This document shows positions 1 through 64,000 of a DNA stretch of 64,000 nt, piece by piece. The position numbers were made by a program, and so were the translations under genes. A model generated the notes under the pieces. The model was not told where the DNA came from and did not search any database. It was given only the letters and a program-made list of their open reading frames with translations. Within the stretch, counting starts at the first letter, position 1; the number at the start of each line of letters is the position of its first letter. The stretch lies in assembly GCA_004431415.1 (NCBI GenBank), contig QPMI01000417.1:1-64000 (forward strand). Direction: 5' to 3'. The DNA comes from Cyanophora paradoxa CCMP329. Taxonomy: Eukaryota; Plantae; Glaucophyta.

Positions 1-870
1 GGGCGCACCCAGTGGCCCCTCAGAGCCAAGGGCCGCTGCACGTCGTGCGCATCCGTGCAGACCACGAATCTGAGGGGGACGGGACGCGCCAAACTCAGCC
101 CGCGAGGCGGCAGCGGCGGCGGCGGCGGCAGCGGCGTCGGCGGCGGCAGCGGCGGCGTAGGAAGCATACTTGATCGGCTGGATCGACAACCCGTCGATGG
201 CGACTGGAATCTGGAGCACGAGGGTGGGCGATATCTGCGGGGGATCAGCGGCGTGCGATGTGCGGCGGAACGCGCGCGCGCCGCGGCCGCAGACCCGCGG
301 GAGGTTGAACGAAGCTACAGCGATTGACACGCCCAAGTCGTCGAGGCTGCCCTTCTCGAAGCCGCCGTCAGCGCCGAAAAGGCCGAGCTCAAGGACAGCC
401 CAGCGAGCGTCCTTTGAGCGATCGGGAGTCTCGCGGGGCATGTTGGCCATGGTGAAACCATGCACTTCGTGCCTCCCAGCGTCAGGGCGGCCGGAGCGCC
501 GGCGGCCCGGCGCTGCGGGCCGAGGGCGACGGACAGGATGTACGGTTGGGACGCTTTCACGTGCAAGGTCGCCGGTACGCCATCGAAATCAACGCCGAAC
601 TCCAGCACCTCCGGAGGAGATGGCATCCCAACCACGCGCACCAACTGGACTGCGCAGCTGCTTGCCCGCTCAGCTGCAGGCGATCATGCAGATCCACAGG
701 GCTGCACGGAGCGTAGATGCCCAAGATATGTACGAGTGGAGCCAGCTGCCAGCGGCACTGAGGCCAACTTCAGCTGCGCATGCAGGCGCTTCGAACTTTA
801 TGCGGGCTCCCTGGCCGCTGCTTCTGCTGCTGCTGCTGCTGCTGCGCATGCGCCGCCGGTCTTCCTGCAC
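1..870 (-). CDS. Hypothetical spliced protein, 3' end outside the window
   Basis: Protein-like segments on the minus strand (VRVVGMPSPPEVLEFGVDFDG; HEVHGFTMANMPRETPDRSKDARWAVLELGLFG; ISPTLVLQIPVAIDG), the last after a gt...cccgcag intron. No recognisable motif; start uncertain. Confidence 0.4.
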
Positions 871-1129
871 ATCGGGCTGTTGCGCTGTACCCCTCGTACG
901 TGGCCCTCTCTCAGCCTGATTCTCAGGTACCGGCGTACCGCCGTACCGGTCCGATCCGGTCGCCGTGCCGCAGACTGGCCCGCACGGCCCCGCAGACTGG
1001 GCCGCAGTGCCCCACTGTGCCCGGCGGCCGCGGCCGGCGCGCGGCCGCCGGCGCCGGCGCCCGGCGCCCGCCGGCGCCGCGGCGGGCCGCCGGCCCGCCG
1101 CTCGATCGCGATTCGCGAGTCATTCGCGA

Positions 1130-1570
1130 CTTGGATTCGCGAGTCGCGGCCCTCGCGGGACTCGCGGCTAGCGCTCGCCGCTCGACGCGGATCGATCCGG
1201 ATCGACTCCGATCGAGTCGACTCCGGAGTCCGGAGTCCGGAGTCCGGAGTCCGGACTCCGGATCCGGAGTCCGGAGAGTTAACTTGAACGTTTTAACGTT
1301 ATGATCCGATGATCAGTGTCATTCAGTGATCACTGGCCGGAGGCCCGGAGGTTCGGCGGAGACTCCGGAGAGTCAGTGGAGACTGGATTCCGGGCCAATT
1401 TCCGGGCCAATTTCCGGAAATCCGCGCGAAGTTCAACGGTACAAATTAACGTTAACGTTGAAGCTTCAGCTGCAGGTTCCAATTGCAATTTGCCAAGTTG
1501 CAACTTGCAACCGTCGCGTCCGGTACCGTCGACGTGGTATATATGGATATATATATACCCGGTATTATAC
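1130..1570. repeat. Palindrome-saturated intergenic tract including (AGTCCGG)n at ~1222-1277
   Basis: Runs of overlapping palindromic words: tccgga, gagtcgactc, gttaac, aacgtt, tgatca, ttgcaa, ggtacc. Confidence 0.8.
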
Positions 1571-1882
1571 CGCCGTAAATTAGTAAATTGGCCCGCGGCC
1601 GTAATTCCGCTATACTAGTACTGTCACATTATATTACTGCAGCTGCAGTGTAGGATGATACTATAGCTATAGCTAGGATCATACGTATTACGTACTAGGA
1701 GTCTTGGAATCCAGGATGGCTTAAATTGCCGCGCAGTAAAATTCGCCCTACCGGTACGTATACCGTAGACAGGTCCGTACTACGGTAGTCTCTCAAAAGT
1801 TGCCATAAAAAAATTGCCATGATCAAAACAAAATGCCGAATTCGCCCAAAACCAGAATTGCCGTGGCCGGGCTGCGCATGCT

Positions 1883-2407
1883 CGGTCTGGTTCGCTTCTC
1901 CGAGGCTCGTCTCTTTTCGATCTAGATCATCGGATCTGCGCATGCATCTGTGCCTTTCCTCTTTTATTGTCGATTTCATTTGGCTTTTTGTCTTTTCGAA
2001 ATTCGTGCTCCTGTCTTAGTTATTTTGTCTCTTTGTCCCTGTGCATGTGCCCCCGCCGCCCCCCGGGCCCCTGGGCAGTGGCCCAGTGGGCAGCCCCCGC
2101 ATGCAGTGCTGTTGTCTAGAGACTCAGGCTGTACATGCGCATGCATATGTGGCCGGTAATTCGCCAAAAAAAAGAATTGCCGTGGCGATAAATTGACGGC
2201 TTTTTTTTTGGTGAATTATAATTACCGGCCACAGTCTCTAGACACCAGCACTGCGGGGGCTGCCCAGGGGGCATAAAGACAAAAAAGCAAAATAACTAAG
2301 ACAAGAGCACGAAGAAAGATAAGACAAAGAGCCAAAATCGACAATAAAAAAGAAAAGACACAGAGCTCGAGACAGATCGAGAAGAGACGAGAAATCGAAC
2401 AGATCTA
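1883..2407. repeat. Long imperfect inverted repeat (foldback), arms ~1883-2183 and ~2196-2407; probable transposon-end relic
   Basis: Reverse complement of 2196-2391 aligns colinearly with 1906-2183 (e.g. ttttattgtcgattt, ttcgtgctc.tgtcttagttattttg, tgtctagagact, gtggccggtaatt). Confidence 0.85.
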
Positions 2408-2948
2408 GGGACAGAGGATGACTGACACGAAGAAGAGCCAGAGCTAGAGATACCATCAATATCGGAAGGAATTACATCACTAAGAAGCGGAGGACAAATT
2501 TGAGAAAGATAAATAACAGGAAGCAGACAAGTAAGAGGAACAACAAGACGACGCGGAGGCGGAGGCGAAGCAGGACGACGCGAAAGGGCAGAGCTACGGC
2601 ACAAGGTCGAGGAGGACACAGGAGGCGGAGCAGGCGGATCAAGAGCAGGCAAAAGGACAGTCAAAGGAATCACTAAAGCCGACCGGGGTCGAGACGGGCA
2701 GTCGAACTGCAAACGACGGCGAACAACAGGTCGAGCATGAGGACTATAGCTAGTATTGAAACTAACTCTAGCATCAACACTACGATCAGAATCCGAACTA
2801 GACCGAACTAAACTATAAGACGAAGTACGCCGGCGCCGGCGGGATACGACCAGCGAAGCAGAAGACGAAGGCAAAGGCGGCGGTCCGGTATCGGCAAATT
2901 GACGGCTTGACGACTTGAGAGACTTTAATATTGCCGACGAATTTGCCG

Positions 2949-3430
2949 TATACGTAGGCTCATCTCTCGACTTGATCTTGATTCTTGACGCCGCAAGTTG
3001 CCCGCAACTTGCATGCCCGCAAGTTGACTCAGTGACGGCTTATAATTAAATTGCTGCAGTGCCGGACGCGTGGTGTAAAATTGCCGAATTCGAATATATA
3101 TCATAGTATTCGCCCACTAGTACAGTAGTAGTACTGGGCCATGGCCACAACCCCGGCCCGCGGGACCGCGGCCCCGCGACTCGGGGCCGCGGCCCGCGAG
3201 GGCCGCGACAGCTTCTCGGGAATCCAATATTAATATTAATGATCCAGCTACGTATACTTGGGTAGTATTTGCATTGCATACGCGAGCTCCACCCGGCCCC
3301 GTCCGATGTCAGACTCCACGTGCACCGGTATATACGTAGATCTAGATCTGAGATCTAGAAAGGCGCTTACTAGTTAGTCCCGTATACGTACACGCCGTGA
3401 CATATACGTAGGCTCATCTCTCGACTTGAT
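2949..3430 (+). repeat. 28-bp exact direct repeat (2949-2976 and 3403-3430)
   Basis: tatacgtaggctcatctctcgacttgat occurs at both positions. Confidence 0.9.
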
Positions 3431-3801
3431 ACTTAACGGACGTCGGACGCTACGCCGTACGCGTAGTACGTTTCTATTCCCAGCCCAGCCGTACTTATAT
3501 TCAATGATTGTCTCGGTGATAGCCTAGTAGGCTCGCGATCGCTACGAAATTGAAGACAAGGCGAAGACATCACAAGCTTAATATAAGAAGGAGGACGCAA
3601 GGCGCAAGGCCCGGAGGGGGGCGCAAGGGAGAGCAAAGGGAAAGAAGCACGGTAACCTCTGGGACTCTGGTCGTCGCTAGCGCTGCCGTGCCGGCGCAGC
3701 TGAGTTCGGAGATCTAGAGGCTAGCGGAGAGGACCGGCCGCGGGCTCCGAGGCGTTACCGATGGACCGGGATATCGGTGGATGATGACGATATCGATGGC
3801 G

Positions 3802-6800
3802 TTAATCGCTGTCATCAAGCACAATGACTTCTGGAGCCTTGGTTGCAACTGCAGCTGCTGTTGCAGCCGGCGGCGGCGCTGCCGGCGGCTGGCCATGGCC
3901 CGTTTGTGTCCGGTTCCGACGCTTGACGTGAGAAATGCCGCCGCAGCGGCCGCGAACAGAGGGGCCGCCGGTGTGCGACCCGCGTGCGCTGCCGCTGGAT
4001 CCGTTCGGTGCTCCTGACGTGCCGACGTCGGACTCCTTGCCCCCCCCGCTGCTGCTGGACGGGCCGGCACCGCCACCGGCACCGGAGCTGCCGCCGGGGG
4101 CGGGGGCGGGGCCCCCGCTCGAGCTCGCGGCCGCCGTGCCGGCGGTCGTTCGAGGCCGCCTCTCCTCCCAGGTCCCTTCGACGTCTGAGCTGCTCGGCCC
4201 GGCTCGCTTCTTCTCCGCGCCGCTGAGGCCTGGGACCCGAACGCTGCTGCTGCTGCCGCTGGAGGGGCCGGCGCCGGCTGCAGGGCTCCCGTTCCCGCTG
4301 GCGAGCTCATTGCTTAAGCTTCTGCCGGGGACTGCCTTTCCCTTCTCCGCCCTCGCCCGCTTCGAATCCGGGGGCTGCTCGGCGGGGCCCTCCGAGGGAT
4401 GCTTGCCGCGCGCGACTAGTACTGGCCCCGCGGGCTCATGATCACCGATCGACACGCCGTCGTCGTCCCGCCCGCGACCGTCGCCGCCTTCCTCGAGCCC
4501 TTCCGCCTCGTCTGAAGAGTCGGCGTCGTTCTGCACGCAGGGCGAGCGCGTCGGGTCAGGTCAGAGGCAGAGCCTGAAATCGAACAGCGGGCGCATAGCT
4601 GCGCACTGCGGTTGCCTCGGCCTGAGCGAGGGCGGCGTTGGCAGAGCTGGAGACGGAGGGCGCGGCCTCCTCCTCCTCCTCCTCCTCATCGCCCTCGCCG
4701 CCGCCGTCTTCAAGGCCCGCGCCGGCGAGCGCGGCTCGCCCGTCCCGTCCCAGCTTCTCCCGCACTTTCTCCCGCAGTTTGGCCCTGCTTACGGTCATGA
4801 ATTCGGTTCGCGACCATCAGTGTTCGCTCCATCGATATGCGCATGCGCGCGCACCGGCTCTGGTCGTCCGCATACACGTCAGCGATGGTCTTGACGAAGG
4901 CTGCGATTTGATCCAGGGCGCCGCTCCACGCCGCCTCGGCCGCCGCGAAGTCCAAGTTTGCCAGCACCTGCCGCCCTGGATAAGGGGCCATGTCCGGCAG
5001 AGGATAAGGGGAGGCTAAAGGACGAACCTCCGAGCAGAAATTCTCGATAGTGTTCTGGAAAGCGCGGAGGACCTGGAAGTTTGCATGTGCGCGGACGTTT
5101 GTTAACCAGCGATTACTTCAGTTTAGATCGCGCTTGAGATTGACGTGCGCACGTCGCCAAGCTTCTTGCCGCAGCTCACCGCAAAGCTTTGAAAGGAGTT
5201 TTGTATGGCGCCCCTGGTCTCTGCGATTTGCGACCTGCGTGATGCAAAGAACCTTCGGCAATGCAAGCACGACGCACGGTCATAGCCCGTCTTCGCGATC
5301 TCTGGTGCTGCGCTGGCGACCTTTGCCTTCGCAGCGGGCCACTCTGAACTCTGCCGTGCAGGTCAGAACCAGCCAAAATTAAACCGAAAGAGCTAGACCG
5401 GGGCTCCTTGAACGCGCCCTGGCATCGACGCCCTTTACTGCGCGCTTTAGAGCCGGTTCCATCTCCTTCTCCGCGCTGACGGGGCGACTCAGACGGCGCT
5501 GACGCCGACAGGGCTCGAGCGCGCAGACGCGTACCCCGTAAAGGCAAAGTCACATAGATTCCCGGCGCCGAGCGACTGGATGAATTCCACCGTCGCCCGC
5601 ACGCGCTGGTCCAGCTCCCTGCGAGAGAAATTCGGACGGAGCGCGAAATTCGGAAATTCGTCGCGGTTCGGGAGCGCTCGCCTGCTTAGAAAGCAGAGGA
5701 CGATGCCGAGGACCTTGAAGGCCTCCTCGCTGCCCGGGCGGCCCTCCCAGGACGGGGGCATCTCCTTCCGCATTCCCAGCAGCCTGATCTTGATCATGTC
5801 GATTCGCTGCGAGCGTGAACCCCGATCGGGAGCTGAGAACAGATGAAAGCTCAAGCCTGCGACGTGAGAGGAAGGGTCACCTCTCCGAAAAGGCTCCGGC
5901 GAAGGCTCGTCTCCTCCAGAAACTTGTGCATCTCGACTCGCAGCTGCAGCGCCCCATCTGCACGAGAGATGAGCGACCTAAGGCTTTGAGGAAGAGTATT
6001 GTACAACAAATTTATTCATATAATGTAATTATAAAATTTACAGGTTCGTAAATATACGTATATGCCGGCGCCGCACCGTAAAGGGGCTCGAGGGCGCTCT
6101 TGCCGACCTCTCCAGGGACAAGCGGCTCCTTCGCCACCGCAGCGAAGAAGCCGGCAACGCGATAGCCGAAAGCTTTCTGCAGCCTCATCTGCACGGACCT
6201 CGTTACACTACGCACCCGCTTAGCTTATGGGTGGGGCTGCATGGACGCACGGCAGTCTGCGCGGCGGCGCAGTTGGGGATTTGTCGGCCCAACGTTCTGT
6301 CCACGAGGCCCGTGCCTTTCTTGCCCGCCTCGCGCCAGTTCTCGAGCCCGCTAGTCTCTTGCAGCGCGGTCCGCGTTTTCCTCAGCGACTTCGCGCACTG
6401 CTTCAGGTGATCCTCCAGCAGCTTGCGCGCGTCCGGCGACAGCCGCTTGACCTCCATAACCTGATTCCGAATGAGCGAGATGCGGGGGCATAAGCGACTC
6501 GGTTTTGGAGAAGGACGTACCAGGCGGTTGGACGTGGCGTAGAAGCAGAGTACTCCCCCGAGGGTCTCCAGAGAGATGGGGAGCAGCTGGGCGCGCAGGC
6601 TCGCCGCCCGCACATCCCGCAGCTGGTGCAGCAGCTGCTTGAAGTCGGGCCGCTCGCCCGATCCCTTCCGACTCCAGTTCGGCCTCGCGAAAATCGGCGC
6701 AAACCGGACGCGGCGCATCCTGCCGGAAGACGCACGAGCACCGTGAGAATCAAGCGCGAGCGCGAGCAAGTGAGGACAGAGTCTCTCGAGAGCGCGCGCG

Positions 6801-9800
6801 CACGTTCGCTCGACGGTCTCGACACGGGCCGGCTCGGCCTCGTTCTGCAGCGCGATGGCGACGACGTCTTGGAGCTGCGTGCGGAACTGGCGCTTCTTGG
6901 CCACCTCCATGGACTTCAAGAACTTCTCGGCGGAGGGAATGTCGTCGCCCCGCCCGAAGTCGCCGTCCTTGACCAGCAGAATCTGCGTAGAAGCGTAAAG
7001 AAGCTTAAGCCGCGGCTGCGGGGCGCCCGTCCCGTTCCCACCTGGATGCGCGAGCTCGCGGCTATGATCGGGGCGAAGACATCGGGGACGACCTCCCTCG
7101 GCAGGCTGTCCTCGTCTTTGCTCGAGCAGAGCTGCGCATGCGCGTAAACGTTCATGGCCTGAGTGGACGGCGGCACAATCCCGGGCGCCCCGTGCGATCG
7201 TGGACGAACCATGAGGACGGCATCGATGCTGCGCTCGCCCTCTCGGAACGCCGACATGACGATTCCGTTGTGCGCGTGTCCCGGCTCGCTCTGCAGCCCC
7301 GGCAGATCTTTCTGCAGCGCGCGCGTAGTATTTGTGGTCAGCGAGATGCAGGCATGCAGGACACGCGACGGCTGGAGCTCACGAAGCGAAAGTTGTGCAG
7401 GTCGGTGGAGGGCAAATGTAGGCGGATCGCGCGCAGCATGCCCCAGTGCGAGACGGCGCCGTCCTGCAGGGCGTCAGATCTGCTAGACTATAGCTAGGAA
7501 CGAATTGAGATGCAAGTACCTTGCGCTCCGTCGCATGAATGATGAGCATGCGGCGTACCTGCACGTGCATACAATCGGTCGCAACTAGAGGGGCGCGGCC
7601 ACAGCGGACCGGCTCTGCGGGGCGGGTCTGCACCTCTTTCCTGATGTCCTCAGCGGTGTTCGCGAAGATGCGGTGGCGCGTCGTCCGCCCCAGAAGCGGC
7701 TTGTACACCTCTAGAATCTCAATTTGGTCCTCGCTGCGATTGCGAGAGCTTCAGGCATGGGCGCGCTCGAGCTCGAGCCAGGTCGCAGAGAGCAGCACCT
7801 GTACTTCTCCAGCTCGTGCACCGCATCGTTCTGCTCGTCTTCTTCGTACAAGGCGTCGTCGCTGGGCATGTCCTCTTTGTCTCCACCGCCAGCATCCGCG
7901 CCGAGGCCCGTGCACGCCTTGACCCTGCATTACGCCTCGCACGCTCAGCGTCGATCGATATCGCGATCGCTATCGGACGAAGTAAATATTTATGAATCGA
8001 GCGGACCAGCCTAGGCTTGAAACGCTATGCTTGAAGGCTTCTCGCTGTGCAAGCGGCTCAGAACAAGTAGGGGCAGCTGCGACTGCGGATTCGAAGCCGG
8101 CAGCACCTGCTCGGAAGGCAATGCCTGCACGGCCCCGAGATCGCGCCGGACCCTTTCGAAGTGGGGCTCGAGCTGCGCGGAATCCGAATCAAGCTTAAGG
8201 GGCGGAATCTCGAACTGAGAATTAGAGGGGCGGCGCCTCGGTGCTGGGGCGCCAGTCGAACTCGAGCATAGGCGACTCGCAGGAAGCCGGGTCGAAGAAG
8301 AGGAGTTCGACGGGGACGGCCGAAGTGGCGCCCAGCGGCTGCACGGCGCGACGCGTAAGATAGCGAAGCCAACATCGAGGCGGGACGGAGGGCCGGGGCG
8401 CCTGCTGGCGCGCCTGCGAGGGGAGGATGTCGCTGTTCCAGCGCGAGTCGCCGCCAAGCTCGCTCCCGCCAAGCGCCGCGTAGATCTCGCCCATGTCTTC
8501 GCTGCAGTCACGGCCCTTCGAGTCGACGACGCCCTCCGGGGGCAGCAGCTCGTGTGTCTGCGAAGCACGTGAGCTCGAGTACCCCGGTGTACATGTACAG
8601 CCAGGCAGGGGATCAGAGGCGCACGATGACTGTGGAGGGGGACGGCTTGACGCTGTGGGCGAGTCGGCACTGCTTGGCGTAGTCGGCGAAGACGCCGCGG
8701 GGCGGCATGAGCTCCACGATGAGGCTGGACAGCGTCGTTGACTTGCCGGCCTTCGACGGCGCCAGCTGCGGAGGCGTCGGCGGCGGGCGGCATGTGCGCG
8801 GGACTGACATTGCCGCGGCGCGCACGAGGTAAATGGAGGTCGTTTGGACTGTGGTCAGGCTCCTGTCGCGTTCAGCTATCTCCTGCTGGACCTTCGGAAG
8901 GGTTTATGATCAGGCGGGCTGACATGCGACGGGGTGCTCTAGGCTCAAGGGTGGGGCGGGGGGAAGGTTGGGTTGGGTTGGGTTGGGTTGGGGGGGTTGG
9001 AGGGGGATGAGCCAGGAGCAGGAGCAGGGAGAAGGGGGAGGCGGGAAAGGAGGGGCGGGGAGGGGGGGGGGGAAGGGGGGGGGCGAGCCAGGAGCAGGAG
9101 CAGGGGAGAGGGGGAGGCGAGGGGGGAGAGCGGGGGGCGGGGGACGGGGGAGGGAGGGGGGGGGGGAGCCAGGAGCAGGAGCAGGGAGGAGGGGGATGCG
9201 ATAGGATGGGGGCGAGAGGGAGGGGAAGGGCCGGGGGAGGAGGGGGGGGGCGGAGGGGGGGGGGGAGGGGCAGGGGGAGGGTGGAGGTGGGAAAACGCAA
9301 GGGAAAGGAGGTCGGTGGGTGGGGGACGAATGAGATGTACAGCAGGGAAAGGCAAATGGGAAAGAAATGGGGGACTAAGGGAAACGCGACATCGCGGGGA
9401 AAGGGAAAGAGGGGGGCAGCGGCGGGTGGGGGAACGGGGGAAGGGGGGGGCAGCGGCGGGTGGGAGGACAAGGCGGGTGGGAGGACAGTGGGAACCTGCT
9501 CAATGTGGGCATCTGAGATGAGAAGGGGGCGCTTAGGGTGCGTCCCTCCGGGCGCGGCCTTCCAGCGGTCCCGGGAGACCTCCTCCAGCCGGCATCGAGC
9601 GAGTTCCAGCTCGCTCCTGATCTTCGCCATGAGCTCGATCGAGCGCGGGTCGTCTCCAGGGGAGCCCGAGCGCCCCGCCGCGCAAATCGTCGGCCGCCGG
9701 CCTACGAAGAGCGAACAATAAGCCAGGAGCAGAGGCGGGGGGGACGGGTGGGGGGGGTGCGGGCCTGAAGAGGTGCCGGGAATCTCTGGCCGGACGAGAA

Positions 9801-11227
9801 GCCAGCGGACAGCGCGCGTGGTGCTTCGGGGCTCGTCGCGCCCTATCCAGACGTGTACGTCGTCCTTCCTTTCCTCGCAGGGGATCTTGAAATCGCGGAA
9901 GAAGTCCAAATGGTGGATATGGCTGCGAGACGGCAGCTCAGCGGGGTACACATACATCGGCAGGAGGGCGACGTACCCCTTCTTTCTGTTTTCGTAGATG
10001 AGGTGCGGTCTGAGCCGCGCCCCCGGCTCCCGTCCGATAGCAAAGAGCGTGAACTGGCAAAGATCAGAACGCCGTACCCCCCGTCTGGGTGCGGGGTACG
10101 CGAAACGCACGATGTCTCTCTCGAGCGAGGTCGGAGGCATCTCCTGGAAGCTCTGGACGAGTTCCTCGTCCTTCGCGGTGGTGGAAAACCTGGGTACGAC
10201 CGCCGTAAGACGCGCCGGTACCCCCCACAGCCCTACACGTGCGCACGGCACAATCTTGCAGATGGCAGATGCGAATTCACGCGGTGCCCGCTCCACCTGA
10301 GCCTCGACGAACTCTCCGAGCCTGCGCTGCGCAGACAGTGGCGCTCTGCAGCGATCGCGCTCGTGAGTGAGGAGGGCGCGAGAGACGAGCGGAAGAAAGC
10401 CGCATCTCACCTTGCAGCGGCGCCGATGGCGCCCTCCAGAGAAGTGTGTTCCTCGCAGACGAAGCGGAGACCAAAGAGGAAGGTGCTGACGCCGTTCCCG
10501 CGCTTCGCGGCCTTCGATTCCGCGGCCTCTGAGACCGCTTGCGGGGCGTACTCGGCGAACGCGCGCTCGGCTGGGCTCGGCTCGCGCCCCTGCAAGCGGC
10601 TGAGGCGGCGCGCAGCGCTCAAGAACGATAGCGAGGGAACCTGGATTGGGCACAACACGGCCATCGACTTGGCGATGGTCAGCGCCCGCTCGCGCGAGGC
10701 GAACGCGAAGGTGTTCGCGGCTGGCGCCGAAGAGCCCGACGGCGCGGTCCCAGCCTTGCCCGCGCGCTTTTCCTTGTTCTTCATCAACTCCTTTTCCACC
10801 TCTGAGGCCCAAGCGATCCCTTTACGACGCGCAAGTTCGGGGCGCGCGCGCGCGCGGCATGCTCACCCGCTTTCATCTTCGCGAAAGCGATGCATCCTTT
10901 CTTTTTCTTGAAGTGAAAGCTGCCGCGAGCAAACAGCGCATCCTCCGTCGGTTGCTTCCAGATCTCGCAGAGCTCTCGGAGAGAGACAGTGATGCGCCTG
11001 CGGCGGCTGACGACAGGCTGGCGCGGATCGAGAAGCTCGAAGCAGTCCTCGCTGACCAGGACGACGCGAACATCCTCCTTGCCGGTCCAGGGGAACGTAA
11101 AGTAATCGCCCGGCTCTAGCTGAGCGTGCCGGTAGACATCCCGGAAGCAGAGCGCCGAGCTCGCGCTGGCGCTGGCGCTGGCGCTAGCTGCTGGGCTCTT
11201 CGAGGGCGGCCCTGCTCTTCTTGACAT
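3802..11227 (-). CDS. Gene A: large multi-exon dynamin-superfamily GTPase (SLIP-GC/NUGGC-like) with RAMA-like N-terminus and C-terminal SIM-like motif
   Basis: ATG at 11227 (MSRRAGPP). Spliced Walker A TSIYL|LAPSKAGKSTTLSSLI (~8720-8765). G2 region ILPSQ|PLGATSAVPVEL. HWGMLRAIRLHLPSTDLHNFRF|KDLPGL gives G3 DxPG (~7294-7308). Helical region follows; last exon ends EVIVLDDSD-TAA at 3802. Confidence 0.75.
8950..9495. repeat. G-rich intron of gene A with three copies of gagccaggagcaggagcaggg among long G runs
   Basis: Copies at ~9008, ~9085 and ~9166, with a partial copy at ~9721 in the neighbouring intron; a (GGGTT)n run at ~8965-9000. Confidence 0.8.
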
Positions 11228-11666
11228 ACTTTGGAGCTTGAGCGTGCTCTACTTACGGTCTAGAAGCGCGTGGAGCTGCGCCCGCGAACTTCAGGCTCGC
11301 ACTCAACGTTCGCTTGGGGGGAGAACGCACTGTCTGGGCGTCCAGTGACATACGCCATCGCCTCCGAGCGCAAGGTCGCAAGCGCGAGCTTCGCCCGCTC
11401 GAGCTCCGGCCCGCTGGCTGAATCGAATTCTAATGGCTGGGGTCGCAGCTGTGCTACTGCCTTATAGAGCGCACTGCGTACTTCCGCGATGCTTCAGCGA
11501 TGCACGAAAGCGCTCAGCGATGCGAATGCTTGAAGCACGGTACCCCCCCACAATCGCCTGCCACGGCGCCTGGTGACCGGTGGGCGCACGCGAGCCCGCC
11601 GCATAGCTTCAGCAAAGAAGAGCCATCGGCCGGCGCTGAACGCGGGGAACGGCGGGAACGCCGGGA
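11228..11666. promoter_or_regulatory. Putative bidirectional promoter of the GTPase pair
   Basis: ~440 bp or less separates the divergent start codons. Inferred from geometry only. Confidence 0.45.
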
Positions 11667-13379
11667 ATGGTCCTGCCCGCCGTCGAGGTGCGGCCTTCGC
11701 ACCTCGTGAAGAAGAGGCTGCTTGAGATTGGCGACAAGGTGCGGCATCCTCCGCTTCAGCTTCCGTTCGAATCCAGCGCATGCGCAAGCGGCTCTAACGC
11801 TGTAGCTCGAGCCCGCGTGTGCCTAGCTATAGCGTCTATCATGCCGGGACGCATAGCGTGCCGTACAGCCCTGACGAATGCACACGCGCGCGGCCTGCAG
11901 GTTTGCGCGGAGGTCGATGGCATCGCAGATCTGAGCGACGACGCGGTGGCCGTCGTCTCGAGAGAAGCGAATATGGTCGTTTTGAGCTGGAAGGACTCCG
12001 CGGGCCAGCTCGCCGTCGGGGGAGTGAAGGCGCGTTTCCCGTTCTGATCTCGGACATCTCATCTCGAGCTCGCGTGGGCGCAGCGCTCACTCTCTCCGCC
12101 GCAGAACTTTGCGATGCAGCGGGGCGCCGATCTCTCGAGGCCCTGGCAGTCCGTGAAACTCGTGCGCACGGGCGAGACTCTGGACGCGCTGCGAACCCGC
12201 TACGTCGCGCTGGAGCAGCAGCGGGAGCAGCAGCAGGCGGCGGCGGCGGCAGCGGCGGCGGGAGCTTCGGGAGCCCTGGGCTCGCAGGCGCCCGCAGGCG
12301 AGGGCGCCTCGGGGTCCCTTAGCATCGTCGTCGCGGGCCCCTCCGCCGGCAGCGGGACGCCTCTACCCTCCCCGCCGCCCTCTGGCAAGGTACCCCCCCA
12401 CCCCGCCCCCCCCCCCCTTCGCTATCGCTTTCGCCGTTGCTGATGTTGCCCTCGCGCAGTCCGGCTTCAACGTAGCCCTCAAAGCCGGGAGCTACCAGAC
12501 CCAGGTACCCCCCTGCCCCTCCCCCTCCCCCTCCTCACTTCCTCCCCCCTCCCCCACCCCCACTCGGAGGAAGCCCACTCGCTCCCCCGCAGCCGCTGAG
12601 GCTACCGCCGCTGGCGCCGGACGAGGCGGAGTTCGCGAAAAAGCTGGAGGAGGCGATCTGGGAGCGGAAGAGGCGGGGGGGTACAGTCAGCGGCGTCGCC
12701 CAGCTCTGCACGCAGCTCCGCGGCGTCTCGGTCCACTTTCTTTCCACCGCTGAGAAGAACGTCTGCCCCGCCATCGCCCTCGCCATATGGTGCGCACCGC
12801 GCACCCGCGTGAGCGTACCCCCGCCGGTCTCACGTACCCCCCGCAGGCGAAAGCTGGACAAGAAAGAGGACCTGCGGTCGTTCTGCATCCACTCGCTCTC
12901 CAGGGAGCGCGAGAAGCACATGGAGAGCCTGAGGAAGCTCGGCCTGGACGAGCGGAGACCGGCATCCGTCGTGGGCATACTCGACAGGCACGTGCACGCC
13001 GGCGGCAGCGGAAACACCTCTGGGATCGCGGAGGCCAGCAGGTACCCCACCCCACCCGGCCGCGCGCGCCCCGCTTCGACGAGGCGTCATGTTCACGACC
13101 CCCGTCTGCAGGCTCTTCTGCTCTATTCTTAGCAACACGCACGCGCTCCGGATATCCCTTGCGAAGGTGCCGGCCCGCCCTGCCCGCGCGCGTCTTCCAC
13201 AGCCTCGCCTATAAATTGCGCAGATCGACAAGAAAGGGCTGGACGTCGAGACCTTCGGGGAGGACGGCGGCAGCGGCGGCGAGCAGCGCCGCAGCGTCCT
13301 CATCGCCTACGAGTACGGCATCCGCAACATCACGTTCTACGCCATCGTACCCTCCCGCTGTGCGACGCGCCTACCCCCC

Positions 13380-13413
<34 letters not shown>

Positions 13414-16400
13414 TCATCCGCGCGCTGCGAGCAGACGCGACCTTCCACAGCTCGCCCTGGCAGCTGCTACGGGTCTTCCAGAACTCTCTGCGTGCGCCTT
13501 CGTATAATTTCGGCCCAAATTCAAACCGCCTCCTGCCCCTCGCCCATCCGATTTGATCCGAGCTGCAGGTACGACCCCGGGACTTCTCTGCGGCGAGTCT
13601 CGCCCTGTCTTTCTCCAGGCGAGTCTCTCTCACCCAGGCCGTGTTTTCTTCCCCCCCCCTCCCCCCCCCCCCTTCCCGGCCCCCCGGCCCTCTGCCCCGC
13701 TTTTCCGTCCTTCTTCACGCCTTTCTAGGGTTGCTGACGCCCCAAGCGCAGTTCAACCCCGTCCCGGACTCCCGGCGGTGCCTGTGGAACGTGGACGAGG
13801 CAGGCTCAACCCTCCAGCGCTTGGAGTCCGGACTCGAAGACGTGCGTGCGGGGGCGGGCGCGCGCACTCCGCCCTCGATCCCACAGTCAACCCCCGCAGT
13901 TCCAAGAGAGGGTCCGCGACCCGCTGGCAGGGAGCCGTCGCTTCGTCGTGCAGCTCATCCTCGACCTCGTCTCTCTGGTCAAGAGGCTCGACGCCGTCCG
14001 CTTAGCCCGCAGCCAGGATGGCGCCGCGCAGGTGCGCGCTCTCGCTTCCACTCGATGCCTGGCTCCCCATGGACTCATAAGACCGCCTGACGACAGGTGA
14101 CCCTCGCCGGAAACCACATCAAGGAGGTGCCTACCCCGCGTTCGAGTTCTCCCTGGCTCATTCCTCACTTTCGCCCCTTCCGCAGCTCCTCCTTCGCCTG
14201 CAGCAGCGCTACGTCGAGTTCTGGAACGCGATCCAGTGGAACGTGGCCGTCGTGGGGTACACCGGCGCCGGTGCGCGCGCGCCCCCGACCCCGCTCGTCG
14301 TTGAAGCCTAACACGACCGCAGGCAAGTCCACGCTGCTCACGTCGGTCGTCCGCGACGGGCTCCCGACTCCAGAGGAGTTCCACGCGCTCATCGCGGGCC
14401 ATCCGCACCTGCTGGCGGACAAGGCTTCGTACCAGGCGCGGCCGCGCGGCTTTAGCTCATCTTTGTCCACCTCGCTATGAAGTTCGCGAACCAGGCCTTA
14501 CGTTCGAGTCTCCGCTCCGCGCAGAAGTACCTGCTCGTGCAGGGGCCCCCCCAGCTGGAGGGCAACCGCCTCGACAGCATCGTGAGGGGGCACGCGCACT
14601 TCGTTCTACTACTCGGCGTCAGCCCCCGCGCGCGCCGCTGATCCGCGCCCGCGCGCAGGCTCGTCGGCGCGCTGCGCGCCAGGGCCGGCGCTGAGGTTAT
14701 GGACCACGTGCACAAAGGGGACCTGCTCCCCGCGTTTTCGGCGGGAGCCACGTCGAGCGTGCCCCCGCGCATGGCGCGCCCTTCCCTGTTGAGCTTAAGT
14801 CTTCATGTTTACATCGCTTACTGTTGCTTTTCGCAGGTTTACAGTGTCGTTCCTTATCTTCGAATCGTCTTCAAGAGTCTCGAGGACTTCACAAAGGTAT
14901 CGTTTCTGCATATTTCTTCTCTCCGATCTGCCTTGGCCTCTTCATAGTTGACGCGCTCGCCTCCAGATTACGAAGGAGGCTTCCGCCTACCTGGAAATGT
15001 TCCACAGTAAGGAGACCCTGACGTCGAGGCAGCGCATGACGATCGAGGAGGCCCTGACCATGTCCGCCACCGGGAAATTCAGTTGTCATCTTCTAGTTCT
15101 AGAGCTCAAGCGTTGCGTTCGCAGGCTCGGCATGGAGGACCCCGTCGAGGGCGCGCGGGCCGAGGTGGCCGAGGACGCCCCCGACACGCTGGACGACCAC
15201 CTGTGGCGCATCCCGTGCGCCCCTGCAGCGGCCCTTTAAATTTCGCGCTTGGTTCGAGCTGCTTGGCTCGCCACCCGAGCGCTGACGTCGTTCGTTCGGT
15301 CCAGGCGGGGGTCGCTGGAGCTGCCCGAGGGCTTCAAGGACTTCAAGGAGGTGCTCGGCTGCACCGTCGACGTCGTCGTGTGGGGGCCCCGGCTGGAGGA
15401 CGCGGTGCACCTCGTTCACTCCCGATGCCGGCGCCGCGCGTCTGTTGGCCTTGACCTAAGCCGAAGCCGCGCAGATCCGGGCCATCCACGAGCACCTCGT
15501 CCTGCTGGCGACGCGCGGCAAGTGGTCCTTCTGGGGCCTCGTCGCCGCGACGGAGATCGGCCTGCCCTCGGAGAACCTGCGCCACCAGGAGATCGTGCGC
15601 CATATTAAATTCACGTTTTGCCACCCGCATCACTGCTGATCACGATTCCATCCCGTGTCAGATGGACTGCACGGGCATGAGCGGCTCGGACCGCATCCGC
15701 CACCACATCGGCACCACGGCGTTTCTGGAGGCGGGCACGTCGGGCCCGCACCTCGGCGCGCGCGCGGCAATGTGGGAGGCGCAGGGGAGCGCGCAGGTCC
15801 GTATACGTAGACGCCACCGCGCATCTCGCGATCGCGAAATCCGCCTACCACCAAAGGCCGATCGCGAGCCGCGCGCGCACAGCACGGGACCGACAAGGTT
15901 GTCGCGGCGGCCATCTCGACGGCCGAGCGGAGGCCGCCGCCGGCACTGGCGGCCATCCCCGCCGAGCAAGTACACGGCGACTTCGACGTGCTCGTCCACG
16001 TCATCCAGCGCAACTCCATCCACGTGGTGCGCTAAGAATTCGACTCGGCCGCCGCAGAGCTGCCGCTGTTTGACCGTTTTTTCGCGTCGCCAGGCGTGCA
16101 AGGAGGGGCTGCGGCCCGCCGTTCGCCGGCTGCTGGAGAGGCCGGAGGAGTGCAAGGCGCGCGCGGCTGCCGAGCGCGCGGCCGCGGCTGACGAGGCCGC
16201 GCGCGCCAGGTGATCGTGGTGGGGGACGTCGAGCGCGACATGGAGGGCGCGACAGAGGGCGCCGCCAGGACGCACTTCATAAACACCATCAAGACCGAGT
16301 GGCAGGTTCGCTTAGCAAATGATTTTTTACAGTTGCAATTAGAACATACATATGCATCATATGGATCGTCAGATTCCTTTGTCGTTGGTTTCTAATTCCG

Positions 16401-19288
16401 AATTTCGTCTGCAGGAAGGGCTCGTCAAGAGTGTGAACTCCGAGATGGGTGGCGACTCGAATGCGCAGGTTGTACGTTGGAGAAGGTCGGTTCTAAACAG
16501 CTATGCGGACGTGCAGGAACTCTTGACTAAACGAACGCGCAGGATGAAGGGAGCCAAAACAATCGAAGCGGCGTTCGTCAAGGCACGCCCCGATCACTAT
16601 CGGAAGGGCAAAGGCGAACGGCCCGACGTCGCGGTAAGATACCAGCTGCAGTACTCGTCAGATCTAGAACGTTGTCGGGCCAAGTTCTGAGCCTTGCCGC
16701 ACATGCACATGCACAGATGCTTGTCAACAAGATCCAAGCGCACCGCGAACAGGTGGGCTTCCCTAAGCCGTCGACTCCGGCGTCTGCCTCTCCTCCGAGG
16801 TCGCACATGCTTGGCTGACGTCGACTCCGATCTGGCCCTCTCCTCAGATCGTGGGGCGCCGCCTGGCCACGGTCGCCTGTAATACTCTGACGCGGGCCCT
16901 CCTTCCCTGCTGGGAGCGCATCTACATCGTGCGCGCGCGTCTTCCGCCTTTGGTTTCGACGATCGCGACAAAAAATAATGCAAATAGAGGCATAATATGA
17001 ACTAATCCACTATAGTAGTATAGTAAACGGGTATGATAACGATCATATAAAATACCAACAAGCAAAAATAAGGCAGGACTAACAATACCATGACTTATCA
17101 TTACCATTATAGAACCTTCTATTGACTGCCGAGCTTATCGGAATGCGGGCATCCAGATCGCCGAGATCCAGGGGCACTCGGCGGAGGAGAAGGCGGCGGT
17201 GTTCAACGCGCTGGAGGAGAAGGCCCGGCAGCTGGTGCAGCTCGCGCTGAGGCTCGACGCCCGCATCGACCGCAAGGTGGTGAAGGCAGCCGCGGCCAGC
17301 GCGGTCAGCGCTTTCTTATTTCTAGATCTCTTTTCCGCCTCTCTCCACGCGTGAAATCAAACGTGCAGGGCGCCGAGGCGACCGACGAGGACGACAGGTG
17401 CAGCGCGTTCAGCGGCAGCAGCGGCCGGCACGACGAGGACGAGGACGGGGAGGACTACCAGGACCTCGAGGAGGACGACGACGACATGGCCGAGGAAGAG
17501 GACGGCGCCGGCGCCGACCGCGACGCGGCGTCGTCTTCGCAGACGATCGAAGCGAACTTCGACGACAAGAAGCGGCCGCGGCTGAGCGAGGCCCTGCGCT
17601 GCGTTCTGAAGGAAGCCGTGAACCCGTGCCTCAAGAAGTGCACTGGGAAGCGCTTCCTTGCAGAGATCGTGCGCGGAGCCTCGGCCCCGCCTCGCCCGCA
17701 CCGCCTCTCCTAGGCCTGCCCATGACCTCTGCACTCCGCGCCGCGGCCGCCCGCAGGAAGCGATTCTCCTCTCGGGGGTCACGAACAAGATGCAGGCACT
17801 GAACAGGGCCTTGAAGAAGACGCCGGCGAGCTCGAGCAAGGTGGCGAAGGCGCTCGTCGGGCCCATGCTGGTCTGCTCGTCGGCCTTAATTCGTCCAAAG
17901 TTTCTCTGCCCGTGCCAATGTTCTCGCAGATCGCTATGCCAGTGCAGCTGAGGGAGAAACTGAATGAGCACATCGGGAAGCGGGCGCGGCCTCCTACCCC
18001 TATTCACCTTCTATGCTGCCGGCCTCCCACCGCTTTCTAATCGCCTCGACCGCAGTTCTTCGATTCTCTTTTCAGTGAACTCGAGGAGAAACACCTCTTC
18101 CGCAAGGCCCCCACCCCCGCCTCGGAGTCAGACTCGGGGCGCTCGCGCACCACCGCCCTCCGCGACGCCATCATCGACTCCGAATTTCGGTCCGAATTTC
18201 GGAAAAATCCGCGCCACGGCCGCGCGCGCGCGCGCGCTGCCTCGATCTGATCCCGGCGCGCGCGCAGGGACGGGCGCTCGCAGCTGCGCGAGAGGCAGGA
18301 CGGCGTTCGCGAGCGCCTCGCCGGCTTTGTGCCCAGTTTGGTGACGGAGCTCGACGAGATGGCGTGCACTGCGATCTTGCGCTTCAAATTTCCCGTTACC
18401 CAAGCTGAGAGCTCGACCGCAGCTCGACGAGCGCATTGGCAATATCGAAGAGAAAATCAAGGGGAAGGCGCGTGCGATGCGTGTGAATCCCTTTCGTCGG
18501 GCCGCTTGGAAAACTAACGTCGCATTTCCACAGCCTCTTCAGAAGAAACTGGACTTCCTGGCGAAGCAGGCACGGCCGATCGCAGTCGCGATCAAGGACA
18601 GAATCCGGAACCGAATGGAGGTGCGCGGGGCCCATTAACGAGGCCCCCATACTCTGCTTCCATATATGTCTCGGCTAATCACGCTTAATTTTCCCGCAGG
18701 TGTTTCGACATGAAGTCGCCATGGTGCAGAACACGATACCGCAGGTTTGCTCTCACCTAGCTGTATGTATCATGCCTAGCTGAGATTACACACCCGCGCC
18801 CGCCCCGCCCCGCCCCGCCCGCAGTTCCTGATGGACGGTGCGGAGAGCCTGCGGCGGTTCCAGGCGGAGGACCTGGCGAAGATGAGCACGGAGGCGGCGA
18901 AGAAGGCGCTGGCGGAGGCGTCCGGCGTCGCCGTCGCCGCGATGAGGGAGGCCGTCGAGCGCTTCGGCGGCCGCCCCGAGTGGATGTGCGCCCATCCAAC
19001 GACTTCGACGACTTCTAACTACGTATTAATCTTTGTGTATCGCAGGGCCGAGCTGAGGAGGGCCGTCAAGGACCTTCCCGAGCGGCTGCGGGCGGAGCTG
19101 GGGCGCGGGGTACCATCGCTCTTTAGAGTCGACGGGCCGGAGCCGGACCCTCCGACCTCTGCGGCCGGGCCCAGCGGAGCCGCGGACGCGGCCGCGGCGC
19201 CTGTCCAGGCTCCTGCGCCGTCGTCGTCGCAGCAGGCGAAGGAGAAGGCGAAGGGGCCAGCCACGTCGTCTTCGCCGCCGCCTCCGCC

Positions 19289-19331
<43 letters not shown>

Positions 19332-20718
19332 CAACAACAGAAGCAGAAGCGGCCGCGCGAAGGTGGAGCGGCGGGCGAGGAGCACCGGCCGCGGGGGCGG
19401 CCGATGCCCGCGCCCGCGCCCGCTGCCGCCAGCCAGAGAGAGCCCGGCCCTTCGAGCGGAGCGGGGGGCACGAGCGCCGCGGCCGCAGCCGAAGCGAGCC
19501 AGCGACGAGCGCCCTCCGGGTCCCCAACCTCGTCGCGATCGCGCCCCGCCGCCGGCGGTGGCGCCAGTGGCTCCTCCAGCGGCCAACGATCGTCGGAGCC
19601 GCCGCCGATCTTCGTCCCGCCGGCAGCAGCAGCTGCTGCAGGCGGATCAGGCGGAAAGAGGCCGGCCCCGGCCCCGGCGCAGCAGCCATCGGCGTCAGCG
19701 CCCGCCCCGTCTGCAGGCGCGGGGCGAAGGCCGGCCAACAGCCGCCAGGCGCCCGAAGCAGCATGCGCAGCTCTAGCGACCTCGCGGCCGTCCGCAGCCG
19801 CAGCCGCCCAGCAGCTGCCGCGCACGAGCTCTTCCGGATCTGCAGGACGAGCCTCCGCATCTCCTGCAAACTCCCCGCCACCGGTCCCAGCCGCTGCGGC
19901 CTCCGGAAGCGGCCTTAGAACGCGCGTTGCGGCCGCCCCGGCGGCGACCCAGCCAGGCTCCTCTTCTTCCCCCCCAGCCGACCCCGCCGAGCGCCCGCCG
20001 CCGCACAGGGGACCGGTCCCCGAGGTCCTCCCCGTACCCCGGCGGAACCCACCGCCCGGCGCCCCCCGCAGCAGCGGCGGCGGCGCCGCAGGGGGGAAGT
20101 CTTCCCGGGCTTCCGCCCCCGCCTCCTCCTCCGCCGCCGCCGACGCCGCGGCCCCCGCGTCGACGTCGACGTCGACGTCGGGCTCAGCGGGCGCCGGCGC
20201 GCCGCGGCGGGTCGGATCTCCGCCCGCGCAGCAGCCTTCGGCGGGCGGGAGCGAGGTGGCCACGCCTTCGCCATCCTCCGCGAAGCGGAAGCGCCGAATC
20301 GAGGACGACTACGACGAGGCCGACGCGGCGGATGAGGAGGCCGCGAGGCGCCGCTCGGCCGGCGGCGGCGGCGGTGGCGGGCCGAGCCAGAGCCCGGGCG
20401 CGGGCCGGGGGCCCCTGGCTCCAAGGCCAGGACGGCGCCGGCCGCCCCGTCCGCCCCCAGCGGCGGCGGTCCGAGCTCGAGTCAGCGCCAAGGTCCCCTC
20501 CGGCCACGGCCGCGGCCGCGGGCTCGGGATCCGCACCGAGGCCCCGGGCGCCGGCGCCGGCGCCGGCGGCGGCCCCGCCCGCGGACCGCGAGCGGGAGCA
20601 GCTGGAGAGAGCGCTGGAGGAGTCGAAGCGGGAGGCGCGGGCGCGCGAGGAGCGGGAGCGCCGCGAGGAGGAGCGCCTGCTGCAGGAGGCCCTCCGCCGC
20701 TCCCTCGCAGAGCGCTAG
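11667..20718 (+). CDS. Gene B: second SLIP-GC/NUGGC-like dynamin-superfamily GTPase with RAMA-like N-terminus, long low-complexity tail and two UIM-like helices
   Basis: Walker A NVAVVGYTGAG|KSTLLTSVV split by an intron (14240-14350). G2 region DLLPAFSAGATSSVP (~14720-14765). FWGLVAATEIGLPSENLRHQEI|MDCTG gives a G3 variant (~15530-15673). Ends EQLERALEESKRE...ERLLQEALRRSLAER-stop at 20718; reaching this needs frameshift(s) at G/C runs near 20405-20500. Start may be at 11500. Confidence 0.75.
16968..17128 (-). pseudogene. nad4: NUMT: mitochondrial nad4 (NuoM) fragment inside an intron of gene B
   Basis: Abrupt AT-rich 160-bp island translating to QSIEGSIMVMISHGIVSPALFLLVGILYDRYHTRLLYYYSGLVHIMPLFALFF, the conserved SHG...LF..VG.LYDR..TR motif of ND4. 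Lies between donor gtgcgc (16929) and acceptor cag (17156). Confidence 0.92.
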
Positions 20719-20980
20719 GCCAGCTAGGCCAGGCCTAGCCGGGCCCCGGATCTCTTAGCTTGCCGGCGCCAAATTGTAAGATTTGATCTCTTCTTTAAGC
20801 TTCATGATCAAGAGCGGTCTGAGTGACTTCAAGTTTCATACGCATGCGCACATATATGTATTCGAAGCGGAAATGCAGTTAGTTACTTGGGGGATCGGAG
20901 GCATTGCGATCGCAGCTCCCTATAGCTAGGCCTGCGGGTACGTACACTGGAGCTAACGTCAACTAGCTGGCAGGCGCCCC

Positions 20981-22981
20981 TCACTTCTTAAGGGCGCCCG
21001 AAGCGCTCGCCGGGATGGCGTTTAGAAGGCGGGCGAGCCGCTGCTCGGAGGTCTCGGCGCCGCCGGCCGCCGCGGGGGCGGCTGTGGATGCCGCCGGTTT
21101 GGCGGGCGAGGCGGCCGGCGCCGGCCGGAGGACGGGTACAGGGGAGACGGAGGGGCGGGAGGGGGAGACGGGCGCGGTGCGGACGGAGGCGTTCAGCGGG
21201 GCGGGGGCGGCCGAGGCCGAGGCGCGCCCGGGTGAGGAGGGCGCCCCCATCGCGGCCGGGACGGTGAGGGTGGACGCGGCGGCGGCGGGTGGCTTCGCGG
21301 CCGGCGGGTCCGCCGCGGCCGGCTTGGCAGGCTGCTCCACCGGCTTGGCCGCGGGGGCCGCCGCGGGGGCCTGTTTCGCGGGCGACGGCGCCACTGGGGC
21401 GGCTGGCTCCGCTGCCTTCGCCGCTTGCTGCTGCGCCGGTTTGGCAGGAGACTCCGGTTCCGCCGGCTTGGGCGCCGGCTCCGCCGGCTTGGCCGCCGGA
21501 GCGGGGGCCGCGGCCGGCGCCGGGGCCGGGGCCGGGGCCGGAGCGGGGGCCGCGGCCGGCGCAGGGGCAGGCGGCCGCGCCCCGCCCGAGGCGGCCCGTC
21601 CGAGGACCGGGTTCGGCGAGACCGGCACGCGCGCCGCGGCGCCGGCGATGACCGCCGCGGCCGCCGGGGGGGCCTTGGGCGAGCCGGGTACGCTGTTGCT
21701 GCTGCTCGCGGAGAGCCGCCTCGCAGAGGCGCCCTTCGCCGCCGCCTCGCCCTGCGCCTCCCGCAGCTGCGAGTTCGCCTGCGCAGACGCCGCCGGATCA
21801 AATTCAATCGAGCTCGACAGATTCGAATCCTGAATCGCGTACCCGCTCCAGGGCGGCGCGGAGCATGTCGCGCTCCTGCTCGGCGGCCAGCGCGCGCTCC
21901 TTCATCTCGGCGAGCTTGGCCTTCTCCTGCGCGAGCTCCCGCGCGATCTCCGACTCGCGCCCGCGCTCCGCCTCCAGTGCGCGGCGCGAGCCCTCCACGG
22001 CGTCCTTGCCCGACTTCATCCACTTCTGCGGGGATCAAATTTGAATTCGAACCGCACAACGGCGAAACCGCCACGGATATCGGGAGGAGCACACCTGCAG
22101 ATCCGCTTCGGCTCGCTCCGCGCGCGTCCGCATCTGATCGCGCTCAGCTGTGACGGCCTTGATCTGCGAATTTGATCCCGGCCCGACCAGTGAGCTGGCG
22201 CGCGGCGGGCGCCGGCGATCACAGCAAGGGGTCTACCTGAGCCTCCGCGTCGGAAACGCGGCGCCATAGCTCGTCGGCTCCAGGCGCCGGCTTCGTGGGC
22301 GACGGAGGGAGAGAGGCCTTCGTTGTGCCCTGCTCAATGCTCGTCAGTCGGGCCTCGCGGGCGAAAGGTGCGCTTTCTCCGCGCACGGATAGAGTTGCCA
22401 GAGAATCGAACTTGAGCGCGGACGCTCCGGCCTCGGCCCGGGCGAGCTGGGCCTCGAGGCTTTTCGAGTGCTCGCGCAGCTTCTTCGCCTCCGACTCGGC
22501 CGAGGCTTCGTTTTCCTTGGCAGACTTCAGGTTCGCCAAGGCCCTGCCGAGGACCCGTCAGAAGAGCGCCGCGGGCCCCTGCGGACCCACACGAGCCGCG
22601 ACCACCACCGGATCTCGAGGTCGCGTATGGCGAGCCGATCGGAGGGCGGGAGCTTCGGAAAAGCACGCACAAGCTAGCAACACGAGTCGCCTCTGTTCGC
22701 TCCAGGTAGAGAGTTGTGAATTTGCCGAGGAGCTCCAGCCGGAATGCGGTGAGGGTCTGGGCCACGGAAAGCTGGCGGGGGCTGGCCTCTTTCAGCGATC
22801 GCTTCGACTGTGTGAGCGACTCTACGACGTTCGCCGCAGCATTCGACGCCCGGGGCTGCGCCACCCGCTCCTCGAGGTCTTCGACTCTCCGCGTGAGCCA
22901 GTCCTCGAGCTGCTCAAACTGAGGGTGCCTGGGCGTCTGGGGCGTCGCTGGAGGTCGTGAAATAGCGTCTTCGGCCGCCAT
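20981..22981 (-). CDS. Gene C: coiled-coil protein with Pro/Ala-rich C-terminus, function unknown
   Basis: ATG 22981 (MAAEDAISRPP). Heptad-rich exons (AESEAKKLREHSKSLEAQLARAE; ELAQEKAKLAEMKERALAAEQERD). Last exon ends SGALKK-TGA at 20981. Confidence 0.7.
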
Positions 22982-23190
22982 GCTGGCGGCGGTGGCAACC
23001 ACGACGAATAACCTGTACCCGGGGCCGATTGCCGGCAAAAAGCAGCTGCGTGTTCGGAGCCCGACGCACGTCCTCGCGGAACGCGCGGACGCACGATAGC
23101 GAAACGCTCTGTCGCACGGTCGCAGCCGGCGGGCGTTAGCGACACGCTCCTCGAAGCCCGAGCGGGCAGTGGAGCCCTGCCGCGGGCGCC

Positions 23191-26100
23191 ATGGGTGCAG
23201 AAACGAGCCGGCAATCGCTGCTCGACGCGCACGGCGATGATCTGCACGCGATCCACAGCTCGGAGATCTCTCTCGGCAGGAAGCTCGGCCATGTGAGCAA
23301 AGAGGCCCGAAACCGTCGTTCTGCCTGACCGAGCCACGCACCCAGGGCGTGTCGGGCGACGTCTACGAAGCTCAATGGCAGCGGAGGTCCGTTGCGGTGA
23401 AGATAGCCAAGGCGAGTCTGTCGGAGGCTTTCCTTAAGGAGTTCAGGGCGGAAGCATCGCTCCTCAGGCAAGCTTGTACTGTGCATAGCTATCGCCTCGC
23501 TGACCGTCCCCGCCCGCCCCGGCACCGCCCCGCGCCCACAGCAAGGTGCTCCTCGCACGCATCGCTCCCCGCTTTCGTTCGCCGCTGACCTGCCGCCGCC
23601 GCGCAGCTCCGCCATCCGAACATCATCATGTGCGCATCGACCGCGCCGGCCGCCCTGCCCGCCGTCCCGCCCCGCCCGCCGTCCCGCGAGCCGCTCGCCG
23701 CAGGTTCTACGGGCTCTGCGCCGAGCCGGGACAGCTCATGATCATTACAGAGCTTGCCTCTGAGGGGAGCCTTGACACCTACCTGAAGCGCGTCAAATGC
23801 GACCTCGTTCGCAAGAGCCAGATCCTCTTCGACGTCGCATGCGGCATGAACTACCTGGCACGCGTACCCCGAACGCCCCCGCCGGATTCGCGTACCCCTG
23901 ACGTGCCGCGCGACCGCCGCGCAGGTCACGCGCCGGCCGCGGCAGGTCTTGCACTGCGACCTGAAGCTCACGAACGTGCTCCTCACGGGCGACGGCACTG
24001 CGAAGCTCGCCGACTTCGTGCGTACCCCTCCCGCCCTCCGCCGGGGGTACCGATCGTCCGCAGGGCCTCGCGTCCCTTCGCCGCGCCGAGGCCGGCCTCG
24101 CTGCGGCCGTCGAGGGCGTGGTCGGCCTCGAGGGGGGTACCCCCGCCTACATGGCCCCCGTCCGTTACCCCCATCCCCCTCCGCCACTCCGGATCGTCGT
24201 ACCCCCGCCGACGTGCGTGCGCAGGAGCTCTTCAACCGGGGTACGCCCTCCGAGAAGTCGGACTGCTTCTCCTTCGGGGTACTGGCGTGGGAGGTCCTCA
24301 CCGAGCAGGAGGCCTGGATCGGTGCGCGCGTACCCCCCTACAATCCGAGCCTTCCCGCCGAACTCTTTCCGGGGCGCAGGGTACGACATGGAGACGATCG
24401 CGCGGCTGATAACGGCGCGCCAGCGGCCGCCCGTACCCCCCAACCTCGACCCGACGCTCGCCGCCCTCATCCGCCGCTGCTGGGCCGAAGACGTGAGCCC
24501 CGTACCCCCCGCCAAAGAAAGGGATTGCCGTGCCCTTCTAACAAAGGATATTTTTCCTCCTCCGCCGCAGCCGAACGCGCGCCCGGCCTTCGAAGAGGTC
24601 CTCGACATTCTGGAGCCGTATACCGGCCGGCAGTCGCCCCGGGGATCCCTAGAGGGCCCCCTCCCCCGCCGCAGCAGCCTGGGCGGCGCCGGAGGAGGCG
24701 GGGCGATGAACGGGGACGGGTCGCAGCGGCAGCTGGCGCAGCAGCAGCAACAACAACAACAGCAGCGGCTCAGTGGGGCGCAACAGCAACAGCAGCAGGA
24801 GCAGCAGCAGCGGGCACCGGACATAGGCCCGGGGTCCGCCCGCGGCTTCCCGGATCGTCCGCAGTACCCCAGCCGCCCGCCCCTCAAGGACGCGATGAAC
24901 CCCTACGTCAGCCTGAACTACGGGGCGAACGTTCCCCCGCGGCAGCCCCCCCAGCACCAGTACCCCTACCGGCCCGAGCCGGCGAACGACGGCCCGGCCG
25001 ACGGCGGGTCGTACCGCTCCTTCGCGGCGGCGCTGGCGGCGGGGCAGCCGCCGCCTCTCCCCGGGAACCAGCACCAGCAGCAGCCGCCGCCCCCGCCCCC
25101 GCCCCCTCCGCCGGCGCCTCTGGCGTCTCAGGCCCCACAGGGTCCCTACCGACCCGCGGGGAGCCTCACGCCCCGGGGTACCTTCTCGCAGCCGTCGCCG
25201 CGCCTGGGCCCCAGCGGCTCGTTCACGTCGCCCCGTACCCCCTACATCGCGCCGCCCCCGCCCCCCGCCGTCCTCAGCACCCCGCCGGGGCCGGCCCCCG
25301 GGGGCGACCTCGCGCCCTCTGTACCCCCCTCGCCCCGGGGCTCCCTCTCCGCCCAGCACTCCGCCTCGGGGCCGCAGCAGCAGCAGCGGGGGCCCTCGGC
25401 CGCCGCGCTGGCCGCCGCGTCCGCCGCCGCCGCCGCCGCCTCCAAGAGCGAGAAACCGTCCCTCTTCGCGCGGGTGCGCCGCCGTCCTAATCGGATCCGA
25501 TCTGATCTGATCTGATCTGATCTGTGACCGCGTCGCGCCCCCCGCAGTTCCTGTCAGGGATCGCGTCCGACCCGTCGCCGCCGCCTCCCCCCTCGCACCA
25601 CCCCCCCATCGAGCCGGGGCCCCTCGTCTCCCCGGGGTACATCATGCGGCAGGCTCAGGCCGCGCGCAGCTCCCCCGGCCCCTCCTCGGCCGCCCCCGCC
25701 GGCCCCAACGGCGTCGGTACCCCGGCGGACCCCAGCGGGGGCATGTACCGGCCCGTCCGGGTACAGTCCACCGGCCCGTTTCGGCCCAGCCTCCCCGCCC
25801 AGTTCGCTGCGACGCCCCCGAAGCCCGGCAGCGTCCCCGACGCGCTTACCCTCGCGGGGGGGTACCGCGGGAGCGTGGAGCTGGACACGGCGCCCCGGGG
25901 CATTCAGGGCCCCCTGCGCCCCTCAAAGTCCTTCTCGTACGCCATGGGCCGCTCCGCAGGCCCCGCGCAGCCGCAGCCCCCGCTCCAGCATCTGGCGCCC
26001 CTCGGCGGCGCGTTCAGGCCCCAGCAGCCGCAGCCGCCTCAGCCGCAGCCGCCGCTCCCGTCCTACCAGCAGCAGCAGCAGCAGCAGCAGCCCCCGCTGC

Positions 26101-28985
26101 AACAGCCGCCCCCCTCCCCCCACTACTCCCCCATGCCCTCGGGCCCTGGGTACTCTCCCGCCTCGGGCGCCCTCATGTCGCCGCCCGCGCCCCCGCCCCT
26201 CAAGCCGGTCGCCACCGTACCCGTGCCGGCCGCGCCGCCCGTACCCATGCCGGGCGCCTCCTCCTCGGGCTTCGCCTCCGCCATGAACTTCGCCTCGACC
26301 GGCTCCCGGCCCGGGTACCCCCCCGCGGGCAGCCCGACCGGGGGGTACAGCAGCTCGCTGCAGACCATCGTGGAGCAGCCGGCGGCCCCCAAGCCCTACA
26401 ACTTTTACACGGCCCCCACCGCCTCCTCCGCCCTCCGCTCCGCGTACCCCGCCCCACAGGCCCGGCCGCCGTACCCCCCCAGCAACGTCACCACCCCTGC
26501 CCTCTCCCGCGCCAACTCGATATCCTCCGCCGCGGGGGGTAGCCTCTCCTCGGGGGCCCCTGCCGGGTTCCGGGTACAGCTGCCCATACCCCCGCCTCTA
26601 CCTCCGACGTCCCACGACGAGGCTGCGTGCGCACCTCTCCTGTACCCCCTGCAACTTTGAAATCCCTTACCCCCCGCAGGCGCCTCCTCTCGCGCTACAG
26701 CATCGACCTGCGTGCCCTCCGCGGCTCCGCCGACCTTTCCAGGTACCCCTCTGCGCGCCTTCCTCCCACCTCCGCGCCCGATACGAATTCGGTACCCCCC
26801 AGGCGGCAGCTGCGTGACTCGGGTGTGACGGAGCTGGCGAGGGCGCTACCCCTCAGCCCCGAGCTTCGCGCCCTCTCCCTCTCTGCGAACGCATTCACCG
26901 AACACGGTGCCCCCCATCCCACCGTGATCCCCCCCCGGCCACCTCGCTGACCTGTACCCCCGCCCTGCAGGCTCCCGGGCGCTCTCGGGGGCCCTCCTGG
27001 CCTCCTCCCTGACCGCCCTGGATCTTTCCGGTAACCCCCTCGGAGCTCCCGGCGCTCGCTGGATCGCCGCCGCGGTGCCCTCTTCTTTCTTTTCTTGTCT
27101 TCTTTCTTCTTTCTTACTGATTCATCCTTTCTTATCTCAGCTGGGGCGGGGCGCGCCGCTCGCCCTCCTTAACCTCTCCGACTGCGGGATCGACTCCGAG
27201 GGGGCCGAATACATCGGCCTCGCCCTCGGGAGCTCCCAGGCGAGCGCTCGCCGGAGTCGGCGTACCCCCTCCCCTGCGGATCGTTCGCCTGACCGTTTCC
27301 CCGCAGGCGATCCGGGAGCTGCACCTAGCGGGGAACCCGATCCGCGAGCGGGGTACGCGAGCGAGCCCTCTAAGGGGCTACGAAGAAGAAGAAGAGAGAG
27401 AAGGGGATGAAGAAGCTGACCGGCCGGCCGGTCGCGCAGGGGCGCGGTTCATCGCGGAGGGCCTCCAGACGAACCGGACGCTCGCGCGCCTCAACCTGCG
27501 CCTCTGCAAGACAAAGCTCGAGGGCAAGTCCAAGCCCAACTCTTCTTCTTCTGATAGCTTCTTATAGCTTGCTTCTTATAGCTTGACTATAAAAAGATAG
27601 CGGCGGCTATAGCTTCTTACAGCTCGCTTAACGTGATAGCTAGCTTGCTTGACAAAGCTCGAGGGCGAGCCCAAGCCCAATCCCAAGCCCTTGGCCCTGG
27701 GCCAAGCCCTTGGTTGCGTTGCTCACGCTTCCTTCTCCGCAGGGACGCGCGCCGTCATGCGGGCCGTGCAGGCCCGCTTTTCCCTCCCCTCGCCCCGCCG
27801 CTGCCCCCCGCCCGCCCCTTTGCCGACCCTCCTTCGCGCAGGCGGGGGCGGCGCCGGCGCTGGAGGAGGTGACCCTCGCCGGCAACAAGATCCCAGACGA
27901 GGGTGCGCTCGAAGAAGGGGGAAGGAGGAGGAGAGCTGGGGGGGGGTACCCGCCCGGGCTTTAGCTAGGGCCTACTCTCTCGCCCCGCCTCGGACCGCCT
28001 CGCCTCACGCCCGCCGCGCAGGGCTGGAGGCCGTGGCGGGGGCGGTGCGCTCGGGCCTCTGCTCCCTCGTCTCCGTCGACCTCTCCGACAACCCCTTCCA
28101 CCGCGAGCGTGCGCCCCAGACCGCTTTCTCTCTCTCTGCCGCTTGGCCCGCCCGCGCCCTGACTGTACCCCCGCACGCCAGACGCGGTGCGGGGCCTGGC
28201 GGCCGCCGTCGGTGCCTCCGCGTACCTCCGCCGCCTCTCCCTCGCCAACTGCCGCATCGGCGACCCGGGTACCCCTCCCATTCTTCCCCCCCCCTCCCCT
28301 CCTCCCCACTCTAAATTTTCTCCTTCTTCTTCTCAGGGGCCGAGGCGCTTGCGGACGCCGTGCGGACGTCGGGATCGCTGCGCGTCCTGAACCTCTCGGG
28401 CTGTGGAATCTCCAAGCGGGGTACGCTTGCGTTTCGTTTGGGGGGTACGCCGTGTACCGAACCGGGGCGCGGCGCGCAGGGGCCGACGCGCTGGCGGGCG
28501 CCCTCCGGAGCAACAACGTGCTCGAGGTCCGAACCGCGTGCCCCGGCTCTCTTCATCCCGTACCCCTCCGCCGCCGACGGGGTACCGCAGGTCATGCGCC
28601 TCGGGGGGAACAAGTTCGGGGACGGGGGCGTGGAGAGCCTCTGCGAGGCGCTCATACAGAACGCGCGGCTGGTCTCGATCGGGCTGGACTCGCTCGGCCT
28701 CTCCGACCGGGGCGCCCAGGCCCTCGCGCGGCTCCTCCAGGCCAACCGCTCGCTCCTGGAGGTGGACTTCATGGCCAACCGGGTACGCGAGAAGGGCGTC
28801 CTCGCAGTCGTCCAGTCCGCCTCGGGGCGGCAGCAGGTGCGCTAAGAACAGGCCCCGACGAATCTGAGCCTTCTGATATGAGTCAGGTGGCGCTCCTGAT
28901 GAGGGGGAACGAGGCGACTCAGCGTGTGCGGGAGGCGTGCGAGCGCGCGCGCGCCGCGAACCCGCGCGTCGAGATCTCCTTCTGA
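23191..28985 (+). CDS. Gene D: tyrosine-kinase-like (TKL) protein kinase, Pro-rich linker, C-terminal ribonuclease-inhibitor-type LRRs
   Basis: MGAETS start (possible N-myristoylation). Motifs LGH|GVSGDVY, VAVK, LRHPNII, HCDLKLTNVLL, DF|G, GTPAYMAP|E, SDCFSFGV. Then about ten LxxLxLxxNxI.dxGa repeats (LRALSLSANAFTEHG, LTALDLSGNPLGAPGA, MRLGGNKFGDGGV). TGA at 28985. Confidence 0.9.
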
Positions 28986-29527
28986 GGGACCCGTACCCGT
29001 CTCGTTCTCCTCCCCCCCCCACGCCGGCCCCCCTTCCCCCACTCCCCCCCCCCCTCCCCACCTCCAACGATTAGGGCTTCTCGTGATCGCTTAGTGCTGC
29101 TTTTTTTGTTGCGTTCTTTTTATCGAGTATCGCAAAGCCGTTTCTTGAATTTGCCGTCGCCTCGTTGGGCGTGGGAAGCAGCAGCAGCAGAGGAGCTCGA
29201 GAGCTCGAGCGGCATGGACGAACAGATGTTAAATATTTTTATATCAAGTTAAGATACGTTTACATTATGCGCGGCGACTCGGCGAATCTACATATACTCA
29301 TCCTGACTCTAGAGCTATCTCTAGGCCTGGTTGCATGCACCTGCCTGCGTAACTGAGCTCTAGATCTAGCTCTCATTCTATCGAAACGTTACATATGCTA
29401 CTCATGATTAACTTTAGTAAAATGCGAATGCGGGGAAATCGAAATGGAAGCGGGCCGTAGAAGTACACAGCGAAACTCGCCTAGGCTATGCCGGGCAGCG
29501 CTAGGCTAGGCTAGGCGCCGACCAGGC

Positions 29528-31162
29528 TCAGCTCTTGCCGGGGCTAGAGGCGGGCATGCGGGGCAGGCCGAGGCGCGCGCAGAGGAAGGCGTCGATGTCC
29601 GCGCAGACCATGGGCGTCTCGGGGCAGTCCACGATCCAGTGGCAGACGCCCTGAAGATAGGTAGGTAGAAAGAAGTGAGAAGATAGGTAATGTATATCAA
29701 GCTTTAAGTAACGGACCGGGTAGATTCGGTAGTCGATGCCGTGGACGAACTTCTTGATGTTGACAGTGCGCTGCAGGAAGGGCGGGCAGGCCTGCGAGAG
29801 CCGTTAGGGAGGGGGAGGGCGAGATTCGAATTCAAATGTTCGAGTTCGAAGAAGCGCGTACCCGGTCCTCGGCGCCGACCTGGAGCATGACGGGAAACGT
29901 GAACTTCTCGTGCCGAATGTCCAGGGACTTGAACGGGTCCGCCCACCGGAACCCGATCTGAGGAGAGGAGAGGGACGCGCGCGTAAGCGAGAAGAACGAG
30001 CTGAGAGCGTGCGCGGGTCGCACCTCGAACACGATGCGTCCGGATTCGGGGGAGAGTGTCGCGTGGATCTGCGGCAGACAAAGCGTCAGAGGCGCGCGGG
30101 GTGAGCTTCTTCGCGGGGCCGCGGGCCGCGCGCACCTCGCGCTGCTTGGCGGGATCAATTGTGTTCATGAACGCGTCCTGATACGTCTTGTAGGGGAGCA
30201 TCGTCGGCTGCGGAAGGGCGCGCGTCAGCGGCGGGCGCGCGGAACGGAGCGGAACGGGCAGATGAGGAAGAAGAGCGAGCGACGCGCCTTCCTGAGGAAC
30301 ATCCAGCGGAGGATGTGCGGGGCGAAGGACCGGAGCCCGTAGATGTTGAAGAGGTTGCGGACCGACTGGACGCCGGGCGCCAGCATGATCAGCGCCGAGA
30401 CAGGGATGCGCGAGGCGACGAGCTGCACGAGGACGCCTGCGGGCGGGCGGGCGGGCGAGCGGCTCGAACCGCGGGCGGAGAAGCGGGCCGCGGCTGCGTG
30501 AACGCGCGCGCACCGCCGAGGGAGAAGCCGATGAGGACGGGCGGCTTGGAGAGCTTGAGAGAAGCGATGAAGTCCTCGAGGTGCTTCACGTAGTCTCTGA
30601 GCGAGGCGCGGCCGAGGCGCTTGATCTGAAGCGGGTCCCCGTGCCATGGCAGAGTCGGGCAGTGCACTCGCCACCCGTGCAATGCGAGGATGTCCCTGAT
30701 CACGTGCATTGCGCTGCCGACCTCCCACATGCCGTGCACCTGCGGCAGTTCAGCACTGCTGCATTCGCGGGACGTCGACGCCGCGCGCGGGCGCGGGCCA
30801 TGGCTCACCGCGATAATCTCTGGCCTGTCATCTACTGGCTTGGGTGATAGTATTGCTGCTGAGGATTCGCTGGACGCTGTCGAGGGAACCTTCATGCCCT
30901 GCAGCCGAGATCGAGGCGTCGTAAACGCCTCCCGCACGCTGCCGCTGTGGGTGTCCGCGCTCTCCGGGGGAAACAACGACCCCGTCTTCATGCTAACGTG
31001 CGGCGGGGTTGAGCTGCTGCTCGGCTCCATCCCGCTGCTTCGCTCGCGCTCGGGGCTGGAAGCAAACGAGGCTGGCTGGACGTGAACAACGCGAGCTCCC
31101 TGGCGGCTGCCCGATGCGAGCTGCTCTCCTGCTTTTGCCTTTGCAGTGCCTCTGATAGCCAT
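29528..31162 (-). CDS. Gene E: alpha/beta-fold hydrolase (esterase/lysophospholipase-like)
   Basis: Oxyanion motif VHGMW, PTLPWHG, nucleophile elbow IGFSLGG, acid VGAEDR, His in GVCHW; spliced across about 8 exons. Confidence 0.85.
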
Positions 31163-31419
31163 CTGGCATCGCCTCCCAGGGCCGGGCTTCTCCCAGGGCG
31201 CGCCACATCGCTGCGCGGGAGGGTCGCTCGTTGCGCGCGCCCGCGCTGCCTCTCTGCATACGCTCCATGGAGCCGCGTACGCGCTTGTTTCGTTTGCTGG
31301 TGCCGCGCTCCGCGAAACGATGCGAATGCCCGGGAGCCCGCGTACCCTGGCCCAGGTCCCCCCCCCTACCGGCCGCAGAAGTTCGAGCAGCTAGAGCAGG
31401 GTCCGGCTACGCTAGATAG

Positions 31420-32331
31420 ATGGCGGCGGAGGCGCCGAAGGTGTTCCGCACCACGCTGCAGCTCTTCAGGGATTGCATCCGGCTCGCCGACTACCTCGGG
31501 ACGAAGGGCGCGAACGGCAACGCGCTCAAGCGCCATGTGCGCAACGAGGTGCGAGGCCGCGCGCCGCCCTGCCGCTCCGCCGCGTCAATCGCGCCGCCTC
31601 AAACCCGGCCCGCGGCCGCCGCGCAGTTCAAGAAGCACATGTTCGAGTCGAACCCAGAGAAGATCGAGCAGCTGCGCGAGAAGTGCGCTGCCCGCCGCTC
31701 CTGCCGCCGGCCCGCCGTCGCCCGCGCGCCGTCCCTGATCCGGCGGCGGCCGCGGCCTCCCGCAGCGCGTTCCGCGGCCTGCAGAACTACCTGATGTACG
31801 AGGCGCAGTCGTGCGCTCTCCCTCTTTGCGCCGTAGTGCGGATCTAGATCTCCGCCCTCGCCGCCGGCACCACAGACCCGACCCGGGCGCGCCGGCCCAG
31901 CCCGCGCGCACTTAGCCCTTCCAAGCTAATGCTGAAGAATGCCGCCCCTTCTTAGCATTCTTCAGTATTAGCTTAGCCGCCAGGGGGCCGCACGCCCCAC
32001 AGAGCCGGAGCCGCTGAGCCTGCGCCCCTTAGACTCTTCTTGTTCGCCATGAGACCCTTAGCTTAAATCCGCCCGTCGTAGACCCCCTCGGCCGCGGCGT
32101 GGCCCCGAGAGCGGTTCAAATATCCATCCCCAATTCTTAGCTTGGCCGCCGCGGCGCCGCGCGCCCTGCCCCCTCGCGCGCCCGGCCCGCTGGCGCTGAC
32201 CGTCGGACGCGCCCCGGGCCCGGCGCCCGCGCAGGCGCCTCAAGGCTTCGATGGCGCAGCAGCAACAATCGGACGATGGCGCCGACAAGCCCTCGGATGA
32301 CGCCACCCGCCTCTCGTACCCCCGAGGGTAG
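31420..32331 (+). CDS. Gene F: small LYR-motif (Complex1_LYR family) protein, probably mitochondrial
   Basis: MAAEAPKVFRTTLQLFRDCIRLA...VRNE|FKKHMFESNPEKIEQLRE|AFRGLQNYL matches the LYR...vr.eFr.n..e.dp.kI pattern. Last exon is tentative. Confidence 0.75.
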
Positions 32332-32614
32332 GAACGGCCTTGAACCCCCCGTACCCCTCGGCCTTGGCCAACCCCGTACGCCTTGTCCAGATCCCCCCTC
32401 CATCCATCCCCCACACACACACACACACTCCATCTCGCCCCCCCCCCCCCCCCCCCCCCCACACCCTCCGGGGTTCCATGCGTCCGACCAAGCCCCGGGG
32501 GCCCCTGCTCCCATCCTCGCTCCCTCCGCTCCTATCCCTTATCCCTTTATCCCTTTTCACGTTTTCATTTCATGATTGTATATCAGATAGAACGATAATA
32601 TAAGACCGCTTCGA

Positions 32615-33258
32615 CTACATAACGGAGCAGGCTTTCGAGTTGCTGCTGCTGCTTTGTGGGGGGGATGCCCCTGGCCCCACAACTGCAGGCTGCAGCTGCC
32701 TGGGTACAGCCGGCGCCGGCGCCGGTGCGGGGGCGGCGCTCGGCCGCGGCCCGGCGACACCCGCTGCCGCGTGGGAGATCGAGGGCGAAGCGGGGCCGTG
32801 ACCCCCCACTCCAGCCAGCTCCGATCGCAGCCGGGCGATCTGCAGGATCCGGAGGCGGGCGATAATTATAAAGCGCTAAAGAAAAGCTAGGCGAGATCTA
32901 GATCCAGAGGCTTCGAATTTCGAGCGCACCTCCGCTTCGAGCCCCTCTTTCCTCCTCCGCTCCTGCGCGAACAAAGGCAAGCAAGTTAATAGCAAGCTTA
33001 AGTAAGTAATAAGGTATAAAGGCTTTACGCGTCGACATCGCGCTGGATTAGAGCGAGCCTCGGAGAGCTAAAGATTCGACGAGCGGCGCCGGCGCCGGCG
33101 CCGGCACGCAAGCAAGCAAGGTAATAAGGTGAAGGCTTTGGGGCTTAAGTACGCTGGATTAGAGCTGATAATACGTACGCCGGCACGCAAGCAAGCAAGG
33201 TAATAAGGCAAGCAAGGTAAAGTACGCTGGATTAGAGCTGATAATTCGAGGAGCGGCG

Positions 33259-33298
<40 letters not shown>

Positions 33299-36200
33299 CT
33301 CGTCGAGCTCCCGCCTGCGATCCGCGAGCAGAGTCTCGATCTCCGACCCGGGCGCATGCGCAGGCGCTGCAGCCGGAGCCTGCCCCGGGGCGCCGGAGCC
33401 GGGGCCGGGGCCGGGGCCGGGGCCTGCGCCGCCCGCCTCCGCAGACGGACTCGTACTGGCCAAATGGGGGCCCTGCGCCTGCCCAAGCACCGCATCCGGA
33501 CCGGTGAGCGCGGGCGGGGCACGGGAACGGGCACTAGTCAGCTGCAGCGACCGACGCCGCACCTGCGGTTGTAAGGGGCCCCGCTGGCGGCTCCGGAAGG
33601 GCACCGAGGCCAGCAGCGCGTCCAGGTTCTGCTCGCAATCTGTAAGCTGATCGAAAAGGCGGCGGTTCTAGCATCGGCGCTTCTAAACGGATCTCGATAT
33701 GTTATCTGGGTAGCTTATATTATATAATTGGCCGCGCCGTATAAAAAATTTGAGTCCCAGGGCTCGAGCAGCCAGGGCGCACGGAGAAGAAGGCGACGTT
33801 GCCCTCCGTGAGGAACGCGAAGGGGGCGGCGTCCGCCGACCCCGGGGGCAGCCCGGGCGCCTGCGGGGCGCGGCTCCAATGTCAAGGCCCATTCACAATA
33901 GCCCCGGCGCCTGCGGGGCGCGGGGGAGGCGAGGGCCAATCCTCTGCGTCGGCTAATTATAAAATGCAAAGCGGCTTGCCTTTGCGGGGGAGAGGAGAAC
34001 GGGGCGGACGGGCCGCCCCGCGACCTCTGCGAGCTGCAGCCGGTCCCGCAGCGCCCCGTCCCCGACCGACTCCGCGCTGCGAAATTAAAGCTTAAGCTTA
34101 AGCAGATTTCAATCTCGATATGTTGTTAAGGAAACTTGTTATAATTACTAAAGCTATGGAACGCGTTTAGCAGACGGCTGGTAGTAAACGTTGTAGGTAG
34201 GAATCTAGACGGTGGGAGGCCATGGCCATGGCCATGGCCAATCTAGACGGGTGGCAGCAATGGCACGAGGGGCGCGCCTGAGGGGGCACGAGGAGGGGCT
34301 GATAGCAGGCGATCTAATCGGTCGGAGATCCTCGGGCCTAAAAACAGCTTTGGTGGATATATAGCAGATCTAGACAGCTGCAGTAGACGATCCCATCACA
34401 GGCGTCGCAATTTCGATCGGTCGAAGTCGGAGCTCCTTGAGCTCAGGAGGGGCGCACCTGAGGAGGGGTACGAAGGCGCGGCAGGAGACGACGGCGCGCG
34501 TCGCCCCCGCCCCCGCCGCCTCCGCCGCCCCGGGCGCCGCCCCGGGCACCTGCGCATGCGCGCCCCCGGCCCCATCAGCGGCTATCGAGATCGAGCGCGG
34601 GTCGGTCCGGCCCCCGCCGCCTCCGCCGCCCCGGGCGCCGCCCCGGGCACCTGCGCGCGCGCCCCCAAGAATCGAAAACAAGATCGAAAACATGATAGCG
34701 CCTTTTAACATTCATCGGATCAAGAAGTACTATCAACGGGCACCTGCGCGCCCCCATCGACGGGCCCAGACCGGCCCGCGACCGCCAAGTGATGCATGAG
34801 AGCAGGGCTCTAGAACCTCGTCATCTCCGGATAGCAGGGTTTTTTGCGATAAATGATGCTATAGGTAGAGCTATCCGGCTTCATATCGTCGTAGCTACAG
34901 AAGAGTCGGATCTAACAGTAGGGCGGGTGGCTAGCTGTAATTAATATACATATATAACTAGTCTATAAGAGGCGGTCGCACCTGGCAGTCGGCCCAGCAG
35001 GGGATGCCTCGGTCCGCGAGGCCGAGGACGACCGCCCGCGCGAACCCCGCGTCCTGCGCGGAGCGGGCGGGCGGGCGGTCGGGCGCGAGGGAAGCTTAAG
35101 AGGAGAAGCAGAAGGGTTTCAGAGAGCCTAGAGCCATGGCGGATGGATCTAGATCTCTTTCATGCAAGCACTTCAACTTCACGGGGGCACCTGGGGCGAG
35201 CACCAGAGGACCACGTGGTCGGACGAGCCCTCGAGCGGGCACCGCGCCTGCGCGAGCGAGATTGGAGGGTAATATAAGATCTTCTAGATCTAAATCTAGG
35301 CTTGCAATTGGGCCTAGGCGTTCAACTGGCAAGGCCGGCAAGGCCGGCGCCGGCGCACCTCGGGCGTGGAGAGGAGGGCAGCCGCGTCTGCGGCCTCGGC
35401 CGCCCCGGCCGCCGCCGCGCCCCCCGCCGCGTGGATCGTCTGCGGAAACGGTAAGCTTAAGAGAAGGAGGCAGGCTCTGAGAAGGGGAGGCTGCGGCGAA
35501 AGGGGGAGGGGGGAGGGGGGGGAGGGGGGGCAGAAAGGCAAGGGGATTCCTGTGGAGATCGAAGCGTTTCGGGAAAGCTTGGGAGACGCGCACGGACCTG
35601 GGAGACGGTGTGGGCGAAGGAGGCGAAGCCCGCCTCGAAGAGCGCCTCCGTGCTGCGCGGCGGCGATCGGGAGGAACACGGCGGAGAGCGATCGCGAAGT
35701 ACTAGCGGCTTAAGGCGGGAATGCAGTGAGTTGAATTGAGCGGTTTCGCTTTAATTGAAGGGATGCAGTGAAACTTAAAGGCGGGCCGGGTCACCTGAAG
35801 TCCGCGAACTGCTGGCGGAGGAGCGCCCCCTGCGAGCGAAGCGGGCCGGGTCGACTCGGGAGGACGGAAAGGGCCGAGTAGGAGCCCCGCGCAGGGAAGG
35901 GCGGCGGCGGCCCGGGCGCGCCTTCATGTGGTCGTCGAGGGCGCACTGCTGGCGCCAGACCGGGAAGACGGGGATCTGCCGCCCGCCCAGAGCAGATCAG
36001 ATCAGATCAGAGCAAATTGAAGCTTAAGGTTCAATGGCAAACAACGAGCCGATCGGACAGGATCGTTAGAGGACTAAAGGACAAAAGGAGGATTAGAGGG
36101 GAAGATGGAGATCTATCGGCCGCCCAGGGCAGATCAGAGCAAAGAATAAAACAAACAACGAAGAGCGACGGCTTAGGCCGAGGGCCGGGGCCGGAGACCT

Positions 36201-39200
36201 GGCGGTCCTTGGTGGCGGTCTTAATAGAAATTAATCGTAAAAGTAGTTAAGCGCTTATATGCCCCAAAGGGGATTCTCTTAACGACGAGGAACGAACCTG
36301 GCGGTCCTTGGCGGCGGCCAGCTCCCCGCGGCAGACCTGCAAAGGCGCGGGCCGGGGCAAGCTTAAGCCAAGGCGCGAAACTTCGAATTTATATTGATCT
36401 AGAGCCAGAGCTTGAGGGGAGGGCGGACCTCGGAGGCGCAGGCGCCGGGCGTGACCACCAGCACGAGGGCCTCGCGGGCGCGTCAATCACGATCAGCGCG
36501 CGCCTAAGGCGAGCGTATCTACTAAGGATTTACCTGCGCGGACTGGACGGAGGGGTCGACTCCGGATCCGCCCGCCGGCGCCCCGGCGTCGGCATCCGCG
36601 GCCGCCGCGGCGGCGTCGCTCGTCTGCGAGGGCGGACTTGAATTTCGCACGAAAGTCACGGAGGCAAGGGGGCCCGCACCGGCACCCAGCACTGCGGATC
36701 GAAAGAAAGAAAGGGCACGTGTGCCATCAGATGGAAGTTCAGTTCTTCGAGGTGTGCCCGAAATTAAACAGGCGGCAAGCGCACGGTGACGTGCTGCTCC
36801 TCGCGGGCATCGGTGGCGTCGCTCGTCTGCGAGGCCGGCCGGATTGGGCTTGGTAAGAATTTCGCGCGAAATTGTTGATGTCAGGAAAACCGGGGGGGGA
36901 CCCGCCCGCACCGGCACCCAGCACTGCGGACCGAAGGGAAGAAGGGGCGCCATCAGACGGAATTGTGATTCTTCGAGGCGCGCGGGGCGGGCCCGTGGCG
37001 CACGGTGACGTGCTGCGCCTCGAGGCGGTCGCGGAGGGCCCGCGCGAAGGCGGCCGCGCCGGGGTCCCCCCGCTCGTGGCTCACGAAGGCGTCCCGGATC
37101 TGAAGGCGAATCGAAGCCTCATTAAAAATGAGATGGCGTCCTTAAACGGCAGGCAGGGCAAAAGTCGAGAACTCTTAAAGCTTAAATTTGCGCTAGATTC
37201 AGAAGAGTTCTCCCATGGAAGGGCGTGGCTTATAATTAGGGCGGCTCGGCAGGGCAAAGTTCTAGATTTCTTGAAGCTTTGCGCCAAATTTAGAAGGCGT
37301 GGCTAAGGGCGGCATGCAATGGAGCTTAAAGCTTCGCACGCACGCCGGCGGCGCGCTTGAGGTCTGCCTTGAAAAGGAGGTCCGACGAGGCGTCCAGCAC
37401 GCGCGCCTGCGCGCAGGAATTCGAAGCGGAATTCGAAGACAAGTTCAGATAAGGGCGCGCCTTGTTCCTTGGGTTCGCGGGCTCCAGCCGGAGCGCGAGG
37501 TCCGCGCCTGCCCGCATCGATTTCGTTGAGTCGTCGACAGAGGCCAAGGTGCAGCGTTCCGCGCGATGGAGGGGAGCGAGGCGGCACCGCGCTGGATGAG
37601 GAGGAGGGCGACGTCGAGCATGGGCCGCCCCAGGCGCACGCAGTGGAAGAGCGCGGTCTCCCCCGTCCCGTTCCGCTCGCTGCACGTCCGGTCGGCTCCG
37701 GTAAAGGCGGGCGGGGCGGGGCGGGGCCGGGCGCACTCGACGCTACCGCCGGCGGTGGCGGCGGCGGCGAGGCGGAGCGCTGTGCCGCGGAGGCCGGCCC
37801 GGCATGCCAGGATGAGCGCCGTGTCCCCTCCCGGGGCGGCCGCCTGCGCCGGCGCCGGCGCCGGCGCCGGCGCCGCCTCGCGCTGCATGGCCGCCAGCCG
37901 TTTGGCGGCGGACAGCACGGCCTTGGCAGCCGGGCGCTCCGCCGTCGCCGCTTCCTGCGGATGCACAAGAATCTCAACTTAGCAGTAATCACCGAGCCGA
38001 GCATCGAGTTATATATCGTGTCAAGAAATATTTTAAATTTGGGCGCCTTCTCGAGGGGCGCGACGTCCTTAAAACGGCAGGCAGGGCAAAGCTCTAGAGC
38101 TCTTGAAGCTTTTTAAGCTTTGCTCAAAATTTAGAAGGCGTGGCTAAGCTTAAGGGCGGCATGCAATTAAGCTTAAAGCTCCCTGCAAACAACTCTCAGC
38201 TTAGTAACATCTAGCTATAGTTATCGTTCTAATTATATAAGAAACATTTTAATTTGCGCGCCTTTTCGAGGGGCGCAAAGTCTTCCGGGAGGGCCGAGCC
38301 GTCGCACAGGAGGAGCCAGTCCGCCCCCGAACTGAGGGGCCGAGCATCAGCTTCTATCCGCTATTTATAGGTAGCTTCCGGATAACCGTCAATTAACATC
38401 GATTGCGCCGAATGCAGACTCACCGGACCGACTCCAGGTCGTTCGTTTTGATTCCTTGGCCGATTAAGGCGACGTACCTAATTATAATCGCTCTCGTGTG
38501 TAAGAATTCGATGTCCACCTGCTGCGACATCGCGAGGCGTCGCCGGTACCCACCCGGCGCCCTGTCCGGCGATCCGCCCCTTCGAGTCGCGCTTGAGTGG
38601 CCGCCAGACGTGCCCCGGGCGGGCCGCCTCCTCCTTGTCCCGCTCCAATAGAAACCTGATAAGCATGATTTTAGCCATCATTTAACTCAAGTGTGTGTTG
38701 AAGCAATAAAACAATACGAACTTGATGACTTCCTTCTGCTCGGTTTTCAGCGCTGCCCGCAGCGGCGATCCCTCTTTGAAGTCCTCCGGCATCGGCTGCC
38801 TCGTCTCCTCCTCCAGTATCGCCCTGTGGTATTACAAAAGAAGTTATGACGTGTATCAGATCATCATCTTATCGTCTTGAGAAGGCGAACGCACTTGAGG
38901 AGGGGAAGCCTCCCGGCCCACGCGGCTGCCATCGCGGGCGTGCCGGCCCGGTCGGCGCTGACGTGCACCTTGGCGCCCTTGGACAGCAGGTACCTGCCCT
39001 CATGATCAATGTCATCCTTATATATAATTGAGCTTCGTCTCTAATGCTTCAGCGTGCGCCAGAGGAGCGACATATATAGCTTTCGACAATACTACGATAT
39101 ATTTAGAGGCCTTCGAGTTCGAAGGTCTTTTGAATTCCCGTCTTTTTGGACACTTGGCCTGGCGATGCGATATAACGTTCGAAGATCTTTAACGTCTTTT

Positions 39201-40694
39201 CGGACACATAGGCGTTCTAAGGTCGTTGGCCTTTTTGGATACATATAAAAGGCGCACAGGCCGGGCCCCGGGTCCTCCAGAACGGCAGCCCGGTGCAGCG
39301 CCGTCTCGTCCGCGTTCGTCCTCCCGTCCACGTCGGCGCCTAATTTATAAACGGGCTAAGATCAGCGAAAGCTTATACAACCATGAGGAAGGTCATCAGA
39401 GACGAAGAGCACAGATCGGACCGGCGTCGACGAGCATGCGGAGGAGGGCCATGTCGACCTTCGGGGGGGCCGCGTCCGGGTCCGCGCCCTGCGGGATCAG
39501 CAGGAGATCCCGAGCGGTCAGCCGCGGAGATGCAGATCTAGAGCGATCAGCCGCGCAGAGAGCATGCGGGCTCAATTCGTCGATCCGAATAAATTTTATG
39601 CGAATGCCTAAAATTGCCCCTGATCAAGCGTCCCAGGTTAAGTTGCCCCTGATCAAGCGTCCTAGGGTCAAGCGTCCAAGGGGTAAGGGGGGGGGACGGG
39701 GGGGGGGGGGGAAAGGGGTAAGGGGGGTAAGGGGGGGGGGGGGGGGGGCGCCTGGGGAGCGAGGGCCTCCATGAGGGTGGTGATGTACGTGGCAGACCGG
39801 TCCCCCGCGCTCGCCCCCGCCTCCAGCAGGAGCCTGCAGGGATAAAAAGCGGAGAGATCAGATCTCGGGTGGATTAAAATATAGTGGGGGCTCCAGATCT
39901 AGATGTAGATCTAGATCTGACCGGACGAGCTCGGCGTCGCCGGTGCGGCAGGCGTGAAGGATGGGCGTGTAGCCGCCCGAGCCGCCCGCCGAGTGCACGT
40001 CCGCCCCCATCGACAGGAGGAGCCTGGCCATGGCCGCGCGAGCGAAGGGGCACAGTGAGCACGAGATCGAGGTAATCGGTAAACATCGACGCAAGAGCTC
40101 GCAAACAAGGCACACGCTTTGCTCTCTTCGTTTGGCAAGCTAAGCTAAGCGCAGTGCGTAGCGCGCACCGGACCGTCGCCTTGTCTCCGACATCGCTGGC
40201 GGTGCGCAGGGATTTGTCCAGGATCTCCTGCGAGGGCTTGAAGCCGCCCTCCTGCAGAGCCCTGCGGGCCGGCGCCGCGCGTGAGCCCCTTTATATAATT
40301 AGAGAGAAGCCCTCAGAGATAAAAGCCGTCAGAGAGAAAAGCCCTTTCTCTGACATCGGCCACTGGGTCGTACTTGATTTGGGGCTCAGATCTAGATCTA
40401 GATCTAGTTCGGATTCCGAACCCGATGCACTCGGCGGCGGCCTCGCCGCAGGTCGTCGCGGCCTCGAAGGCCGTGCCGCCCTGCTTGTCCACGACGCCGG
40501 CGTCGGCCCCCTTCGCCAGCAGCGCCCTGCGAAGGGAGCTTATAATTAGTGATCCGATCTGGGGTTTATAAATAGAGGCTTATAATAGAGGGGGTCTTAT
40601 AATAGAAGCTTAAGGGGCTTATAATAACGTTTACTGGGGTTTAGCGATCTTATAAAAGGGGTGCTTATAATAGATTGGGGGCGCCGGCAGGGCC

Positions 40695-40726
<32 letters not shown>

Positions 40727-43700
40727 GGGCCCGGAGAGGGGGGGGGGGGGGGGGGGGGGAGGGGGGGGGGGGGGGCACCGGACGAGGAGCGCGTCGCCCA
40801 CTCCACAGGCGAACATGAGCGGAGTCTTGCCCGAGCCGTCCACCGCATTCACGTCTGCCCGGAGTGAAGCTTAAGGCGCATGTTCAGACAAAACGTGTCG
40901 AGGGTCCAATGCATCGATCGGAATTAAAAAACGCATGCGCATGCGCGCGCACCCGCCCCATTCTCGATCAGCCATCTGTCGGGTCGGGGTCGGCCCCGGG
41001 CCCGGGGCGCGCGCGCGTCAGCAGAAGATGTCGCGCCGGTAGCCTAGTCCTAGATCTAGATCTGGGTCCCGGGAACGGAAGGGGAAGGGGTGCGGCGCGG
41101 GCGGGCGCACGCGGAGATCTCACGGCGGGGGCCCTTCTCGGGGCACCCCAGGGCGAAGTGCAGCGGCGTCCTCGTCCCGTAGTTCCTGCGAAATGCGGCA
41201 TAATATAAGGTAATACGGCTCGAACTCCGTTATATTGTGGTTGTATTGAGAGTTTCGTAATTTTAAGCTCATTCGACCGCGCCGGGCGCGCGCGGCGTGC
41301 CGGGCGCGCGCGGCATGCATTTGCGCACCTTCGGTCCGCCCCCTTGGGGATCGCCTGCTCGTAGAACTCCTTGTTCGTTATGTCGCTCCCCTTGCCCACG
41401 AGGTACCTGCGGGGTCGTCCGATTTAATGCAGGTTCTCGTGATCATATCTAGATCTAGATATTGACGCTCGCTCGATCTCAGCCAATCTAAGCCCGCGTC
41501 CTTTCTCTTCCTAATAAAACATCGGGCAAGCCGACTTGGGGATCATAACTAGGGGCCCGGCCGCGTTTGGCGCGCCGGGGGTGCAAGGGGGGAATCGGGA
41601 TCTAATGAAAGAGGCCCGGTCGGCGTGCTCGGCCGGCACACGCGGTTCTGCAATATAAGCTCGATATAAGCTCGATATAAGCGCAGCAAGAGAGTACGGT
41701 CTAGATCTGGCCGGCCGGGCGTGCTCGGCTGCGATCAGCTGCAGCGGCGCAGGCAGCAACGCAAGCAGTTTCTAGGCGGAAATCTAGAGGAGACGTTGAC
41801 AGGTAGAGAGAAGTGGTTCCATGCAGAACCGCGCAATGAATTCGAAGAGCAAGGCGTACGCGACGAACTGCGTGGCCGGAAGCCGAAATCTAGAGGAGAC
41901 AGCTAGGGAGAACTGGTTCCATGCAGAACCGCGCAAGGAATTCGAAGACCGGAGTTAGAGAGAAGTTAGTTTTCCCCTCGAAAACCACTTTTTCCCCTCG
42001 AATTCGACGCTCGAAAGTCGAGAGCTGACCGGTCCACCGAGCCAATCGGAAGGCGAATAACCAACATTTTCGTTGCAGACTGGCCCTCGAAAACGGCCTC
42101 ATAGAAAAATTTTGGCTGAAGCGAGGGAACGGGAAGCAAGGGGGCCCCCTTCCCCCCTTGCAATTAGATCTGTATATCTGATCTGGACCGAAGGTTCGCA
42201 CTTGACGATCTCGAAGAGCCCCTTCTGGGCGGCGTGCTCGACGGGCCGCCAGCCGCCCTCGAACCGCGCCTCCGTATCCGCCCCCCGCTCCACCAGCAGC
42301 CTGGGGTACGTATAAAGGAGCGCGGGGAAACAGCCCCGGAGGGGTACGCGCACTTCACGACCTCGAGATCGCCGGCGTCCGCGGCGTAGAACAGCGCCCG
42401 GAGGCCCCTGCGAACGCCGCAAGAGGGACGAAAGTGAGCTTGATTAGATTGAATTTGAAAGCTCAAGCTTCACGCTCGCACCTCCCCGTGTAGGGACCCA
42501 GCTCCTTACAGAACGCTGAAGTGCGGGGATCGTGAGAGGGGCGGGAAAGGGGGCGGGAAGGAAAGGGGGGATGGGGGGGTGGGGGGAGGGGAGGGGAGGG
42601 AGGTGGGTGGGTGGGGGGGGAGGGGGGGGGGGGGGCGCAGGCGCGCGGAAAAGGGCGCGGGAAGAAAGGGGGGGGGGGGGGGGGGGGGGGGACGTGGAGG
42701 AGAGGAGGGGAGAGAAAGGAGGAGAGCAAAGGGCGGATAAGAGGATCCGGAAGGGTAATTAAATTAAAGGGCGAACGAAGCTTAAGCGGCGCACCGTTCA
42801 CGTCGGCGCCGCGGTCGAGGAGGATTCGGACGCACGCCTCGCTCGGCGTCTCCCGCGCCGCTGTCCGTAAGGCATGTCGACGTCAGAATCAAGCTTTATG
42901 ATCATGATCACGGCAATTTCGAATATTGATATCGATTAATACACAACCGCACACAGCTGTAAACAGCTAGAAGCTGATACTTATATAACAGAGCCATTCA
43001 ACAGATATATACAGACAGCTGTACACAGCTAGAAACGAATATCGAGTAAAATACACGCACCCAGGTGGAGGGGGGTGAACGCGGCCGCGTCGCGCGCGTC
43101 GACCTGGGCCCTTATTAGTCTTCCCGCCCTTCGACCTTATTAGTTAGAAAACTTATTGGTTAGTTACACGCATTAGTATTAGTTAGAAACTAATGAGTTA
43201 GTATGCAAGAGGTCTAAAAGCGTCGACCTGGGCGCCGGCTTCGCAGAGGGCGGCGAGGCAGTCCGCCTTCCCCGTGCTGGCGGCCCAGTGGAGCGCCGTC
43301 TTCTGCTCCCCGTCCCGCGCCTCGAGCTCCGCGCCCCTCTCCAGAAGGAACTGCGCGCGCGCAAATTAAATCCGACGGGATCAAATCTTCGTCGAAGCCG
43401 GCGGAGATCTAGATCGCGAACGAGGGCTCGTGGAAAGGCGGGGCCGACCTTCACGACGGGCGCGTGCCCACGCCCGGCTGCGTAGATGAGCGCCGCCCGC
43501 TGCGCGTCGCAGCGCTCGTCGACCTGCGCCCCGTGCTCCAGGAGCCACCTGCGGCGGCGCAGGCGGACAGGTGCGCGTACGCGCGCGTCAGTTGCAAGTC
43601 GCGCACGTATGTACATGTATATGCGGGATGGATCGACGCGAACGCGGGCTCACCGCGCCGCGTCGAGCTGCCCGAAACGGGCCGCCTCGATGAAGGGAGT

Positions 43701-43987
43701 GCGCCCGGCCTCTCCTTTCGCCATCAAGTCGGCTCCCCCGTCGAGGAGCGCTTGCAGTGCCTCCGCGCTTCCCCCGCGGGCCGCGTGGTGGGCGGCACGG
43801 AGTCCGGCGTGGTCGCGCTCGTTCGCGTTGGAACCGGGAGCCGCCAGCAGCTTCCTGTGTGCGAGGGGAGCTCATCCGCGTGCGCGGCAGCGAGCGCAGC
43901 AGGCCGGGCGGCGCGGGCGGCGAACTGGACGCACCGGATCTCCGCGGCATCGCCTGCTGCTGCCGCTGCACACAGCTGCGATGCCAT
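32615..43987 (-). CDS. Gene G: ankyrin repeats - TIR - degenerate second TIR - coiled coil - CaaX (SKACSVM)
   Basis: ATG 43987 (MASQLCAAAAAGD). Many ANK exons (GRTPFIEAARFGQ, KTALHWAASTGK, GKTPLMFAC, ETALHRAA). TIR exons IRDAFVSHE..FARALRDRLE / CWVP / ALVLVVT / VCRGELAAA / IPVFPVW. Second TIR-like DHVVLWCSPQDAGFARAVVLGLADRGIPCWAD..CRAFVPLLS. Stop at 32615. Confidence 0.85.
36610..37022 (-). repeat. ~200-bp tandem duplication spanning two micro-exons and two introns in the TIR of gene G
   Basis: ggcgtcgctcgtctgcgagg...gcccgcaccggcacccagcactgcgga...ccatcaga...gcacggtgacgtgctgc is present twice (~36610-36800 and ~36810-37020). Confidence 0.9.
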
Positions 43988-46900
43988 GGACCCGCGAGCA
44001 CCCTCTTGCTCGCTGTTCTGGAAGGCCCGAACGGGCCGGGCCGCAGGCTGCGAACAGGCACCTTGACCGGTACCGGAATTAGCTCGGGCTCAAGAATTTG
44101 ATCGGAGGCCCGCTGACCTCGGCTGACCCAGCTGCTCGCCGCCCGGGCATCGCCCGCAAACGGATGCGTACGGCTCTGATCGCACAGTAGAGGAGTCAGC
44201 TCAGTCAGCTCCGCCCAGGAGCGGCAGCCGCAGGTCGCCTCCGCTCGACCGCGGAGAGCCGAGCGGGAGCGCGGAGATTCGCGAATCTGCATGCACGGTT
44301 GAAGGGGCGATCCCAGGTGCGATTGCTGCCGGCCCCGCTCCCGGCCCGCGGCCGGGCCGCGAGGGCGCGGGCGCCCGGCGCGCTGTAGACCCAGAAATCT
44401 AGGGAAGACGTGGATGCCGGATGCATGTGCCGCGGTTTCTGCGCCTGATCTTCTCTCACGCTGATCTCCTGCGTGCTCGCAGCATGTCGCTGCTCGAGGC
44501 CGTCCAGAAAGGGCAGGTGGAAGATGTCCGGTGCGCGCGCGGCTCACCGCCTATGCATCAGCGCCTCCTCGAGTTCGCGAATTGAGCTTCCCGCAGGCGC
44601 CTGCTCGCCGACGGTGCAGACGCGAACGCGCTCCACGAGGGCCACCTCGGGGAGAACTTCTCCGCACTCTACTCCGCCGCAGGCTCGGGCAAGCTGGAGC
44701 TCTGCAGGCGCGCGCACACACACACGCCTTTCTTTCCTTTGGGGCGCGCCGCGGCCGACGCTCTTTCGCCCAGAATCCTCCTGGACGCCGGGGCCGACCC
44801 GAAGGCGCCTGTGGTGTTCAAGCCGAAGGGGGGAGGCGCCGCCGTGAACGCTGACCTGCCCCCGGACCGAGGGATGCAACCCCTCCACGTTTCTTCCCTC
44901 AACGGCCATCTCGAAGTCGTCAGGTGCGGGCCGCGTGCGTGCGCACCTCCCTCCCTTCCCCGCCCTAGCTAACTGCAAGTTACCGTACCCCCAGGTTCCT
45001 GCTAGAGCGCGGGGTGCGATGCGCGAGCGCGCGGCCCTCTTGTGGGCGGGATCCCCTGAGCCGCCCCGGCCGCCCCCCCCCCCCTCCCCCCCCCCCTCCC
45101 CCCCCGCCCCCCCCCCCCCCCCCCCCTCCTCCTCCTGCCCCCGCTCGCAGGTGGACCCAGCCGCCCTCGCCTACGAGGACGGGTACAAGACGACTAAGGT
45201 CACCGCTCTGCATTTGGCCCTCTCCAGGGCGGACAGGGGCGGATCCCAGATCGAGGTTGCGAGGTGAGCGGGGGTACGCCGTTTTCTGCGACCCCGCGCG
45301 ACGTACCCCCCAGGCTCTTGCACGAGAAGGGCTGCCCGATGGATCTGCGGCACGCTTCGCTGCTGGGGGAGCTTCCGGTCGTCCAGTGCGCAGCTTCCGC
45401 TGGGTACACCTCGTTCCTGCGGGATCGCTGATCGCTGTACCCCCTTCCTTCCTTCCAGGCGCCTCCTGGAGTCGAACCCGGACGTAAACGAGCCCGACGA
45501 GAAGGGGTACGCTGCGCTACACCTCGCGAGCAAGTACGGCCACGCGGAGGTCGTGAGGTTGGCGTACCCCCCCGGCTCCTACCCTTCCTCCTTTCCCCTC
45601 TCTGAGCTCCGTATACGTACCCCCAGGGTTCTGCTGGCGGCCGGCGCCGACCCAAAGAAGAGCATGGATCCGGAGCTCAACCGCGGGAAAATCGGAATGA
45701 AGTACCCCCCGCTCCAAGCGGCCTGCTCGAGTGGGAGAGCGGACGTCGTCCAGCGCGCCCCGTACCCCCGGCCGTCCCGCATTCCGTACCCCTGACCGCT
45801 CTGGCGGGTACAGGCTCCTTCTGGACGCGGGCGTGGACGTCAACGTCCTGGCCTGCCCCGAGGGGGGGTACAGCGACAGGGACACGCGGACGGCCCTGCA
45901 CGTCGCCTGCGCGGCGGGGCACGAGGCCGTCGTCCGGTACCCCGTTTCCTTCCCCCTGCACCCCGGCCCGCCTTCGGGCCCCCTCATGCCTTCGCGCCAG
46001 GCTGCTCCTTGCAAACGGGGCGGACACGGCCGTCCTGTCGGGGTACCGCGTCGTGCGCACCATCGTCGCGGCGGGGCCCGAAGACACGGCGCGCTCCCCT
46101 ACCCCTACCCCCCCCCTCCCCCCCCGCCTTCTACCCTGCCCCCCCGCCCCCGCCGCCTCTTACGCTGGCTCTAGAGTGGGGAGACAGCGCTCCACGCCGC
46201 GGCGCGAGGCGGAAGCGCAGCCATCGTAAGGTGAGGCGGGCCGGCGGCCCCGGTTCAGCCGCCGGGGTACGCTTTTTCCGCTGACGCTGCGGGCGAACGT
46301 TCAACAGGCTCCTGGCTAAAGAGTTCGGAATGGACGTGAACGCTCAGGTGAACGCACGCACCGCCGGCACCCTCCGGAGCTCGCCTCTCGAATATATAGC
46401 CCTCCCCAGGCTGATCGAGCTCTTTTTTTTCGCAGGGCGAGTTCGGGTGCAGGCCGCTGCACGTGGCCGTGACCCACAGCCGCCTCGACGCGGCCCGGCC
46501 CGGTGTCCCCGGTAGGACCGCCCTCTATAGGAGCGGAACGCCCCACTTGAGCTTTCGCGTGCGCATCGCCGACCCGCGAGCCCGCGCCCTCTACGCGGAC
46601 GGATATACAGAATCCTGCCTCCATCCGAGCCAAATTTTAAAGCGCTAGCGCCCCTCCACATGGATGCGCCGCGCCATTGATATTTCTGCGCCTCGAGAAG
46701 GGGGAGCGCCACCGCTTCTAGGACGGAAGCTCGCCCTGCGCCTCCGCCACGCCCCGCTCCTAGCTGGGGACCTAGTTCCCCCGTTTCCTTTCTTCCTGCC
46801 GCGCCGCTAACCGAAAGCCTCGGGCCCTCCCTGCAGCTGGACCGGATCCGCAAGGAGCGCATCCCCGTCCTCCAGCTCCTCGTCGACGCCGGCGCGAACG

Positions 46901-49900
46901 TGAGCAGCAGGGCGCCGTGACCGCCCTCTCCAGCGGTCTCCGGATCCGGGACGAGTATAAATGAACACCCGTTTAGATATAGCTTACGACCTCGCCGAGC
47001 GTGACGCCGGGGCGGGGCGGGCTCAGGTGAACCACGGGCTCGTCGCGGGGCGGCCGACGCCGCTCTTCAGCGCGGCTCAGGCGGGCAACGTGCCCCTTGT
47101 CCGGTGCGGCACACGCACACACACGCACACACTTCTTGTTTCTTCTTTCCGATCGCGATGCTTTCGTCTTCAAATGTCCTTTTGGCGCTCCTGCGCAGAC
47201 TTCTGCTGGCTGCCAAGGCCGACCCGAACCCGCCCGCCATCAAAGGCAGCTTCGGGAGGCAGGGGGTACGCGAATCGACCTGCCGCAGCCGGGCCCTCGC
47301 GCCCGCTTGTAACTAGCGCCGTTATATTAACTTTCCACCGCCCCGTCCCAGGGTACGGTCCTCTCTGTTGGGACGCGGTCCCTTGACCCCGATCTGGTCA
47401 AGTGAGTACCCCCCCCCCCCTCTTTCTCTCGAAATGGCACCGCGCGGATTCGAACGCGGCGAAGGGCCCTCCTGGACGCCGGTGCGGACCCCAACGCGGC
47501 GGACGAGGACGGCGGTACCCCCCTCCTCGAGCTCTCCCTGCTCGGCATCAAACCGGCGGTCCGCGACGTGGCCCTGTGCGCTTTTTTCACGTACCCCCAA
47601 GCTCTGCTCCCTCCTCCGTTTATGGGGATCGAGCATCAGGCTGCTCCTGGAGCGGGGCGCCGACGCGGCGGCCAAGGCGAGGGACGGGTCTACCCCGCTG
47701 CTCATGCTGTTCCGCAGCGGGCGGGGCGCCTTCGACTCGGAGACGGCCCGCTCCCTCGCCGGGCGAGCCGCGCGCGCGCGCACCCACGCCCGGCCCCCGC
47801 TGGAATCCTGAACTATAAGCCTCCCCCGTAATTATAAGGCTGACAAGCTTTTTGTTTGTAGGGAGTTTGTGCGCCGCGGGTGCGAGGTGGACGCGGCGGG
47901 GAGCGGGGGGACCCTCCTCCATTGTGCAGCCAACTGGTGCCGCTCTTTCCGCGCTGATATAATTCTAAAATTTAATTTAAAATTGAATCTAACCGCCGTG
48001 TCACGCCCGCCATCGGCGCCAAACCACCTAATTCCGGTAGCACTTCAATAGAATCTAACACAACATAATTCCGCGTAATCTAATTCCAGTGTGTTCTTAT
48101 CTAATAGCCGCCTTGTCAAATGTCAAATATCTAATACTCTTATAGGTGCGCGGAGGCGGTGGAGCTCGCCCTGGAGCTGGGGGCGGCGGTGGACGCCCGC
48201 GGCCCCAACGACCTGGTGCACGCGCGCGCGCCCCGCCAGAGTTTTATTCACTGGGTCGGGTTTCAGATGTTAGAAATGCAAAGCTTAAGATGTGACCATA
48301 GCTGAGTCTTTCACCGGGGCTTCTCTAGATCTGTAGCTGAAAGCAGGTGCTAAAACGGGGAGCGGTCTTCTATATCAGGCGTTTAAAACTGTCAACCCTC
48401 TCTTGTTCTCCTGATCGATCGGTCGGGCGGGGCCAGAACACGCCGCTGCACGCGGCGGTGCTGATGCGGGAGGCAGAGGCCGGCGGCGCGCGCACGGTCA
48501 GGCTCCTCGTCGAGAAGGCGCGCACCTCTTCCCGTCCAGCACTTCTAGCACTTCGATTTCTATCGGACGCATCGGGCTCCAGCTCGATCTAGGGATCGGT
48601 ACCGTGCTCTGGATCTGACCTCGCGATTGGGCGGCATGGCTGCAGGGGGCGGACGTGCGGGCTCTCAACAGGGCGGGGCAGACGCCGCTCGCGGCGGCGG
48701 CGCAGAAGGGGAAGATGGACGAGGTCGCGTGCGCCCGGACCGCCGCCCGCCCGCGCCGCCTCTCATCGCGCTTCGAGTTCACGTTACGGAGCATAAGCGT
48801 GTCCTTCCTTTAAAACGATTGCAAACACATCGGCAGGCGCCTGACTAGAGCGTTTATTGCGCAAACTAATCGGCAGGCGCCCGCAGCTGCTAGAGCGGTT
48901 AGAGCTCAAATTATGTAAACAGATCGATTTCGGCAGGCGCCTGACTCGCGCGCGCGCGCGCCCCCGTTGACTTTCCGGCCGGGCAGGTACCTGCTCGGCG
49001 TCGAGGCGGACGGGGTCGCCTCTGGGGCGCTTCCGCCCCCCGGGCCGCCCCCCGCCCGCGACTCGGGGGGCGCCCTCGCCGGCGTCCCAGGAGGGTGCGC
49101 GGCGCGGCGCTTATAAATTATTTATATACTTTTGGCGAGCTTGGCGCTTGCATTGGCTGAACCTGTAAGACGGACCTAAGTTATTCTAAACCGAAGGGCT
49201 TTAGCTTCCGTTTGATCCGCTGATTCCGAATGCGCGCAGCGTCTTCGCGGCGGCTGCGTTCGCGATCAAGGCGGGGCGCGTCGACCTCGTCAGGTCCGAG
49301 CGCGTTCGCTTGAGGATCCGGAGCCAGTACTGGTCTCGGAGTTTGAGGTTTATTTTGTGGCTCGCGCTCAGTAAGGCGGCGGACTGGCTCGTCGCCTGCG
49401 TCGATTCGGGCCTTGAGGGCGATTTCGCGGCGCTGGGGCGGACGGCAGAGGCCGAGGACCAGCCGGAATGCGCGGCGGTGCGCCCTTTACATTACATTTC
49501 ACGTCGTTGAGAATTGTGGTAGCTGATGCATGCATATGCATCCGCAGCTCGCGGCGGGAGGGGCGCGCGTTGCCGCGCTACTGTCTGGAAAGAAAGGAGA
49601 GGGCGCCGCGGACGGCGCTGGCGAGTCGCCGGCGCCGGCGAACGGGGACACGGCGCTCATCGCGGCGTGCCGGGCCGGCCTCCGCGGCACAGCGCTCCGC
49701 CTCGCCGCCGCCGCCGCCGGCAGCGTCGAGTGCGTCCGGCCCCGCCCCGCCCCACCCGCCGCTGCCGGAGCCGACCCGACGTGCAGCGAGCGGAACGGGG
49801 CGGGGGAGACTGCGCTCTTCCACTGCGTGCGCCTGGGGCGGCCCATGCTCGACGTCGCCCTCCTCCTCATCCAGCGCGGTGCCGCCCCGCCCCGCTCCCC

Positions 49901-49973
49901 TCCATCGCACAGAACGCTGCACCTTGGCCTCTGTCGACGTCTCAACGAAATCGATGCGGGCAGGCGCGGACCT
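37498..49973. repeat. ~330-bp near-identical inverted repeat pair (37498-37828 and 49644-49973) between genes G and H
   Basis: Includes the shared exact stretch gcgctcttccactgcgtgcgcctggggcggcccatgctcgacgtcgccctcctcctcatccagcgcggtgccgcc plus two shared introns. Confidence 0.92.
43988..44483. promoter_or_regulatory. Putative bidirectional promoter of the Ank-TIR pair
   Basis: 496 bp between divergent ATGs. Inferred from geometry only. Confidence 0.45.
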
Positions 49974-52900
49974 GACGCTTCGAGTCGGAACGGGCGCCTC
50001 CCGCATGGTAAGTAAAGGAAATTGCATTCCAGAAATTAAATACAGCCAGTTTCGATTCGATCTTGGCTTCTTCTTAGCTTCTGACAGCCGCTTTCAAACT
50101 GATCGTAACTCCTTCGAATACTAATAATAAGCTTCGAACCCGCGGGTTTCAGCTGGCTTTTCGCGTCTAAGCCTCGTCCAAGCCAGCTCCTCCTAAGCTT
50201 CTCTTAGCTTCTGGCGGCCGATATCATAGCTTCTTCATATATATAGCTATTAGCTGCTTCGTAGCTTCTTCATAGCTTCTTCTGAGCCTCGAGTTCCGCA
50301 GAGCATTCTGGACGCGACAGCGGACGCCTCGCTCCGCGCGGAGCTCAAGGGCGCCGCCAAAGTCCGCGACGTCTTCATCAGGTGCCTATATATGCCATGT
50401 CTTTCGATGCTTAATGTCATGTCTTCGTTGATATCTTACGGCTAGCATTTATGTATATACTTCCAAGGCGTGCATACGCCGTGTCTTTTGCTGCCCCTTC
50501 AGCTTCTCCGTCGAGCTCTTCCAGCTGATGTTAACGTTTGTAAATTTTGCAGCTACGGGCACCACCCGCCCGAGGTCGCGAACTTCACGCGGCGCCTGCG
50601 CGACGAGCTCGAGCGGCGGCGCATCACGGTCCGCGCCCCCCGCCTCTCCCTCTTCAATCCATCTTTCTATCTCTGATTCCTTTCTCGACGGCATGCTCAG
50701 TGTTGGATGGACGAGATGAAGCCCAGGCGCGCGAGCGCGAGCGCCCTTAATGATTTCAATGTCAAAATCATAGTGTCTTATAAGACTTGTTCGTTATTTT
50801 CCTCCCTTCCTCTTCTGAGGCGCGGCGCGCGCGGCCGCAGCGGGATCGAGGCGGGGACGGAGTGGCGGGACGCCATTGGGGAGGGCGTCAAGGCGGCGCA
50901 GGCGGTCGTGTTCGTCGCCTCGAGGCACAGCTGCAAGCGAGCGCCGTTCGGTTCTCCTTGTTATTTCTTCTGCCGTCTTACAGAAAAGCAGGAGCGACTG
51001 GTGCATGCGGGAGCTGGCGCGGGCGCGGGACCTCGGGCGCAGGATCTACCCCGTCTGGCGCGAGAAGGTCCGTGCTCCAAACAGGAACATGCTATGATCA
51101 ATATTGCCCTTTACATTTAGATTTGCGTTTGAATTCGAATCCGTGAATTCGAACGGCAGGTGGAGCTGCAGGACCAGCTGAAGGGCTACCTCCTCCCCTT
51201 CGCATTCACCGACTTCTCCGAGTCCGCCCCATCTTCTTTGGGGTTCTTTTAAGCTCGTACGAATCGAGCCTGGCCGGGTCGCGGTTCCAGGGACGCCCTA
51301 TTCGAGCGGGACTTGCCCGCGTTCGTCGAATCGCTCCAGCAGGTCGGGGCGCCTGCGCTCGCACAAAATAAAAAATGTCTCTCAGCCTGTCAATTGCAAG
51401 CGTTTCAGCCTGACGGCTGAGTGATCATGAAGCTCAAACATGTTCCGGCAGACGATCGACGCGTCCTCGTCTGGGTCGGGCGGAGAGAAGAGTGCAGAAG
51501 CCGCGTCGGCTGCCGCGCTCTTGGCCATGCCCGAGGCCTGCACATCTCTTCAGCGCGCGCGCCACTTTCTGTCGGTCCGTTTCTCACTGAAAGTCCCCCG
51601 CAGGCGCGCTGCAAAGTGGGGGATGCGAGTGACCACCTCGTCCTCTGGTGCTCTCCCAAGGTGCTAACACCTATGCTTTGATCTGATCTGATCGCTAACA
51701 AGCTGAGCCTGTCCTTTCCTCACGGTTCTTTCCTCTGCTCAGGACGCGGCCTTTGCGCGGGTCGTGGTGCTCGGCCTCAGGGACCGAGGCGTCTCCTGCT
51801 GGGTCGACTGCTTGGCGCCGGTGGCGGTGCGGTCGCGAACTCGAACGCAGCGATTTTCTGCAGAACGCTAAGTGCAATTCGCTTTGCGTTACTAATTTCG
51901 AACTCTCGCTTAGGTTGACGGCGCGCATGCGCGGGGAGCGCCGCCGGGGTCGGATTCGGATGCGGAGGTGGAGACGGCCGCGGCGGCCGCCGCCGCCGTT
52001 GCCAGCTGCGCTGCCTTCGTCCCGCTCCTCAGGTGAGCAGCTGCAGTTCGCCCTCTGCGCCGCTTGCCTTCGGCCCTCACGCCAGCGCTGTAGCCCCGCG
52101 TCGATCGCGGAGCACGCGGACGAACTCCGGTCCCGCCTGCAGGCGCGCGCGCGGTCCTCGGTCTGCAATTTACATTATTGTCCGTGTCACCAACGGCTCC
52201 GGGCCGGGCCGGCCACGCAGCTGGCGTCCCAGCACCGGCGGCCTCTGCGGCCCGCCGCCCTCCAGGATTTCGCGGTGCGCCTCTTTTTGCGGGCGCGGAT
52301 CTAGATTGCACCCTGCTAGCTACAACGCTCCCATCCATTCATTGTTTTCACTTCTCGGACGGGCGTGCGGGCGCAGGTGCCAGCGTCGCTCGAGTACTCG
52401 CTCGCCCAGTCCCCGGGCTTCTGCTTCCTCACCGAGGAGACGTCCACCTTCTTCCCGGTCCGCCCGCCCGCCCGCCCGCCCCCCCGCCCGCCCGCCCGCC
52501 CGCCCGTTCGCCCGCCGTGGCGCGCCGGATCTAGAGCTCTCCCGTTTCACAGAAGGCTAGCGCGTATTGATCAATTATACATCGCGTTTGCTCGTTCGTT
52601 TTCTGAGACCTGATCATGACCTCGGAACCGTACCGCGCCGCAGAGCCTGGACCTCCTCGTCGCGTCGCTGCCGCGGCCCGCCGACGTCGCCCCCGCGGCC
52701 GCCGCCCCCGCCCAGGCCCTCGGCCAGCACGGCGCCGGTGCGCTTAGACTAGAGTCGTTGATCATGATCATGAGCGGCTTGCGCTCAAAGCCGCGCGGCT
52801 TGCGCCAGCACCCGTGGTTCTAGATCTGCGGCTGGCCGCTCAGATCACTGAGTCGCTGACCCGCCGAGGCAGCCGCAGCCGTGGCGCGGGTCGCGTCTGG

Positions 52901-53424
52901 GGCGTCCAAGGATCGGCAGGCGCGTTTATGTTTTGAGCTTTGAATCTCAATGTGTGAATCGCCGCGGCTGCTGATGCTTCGCCCTCCGCTGCGGCCGCAG
53001 ATGGCGGCGGAGCTCGCGGCATGCGAGGAGCAGCTGCGGGCGGCCCGCAGGGAAACGGCCGAGCTCGAGGCGGAGGTGAGGCCCGCTTGGCTGAACTTGA
53101 CACTCTTCGACGTTCCTGGATCTGCGCATACCTTGGCTTGGCTCAGCTTATAATTAATATTAGCTCTCCACAACTTCTCTGATTTCCTCGTGTTACTCCA
53201 TCGCAGGCGGCGAGGCTGCGGGCCGCCGCCGCGTCGCTCCGGAGCCCCGCGGAGCCGGCCGGGCCCCCGCCCCCCGCCCCCGCCCCCGCCCCGCCCCGCC
53301 CTCGACGGCGCAGCCGGCTCTGCCGCTGCCGCGGGCGCCGGCGCCGGCGCGATCGGCAAGCCGAGACGCGGGCGGGGGCCCGCGGCCGGCCCCGGCGGGG
53401 TCCAAGGCTTGTCTTGTCCAGTGA
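44484..53424 (+). CDS. Gene H: ankyrin repeats - TIR (catalytic Glu) - degenerate second TIR - coiled coil - CaaX (SKACLVQ)
   Basis: ATG 44484 (MSLLEAVQKGQVEDVR). ANK exons (GMQPLHVSSLNGHLEVV, GYAALHLASKYGHAEVV, RTALHVACAAGHEAVV). TIR VRDVFI|SYGH...CWMDE...GIEAGTEWRDAIGEGVKAAQAVVFVAS...SDWCMRELARA...IYPVW (50360-51070). Stop TGA 53424; needs an indel in the G/C runs of the last exon. Confidence 0.88.
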
Positions 53425-54146
53425 CATGTACATCCCGATCGATCACGCCGAGGTCATTATAAAAATTATTCAAGCGATACACGTGCACTTGCTACGGTAT
53501 ACGAATTATGTTATTGCGCCTAGTTCATGTCGAGTCGAGCTCAAGGCTCTATGATATTTTGCTCATGCGCTTTATTCAAAGATTCGTGCCAGTACGGTGC
53601 AGATCCGCGATCCGGCGTTGAAGGACTGGGCCGGGCGCCGGATTGGGGCGCCGGATTCACGTGCCCCGGTACCTCGCCGATCGCGAATTGCTCGGCGGTA
53701 CCGGTCCTGGTCGGCGGTCCCGTCCCGGTGATCCAGGTCGAGCGCCCCCTAACAGGAGGAGCGCCCCTAAAGAGAGATCGTGGAGACTCTGATTCAGTGA
53801 GAGCTTGAGTACTAGTGGAGCCTCGGAGAGAAGCGAAATTAAATTCGCGATCGAAAGGAGATTTTCGCAGACTGTGGCCTAGCTATCTATAGCTATAGCT
53901 ATAGCTAGCTAGCGCTAGAGCTTCTCTTCTAAAGCCAAGCCTTGAAGGTTTTCGTTCATATTCCCCCTAGCTATATATATATATAGTTTGACGGGAAAAC
54001 TTAAATTGAAAGAAGAGATAATTCGAATGGCCGGAGCAATTGCGCATGCCGGATGGAGAGAGAATCTTCGAATATTAATTCTATAGATCTAGATCTTCGA
54101 TCGCATTCTAGATTTCCTCTACCGCAAGAAGCAAAAGCAGAGCGCC

Positions 54147-56685
54147 ATGAGCTTGCGGAAGGTGGCGTCGCCCGACGTCGACAGCAAAGAGCCCGACGAG
54201 AATGATAGGTGCGCGCTCGCTTGCGCGCGCTCTCTCGCGCGCGGGCGACCGAATTCGAGAACTGAATGGGACGATGAACATCGCAGCTCGGATCATGATC
54301 GCGAGCCATCTAGATCTTCGGAATCTGCCCAGGTAACACGCGGAAAGATCCCTGCGCGAGGCAGATCGAACCACGGAACGCGCGCCTGATCATTATTGAT
54401 CGTTCCTCCGGTCCAGGCCGCGTGTCAGTTCTGCGGGGAAGAACTTGCCCTCGATAAGGCCTGGCAGCACATGAAACATTGCGAAAAGGCAAGGGCGGTG
54501 CCCGTTCGCCAGTTCGTGGATTGCGTTCGATGCGGCGCGACGGTGCGCCGAGAGCGCGAATTCGAAATTGTTCTGCATGGTCCCAGTCGCCGATCGTATC
54601 TTCGCGAGTCTGCAGAGCCTGCAGGGGTGGTTCGGTCTGGCATCGCACCTCGTCTACTGCAATCCTTCGCTGGACGCTCGTGTGCGCGCGTGCGAAATTC
54701 GCGCCGGCGCCGTCGACATCCATTTGATTTGAAACTTCGCGCCGGCCTCAAGCTTCTGAATCACGATTCCATGCATATGTGCGCAGCTTATGAGAAAACG
54801 GCATCGACACAGAGCCGCGAAACGGGATTCGAAGAAGAATGCAAGCAGCAGTGCAAAGACCGTCGAATTCAAAGCCCGCGCGGCCGCGGACGCAACTTCA
54901 AATCAGAGTTCGGTGTGCATGCGCATCCGCCGCAGCTTCTTCAACATAAATACGCTCTAATCTTTATATATATTGCAATTGTTAATTTTTTACGCGCAGG
55001 GTGAAGATTTTCCAATCGAGTGTCCGCTATGCCCGGAGACGATGCCGCATTCTCAGTTCAAGGAGCACGTCATGGGCCGCGGTCGCGCCCGCTGCAATGC
55101 GGTCTGGAACGGTCACGGCCTGATAGACTGCCCCCTCTGCGGCGCGGAGAGTCTGGAGGTCTGCGGCTTCAAGACGCACCTGCTCTCCTGCGACAAGGAC
55201 ATGGATTCCAAGGTTCCGATGCGCAGGTTTGAAGCTTAAGGGTTTACAGTCGCTGAGCAGGGCTGCAGGTGCGGGATCTACGGAAGCGGCAGCGCGAGTC
55301 GGCTCGCGAGCGACGGATCCGGATCCGGGGCCGGAGGATGAGTGCGGCCTCGGATCCAGAGAGCGACTGTGATGAGCACGATTCGTCAGCATCGGATTCG
55401 GAGCACGATCGCGGGGCTCGAACGTCCATGTACAGGCTCCGCACGCGCAAACGCAAGGGTACGGTATTTGAACGTGCTGAAAAACTCAATATTACAGCGC
55501 TATCGCTATATATATACCTAGCGCCCACGGATTCCGGTACCCCGGAAAATTGCGCGAAGGCCCGCGAGCGAGTAAGCCGGCGCAGTGGGGCTTCCCTAAC
55601 GCGGGTGCCTGTTAGCACTGCACGTGGCCGGTCCCAAAACTCGCGGCGCCGACGCCCTACGACCAGCACGGCCCGAACGCGCAAAGCAGGTCAGCCGGGC
55701 GGGCAACGGCAGCCGCAGCGACACCACAGACATCTAGAAGAGCAGTTGCGCCCCTGGTGGCGCCGCGACTCGCGCCAGCTCCCGCGGTAACGTGTTTAAA
55801 CGGGCCGATCCCCGCCGCCTTCTCCTGCCGCTCCGAGCGCGCCCGAGAGACGCCACACCACATCTAGAGCCAACATACGCTCATTTAAGCTCCCGTCCTC
55901 GCTCCGCCCGCCTTCCCGCCAACGCCTGCCACCCGCGCATGCGCGGCTCGCCTGAGCTCACGTCTACAGCGCACGACGCACAACTCGACTCGACTCCGGC
56001 AGTCGGACGCGCGGCTCCGCCAACGCACCCGGCTCCGCTGCCGCCGATCATGCGGGACCCTCCCCGCGCCCGTCGCTCACGCCCTCCGCCCGCGCCCCTC
56101 CTCCACGAACTTTGACGCCGGCCCCGTACTGCCACAGAGCATGCCGACGCCAGCGACCCGTGCGCGAGGCCGCCCGCGCCAGCACGACACTCAAGAACCA
56201 CGGGGCCGCATCCCCCCGCTCACTTGGCTCTCCGTGACGCGTGCGCGACGCTCGCAGGCCTCTGGCGGGACGCGGAGCAAACGCCCCAAGACGCGGCGGT
56301 GCGCCCCGCTCCCCCGCCCCGCTGCGACGCCGCCTCTGCTGGCGCCGCTGGCGCCGGCATGCAAGCCGACGACCCCCACGCATACCCGGGCGCATGAGCA
56401 CTCAAACGCTCGCCCAGCTACCACCGCGGGGTCTGAGCCAGACGGCGCTCGCCTGCCTCAGGGCCCGGCCTCGCCGGGACCCGCCCTCGTGGGGTCCGAG
56501 CCGGATGACGCTCGCCCACTATCGGACCCGGAATCCCCGGGCTCCGTCGAAGTCTTCCCAGTCGTCCCCGGCGGTCGCTGCCAGGCCCCGCGCCGCCCGC
56601 CCCTCATGCCCGCCGGTCCCGAGTCCCTCTCCCACGAGACGACTGGTCCCCTTGACACCCCCCTCGATGCAAGCCTCCTATACGG
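54147..56685 (+). CDS. Gene I: protein with several C2HC (TRAF/XAF1-like) zinc fingers and a low-complexity tail
   Basis: CQFCGEELALDKAWQHMKHC; CPLCPETMPHSQFKEHV; CPLCGAESLEVCGFKTHLLSC. 3' end uncertain. Confidence 0.6.
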
Positions 56686-56989
56686 TCGGCGAGCTTGGGG
56701 GGCGCCTGCGATATCGATATACACACGAATAAGTCGGCCCCCGTCTGCTCTGGGACGTCCTTGGCCCCTAGGGGAGCAATTCGAAAGCTTTTAACTGCAC
56801 GAGGGAGCTGGGCACCCTCCTCACGCTCGAGCTAGAACTTGCATGCCAGTGCACAGGCCTGAAGCATCCATTATGCAAATTTCTAAACAAGGGAACCAGG
56901 ACAGCCGGCCCATATATATATACTCCATGCGCGCAAGCGCATCGCTAGGCCCTTGCAATTGAGCTCATGATCATATGCATAAGCATATG

Positions 56990-57890
56990 TAGAAGCTGTA
57001 TACCAACGAGGAGGCCGCCAAGATCGCAGCCGCAGCCAAGCTAAATTAAGTCCCGCCAGCGCGCGGCCGAGCGCCTCGGGCCCGACGCGCGCAAGAAGAA
57101 CAAGGGCGGCGCCGCCGCCCCCGCCGCCCCGGCTGCCCCCGCGCCCCACCCCGCCGCCGCCGCTGCCGCGGCAGCCGCCGCCGCCGCCCCCGCGCCAATC
57201 GCCGCCCCGCGCCCGCCCGGGCCCGGCCCCGCCCCCGGCCCCGCCCCGGCCAACGTCACGCTCTCCAACTACCAGGCCACCCAGAAGCTCCTCACCGAGC
57301 TCACAGCGGCCATCGGCGGCCCCGCCGCCGTAGAGGCCTACCTCGCCGGCCGCCGCGCCGCGGCGGCGGACAACGCAGCGGCGTAGACTCTCTAGGACCC
57401 TCCTAGAGTTGGGGCCCCCGGCCACCCCTTTCTTTCTTTCTTTCCTTTAGTCATTTCTTCTTACCTGAGCGGCCTCAAGGCCTTGCTCCCCTCACGGGCG
57501 AGACTCACAGCTGTCCTGTATGCTCTGTGAAGCAATGCCAGGCGCGCGCTCACGACCCCCGATCAGGCCACCCCCGCCACTCGCCCCGCACCTTAGCCCC
57601 GGCCCAGCTGGGCCCCCACCTAGCCTGTGCTCACCCCTCCCCTACGTACCTCGCCCCATCCCGGCTCCCCGGGACACCCGCCCCGCGCCCCTCACGCCCA
57701 AAGATAGGGGATGTGCAACCGCCCTAGGCCTGTACTACCCCCCACCCCACCCCACCCCCCACCCCCCTACCGACTACGTACCGCCAACGCGAGCCCAAGA
57801 AGGACACCCCGCCCAAGCTCTCCCCCAAGGCCACACTGAACGCTTAGAGTTAGCGTCGAAGCGCCTATCCCTGTGTACCGGCCACAGGTC
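56990..57890 (+). mobile_element. Possible degenerate transposon or retroelement remnant
   Basis: Intronless, codon-like frame (KLYTNEEAAKIAAAAK/SRQRAAERLG...AYLAGRRAAAADNAAA*) lacking a start and broken by a 10-nt insertion at ~57041, followed by a strongly C/A-skewed tract. No RT or transposase motif seen. Confidence 0.3.
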
Positions 57891-58034
57891 ATGAGCTGAC
57901 CCAGAGTTCGGCCCAGTCCGAACCGGTAGTGCATACGTTGAAGTTAGCTAACTGAAAATAACATCATCGCCCAAGAATTGGGCTATCCTGAAAAACAAAA
58001 TACCTAGCGCCCACTGGTTTCAATTAATTTGCAG

Positions 58035-61000
58035 CTGCAGGAACTTCAGCTGGCCTTGGAGGCCCCGCGGTTGCAAGCCGCGGGGATCCGCAGCCAGCTG
58101 CAGACGCCGATGATGCAAACTCGAGCTCGCAATTATACGCCCAGGTACCGTCTTAAGCTTGAAATCAAACGCGGGAACCGTCTTCAAATATTTAGAGCAG
58201 GCTCGAGCGGGACTGAAGGAGTGGCTGGGCGCGGAGGGCGAACAATTCGAAGGCGGCGAACAACGGCCCGCAGCAGATCCAAAGGCGCCGACGTCGACGT
58301 CTGACATCGCGAGGTGCGCATGCCTCGCGATCGATCGCGCCCTCGGCTCGAGGAGCAATCACGTGCACCGAATTCAAAGCGTTCCACTGCTTAATTATGC
58401 GCCGAACGCAGATCTGGAGATGCGAACAAGAAGAAGAAGAAGAGCAGGCAGTGGGGGCCCGCGGACGACGAGCGGCTCCGGAAAGAGCACGCCGAGCACA
58501 GCGCTGCCCCCGATGTCTGGAAGGTGCGCGCGTGTGCACTCGACGACGTCGACGTCGACAACTTATAATTAATTAGCGTTGACATTTATGTACATATACC
58601 TAAGCGTACTCATGATCAGACGATTGCGGCGAACCTTGGGGGACACTGGGACAGGGCGTGTGTACGAAACCGCTGGATCAATTACGCCGTGCGCGCTTTA
58701 TCGTCTACATCACTTCTATATATATCTGAATTGCAAAGCATTCACACTATTTTACTGGCTTGAGTTTTTGAATGCTGCTGGCAGAGGCCGGGTCTGCGTG
58801 CGGGCCCTTGGACAAATGCCGAGGTGAAGCTGCTCGTAGCTCTGCGACGCTATTTCGGGAATCAGTGGACGGTCATCGGCTTCTGCCTCAGTAAGCGATT
58901 GATCATGATTATGCTCATCAAGATCATGGTCATCTGAAAACAAAGGCTCACGGAAATCTCACGCGCACCGTCGATGCCCAGATCGCGGTCCGAAGCATGT
59001 CGCTCGCAAGATCGAAAAGATCGACGAGGGGGCTCATCGCGAGGACGACGGTGTGGACGGAAGCGATTGCGGGTGGGAGGAGGGCGAGGGCGAAGGCGGA
59101 GACAGCGACGAGGACACCGGGAGCGACGGGAGCGACGGCGACGGCGGCGGCGTCGGCGGTGGCGGCGGCGGCGGCGGGAGTGCCAAGCCCCCCAACCTTC
59201 TGCCGCACTCCTTCCTGCAGCTCTTCCGCGACGCCGGCATCGATCCTCCAGCAAGCGCCGCAGCGACCGGCCAGCTCATGCACGGATCCGGATCCGGATC
59301 CGTAGCGGGCCCGGGATTCCAAGAATTTGAAGACGGGGTGAGCTCGAGCAATTTGATGCGCAGGCGCAACAGGGGCGCTGTATATCAGCTCTGAACGCTA
59401 AAAATGAATATTGCGCAGTCGCGCAGGGCCCCGAGCTCTGCTCGGGCTTCAGGAGCTCGCGCGCCCACAGCGCCGGCGCCTGCGCCCGCTGGCATGCGCA
59501 CCCGGCAGGTCTGCACCTTCACCGCGAAAACGCTTTGCCTTCGATTAAAACTATATATTCGTGTTCGGATTTCGCAGCGGGGATTGATGTCCATGTCCGC
59601 CGGCGCCGGCTCGGACTCGGCCCTGCCGCAGCAGAAGCGGCCGCGCGACGAGTTCGACTTCGACGGTACGGACATTGATGAAGCACGCATACGCTCGCCA
59701 GCAGGTGCGAAGCCTCTAATTATAAGTCATCAATTGCAAAGGACTGCAGACAAGTATTATATTGACGAAAATTGACGCCACCGCAGAGTCTCGCGCGAAA
59801 CTCCAGCGTACAGCGGACAGCATGCGGACGAATACTTCAAATTCTAAAGCACCAGTGGACAGCATGCGCTGCAGCTGGGGACCCGGAACCACCACGCGGG
59901 AGGCGGCCAAGGCCCCCGGCACGGCGGAAGCGCCCGGCGCGGCCTGCGAGCCAGCCCCCTCGCCCCCCGTCGCCCCTCCGGCGCCCTGCGCCCGCGCTCG
60001 GCATGGCCAGCCGCATGCGCAGCAGCAGCATGCATACACTCGGTGCGCCTAATTATAAATCGGCCTCGATCTTCGCCTCGAGCTCGACGTCGCTCGCTTG
60101 CACATGTACATGCGCGCCCCGCGTACGCGTGCCGTCGACCGCGCGCTTGCAGCTCTGAGCGGGAGAGCCACTACTGCGACTTCGAATCCGGCTCGAGCTC
60201 GGCCCCGCAGGTGGTTTTTGCTTTGTTCTGATTTCCGCTTACTTCTAAACTCCTCATAACTTTATACTCCACAGACTGTGGCTCGCGACCGCGGCCGGCA
60301 GCAGCAGCAGCAGTATGCGTATGCTCAGTGCGCCTGCACAGGACTAGAGCTCGGCCTCGAGCTCGGCGTTGCTCGCTTTCCCTTCTGCGCCCCGTCTGAT
60401 CACGCGCTTGCAGCTCGGGGCGCGAGAACTACGTACACTACGAAGCCGACGGCGCCGCCGGATCCAGCTCGAGCTCGGCCCCGCGGCCGCATGCGCAGGT
60501 GTGCTTCGCCCGGCCCTGTTTCAGTTCCCCCTTAAGCTTCCTAGCTATAGCTGCAAATGCGCGTTTAAGCCTTTGACCTTAATCATTAAGCTTTTCGCTT
60601 TCCGCTTTCTGGTCTCACGGTGTCGCTCATTAATATAAACATTCCGGCACCAGCTTCAGACTGGAGCGCCAGTCCCTTCGGCGCGGCAATTCTCCGCGAA
60701 AATCGACATCCGCCGCGAGTTCGAAGGACCGCGGCCCCCGGCTGCTGTGCCTCCGTTCATGGCCATGCAAGCCGAGCTAGTCGTCCATGGCCAAGCACAG
60801 GTGTTATGGATTATAATTACTTATCGTTGTTCTTGATTTTACAAGCTCTTGATCTTCTTCCGTAATGCATACAGACCCCGCAGATACCTCAGACTGCACA
60901 CGCAAAGCACCATTCGCCAGGGAATGCATCCGAGCAGACACAGGTATTCAACGTTCCGAAGTTCGCTTTCTGAATTCCGCATGCGCAGGCCTTCTGACGA

Positions 61001-61949
61001 TTGGTTCGGTCGCCGGGGAGCGCAGATGCAAGGGGCGAAACTCGAAAATGTCATTGAGCTTTCTTCCGACGACGAAGCCAGCACGACGCCAGCCCCGCGC
61101 ACGCCAATTGCAATGCCCAACGTTAACTTTGAACAGCCACAAATTCAGTCCCGGGTGCGAGGATATCGATTATAATTAGCGTTCGACAATCAAGTCCTCA
61201 GTCCAGTCTGGCTCTGACTAGGCGCCGTACCGACGTTTTTCGCAGACTGGGGTAAAGCGAGAGCCCGCGGACGATTGGGAGGGCGCGCGGGCGCCAGCTG
61301 CAGCCCCCGCGGCCGGCGACGGCATCTGCATCAAGCAGGAGGGCCGGGGCCCTGCAGCTGCAGCCCCGGGCCTCCGAGGCTCGCAGAAGCAGACGCGGGG
61401 CGCGCCCACGGCCAGCGGCGCCCGCGGTTCCAGCGGGTGCCCGTGGAGGGGTGGTGCCCGGGCGACGTGCGCGAGTTCCTCGTGTCCACGTGCGGCCTGC
61501 GCCCGGAGTGCGTGCAACGCCCCCGACGCCTCAATTCAGCTTTAATATCAGCTTGACTTACGCCTGCTGCCTTAAGAAGCCTGCTGCCTTAAGCTTGCTG
61601 GTTTATTTTGACTTAAGCTTGCTGGCTTCATTATAAGCTTGATTTCGGCTTGAAGTAGAATCGTCTATCGTTTCAGCTCGAATTAAATTCATCTGGTCCA
61701 TATTTCAGCTTGACTTCAGTTTGACTTGATTCGTCTGTTATTTCAGCTTGACTTGACGGCAGGACCGCGGAGGCGTTCCGGCAGATCGACGGGAGGGAGT
61801 TCGCGGCGCTCGCAGGGGGCCGGGGGCGGCTCCGGGGCCAGATGGAGCGGCTGCTCGAGCAGACGGCGGAGTTCGCGGCACCGGCGGCCTCGGAGACCGA
61901 CCGGACCGCCCATGCCTTGAAAATCCTCGTCGCCCTCGCCGCGCTGTAG
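58035..61949 (+). CDS. Gene J: R2R3-type Myb DNA-binding protein with a C-terminal SAM-like domain
   Basis: Spliced R2 WGPADDERLRKEHAEHSAAPDVWK|TIAANLGGHWDRACVRNRWINYA| and R3 RPGLRAGPWTNAEVKLLVALRRYFGNQWTVIGFCL (58450-58890). SAM-like VEGWCPGDVREFLVSTCGLRPE|..AEAFRQIDGREFAAL (61440-61815). TAG at 61949; start not found. Confidence 0.7.
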
Positions 61950-62235
61950 GACCACACACGCGCGGAGCAGAGTGGCTGAGCAAGCTCGAGCAAGCACGGG
62001 CCTGGCCCCCGGCTAGCTGGCTTGCCTATCGCTGCGGCTGCACCCCTCTTGACGCTGTGTACTCCGCTCCGTTTCGTCACTGTGTACATGTTTCTCATTA
62101 TTCAAAGATTCGTACTAGCACGTGCACGGTACCGATCCGCGACCGGGGGGCGCCCCGACGTTCGTTGTGTTTCATCGCTGTGTAACAACGGAGTTTCTCA
62201 TTATTTATTATAATTTTGCAGGCGGGGCGATATAG

Positions 62236-64000
62236 CTAGCTGTAGGTGCCCGAGCGCGGCCAGCCGCCGCCGTGGAAGGACTGGGCCCGGGGCGGGAGCG
62301 CCCCCGCCCCCCGCGGCGCCGGGCCCGAGACCAGAATGAGGGACGAGAAATCGGTGGAGGGGGGTACGGGGTCGCCGGGGACGGAGGGGTACCGCTTGCC
62401 GCTGGAGGGACGGGGGGGGGGCGGCGCTGGGGGTTGGGCACGGCAGCAGAGGCGGCAGATCCTGAGTAGGGTACCACTAACGCGCGGGCCGCTGCGTTCG
62501 CCTGCACCGAAAGGTCAGCCGAGAGGGGGTACGTGAATTTCGCGACGGCGGCACTCGCTCACCTGTGCTCGAAGCGTCGCGTGTTCCCGCTTCTCCAGGT
62601 CGACCCACGTGGGCGCCGCCGGCTGCTGCGCGGCGCCGCCCGTCGCAGCCGCCGCCAGGGGTACGGTGCCGGACCGGGGGGCGAAGTCGGAGGTGAGGGG
62701 CCCCCTGGCCACCTGGCCGGGCGCCCCCCAGTACCTAGCTTCTTCCCCCCCGGAGGGAGGGGTAGTCCCGCTTGGCCCCCCGGGGCCCCCGGGGCCGGCG
62801 AGGCTCGCGCGGCGCACCATGCCGCCACCGCAGCCGCCGGGCCCTGCGCCGGCGCGCATCCGCTGCAGCGACGCCGCCGCGGCGCTGCCGGTGCCCGCCG
62901 GTAGGTCCGAGGGGGGTACGGCTGCGACGGAGGGCCCCGCGTAGTGGTACATGGCCGAGGCGGCGGAGGCCGCGCCGGCACCGGGCCAGAGGCTGTACCC
63001 CTTTCAAGGCTTTGCTGGGGCGGGGGCGCGCGGCGGGGGGCGGGGCGGAGGAGGAGGAAGACGCGGCGGGGGCGGGGGCAGGGGGCGGGGAGGGGGCGAG
63101 AGGGGCCGGGGCGGGGGCGGGGGCGGGCGCGGGGGCCTTGATGGATTCCGCGGCAGCGGCGAGGGCGGCCGCGGTGGCGAGGGGGTTGGCGGGGAGGGGT
63201 AGAGGGAATGTGAGGGCGGGGAGAGAAGAGACGGCCCCGGAGTGCCCCAGGGCCGCCACGGAGGCCCCCGCCGCCACCGCCGCGTTTGCCTGCGGGGGAG
63301 GGGGGGTACGTGAGAACGGAAGGGAGGATAACGGTGTACCCCCCGGACCTGCTGGACGGCGGCGTGGTGCGCGGCGGCGGACAGGAGCTGCGACTGGAGC
63401 TGCTGGTTCTGCAGCAGTAGCTGCGAAAAAGGGGGGAATGAGCTCGAGCCGTGTGGGGGGTACGGCGCGCTCCGGAGGGGGGTACGGGTACTGCAGCTGT
63501 ACCTGGAGGTACTGCTCGAAGGAGAGGGAGGTGGCGAACGCCCCAGAGCCGGAACCTGCGCCGGGCTCCTCCCCGGGGCCCCCGGGGTACGCCGGCGCGG
63601 CGGGGGGCGGCGGAGGCTCGGCGGAGAGCGCGTAGAACTGCAGCATTTGGCTGGCGGCTTTGGCCACCTCAGGAGTAGGAGTCTGTACTGCGGTGTTCCT
63701 GAATATACGAGGGATCACGGGAAAAAAAAGCTGGCGGCTTGTAGGACCTGTCGTAGATCCCGCGCGCCGAAGGGTCAGCCGGCAGCCAAGGGCGAAGCCA
63801 AAGCTCTTCTTAGCGGCTTCTCAGCACGCGTCGAGTGAGATTAGCTTCTTCTTCTTCTTCGAGCGGCCCGTTCTTCTTATAAGATTAGCATTCGTCAGCT
63901 CGATCGCGAACCGTTCTTTAATTAGCTTATCAGCTTTTTATGCGCCACCTTGCAATTGGGCTTCCTATAATCTTCTTCGAATTCTTCGCACCTGCTTCAG
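62236..64000 (-). CDS. Gene K: 3' part of a Pro/Ala-rich hypothetical protein entering from the right edge
   Basis: Spliced segments IFRNTAVQTPTPEVAKAASQMLQFYAL..., WVDLEKREHATLRAQ, probable end GGGWPRSGTYS-TAG at 62236. Confidence 0.5.

Follow-up and report, generated by a model that had tools for sequence, protein, structure and literature searches.

Bacterial dynamin-like proteins often occur as adjacent paralog pairs. The Mx proteins and GBPs are large, interferon-induced GTPases whose action depends on nucleotide-driven assembly; GBPs are not known to carry a canonical NKxD motif. A switch-I threonine in an LP-x5-T-x2-P context and a G3 motif of the DLPG type characterise dynamin, BDLP and mitofusin rather than Ras-like or translation GTPases. 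SLIP-GC, a nuclear GTPase, is described in the summary of PMC12107551 as supporting the stability of the genome in B cells.

The window analysed here, 64,000 nucleotides of the glaucophyte Cyanophora paradoxa, contains two adjoining genes, A on the minus strand and B on the plus strand, which lie head to head and diverge (Table 1). A first-pass annotation of this DNA had read them as a pair of SLIP-GC-like GTPases with matching architecture. Both are real, spliced and transcribed. Their central regions are homologous, and each probably holds a highly divergent GTPase domain of the dynamin type, set between flanks that differ from one gene to the other.

Gene Models and Transcription

The public model of gene A, P0001, was identified by a HMMER match at 98% identity. 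Its annotated ATG leaves 315 bp to the start codon of B, while an alternative single-exon start (MSRRAG...) at 11227 leaves 439 bp, the spacing of about 440 bp given by the first-pass annotation; an RNA contig of B extends about 43 nt upstream of 11600. The gene naming, the GC content of 67.6% and the short introns agree with the C. paradoxa genome paper (PMC6704402). RNA data support transcription and splicing of both genes: RNA-run contigs join exons of B, and for A the runs contain 0.44 of the 31-mers of 6200-9000, against 0.43 if exactly the P0001 exons were present.

The exon structure of B was modelled outside 13347-13751 and up to about 19000, and every modelled intron is of the GT-AG or GC-AG type. 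Splicing is documented by 15 listed RNA-contig joints in two studies, and loose contig ends and record arithmetic add others. The joint 15594>15662 was observed in two RNA runs, the GC-AG intron after exon 14659-14773 was confirmed by RNA contigs, and another GC-AG intron, 16157-16209, precedes the G4-strand exon, with the loose end of an RNA contig at 16157. From 13752 onward the exon chain is stop-free when GT/GC-AG sites alone are used, and GC3 in the coding frame is 0.85-1.0 (GC3 frame analysis, including the 3' end).

In gene A, P0001 lacks a β1 strand before the P-loop. A candidate exon at 8826-8885, which keeps the frame and lies between a CAG acceptor and a GTGCGC donor with a 60-nt intron after it, would add a hydrophobic β1 strand (IYLL) immediately before the P-loop. 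At the other end the protein closes with EVIVLDDSD (3831-3805), which we take, by pattern only, to resemble a SUMO-interaction motif (SIM-like).

Of features that might bear on nuclear localisation, the tails show basic patches alone, such as KRRNR in A and KRKRR in B (frame f2). The C-terminal end of B carries two UIM-like motifs.

Table 1. Coordinates of the two genes and of their sequence features within the window.
Feature	Coordinates	Strand	Remarks
Gene A	3802..11351	-	Public model P0001, EukProt tig00020564_g11402.t1; 1504 aa, ~36 exons; annotated ATG 11351; stop codon 3802-3804
A last exon	3805..4530	-	Low-complexity Ser/Gly/Ala-rich tail with basic patches
A exon with conserved ARPNWSRKGSGERPD segment	6518..6718	-	GERPD 6658-6644
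A exon opening at G4-position strand ILLVKDGD	6803..6982	-	LLVKDGD motif 6979-6959
A pre-G3 exon and G3 exon	7210..7463	-	7463-7383 (...WGMLRAIRLHLPSTDLHNFRF) + 7311-7210 (KDLPG...)
A switch-I/G2-like exons	8237..8557	-	8557-8414 + 8338-8237; motif DILPSQ|PLGATSAVPVELLF
A P-loop exon (LAPSKAGKSTTLSSLIVELMPP...)	8625..8765	-	Walker A APSKAGKST 8762-8736
A candidate exon absent from P0001 (QEIAERDRSLTTVQTTSIYL)	8826..8885	-	Predicted from sequence alone
Shared divergent promoter / 5'-UTR region	11352..11666		Between start codons; 11228-11666 if the A ATG is 11227
Gene B	11667..20718	+	At least 38 exons, ~1,700-2,000 aa; final frame stop 20716-20718
B P-loop exons	14186..14428	+	14186-14270 (...WNVAVVGYTGAG) + 14323-14428 (KSTLLTSVV...); RNA depth bins agree
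B switch-I/G2-like exon	14659..14773	+	Motif DLLPAFSAGATSSVP 14726-14764
B pre-G3 exon and G3 exon	15475..15796	+	15475-15594 (...WSFWGLVAATEIGLPSENLRHQEI) + 15662-15796 (MDCTG...)
B exon opening at G4-position strand VIVVGDVERD	16210..16305	+	IVVGDVE motif 16213-16233
B exon with conserved ARPDHYRKGKGERPD segment	16543..16633	+	GERPD 16613-16627

A Common Core in Two Ancient Paralogs

Over a central stretch of about 520 aa, A and B match in BLASTP with an E value of 1.35e-8 and a collinear second match at 5.7e-5. The Smith-Waterman score is 165, compared with 41 +/- 5.5 for 300 shuffles (z of 22, and 19 with block shuffles); taken separately, G1-G2 gives a z of 5.5 and the G3 region one of 9.5. 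Protein identity in the core is about 25%, and blastn (word 11, E<=1e-3) found no DNA similarity between the two gene regions, in keeping with the earlier observation that they share no obvious nucleotide identity.

The similarity is confined to roughly residues 385-910 of A. The N-terminal parts, A 1-385 and B 1-367, score below the shuffle mean in Smith-Waterman comparison, and A beyond about 960 is no more similar to B than shuffles are. The "matching architecture" of the first-pass annotation thus stands for the central module and is limited to it, because no similarity is detectable in the first ~370 aa or towards the C-terminus. A RAMA domain (PF18755) found no Pfam match on A 1-130 or on the N-terminal exons of B, the search on B being weakened by the splitting of these exons by introns and their separate scanning.

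Two phase-0 introns occupy identical positions in A and B, one directly before G3 and the other before the G4 strand, whereas chance alone would produce about 0.15 exact matches (our own estimate); a third position agrees within one residue. Core homology, the same order of motifs and the two exact intron positions together fit an old duplication of an intron-bearing gene. The cores are homologous and, as their sequences indicate, the genes are ancient paralogs: the early date first proposed for the duplication agrees with the low protein identity, the lack of DNA identity and the common intron positions.

A and B may be paralogs that arose by an inverted duplication and function independently, alone or as homo-oligomers, with no heterodimeric machine and with a common promoter region that has no functional meaning, a reading to which we give slightly less than an even chance. 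The unrelated N- and C-terminal regions suggest different partners or targets for the two proteins, and two small RNA runs contain exons of A and no contig of B except an organelle-like insert, a difference that is weak evidence because contigs cannot measure expression level. Against such independence, A and B have kept their adjacent, divergent placement although the duplication is so old that no DNA similarity survives.

A Probable Divergent GTPase Core

The core follows the consensus [AG]xxxxGKST for G1, D-h-LP-x5-GATS-x-VP for switch I and DLPG (A) or DCTG (B) for G3; large insertions separate G1 from G2 and G2 from G3. G1 reads APSKAGKST in A, where the preceding β strand depends on the candidate exon, and VAVVGYTGAGKST in B, where the Walker A motif GYTGAG|KST is interrupted by a 52-nt GT-AG intron (14270|14323). 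The switch-I threonine stands in an LP...T..P context in A (DILPSQPLGATSAVP), in B (DLLPAFSAGATSSVP) and in E. coli CrfC (LPNRNRPMTALP), a correspondence at the level of the motif only; in A, the two halves of DILPSQ|PLGATSAVP are brought together by splicing out the 75-nt GC-AG intron of P0001, 8413-8339. The G3 regions are W-GMLRAIRLHLPSTDLHNFRF|KDLPG in A and W-GLVAATEIGLPSENLRHQEI|MDCTG in B, so that DxxG follows a hydrophobic strand in each (NFRFKDLPG and HQEIMDCTG). At the place expected for G4, after the β-α-β unit, [NT]KxD is absent, with LLVKDGD in A and VIVVGDVE in B. Behind the G motifs come a conserved ARP-x3-RKG-x-GERPD segment and then a helical region. Every sequence statement of the first-pass annotation was recovered in these models: both Walker A motifs, the G2 and G3 regions, the non-canonical G4 (VKDG in A, VGDV in B) and the lack of obvious DNA identity.

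We consider it reasonably probable that the two paralogs, which are transcribed divergently, have as their core a P-loop GTPase domain of dynamin-superfamily type that has diverged strongly. In the ESM Atlas, all clusters listed for A 385-960 carry Dynamin_N (scores 0.93-0.94, 180-192 of 256 features in common); they include cyanobacterial Dynamin_N clusters, one of DUF7605/dynamin type and one named 'Nuclear GTPase SLIP-GC-like', and several of the neighbours are bacterial. A 1-385, a partial control, gave no usable match. This neighbourhood is a lead, not proof: scores of at least 0.9 are reached by 4-10% of shuffled proteins, and the statistics are uncalibrated for parts of proteins. AlphaFold2, run on A 385-960 without an alignment, returned a mean pLDDT of 34.8, too low to bear on the fold.

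Profile searches did not return a dynamin-like G domain, be it in Pfam, NCBIfam, PADLOC or PDB phmmer, an outcome that the first-pass annotation had named as counting against its reading. With a threshold of E<=10, Pfam hmmscan reported 0 families for P0001, whether scanned whole or in nine sub-ranges, and hence no Dynamin_N (PF00350); DUF7605 (PF24564) had no match in P0001 740-960, 940-1210 or the whole protein, and the B exons, scanned one by one outside a joined model, had no match to Dynamin_N. NCBIfam and PADLOC yielded no relevant match and PDB phmmer only weak, chance-like matches to MlaC, and a HMMER search with a 269-aa exon of A found no relatives among 1.84 billion representatives. 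An HMM of the CrfC family, a narrow profile of 106 sequences that are at least 61% mutually identical, matched A with all filters off in the P-loop alone and with negative bit scores; hhalign against that family reported a probability of 38.7% with G3 and G4 out of register, and pairwise comparison of the G2 and G3-G4 segments with CrfC did not rise above shuffles. The Dynamin_N/SLIP-GC assignment is partly supported: the Atlas neighbours and the dynamin-type G1-G3 favour it, while the profile searches and the degenerate G4 speak against it.

A lineage-specific P-loop NTPase outside the dynamin superfamily, perhaps another TRAFAC GTPase or an ATPase, would account for the negative result of every profile and sequence test for Dynamin_N or DUF7605 membership, for a significant similarity to CrfC that is limited to the P-loop and for a G4 unlike (N/T)KxD; the likeness to dynamin and SLIP-GC would then reflect generic P-loop features and long helical regions. 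The high Atlas scores of some shuffled proteins, and the lack of calibration for protein parts, also favour this alternative. We regard it as rather unlikely, since the ten best Atlas clusters are all Dynamin_N, with 186-192 features in common, the LP-x5-T-x2-P context and DLPG are dynamin-like, and the spacing from G3 through a β4-like strand to G4 is 67 residues, compared with 62 in CrfC (hand count). At this stage A and B are well-documented orphan genes whose assignment to a fold is probable.

Possible Functions of the Pair

A dynamin-type core would bind and hydrolyse nucleotide, and its G domain may dimerise in a nucleotide-dependent manner by analogy with other proteins of the superfamily, possibly with the neighbouring paralog as partner. 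The degenerate G4 points to a loosened specificity for the base, or to a regulatory part for one of the partners. Around the core each protein has an N-terminal region (~370 aa) and a C-terminal one, neither detectably related between A and B, as well as long tails of low complexity. That one or both are pseudo-GTPases (non-hydrolysing scaffolds) or decaying genes is improbable: B VGDV lacks the G4 lysine and aspartate and A has VKDG, the annotated A has no β1 strand and the 269-aa exon has no HMMER relatives, but each protein retains an intact G1, switch-I Thr and G3 DxxG, both frames stay open over at least 36 exons in genes that are transcribed and spliced, a plausible missed exon restores β1 of A, and the GC3 of B is as expected under selection.

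A bolder proposal, which we regard as a long shot, would make A and B a glaucophyte-specific, nucleotide-driven nuclear heterodimer with a degenerate base pocket, whose tails read SUMO (SIM-like, in A) and ubiquitin (UIM-like, in B) and which acts on chromatin or foreign DNA in genome stability or cell-autonomous defence. The pair would then be an independent protist counterpart of the SLIP-GC/Mx-type GTPases within a wider family of DNA-associated dynamin-like proteins in Cyanophora.

Should the core prove to be a G domain of the dynamin superfamily, that superfamily would extend to a form too divergent for curated profiles to detect. This form, from a photosynthetic eukaryote of an early-branching lineage, has a degenerate G4, large insertions and lineage-specific architectures. 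If conserved, the divergent pair would also be a tractable system in which to ask if large GTPases of eukaryotes can act as obligate pairs of paralogs, like bacterial dynamins.

Comparison With Known Systems

A defence role for A and B is a speculation by analogy with Mx proteins and GBPs; the searches run gave no sequence or profile support for a relationship to either. The nearest Atlas cluster by name is that of the NUGGC/SLIP-GC-like proteins of vertebrates (0.94, 192/256 features), which carry Dynamin_N, often with DUF7605. A and B are likewise large proteins with a P-loop GTPase domain of apparent dynamin type, but they have no Pfam match to Dynamin_N or DUF7605, their G4 is degenerate, their G domain holds two large insertions between unrelated flanks, and they form a divergent pair in a glaucophyte.

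The G1 of CrfC, KAGKSTT, is identical to that of A, and CrfC also has LP-x5-(M/A)T-x2-P after G1, a DxPG motif and a long G2-G3 insertion (read from tool output). Like bacterial dynamin-like proteins (CrfC/RdcA, BDLP, DynA, LeoA), which often come in pairs, A and B are adjacent paralogs; they differ in being spliced eukaryotic genes that are arranged head to head and not, as in an operon, in one orientation.

Two homologous genes of ancient origin

Genes A and B, which lie head-to-head at the start of the contig, are real, expressed, divergently arranged and anciently duplicated orphan genes for large P-loop GTPases; they probably represent a far-diverged variant of the dynamin superfamily with a degenerate G4 motif. 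All the GTPase motifs listed in the first-pass annotation are present where it placed them, and most are indeed split by introns. Similarity between the two products is evident at the protein level: A residues 496-715 align to B with 25% identity (BLASTP, E 1.35e-8), a second collinear segment lies near ARP...RKG.GERPD (E 5.7e-5), and the central module (around A residues 385-910) yields a Smith-Waterman score of 165 vs 41 ± 5.5 for shuffled sequences, with z values of 5.5 for the G1-G2 part alone and 9.5 for the G3 part alone. Two introns, located just before x-D-x-x-G and before the strand at the G4 position, are identical in position and phase in A and B, and the positions in a third pair are within one residue; given ~14 introns in one central module and ~17 in the other, the estimated chance expectation is ~0.15 exact coincidences. 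DNA similarity between the two gene regions is absent, in line with the first-pass annotation. The protein homology and the shared introns thus place the duplication before DNA similarity was lost altogether and imply that an already intron-bearing gene was duplicated, upholding the ancient origin proposed earlier.

The matching architecture claimed for the pair holds for the core but not for its flanks: in the first ~370 residues and everywhere beyond A ~960, A-B similarity does not exceed that of shuffles. No RAMA domain is detected at either N-terminus by Pfam, ESM-Atlas returns no usable match for the N-terminal 385 residues of P0001, the public model of gene A, and A and B lack similarity there; the test of B is weakened by exon splitting.

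Gene models and expression

The window is GC-rich (~0.6-0.75), and many short introns interrupt its reading frames; the Cyanophora paradoxa genome has a GC content of 67.6% and ~9 introns per gene, with a mean length of 86 bp, and its authors caution that the gene models should be curated manually (PMC6704402). P0001 (1504 residues), identified by word search as EukProt tig00020564_g11402.t1, maps exactly to the minus strand as ~36 exons running from 11351 to 3805. It is the sole match, at 98% identity, of a 269-residue A exon translation (6206-7012, minus strand) in a HMMER search of 1.84 billion representative proteins, which found nothing beyond this own model of the gene. A word search with P0001 residues 1-1100 gave only the self-match, with no encoding contig on record, and scans of metagenome and prokaryote genome contigs detected no relatives of A 395-960. 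The 439-bp spacing between the genes quoted in the first-pass annotation is reproduced when A starts at the alternative ATG (see table).

In 11 runs from three studies, presumed to be RNA, the fraction of 31-mers sampled from 6200-9000 that are present is 0.35-0.44; the calculated share is 0.43 for spliced RNA containing precisely the 14 P0001 exons in this interval, indirectly supporting the expression and splicing of A. The A intron 8886-9579 (minus strand), upstream of the P-loop region, is ~700-800 nt long vs the genome mean of 86 and consists almost entirely of C/T-rich, proline-codon-like low-complexity repeats.

P0001 lacks a β1 strand, with ...ARCRLEE preceding the P-loop, and the predictor has probably overlooked an exon here, judging from the splice signals and reading frame. 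The candidate opens after a CAG acceptor, closes at a GTGCGC donor and precedes a 60-nt intron. It would place ...TTSIYL immediately ahead of LAPSKAGKST and so supply the missing strand; in B, the hydrophobic strand and the P-loop have the usual layout, VAVVGYTGAGKST.

The model of gene B was assembled from RNA contigs, splice sites, frames and depth. Contigs of X1 and X5, two RNA runs from different studies, join B exons into the kind of spliced model that the first-pass annotation had called for: the 15 listed joints on 11600-17599 all resolve to GT-AG or GC-AG. The 45-nt micro-exon 12460-12504 is the unique solution for 44 unaligned letters of one contig, and joints 16156/16210 and 16752/16848 were deduced from contig loose ends. 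For the remaining joints, inference relied on splice consensus together with frame and depth; the depth of one 3606-nt contig, multiplied by the exonic fraction per 200-nt bin, predicts known exons within 1 nt. Splice sites, frames and depth bins were also used to solve 13752-14185 by hand. From 13752 to its end the chain contains zero stop codons and only canonical splice sites; the repeat-masked 13347-13751 lies outside it. Two contigs abut inside exon 12847-13041, so a single B transcript is likely, albeit not bridged. By third-position GC, the coding frame switches several times beyond ~19000, implying further unmodelled introns in the last ~1.7 kb, and the final frame closes at stop 20716-20718, where the first-pass annotation had ended the gene. 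The joined model was compared with P0001 and a bacterial dynamin (CrfC) profile in local scripts only.

GC-AG introns are frequent in B (6 of 36 modelled, 3 confirmed by RNA contigs), e.g., 12030-12104, 14774-14836 and 16157-16209, with a GCGCG[CGT] donor type that recurs in A intron 8413-8339. The 70-nt intron 13042-13111 is spliced in X5 and unspliced in one X1 contig (13026-13164 contiguous), which may reflect intron retention or unspliced RNA/DNA. One X5 contig leaves gene B at 14453 and one enters it at 17179, each with at least 255 letters absent from the window; these may be chimeric assemblies or transcripts of partly similar paralogs.

Features of the two genes and of the rest of the window
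Feature	Position	Strand	Remarks
Gene A	3802-11351	minus	public model P0001
Gene B	11667-20718	plus	divergent from gene A
Alternative A start (ATG)	11227	minus	opens one exon, MSRRAG...
Candidate A exon absent from P0001	8826-8885	minus	60 nt, in frame, canonical splice sites
SIM-like A C-terminus, EVIVLDDSD	3805-3831	minus	hydrophobic core, then acidic residues and Ser; pattern only
Two UIM-like motifs, ..EQLERALEESKRE.. and ..EEERLLQEALRRSLAE..	20590-20715	plus	end of the B frame with stop 20716-20718
AT-rich insert	16968-17128		161 bp, within the 228-nt B intron 16929-17156
Ankyrin-repeat coding fragments	39861-40139, 40823-40846	minus	Pfam Ank, E 3e-4
Cys/His-rich ORF pieces	54390-55236	plus	weak: CEP104_ZnF E 0.002, TRAF6_Z2 E 0.017

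Other features of the window

The AT-rich insert in gene B is most likely a fragment of organelle (mitochondrial) DNA in a nuclear intron: its minus strand encodes a fragment of an NADH-dehydrogenase/Mrp-antiporter membrane subunit (Pfam Proton_antipo_M, E 5e-8), and it differs from abundant AT-rich RNA contigs of three runs at 3-7 positions over the aligned part. Rfam and tRNA scans of the insert were negative. Farther downstream, the ankyrin-repeat fragments are probably parts of a multi-exon gene at ~39-41 kb, and the Cys/His-rich pieces are probably parts of a zinc-finger gene.

Possible function

By analogy, A and B would likely operate through nucleotide-dependent dimerisation of their G domains. 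Pairing of the two neighbouring gene products as a heterodimer is an attractive idea, yet unsupported; head-to-head neighbours are common in C. paradoxa because its genome is dense (PMC6704402). The unrelated flanks of A and B suggest different partners. Both tails carry basic patches, and the UIM-like motifs of B are in the frame where third-position GC is highest, in which Pfam UIM_2 scores below threshold (E 0.28 on the last frame). Together with the SIM-like end of A, such patterns are hints at, not evidence for, a nuclear or ubiquitin/SUMO context.

Relationship to dynamins

The SLIP-GC/dynamin assignment made in the first-pass annotation is favored by embedding neighbours and motif grammar but opposed by every curated-profile test. 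Profile searches, which the first-pass annotation had named as a check for a dynamin-like G domain, return no relevant match: Pfam finds nothing in single stop-free exon ORFs of either gene and no family at E ≤ 10 in the whole of P0001 or nine sub-ranges, NCBIfam and PADLOC are silent on P0001 and its sub-ranges, and a PDB phmmer search with P0001 and its sub-ranges gives only weak, chance-like matches to MlaC. A profile built locally from E. coli CrfC/RdcA and 106 full-length relatives among the matches listed covers a narrow range, with at least 61% identity among its members; hmmsearch --max with all filters off matches it to the P-loop only, and hhalign gives a probability of 39% with G3 and G4 out of register. 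In segment-wise Smith-Waterman comparisons with CrfC, G1 alone is significant. AlphaFold2 modelling of A 385-960 without an alignment reaches a pLDDT of 35, too low for a meaningful comparison of folds.

On the other side, all neighbour clusters listed by ESM-Atlas for A 385-960 are Dynamin_N (0.93-0.94, 180-192 of 256 features shared), with chordate Dynamin_N and "Nuclear GTPase SLIP-GC-like" proteins first, fungal DUF7605/dynamin next and many bacterial clusters following. The literature searches returned nothing on DUF7605 or on the RAMA domain together with dynamin; for Cyanophora, the papers found, PMC6704402 among them, deal with conventional dynamin-related proteins only. On balance, we regard a dynamin-superfamily origin of the pair as reasonably probable, short of established membership. 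The motif grammar of A and B fits dynamin, BDLP and mitofusin better than small GTPases: LP-x5-(A)T-x2-P occurs in both proteins and DLPG in A. G4 is non-canonical, as had been noted earlier: A reads VKDG and B reads VGDV. In the comparison with CrfC, the G1 motif KAGKSTT is the same in A, and the β-α-β unit that precedes the G4 position has CrfC-like spacing.

What the first reader, a model, noticed from the sequence alone, without database searches (positions are those of the whole stretch)
10930..12205. Both GTPases begin with a RAMA-like (modified-DNA reader) domain
Seen: A starts CFRDVYRHAQLEPGDYFTFPWTGKEDVRVVLVSEDCFEL...; spliced B starts PSHLVKKRLLEIGDKV...AVAVVSREANMV...NFAMQRGADLSRPWQSVKLVRTGETLDALRTRY. 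Known: RAMA domains (restriction-modification systems, MPND) follow L..L.....L.pG.....f...g....a.l..dG.i...W.sv...g..L..l and are linked to N6-methyladenine DNA reading. Inference: a RAMA-dynamin-like GTPase fusion could discriminate DNA by methylation state, loosely like McrB. I know of no described example. The match is by eye, and A lacks the conserved Trp.
Basis: partly seen in the sequence, partly recalled or inferred. Interest (0 to 1): 0.75.

Follow-up and report, generated by a model that had tools for sequence, protein, structure and literature searches.

The report
Algal dynamins with chromatin-type front ends
Two neighbouring, expressed genes of the alga Cyanophora encode very divergent, predicted dynamin-type enzymes; one likely starts with a generic DNA-binding (SAND/RAMA-type) domain that would take it to chromatin, but reading methylated adenine is unlikely because this alga has almost none.

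Summary
The two genes are real. They lie head-to-head, are spliced in RNA contigs of two studies, and belong to Cyanophora paradoxa. Their NTPase cores are related to each other and to haptophyte proteins whose predicted fold is dynamin-superfamily.

The RAMA claim holds weakly for B only. RAMA is the only Pfam hit of one B exon piece (E 0.1, 13 bits, cut-off 35). Spliced B beats 150 of 150 shuffles on a bacterial RAMA profile but scores far below typical RAMA domains. A is not separable from decoys, and its fold model is uninformative.

The 6mA idea is weak. Solved RAMA domains contact only the DNA backbone, and C. paradoxa lacks AMT1 and has background 6mA. B also has weak OTU-like and UIM-like segments, and several relatives carry OTU-like domains.

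Best reading: soluble, ubiquitin-linked dynamin-type NTPases tethered to chromatin without regard to methylation (0.45). Bold reading: a sensor of foreign 6mA DNA in a host that lacks it (0.10). I found no paper on the fusion. An unchecked earlier scan note reports a similar reader + dynamin-type + pseudo-OTU layout in another protist.

The parts
3802..11536 (-). Gene A: 33 coding introns plus one 5'-UTR intron, 1554 aa. Layout: N-terminal domain, unassigned middle domain, dynamin-type NTPase, helical region, disordered tail
   Evidence: One 5232-nt RNA contig. 14 introns shown as RNA joints; 20 inferred, with a summed length (1849 nt) equal to what the contig requires. EukProt model P0002.
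10868..11152 (-). A N-terminal domain (residues about 26-120); RAMA-like by eye only
   Evidence: Single exon. No significant RAMA score. AF2 single-sequence model, mean pLDDT 46, helix-4 strands-2 helices-strand order. No fold match.
6900..8891 (-). A dynamin-type NTPase domain: P-loop at about 8765-8740 with Ala at the first Gly position, G2 Thr, DxxG, non-canonical G4
   Evidence: 50 bits (P 9e-18) against a profile of 5 haptophyte relatives; motif table; exons here inferred and length-checked.
11537..11552 (.). 16-nt gap between the 5' ends of the two divergent transcript contigs; likely a shared bidirectional promoter region
   Evidence: Contig ends at 11536 and 11553 in run X1, and 11505 and 11557 in X5. 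Contigs do not show true start sites.
11553..20718 (+). Gene B, about 1,900 aa estimated. Layout: SAND/RAMA-like domain, linker, OTU-like segment, dynamin-type NTPase, helical region, disordered tail, UIM-like repeats
   Evidence: RNA contigs of 4596 and 1318 nt. 13 of the first 14 introns shown as joints. Later introns inferred only to 15661; 15730-19358 not fully modelled.
11688..12206 (+). B N-terminal SAND/RAMA-like domain (residues about 8-101), in exons 11688-11738, 11901-12029 and 12105-12206; Trp81 at 12144-12146
   Evidence: Pfam RAMA E 0.099 for the third piece; glocal z about 4; decoy ranks; ESM Atlas SAND cluster at rank 3, score 0.76, a lead only.
12740..13350 (+). B OTU-like segment, apparently without the catalytic Cys and His (by eye)
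   Evidence: P 0.0045 against a 4-sequence profile of haptophyte OTU-like regions. hhalign beats 20 of 20 shuffles but at only 3% probability. No Pfam hit.
14186..16310 (+). B dynamin-type NTPase domain; canonical GxxxxGKS P-loop split by intron 14271-14322
   Evidence: 51 bits (P 6e-18) against the haptophyte profile; 22% identity to A over 344 columns, pairwise E 4e-10.
20584..20715 (+). B C-terminal UIM-like repeats, in frame only with the two extra bases seen in RNA contigs at 20411 and 20494
   Evidence: Only Pfam hits: UIM_2 E 0.089 and RAP80_UIM E 3.2, both below cut-off; insertions in 3 of 3 RNA runs; frames.

Best explanation
Genes A and B are spliced, expressed, head-to-head paralogues encoding very divergent, predicted dynamin-superfamily NTPases; B likely begins with a SAND/RAMA-fold domain that would bind DNA or nucleosomes through the backbone, regardless of methylation, and so likely tether a soluble, ubiquitin-linked NTPase to chromatin. 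Shown: transcription, splicing, homology of the cores, and the dynamin fold of a relative's model. Inferred: B's N-terminal fold, DNA binding, nuclear location, ubiquitin binding by the UIM-like and OTU-like parts, and NTP-driven oligomerisation. A's N-terminus may be a still more diverged copy of the same fold (about 35%).
For: - Splicing and expression.
- Core homology; the AF2 model of relative P0007 matches SynDLP, BDLP, Drp1, DLP1/2 and Mx, E 3e-8 to 1e-3.
- B N-terminus: Pfam RAMA sole hit; collinear end-to-end alignment with the first helix motif, Trp81 and the closing helix motif, z about 4; ESM SAND lead.
- CcrM's RAMA domain resembles SAND/PWWP and binds non-specifically (PMC6787082). 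MPND RAMA binds dsDNA and histones independently of 6mA (PMC9963953).
- Eukaryotic RAMA is often fused to deubiquitinases and chromatin readers (PMC4738411). Here B has OTU-like and UIM-like segments, and the relatives' profile hits OTU structures (E 0.001-0.003).
- No transmembrane helix in A or in B residues 1-796 (best 19-residue hydropathy 1.38 and 1.55).
- The host lacks AMT1 and real 6mA.
Against: - B's RAMA scores are far below true members: local 3.6-7 bits against 26 bits for MPND on a similar profile. Glocal scores are -4.9 and -2.1 against held-out medians of 40 and 62.
- Some decoys outscore B (3-5 of 796; decoy maxima 3.5 and 6.0 against 2.2). hhalign probability is 1.3%.
- B's N-domain has net charge only +1, and no Ser-x-Ser DNA-contact motif is evident.
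- None of the 5 haptophyte relatives has a Pfam RAMA hit.
- The OTU-like and UIM-like calls are sub-threshold.
- The dynamin fold was shown on a stand-in, not on A or B.
- Most dynamin-superfamily proteins act on membranes.
Confidence: 0.45

Rival explanations
1. The N-terminal resemblances are chance or belong to another small beta-rich fold. A and B are orphan dynamin-type proteins acting on membranes or in the cytosol, with no DNA role.
For: A is within the decoy range. B never reaches a library-wide threshold and hhalign probability is about 1%. The A and B N-termini are not alike. Relatives have no RAMA hit. The closest solved folds are membrane remodellers.
Against: Three methods point B to the same fold group (Pfam RAMA, ESM SAND, collinear glocal alignment), although the first two used the same exon piece. 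No TM helix was found. Ubiquitin-type modules co-occur.
Confidence: 0.3
2. Non-self DNA sensor: in a host with no genomic 6mA, B's RAMA-like domain would recognise 6mA-rich viral or bacterial DNA and trigger an Mx/DynA-like dynamin defence response.
For: The host lacks AMT1 and 6mA, which would make 6mA a clean foreign mark. MPND RAMA was 6mA-selective in one pull-down. Mx-like dynamin proteins are widespread in eukaryotes, and DSP clades are shared with giant viruses (PMC11789081). Extreme divergence (only 1 other hit at E<=0.001 among 1.84 billion representatives) and varied N-terminal domains among relatives fit fast-evolving defence genes.
Against: Both solved RAMA-DNA complexes show no base contacts, and 6mA did not raise MPND binding. 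B's RAMA membership is unproven. PADLOC gave only short weak hits (E>=7e-4) around the P-loop for relatives and none for A. Both genes are expressed in ordinary culture runs.
Confidence: 0.1
3. Reader of the host's own 6mA epigenetic mark.
For: C. paradoxa encodes a METTL4. RAMA was proposed as a 6mA reader.
Against: C. paradoxa is one of 3 AMT1-lacking negative controls among 18 species, with background 6mA and no ApT strand symmetry (Pearson 0.002).
Confidence: 0.03

Closest known systems
RAMA domain (PF18755): MPND (PDB 7YDT/7YDW) and the CcrM C-terminal domain (6PBD)
   Same: B has the same order of motifs (first helix + 'G' turn, strands, helix, Trp strand, closing L..LR helix) and the Trp. 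RAMA beside ubiquitin-system domains is the usual eukaryotic theme.
   Different: Scores are far below the family cut-off, there is no clear Ser-x-Ser motif, and A lacks the Trp. I found no RAMA-dynamin fusion in the papers searched.
SAND / PWWP fold DNA-binding domains (and plant TDBD, recalled, not tested with a profile)
   Same: CcrM's RAMA resembles SAND (PMC6787082). B's third exon draws a SAND cluster in ESM Atlas (0.76).
   Different: No Pfam SAND or TDBD hit, and no PDB SAND sequence hit.
Dynamin superfamily: SynDLP (7ZW6), BDLP (2J69), Campylobacter DLP1/2 pair (5OXF), Drp1, Mx
   Same: G domain with G1, G2 Thr and DxxG followed by long helical bundles; fold match of the relative's model. 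The genes are paired, as DLP1/2 are.
   Different: 9-13% identity, non-canonical G4, no TM helix found, extra N-terminal modules and long disordered tails. A has no Pfam hit at all.
NUGGC / SLIP-GC nuclear GTPase
   Same: A nuclear GTPase tied to genome stability (as cited in PMC12107551). The Trp-containing strand before DxxG resembles it (recalled, not tested).
   Different: No NUGGC sequence appeared in any search; orthology untested.
Haptophyte OTU-like + dynamin-type proteins (P0004 KAL3929504.1, P0007-P0010)
   Same: Closest detectable relatives of the NTPase core; an OTU-like region lies before the core in P0004 and P0008-P0010 (partly by eye).
   Different: None has a RAMA hit; P0009 has EF-hands.
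McrB / RAMA-McrB fusions
   Same: A putative DNA-binding module joined to an NTPase.
   Different: McrB is AAA+; these are dynamin-fold. No nuclease domain was detected in either protein.

Membership tests
RAMA (PF18755), protein B | Profile score at or above the curated cut-off (35.2 bits) | tested here: inconclusive
   Only single exon pieces could be scanned. The best piece gave 13 bits, E 0.099, sole hit. Home-made bacterial profiles give 3.6-7 bits local and contain no eukaryotic RAMA.
RAMA (PF18755), protein B | Conserved Trp (CcrM W332, MPND W135) in the C-terminal strand | tested here: met
   W81 aligns to the profile's Trp.
RAMA (PF18755), protein B | Ser-x-Ser/His DNA-contact motif (MPND S113/S115, CcrM S315/H317) | tested here: inconclusive
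   Alignment is gapped and unstable there.
RAMA (PF18755), protein B | SAND-like fold | not testable with these tools
   No database protein for spliced B was found, so it could not be folded.
RAMA (PF18755), protein A | Profile score at or above the cut-off | tested here: not met
   No hit although nearly the whole domain lies in one exon; within decoy range.
RAMA (PF18755), protein A | Conserved Trp | tested here: not met
   No Trp at that column.
RAMA (PF18755), protein A | SAND-like fold | tested here: inconclusive
6mA reader | Selective binding to 6mA DNA | not testable with these tools
   Literature is split for MPND; the host has background 6mA.
Dynamin superfamily | P-loop, G2 Thr and G3 DxxG | tested here: met
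   Motif table and profile alignments; A has Ala at the first Gly.
Dynamin superfamily | G4 (T/N)KxD for guanine specificity | tested here: not met
   Read by eye: no canonical G4 after the last core strands in A or in the five relatives; B's exons there are not fixed.
Dynamin superfamily | G domain plus helical bundle fold | tested here: met
   On stand-in P0007 only: 48 Foldseek matches at E<=0.001, and all listed rows are dynamin-superfamily.
Dynamin superfamily | Oligomerisation-stimulated GTPase activity and membrane remodelling | not testable with these tools
   Needs biochemistry.
OTU deubiquitinase (B middle segment) | Cys-His catalytic pair and Pfam OTU score | tested here: inconclusive
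   No Pfam hit; P 0.0045 against relatives' OTU-like regions; catalytic residues look replaced, by eye.
McrB-like AAA+ | AAA+ fold | tested here: not met
   The relative's model matches dynamins, not AAA+.

The most novel reading that the evidence does not exclude
A eukaryote that has lost its own DNA 6mA keeps a co-regulated pair of RAMA-tipped dynamin-type NTPases that treat adenine-methylated DNA as foreign. They would bind incoming giant-virus or bacterial DNA, assemble on it and recruit the ubiquitin system: a type IV restriction-like innate sensor built on a dynamin motor.
Probability: 0.1. Interest if true: 0.9.

Novelty: new variant of a known kind. Interest (0 to 1): 0.45.

Why it matters
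Dynamin-superfamily proteins are known as membrane remodellers and antiviral effectors. A protist branch carrying DNA/chromatin-type and ubiquitin-type modules would extend them to chromatin, where NUGGC is the one example I know of, and its mechanism is unclear. Because Cyanophora has almost no 6mA, B's domain also offers a clean test of the open question of whether RAMA domains read 6mA. Methylation-blind binding would support the structural view; selective binding would imply sensing of foreign DNA.

Tried and rejected
- No whole genome is held, so paralogues and other RAMA domains in the host were not counted. No further copy lies elsewhere in the window.
- The protein database gave only A's own model for the A N-terminus and nothing for B's exon-3 piece (proteins of 71-2000 aa). 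B's N-terminus therefore could not be folded or scanned whole.
- Sequence searches of the PDB with A and with the B piece gave only chance rows.
- AF2 of the A N-terminus was low-confidence, and its Foldseek and VIA searches were inconclusive. ESM Atlas for A gave unnamed viral clusters under 0.8.
- No relatives were confirmed in metagenome contigs for either N-terminus.
- No relatives of the GTPase relative P0003 were confirmed in GTDB or viral contigs. One of 301 sampled genomes gave a marginal 18-bit match with a stop inside, rejected.
- tblastn of the B piece against plasmids gave chance NRPS hits. A motif scan of viral contigs gave 4 chance loci.
- An alternative donor at 11976 in B was tested; it scores similarly on the RAMA profile but is not what the RNA shows.
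- I did not fold A's domain on a RAMA alignment, because the result would be circular.
- No complex prediction was run.
- No run was on record as RNA; the runs used are RNA by their spliced contigs.
- The TDBD literature search returned irrelevant papers.
- Rows dropped: 3 pattern hits that were not RAMA (cL044, cL048, cL099) before profile r2; two frameshifted L121 rows and members under 88 aa; L139 (unpublished genome G144) throughout.
Full report
**Setting.** The window is GC-rich, intron-dense eukaryotic DNA. The N-terminal exon of gene A retrieves one protein, the EukProt Cyanophora paradoxa model tig00020564_g11402.t1 (P0002).

**Gene structure.** Contigs from three runs of two studies skip introns that a DNA run does not skip (15 of 115 joints shown). 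A second lay with two runs resolved 10650-14420. Gene A is on the minus strand, covered by one 5232-nt contig from 11536 to at least 3500; its ATG is at 11227 and its first coding exon ends at 10867. Fourteen of its introns are shown by RNA. The 20 I inferred sum to exactly the 1849 nt the contig requires, giving 1554 aa. The public model uses an upstream ATG that the RNA shows to be a uORF, and by the length check it lacks 150 nt before the P-loop. Gene B is on the plus strand from 11553, with ATG at 11667. Thirteen of its first 14 introns are RNA joints, including the two inside the N-terminal domain (11739-11900 GT-AG; 12030-12104 GC-AG). The two transcript contigs end 16 nt apart.

**The NTPase.** A has no Pfam hit at all. 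A phmmer search of its core against 1.84 billion representatives found itself and one other protein (E 1.9e-4), a haptophyte sequence whose best Pfam hit is Dynamin_N (25.8 bits, cut-off 27). That led to five full-length relatives. A profile of those five scores A at 50 bits and B at 51 bits. A and B are 22% identical over the core. An AF2 model of relative P0007 (6-sequence alignment, mean pLDDT 61) gives 48 Foldseek matches at E<=0.001, and every listed row is dynamin-superfamily, led by SynDLP and BDLP. The best viral matches are giant-virus dynamins. G1, G2 and G3 are present; G4 looks non-canonical by eye, so 'GTPase' is likely but untested. No TM helix was found in A or in B 1-796.

**The RAMA claim.** Pfam could be run only on single exons. 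Of the six pieces, B's third exon piece gave RAMA as its sole hit (E 0.099, 13 bits against a cut-off of 35.2, profile positions 82-103 of 107). A's exon, which holds nearly the whole domain, gave no RAMA hit.

I then built RAMA profiles from bacterial loci, found with the Pfam model or with a DNA motif scan (37 and 60 non-redundant sequences). A similar 20-sequence profile finds CcrM (87 bits) and MPND (26 bits) in the PDB. Local scores were 7.0 and 3.6 bits for B and 0.9 and 3.1 for A.

End-to-end scoring aligned B collinearly, Trp included, at z about 4, with 0 of 150 shuffles as high on either profile. A scored z 1.3-1.7. On three further profiles B beat all 319 window decoys and all but 3-5 of 796 bacterial decoys, whereas A was matched by 4-22 and 34-78 of them. 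Held-out true RAMA domains had medians of 40 and 62 bits; B scored -4.9 and -2.1. In one search, decoy maxima (3.5 and 6.0) exceeded B's 2.2 on one profile. hhalign gave 1.3% for B and 0.7-2% for A, with A's global alignment out of register.

ESM Atlas listed a SAND cluster third for B's exon piece (0.76, a lead only) and nothing useful for A. A's single-sequence model (pLDDT 46) has an order of helices and strands that is compatible with RAMA but found no match. The two N-termini are not detectably alike. My odds: B is SAND/RAMA-fold, about 60-65%; A, about 35%. The profiles held no eukaryotic RAMA, which limits sensitivity.

**Would it read 6mA?** RAMA was named as a candidate reader from its fusions, including fusions to McrB-like AAA+ domains and, in eukaryotes, to JAB deubiquitinases and chromatin modules (PMC4738411, passages). 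One pull-down found 6mA selectivity for MPND but not MYSM1 RAMA (PMC6591016, passages). The MPND-DNA structure shows backbone contacts only, no 6mA effect, and histone binding (PMC9963953, parts 1-2 of 5 read). CcrM's domain resembles SAND/PWWP and binds non-specifically (PMC6787082, passages). C. paradoxa is one of three AMT1-lacking negative controls among 18 species, with background 6mA; it does encode METTL4 (PMC12695648, section 7, passages and a search of 12 supplementary files). A host-mark reader is therefore very unlikely. A sensor of foreign methylated DNA remains possible but has no direct support.

**Other modules.** The relatives' profile hits OTU structures (E 0.001-0.003), and P0004 has a weak Pfam OTU hit (E 0.098). 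B 236-270 matches their OTU-like region weakly (P 0.0045; 0 of 20 shuffles as high); A's middle domain does not (15 of 20 shuffles as high). B's last 44 residues hit only UIM models, below cut-off, in the frame implied by two RNA-only bases. A ends in a SIM-like acidic-hydrophobic motif (recalled pattern, not tested). None of the five relatives has a RAMA hit.

**Mechanism.** The best-supported model is a soluble dynamin-type NTPase docked on chromatin by a methylation-blind SAND/RAMA-type domain and engaged with ubiquitylated substrates through UIM-like and inactive OTU-like parts, using NTP-driven self-assembly or pairing with its co-transcribed paralogue (0.45). Everything after 'spliced, expressed, dynamin-type core' is inference. 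The rivals are chance resemblance (0.30), foreign-6mA sensor (0.10) and host-6mA reader (0.03).

**Novelty.** 'RAMA domain' with 'dynamin' returned 0 papers. A search needing three of dynamin superfamily, Cyanophora, NUGGC and antiviral returned 0. The Mx/dynamin survey PMC11789081 does not mention Cyanophora, Prymnesium or NUGGC in its main text and says it omitted highly divergent GTPases (passages; supplements not searched). NUGGC is known to me from recall and from a passage in PMC12107551. An unchecked earlier scan note (e1-7215446) describes a PHD + SLIP-GC-like + pseudo-OTU protein in another protist; it is a lead, not evidence. Verdict: a real and apparently undescribed architecture, a new variant of a known kind, with the RAMA label unproven and the 6mA mechanism unlikely. 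Interest 0.45.

Noticed in passing
window 20411 and 20494: All three RNA runs have one extra C at each place relative to the assembly; this changes B's C-terminal frame to the UIM-like one. Probably assembly errors; the DNA run had no cover there.
   Followed up: partly
window 11228-11536 (-): A's spliced leader has two uORFs (16 and 15 codons); the public gene model starts at one of them.
   Followed up: partly
window 16960-17130: An AT-rich stretch inside gene B matches a high-depth sequence (depth over 300 in the DNA run, with 4 differences): a repeat or organellar-like insert.
   Followed up: no
window 8892-9495: Unusually long (604 nt) low-complexity intron in A, against the usual 50-90 nt.
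   Followed up: no
window 9700-10400 (-): A's middle domain (about residues 190-360) has no assignment by any test.
   Followed up: partly
window 1000-3500: AT-richer stretch with many short palindromic and tandem motifs downstream of gene A; not analysed.
   Followed up: no
window 23500-25500 (+): ORF pieces look like a tyrosine-kinase-like protein kinase gene.
   Followed up: no
P0004, P0008, P0009, P0010: Haptophyte-type proteins join OTU-like domains (some apparently inactive), EF-hands or a C-terminal Cys cluster to the same divergent dynamin-type core; apparently an unnamed family.
   Followed up: partly

Follow-up and report, generated by a model that had tools for sequence, protein, structure and literature searches.

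The window, a 64,000-bp stretch of DNA from Cyanophora paradoxa CCMP329 (contig QPMI01000417.1), carries two real, divergently transcribed paralogs, here termed G and H. Both encode the same order of parts: an ankyrin array, a first TIR domain (TIR1), a second domain with a TIR fold (TIR2) and a coiled coil. H is on the plus strand. Its public model (tig00020564_g11412.t1; 1222 amino acids, 46 exons) spans positions 44484–53075, and the full span including a candidate tail is 44484–53424. G is on the minus strand and spans 32615–43987 from the proposed ATG to the stop codon (32617–32615); its N-terminal half is partly modelled.

As the initial annotation had stated, the genes diverge from starts 496 bp apart. 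The ATG of H is at 44484 (plus strand; public model P0002 mapped onto the window) and the one proposed for G is at 43987 (minus strand; based on the list of open reading frames). The 496 bp in between (43988–44483, no strand assigned) are a candidate shared promoter. As expected, a search for bacterial-type signals in it was negative.

The ankyrin array of H (44484–50104, plus strand) comprises about 800 residues and matched Pfam Ank_2 in eight stretches (1.1e-77). It is followed by TIR1 (50302–51342), which passed the gathering score of 28 for Pfam TIR_2 (PF13676) with 83.2 bits (2.7e-23) and is the canonical TIR domain claimed earlier. A BB loop is present, and the Trp lies four residues ahead of the Glu in the motif WCMREL (50999–51016, Glu codon 51011–51013). 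Both residues align with those of K-D-W-T-N-Y-E-L in AbTIR (its W-x-x-x-E motif). The DVFI|SY motif of this domain is interrupted by an intron. Its fold matched those of RUN1, RPS4, SARM1 and AbTir. TIR2 (51604–52457) and the coiled-coil exons (52869–53075) follow, the latter modelled by AF2 as one long helix (residues 352–396 of the model). The Pfam matches of H were limited to Ank and TIR. The idea of an NB-ARC-independent TIR system in a unicellular eukaryote is thus borne out in two parts: NB-ARC was not among the Pfam matches of H, and Cyanophora paradoxa (EukProt EP00741) is a unicellular alga.

Both proteins had been said to end in SKAC plus three residues and a stop. For H, the string is present, and CLVQ is a candidate end. 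The tail (53207–53424, plus strand) contains Cys-Leu-Val-Gln-stop within the string at 53401–53424. The string is in frame 0, but the homology with G carries on from the acceptor of the exon starting at 53207, which puts the reading in frame 1. To reach CLVQ, H requires an extra intron of 3n+2 nt or the correction of an InDel. The public H model does not have the CLVQ end.

The C-terminal parts of G and H are collinear in tblastx and many intron positions are common to both, but at least five intron positions differ, so that "exon-by-exon" homology is too strong a term. The peptides quoted in the initial annotation map to 35220–35191 (minus strand) in G and 51631–51660 (plus strand) in H. Beyond position 38336 in G and 49367 in H, similarity in tblastx was generic to ankyrin repeats and not collinear. 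Hence, the N-terminal arrays differ, as had been noted.

One tract stands out from the other conserved exons, which are 71–74% identical. It is 340 bp long (inverted repeats I1–I3), and its H arm (49644–49982, plus strand) is 93% identical to positions 37489–37828 of G, introns included. This identity across introns suggests gene conversion as the probable origin of the tract. It also indicates that sequence exchange between G and H may be continuing.

Structure and transcription of G

G is transcribed and spliced: contigs from three RNA runs (two studies) contained minus-strand junctions with GT/GC-AG ends. An untranscribed G, which the initial annotation had named as fatal to its reading, was therefore not found. 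In positions 32601–38600, where reads were mapped, RNA depth was zero in the intron-only bins and DNA run X9 was collinear. In the public gene set, G exists as fragments only. One of them, g11410, is a 123-amino-acid piece, and g11411 is, judging by its number, probably located between g11410 and H.

Spliced RNA contigs and homology yielded 23 exons for the C-terminal part of G (38350 to 32617, minus strand), or 25 with a duplicated pair. The modelled frame is open through 654 codons down to CSVM, with no frameshift or stop, and all modelled introns have GT/GC-AG ends. Pfam was run on single exons of G, and the joined model was used for local alignment with the family proteins. In the exons searched, Pfam found Ank only; single TIR exons had no match.

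Near the proposed start, the exon at 43659–43850 encodes two ankyrin repeats (Ank_4 35.2 bits, Ank_2 33.8 bits). Further ankyrin pieces at 43446–43544 and 43216–43365 (43216–43544 overall) reached 34 bits with Ank and 23.6 bits with Ank_4. The last ankyrin exons (37954–37737 and 37679–37588; 37588–37954 overall) are based on pieces and joints of RNA contigs and on weak Ank matches, and lie partly within the 93% tract common to H.

The TIR1 of G (35598–37099) is based on RNA pieces and joints and on alignment to the family TIR1. Its exons are 37099–37004, 36923–36912, 36826–36785, 36691–36680, 36623–36534, 36470–36429, 36336–36298, 35975–35922, 35829–35795 and 35652–35598. The 225 nt between the RNA pieces at 36533 and 35439 equal the sum of five modelled exons. 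TIR2 (33783–35247) is built from exons 35247–35191, 35053–34982, 34549–34458, 34076–33980 and 33860–33783, which are adjacent in RNA contigs. The remainder (32615–33628) consists of a linker, coiled-coil-like exons (33628–33563, 33478–33299 and 32962–32930) and the last exon (32839–32615). The 357 nt separating the RNA pieces here are the sum of 78, 66, 180 and 33 nt and divisible by three. RNA contigs and these in-frame lengths connect the TIR2 exons with the last exon, which upholds SKAC-SVM-stop as the C-terminus of G.

Within TIR1 of G, DNA is duplicated in tandem (36680–37015, period of about 203–232 bp, direct repeats of 77–91% identity). The duplication copies a 12-nt micro-exon plus the start and end of the flanking exons. 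Every RNA contig breaks 17 nt beyond the junctions. Bin 36801–37000, which would otherwise count as intron, had depth in all three RNA runs. We infer that the G mRNA uses both copies of the duplicated exons, which fits this pattern. A homology-guided aligner proposed a different exon (36744–36660) with an 8-nt micro-exon. It was rejected because it consists of a polypyrimidine tract and an acceptor inside the tandem duplication, and because the RNA contigs use 36623–36534 instead.

The two TIR domains and the gene family

The family comprises 12 public Cyanophora models and G. Each family protein is laid out as an ankyrin array, TIR1, a cryptic second TIR and a coiled coil, followed by a candidate CaaX end. 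No relatives outside Cyanophora were found in word-indexed searches, and an exhaustive search with an ankyrin-rich exon returned only H, a fragment of G and generic ankyrin proteins. In the tree, G had the longest branch (0.69), within a clade with H supported at 100/100. An end of the form C-x-x-M as in G was present in 5 of 11 public paralogs (P0010–P0014), and in a sixth (P0009) such a motif stops one residue short of the modelled C-terminus. Two family members, g18416 and g18418, are on one contig and TIR1 is intact in both, meaning that adjacency does not always combine a live and a dead copy.

The asymmetry of TIR1 that had been proposed for the pair was recovered: the domain is complete in H and degenerate in G. 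The Glu is kept in G (VCRGEL, 36336–36319), and Val occupies the position of the Trp. By alignment through H to the W-x-x-x-E motif of AbTIR, the Glu codon (36322–36324, minus strand) corresponds to the catalytic Glu of TIR NADases. The exon for the BB loop and alphaB (36623–36534) is unrecognisable and contains no family motif. Identity of G to the family TIR1 was 33–46% over 123 columns. When the TIR1 positions invariant in 11 paralogs were compared, G kept 14 of 32 and had lost 18, while the public members kept 74–100% of the invariant columns (leave-one-out). In TIR2, G kept 15 of 17 family-invariant columns, with the Tyr-Ser of P-x-x-L-x-Y-S lost. Divergence is therefore concentrated in TIR1 and is not general decay.

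The second domain, called a pseudoTIR in the initial annotation, does have a TIR fold. With the H domain modelled alone (AF2 pLDDT 78), the top structural matches in VIA were TIRs. The Z scores were 13.6 for SARM1, 13.3 for MyD88, 13.1 for Hydra TRR-2 and 12.9 for the RPS4/RRS1 TIR heterodimer (4c6t), and the Foldseek value for SARM1 was 2.5e-5. By sequence the domain is cryptic. It reached 23.3 bits with Pfam TIR_2, below the cut-off; at E up to 1, all nine family rows scanned matched, with part of TIR1 present in two of them. A TIR2 profile gave nothing significant against PDB sequences. ESM Atlas searches returned only single-TIR look-alikes (TM <0.5, feature scores <0.9). A conserved acidic residue at the catalytic position, placed by sequence spacing and not by residue-level superposition, was absent across the TIR2 domains of the family, that of H included. 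An invariant Arg lies near this position.

Readings of the gene pair

The explanation we prefer, and to which we give about even chances, is that G and H are paralogs of which H would be a lipid-anchored TIR NADase and G a modulator of H-type proteins that keeps the scaffold and has a degenerate TIR1. The ankyrin array of H would bind a ligand or keep the enzyme in check, as the ARM domain of SARM1 does. Through TIR2 and the coiled coil, TIR1 domains would gather and form a composite active site. G may have originated by local inverted duplication, and selection on it would preserve the scaffold, meaning TIR2, the coiled coil, the CaaX end and the core strands of TIR1. Most likely, G would co-assemble with H-type proteins and either restrain them or add a different ankyrin sensor. 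Because its TIR1 has neither BB loop nor Trp and keeps fewer than half of the invariant positions, G alone is probably inactive or weakly active. A defence role for the pair, prenylation, hetero-assembly and NADase activity are all things that we infer.

Several observations count against this explanation. G retains the Glu and hence may be active. In DNA of 65% G+C, an open frame says little about selection. The exon duplication in TIR1 of G and the loss of Tyr-Ser in its TIR2 could be early decay. The CaaX end of H is out of frame as assembled, and a simple duplication also yields head-to-head paralogs.

G could instead be a decaying duplicate of the H type that is transcribed, not yet frameshifted and functionally unlinked to H, with the head-to-head arrangement as a by-product of inverted duplication. 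The longest branch in the tree, the 18 lost TIR1 positions, the tandem exon duplication, the missing Tyr-Ser motif and the fragmentary public annotation all fit such decay, and GC-rich DNA gives open frames cheaply, as the many long wrong-frame ORFs in the list illustrate. However, a frame that runs through 23–25 exons without a frameshift or stop to a conserved CaaX, with GT/GC-AG ends on every modelled intron and spliced mRNA in three runs, argues against it. Moreover, the loss is focused on TIR1 and not uniform. We consider decay unlikely.

We regard as unlikely that G and H are a true sensor/executor immune pair as in RPS4/RRS1, in which one ankyrin array would detect a pathogen cue and release or activate the NADase of the other at the membrane. 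The head-to-head genes with their common upstream region agree with this, as do the differing ankyrin arrays on a common C-terminal scaffold and the catalytic asymmetry focused on TIR1. G and H also belong to an expanded lineage-specific family, which is often the case for immune receptors. However, an integrated decoy-like domain was not seen and the NB-ARC switch is absent. The layout of the pair is equally produced by local inverted duplication and divergence of one copy. A wider form of the idea, a two-gene NB-ARC-free immune module of Cyanophora, duplicated as a unit and made up of a membrane-tethered, ankyrin-gated TIR NADase and a degenerate sensing or restraining paralog, is doubtful to a similar degree.

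It is very improbable that both proteins are active enzymes with different chemistry, G using another substrate or making another product. Its Glu is kept, variation around the Trp in the active site of bacterial TIRs reportedly changes which cyclic ADPR isomer is made, and nucleic acids are substrates of some TIRs, but the loss in G goes beyond the Trp to the whole BB-loop/alphaB segment and more than half of the invariant positions, and a duplicated beta-strand segment is probably inside its TIR1.

TIR domains are a common enzymatic currency of immunity across bacteria, plants and animals. To our knowledge, their wiring in eukaryotes beyond plants and animals is largely undescribed. An architecture that couples an ankyrin sensor to a live and a cryptic TIR, a coiled coil and a lipid anchor, in head-to-head genes of which only one keeps the active-site motifs, would offer a compact NLR-free model for the gating of TIR enzymes and the evolution of pseudo-enzyme partners. 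The two-gene module, if real, would mean that a basal lineage of the Archaeplastida had converged on a solution like that of the paired NLRs of plants. The public Cyanophora gene set misses degenerate partners, so that proteome-based domain surveys undercount such pairs.

Comparison with known TIR systems

No paper on such ankyrin-TIR pairs of Cyanophora was found in the literature. Uncharacterised ankyrin repeat-TIR proteins of oomycetes are mentioned in one line (PMC9153377). By description, they resemble G and H as an ankyrin and TIR fusion in a microbial eukaryote; a tandem TIR, a CaaX end and gene pairing are not described for them. TirE of Dictyostelium combines RCC1 repeats with two diverged tandem TIRs (PMC13142454). 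Again by description, it is like G and H in having a repeat array followed by tandem TIRs that are missed by Pfam models, but the repeats and the lineage are different, and pairing and CaaX are not reported.

Plant paired NLRs (RPS4/RRS1 and RGA4/RGA5) are, like G and H, head-to-head paralogs with a short common upstream region and one degenerate signalling domain. However, they consist of NB-ARC and LRR, and the sensor has an integrated decoy; none of these was seen in G and H, in which ankyrin repeats are the sensor candidate. The likeness to RPS4/RRS1 lies solely in the head-to-head arrangement and the asymmetry.

The TIR NADases (AbTIR/AbTir, PdTIR, the RPV1/RUN1 TIRs and the SARM1 TIR) are like TIR1 of H in the Pfam TIR_2 match, the fold and the aligned Trp and Glu. 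Among solved structures, AbTIR is the best relative. Identity to H is only about 20–25%. Unlike these enzymes, H adds a long ankyrin array, a cryptic second TIR, a coiled coil and a candidate CaaX end.

In SARM1 (ARM-SAM-TIR), sequence kinship to H beyond the TIR fold was not seen. SARM1 has ARM repeats and central SAM domains, whereas H has ankyrin repeats, a C-terminal coiled coil, two TIRs and a lipid-anchor motif. The set of functional parts is alike: alpha-solenoid repeats, an oligomerisation module and a TIR NADase, the latter predicted in H. The SARM1 TIR is also the best structural match of TIR2 in H.

Gene anatomy and public annotation

G and H are real genes, G is expressed and the asymmetry of their first TIR domains (TIR1) is real. 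The anatomy set out in the initial annotation, a divergent pair of ankyrin-TIR-pseudoTIR genes, was confirmed: the putative start codon of G (minus strand, 43987) and that of H (plus strand, 44484) are 496 bp apart. The G+C content of the window was ~65%, and short exons were abundant.

Searching proteins exhaustively with a single G exon returned, among others, two EukProt Cyanophora paradoxa proteins. P0002 (tig00020564_g11412.t1, 1222 aa) is H itself, and P0001 (g11410, 123 aa) covers a piece of G and reads through a donor site. The full ankyrin-TIR-TIR-CaaX gene G is absent from the public annotation. G (32615–43987) lies in pieces in the public gene set; judged by its number, g11411 should fall between g11410 and H.

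Mapping P0002 onto the window gave 46 exons for H (ATG 44484 to 53075), with introns of 50–792 nt, 10 of 45 starting with GC instead of GT. GC-AG introns were common in both genes (44484–53075; 32615–38350). Long G-rich or C-rich low-complexity tracts occurred in introns of G and H (39680–39757, 40687–40784, 42565–42691 and 45052–45144); they translate as poly-Pro and were the source of many spurious ORFs and repeat matches.

The Pfam scan of P0002 found many ankyrin repeats (Ank_2, 1.1e-77), no NB-ARC domain, and TIR_2 at residues 839–953 (2.7e-23, 83.2 bits), so the TIR of H is canonical, as had been claimed. The closest solved relatives by sequence were the bacterial NADase AbTIR (4.1e-5), PdTIR and the TIRs of plant RPV1 and RUN1. 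The Trp and Glu of WCMREL (50999–51016) align with those of the AbTIR W-x-x-x-E motif. The C-terminal 397 residues, modelled with AlphaFold from a family alignment of 11 rows (mean pLDDT 78.7), formed two alpha/beta domains in succession, with a helix of 45 residues at the end, and matched the TIRs of RUN1, RPS4, SARM1, AbTir and Hydra TRR-2 in a structure search.

The proposed Cys-Leu-Val-Gln end of H stood only in part. The string with its stop is present (53401–53424), but it is out of frame with the exon starting at 53207, whose acceptor carries on the homology to the last exon of G. The public model stops upstream of the string. This end would need an extra intron of 3n+2 nt or an indel correction in a C-run; GC-donor candidates for such an intron were many, and none was convincing.

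Expression and structure of gene G

Reads from X1, X2 and X5, three probable RNA runs from two studies, and from the DNA run X9 were placed on 32601–38600, leaving out 33247–33436 and 37701–37737 as repeats. X9 was collinear over all bins. X1, X2 and X5 covered exon-sized pieces only, with zero depth in intron-only bins, and their contigs jumped introns with plus-strand ends CT..AC or CT..GC, corresponding to minus-strand GT-AG or GC-AG. The three runs behave as cDNA, though the run records do not name them RNA. They show G to be expressed and spliced, and not untranscribed. Several GC donors were backed by RNA contigs (e.g. introns 37407–37460 and 37955–38261). High summed depth in bins 34401–34800, 35401–35600 and 37601–38000 came from GC-rich sequence common to other transcripts, not from G alone.

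The C-terminal part of G, from 38350 to the stop codon at 32617–32615, was modelled from contig joints, spliced alignment of family proteins and direct frame reading. The model has 23 exons (25 with a duplicated pair), GT/GC-AG at every intron and an open frame across 654 codons. It passed two independent length checks: the five exons modelled between the contig pieces at 36533 and 35439 add up to the 225 nt that separate them, and the four between 33980 and 32839 add up to the 357 nt there. With both sums fitting and 357 divisible by three, G ends in frame in the mRNA with Cys-Ser-Val-Met, as claimed. RNA support covers this modelled part; the upstream half was read from sequence and partly modelled. 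It holds minus-strand ankyrin exons at 43659–43850, 43216–43365 and 43446–43544 (single-exon Pfam matches above cut-offs) and an ankyrin-like first exon with an open frame and a putative start (ATG 43987, minus strand).

The TIR1 of G contains a tandem DNA duplication (36680–37015, period ~203–232 bp) that takes in a micro-exon of 12 nt and the ends of the exons beside it, all with good splice sites. All RNA contigs ended exactly 17 nt past the flanking junctions, as expected of a 31-mer assembly graph at a 37-nt within-transcript repeat, and the otherwise intronic bin 36801–37000 had depth in all three RNA runs. From the contig stops and this depth, we infer that both exon copies are used in the mRNA, which would add 18 residues to TIR1.

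G 37489–37828 and H 49644–49982 were 93% identical over ~340 bp, exons and two introns included, against 71–74% for other conserved exons. The probable origin of this tract is recent gene conversion from one inverted paralog to the other.

Asymmetry of the TIR domains

G was aligned locally with H and a further ten public paralogs. It kept the core strands of TIR1 and the Glu (codon 36324–36322), with Val in place of the Trp. An unrelated Ala/Asp/Gly-rich exon (36623–36534) stands where the family has the motif following strand one, the acidic end of strand two, the complete BB loop and the helix after it. The family alignment thus agrees with the initial annotation on the Glu, the Trp and the rebuilt BB-loop region. 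The asymmetry is sharper than one residue change: of the 32 TIR1 columns that never vary among the 11 public members, G lost 18. Each public member kept 74–100% of such columns in a leave-one-out test.

In the second TIR-fold domain (TIR2), G kept 15 of 17 invariant columns, the only loss being the Tyr-Ser pair in a conserved motif; its closest match was H (51%). Since only 14 columns were kept in TIR1, the divergence of G, as read from the alignment, falls mainly on the catalytic domain. The pattern speaks for a loss of enzyme function in which the scaffold was kept, and against uniform decay. A maximum-likelihood tree placed G, H and the public proteins P0009, P0012 and P0018 in one clade (100/100), and G had the longest end branch (0.69; H 0.38).

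The TIR2 of H, modelled alone (pLDDT 78.0), had TIR domains as its best structural matches: SARM1 (Z 13.6, 126 residues, 2.5 A), MyD88 (13.3) and TRR-2 (13.1). The RPS4/RRS1 TIR heterodimer entry (4c6t) scored Z 12.9, and Foldseek matched SARM1 at 2.5e-5. Against Pfam TIR_2, TIR2 alone was sub-threshold (23.3 bits); all nine rows scanned matched at E up to 1, a slightly generous count as two rows carry part of TIR1. At the place of the TIR1 Trp-x-x-x-Glu, located by secondary-structure spacing rather than residue-level superposition, no acidic residue is conserved in the family TIR2, and there is an invariant Arg close by. With a TIR fold in the model and no conserved acidic residue at that place, "pseudoTIR" is a fair name.

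Family and comparison with known systems

Word-indexed searches with the TIR1-TIR2-tail of H matched 11 other proteins, every one of them from Cyanophora. Cys-x-x-Met ends were present in five, and in a sixth (P0009) a like motif stops one residue short of the modelled end. All 11 had canonical TIR1 motifs, so the public proteome seems to lack the degenerate partners, just as it lacks G. A live gene need not have a dead neighbour: g18416 and g18418 lie on one contig and are both intact. On other contigs, P0013 and P0017 had insertions inside TIR1 resembling retained introns. Recent duplication, or duplication of contigs, may account for the near identity of P0013, P0016 and P0010 in the C-terminal half.

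An ESM Atlas search returned single-TIR look-alikes only, and a literature search found no published description of Cyanophora ankyrin-TIR-TIR proteins. The sensor/executor reading of the pair, modelled on plant RPS4/RRS1, remains an analogy. Oomycete proteins, mentioned as uncharacterised in a review (PMC9153377), also join ankyrin and TIR as G and H do, and Dictyostelium TirE, in a 2026 preprint (PMC13142454), has tandem cryptic TIRs.
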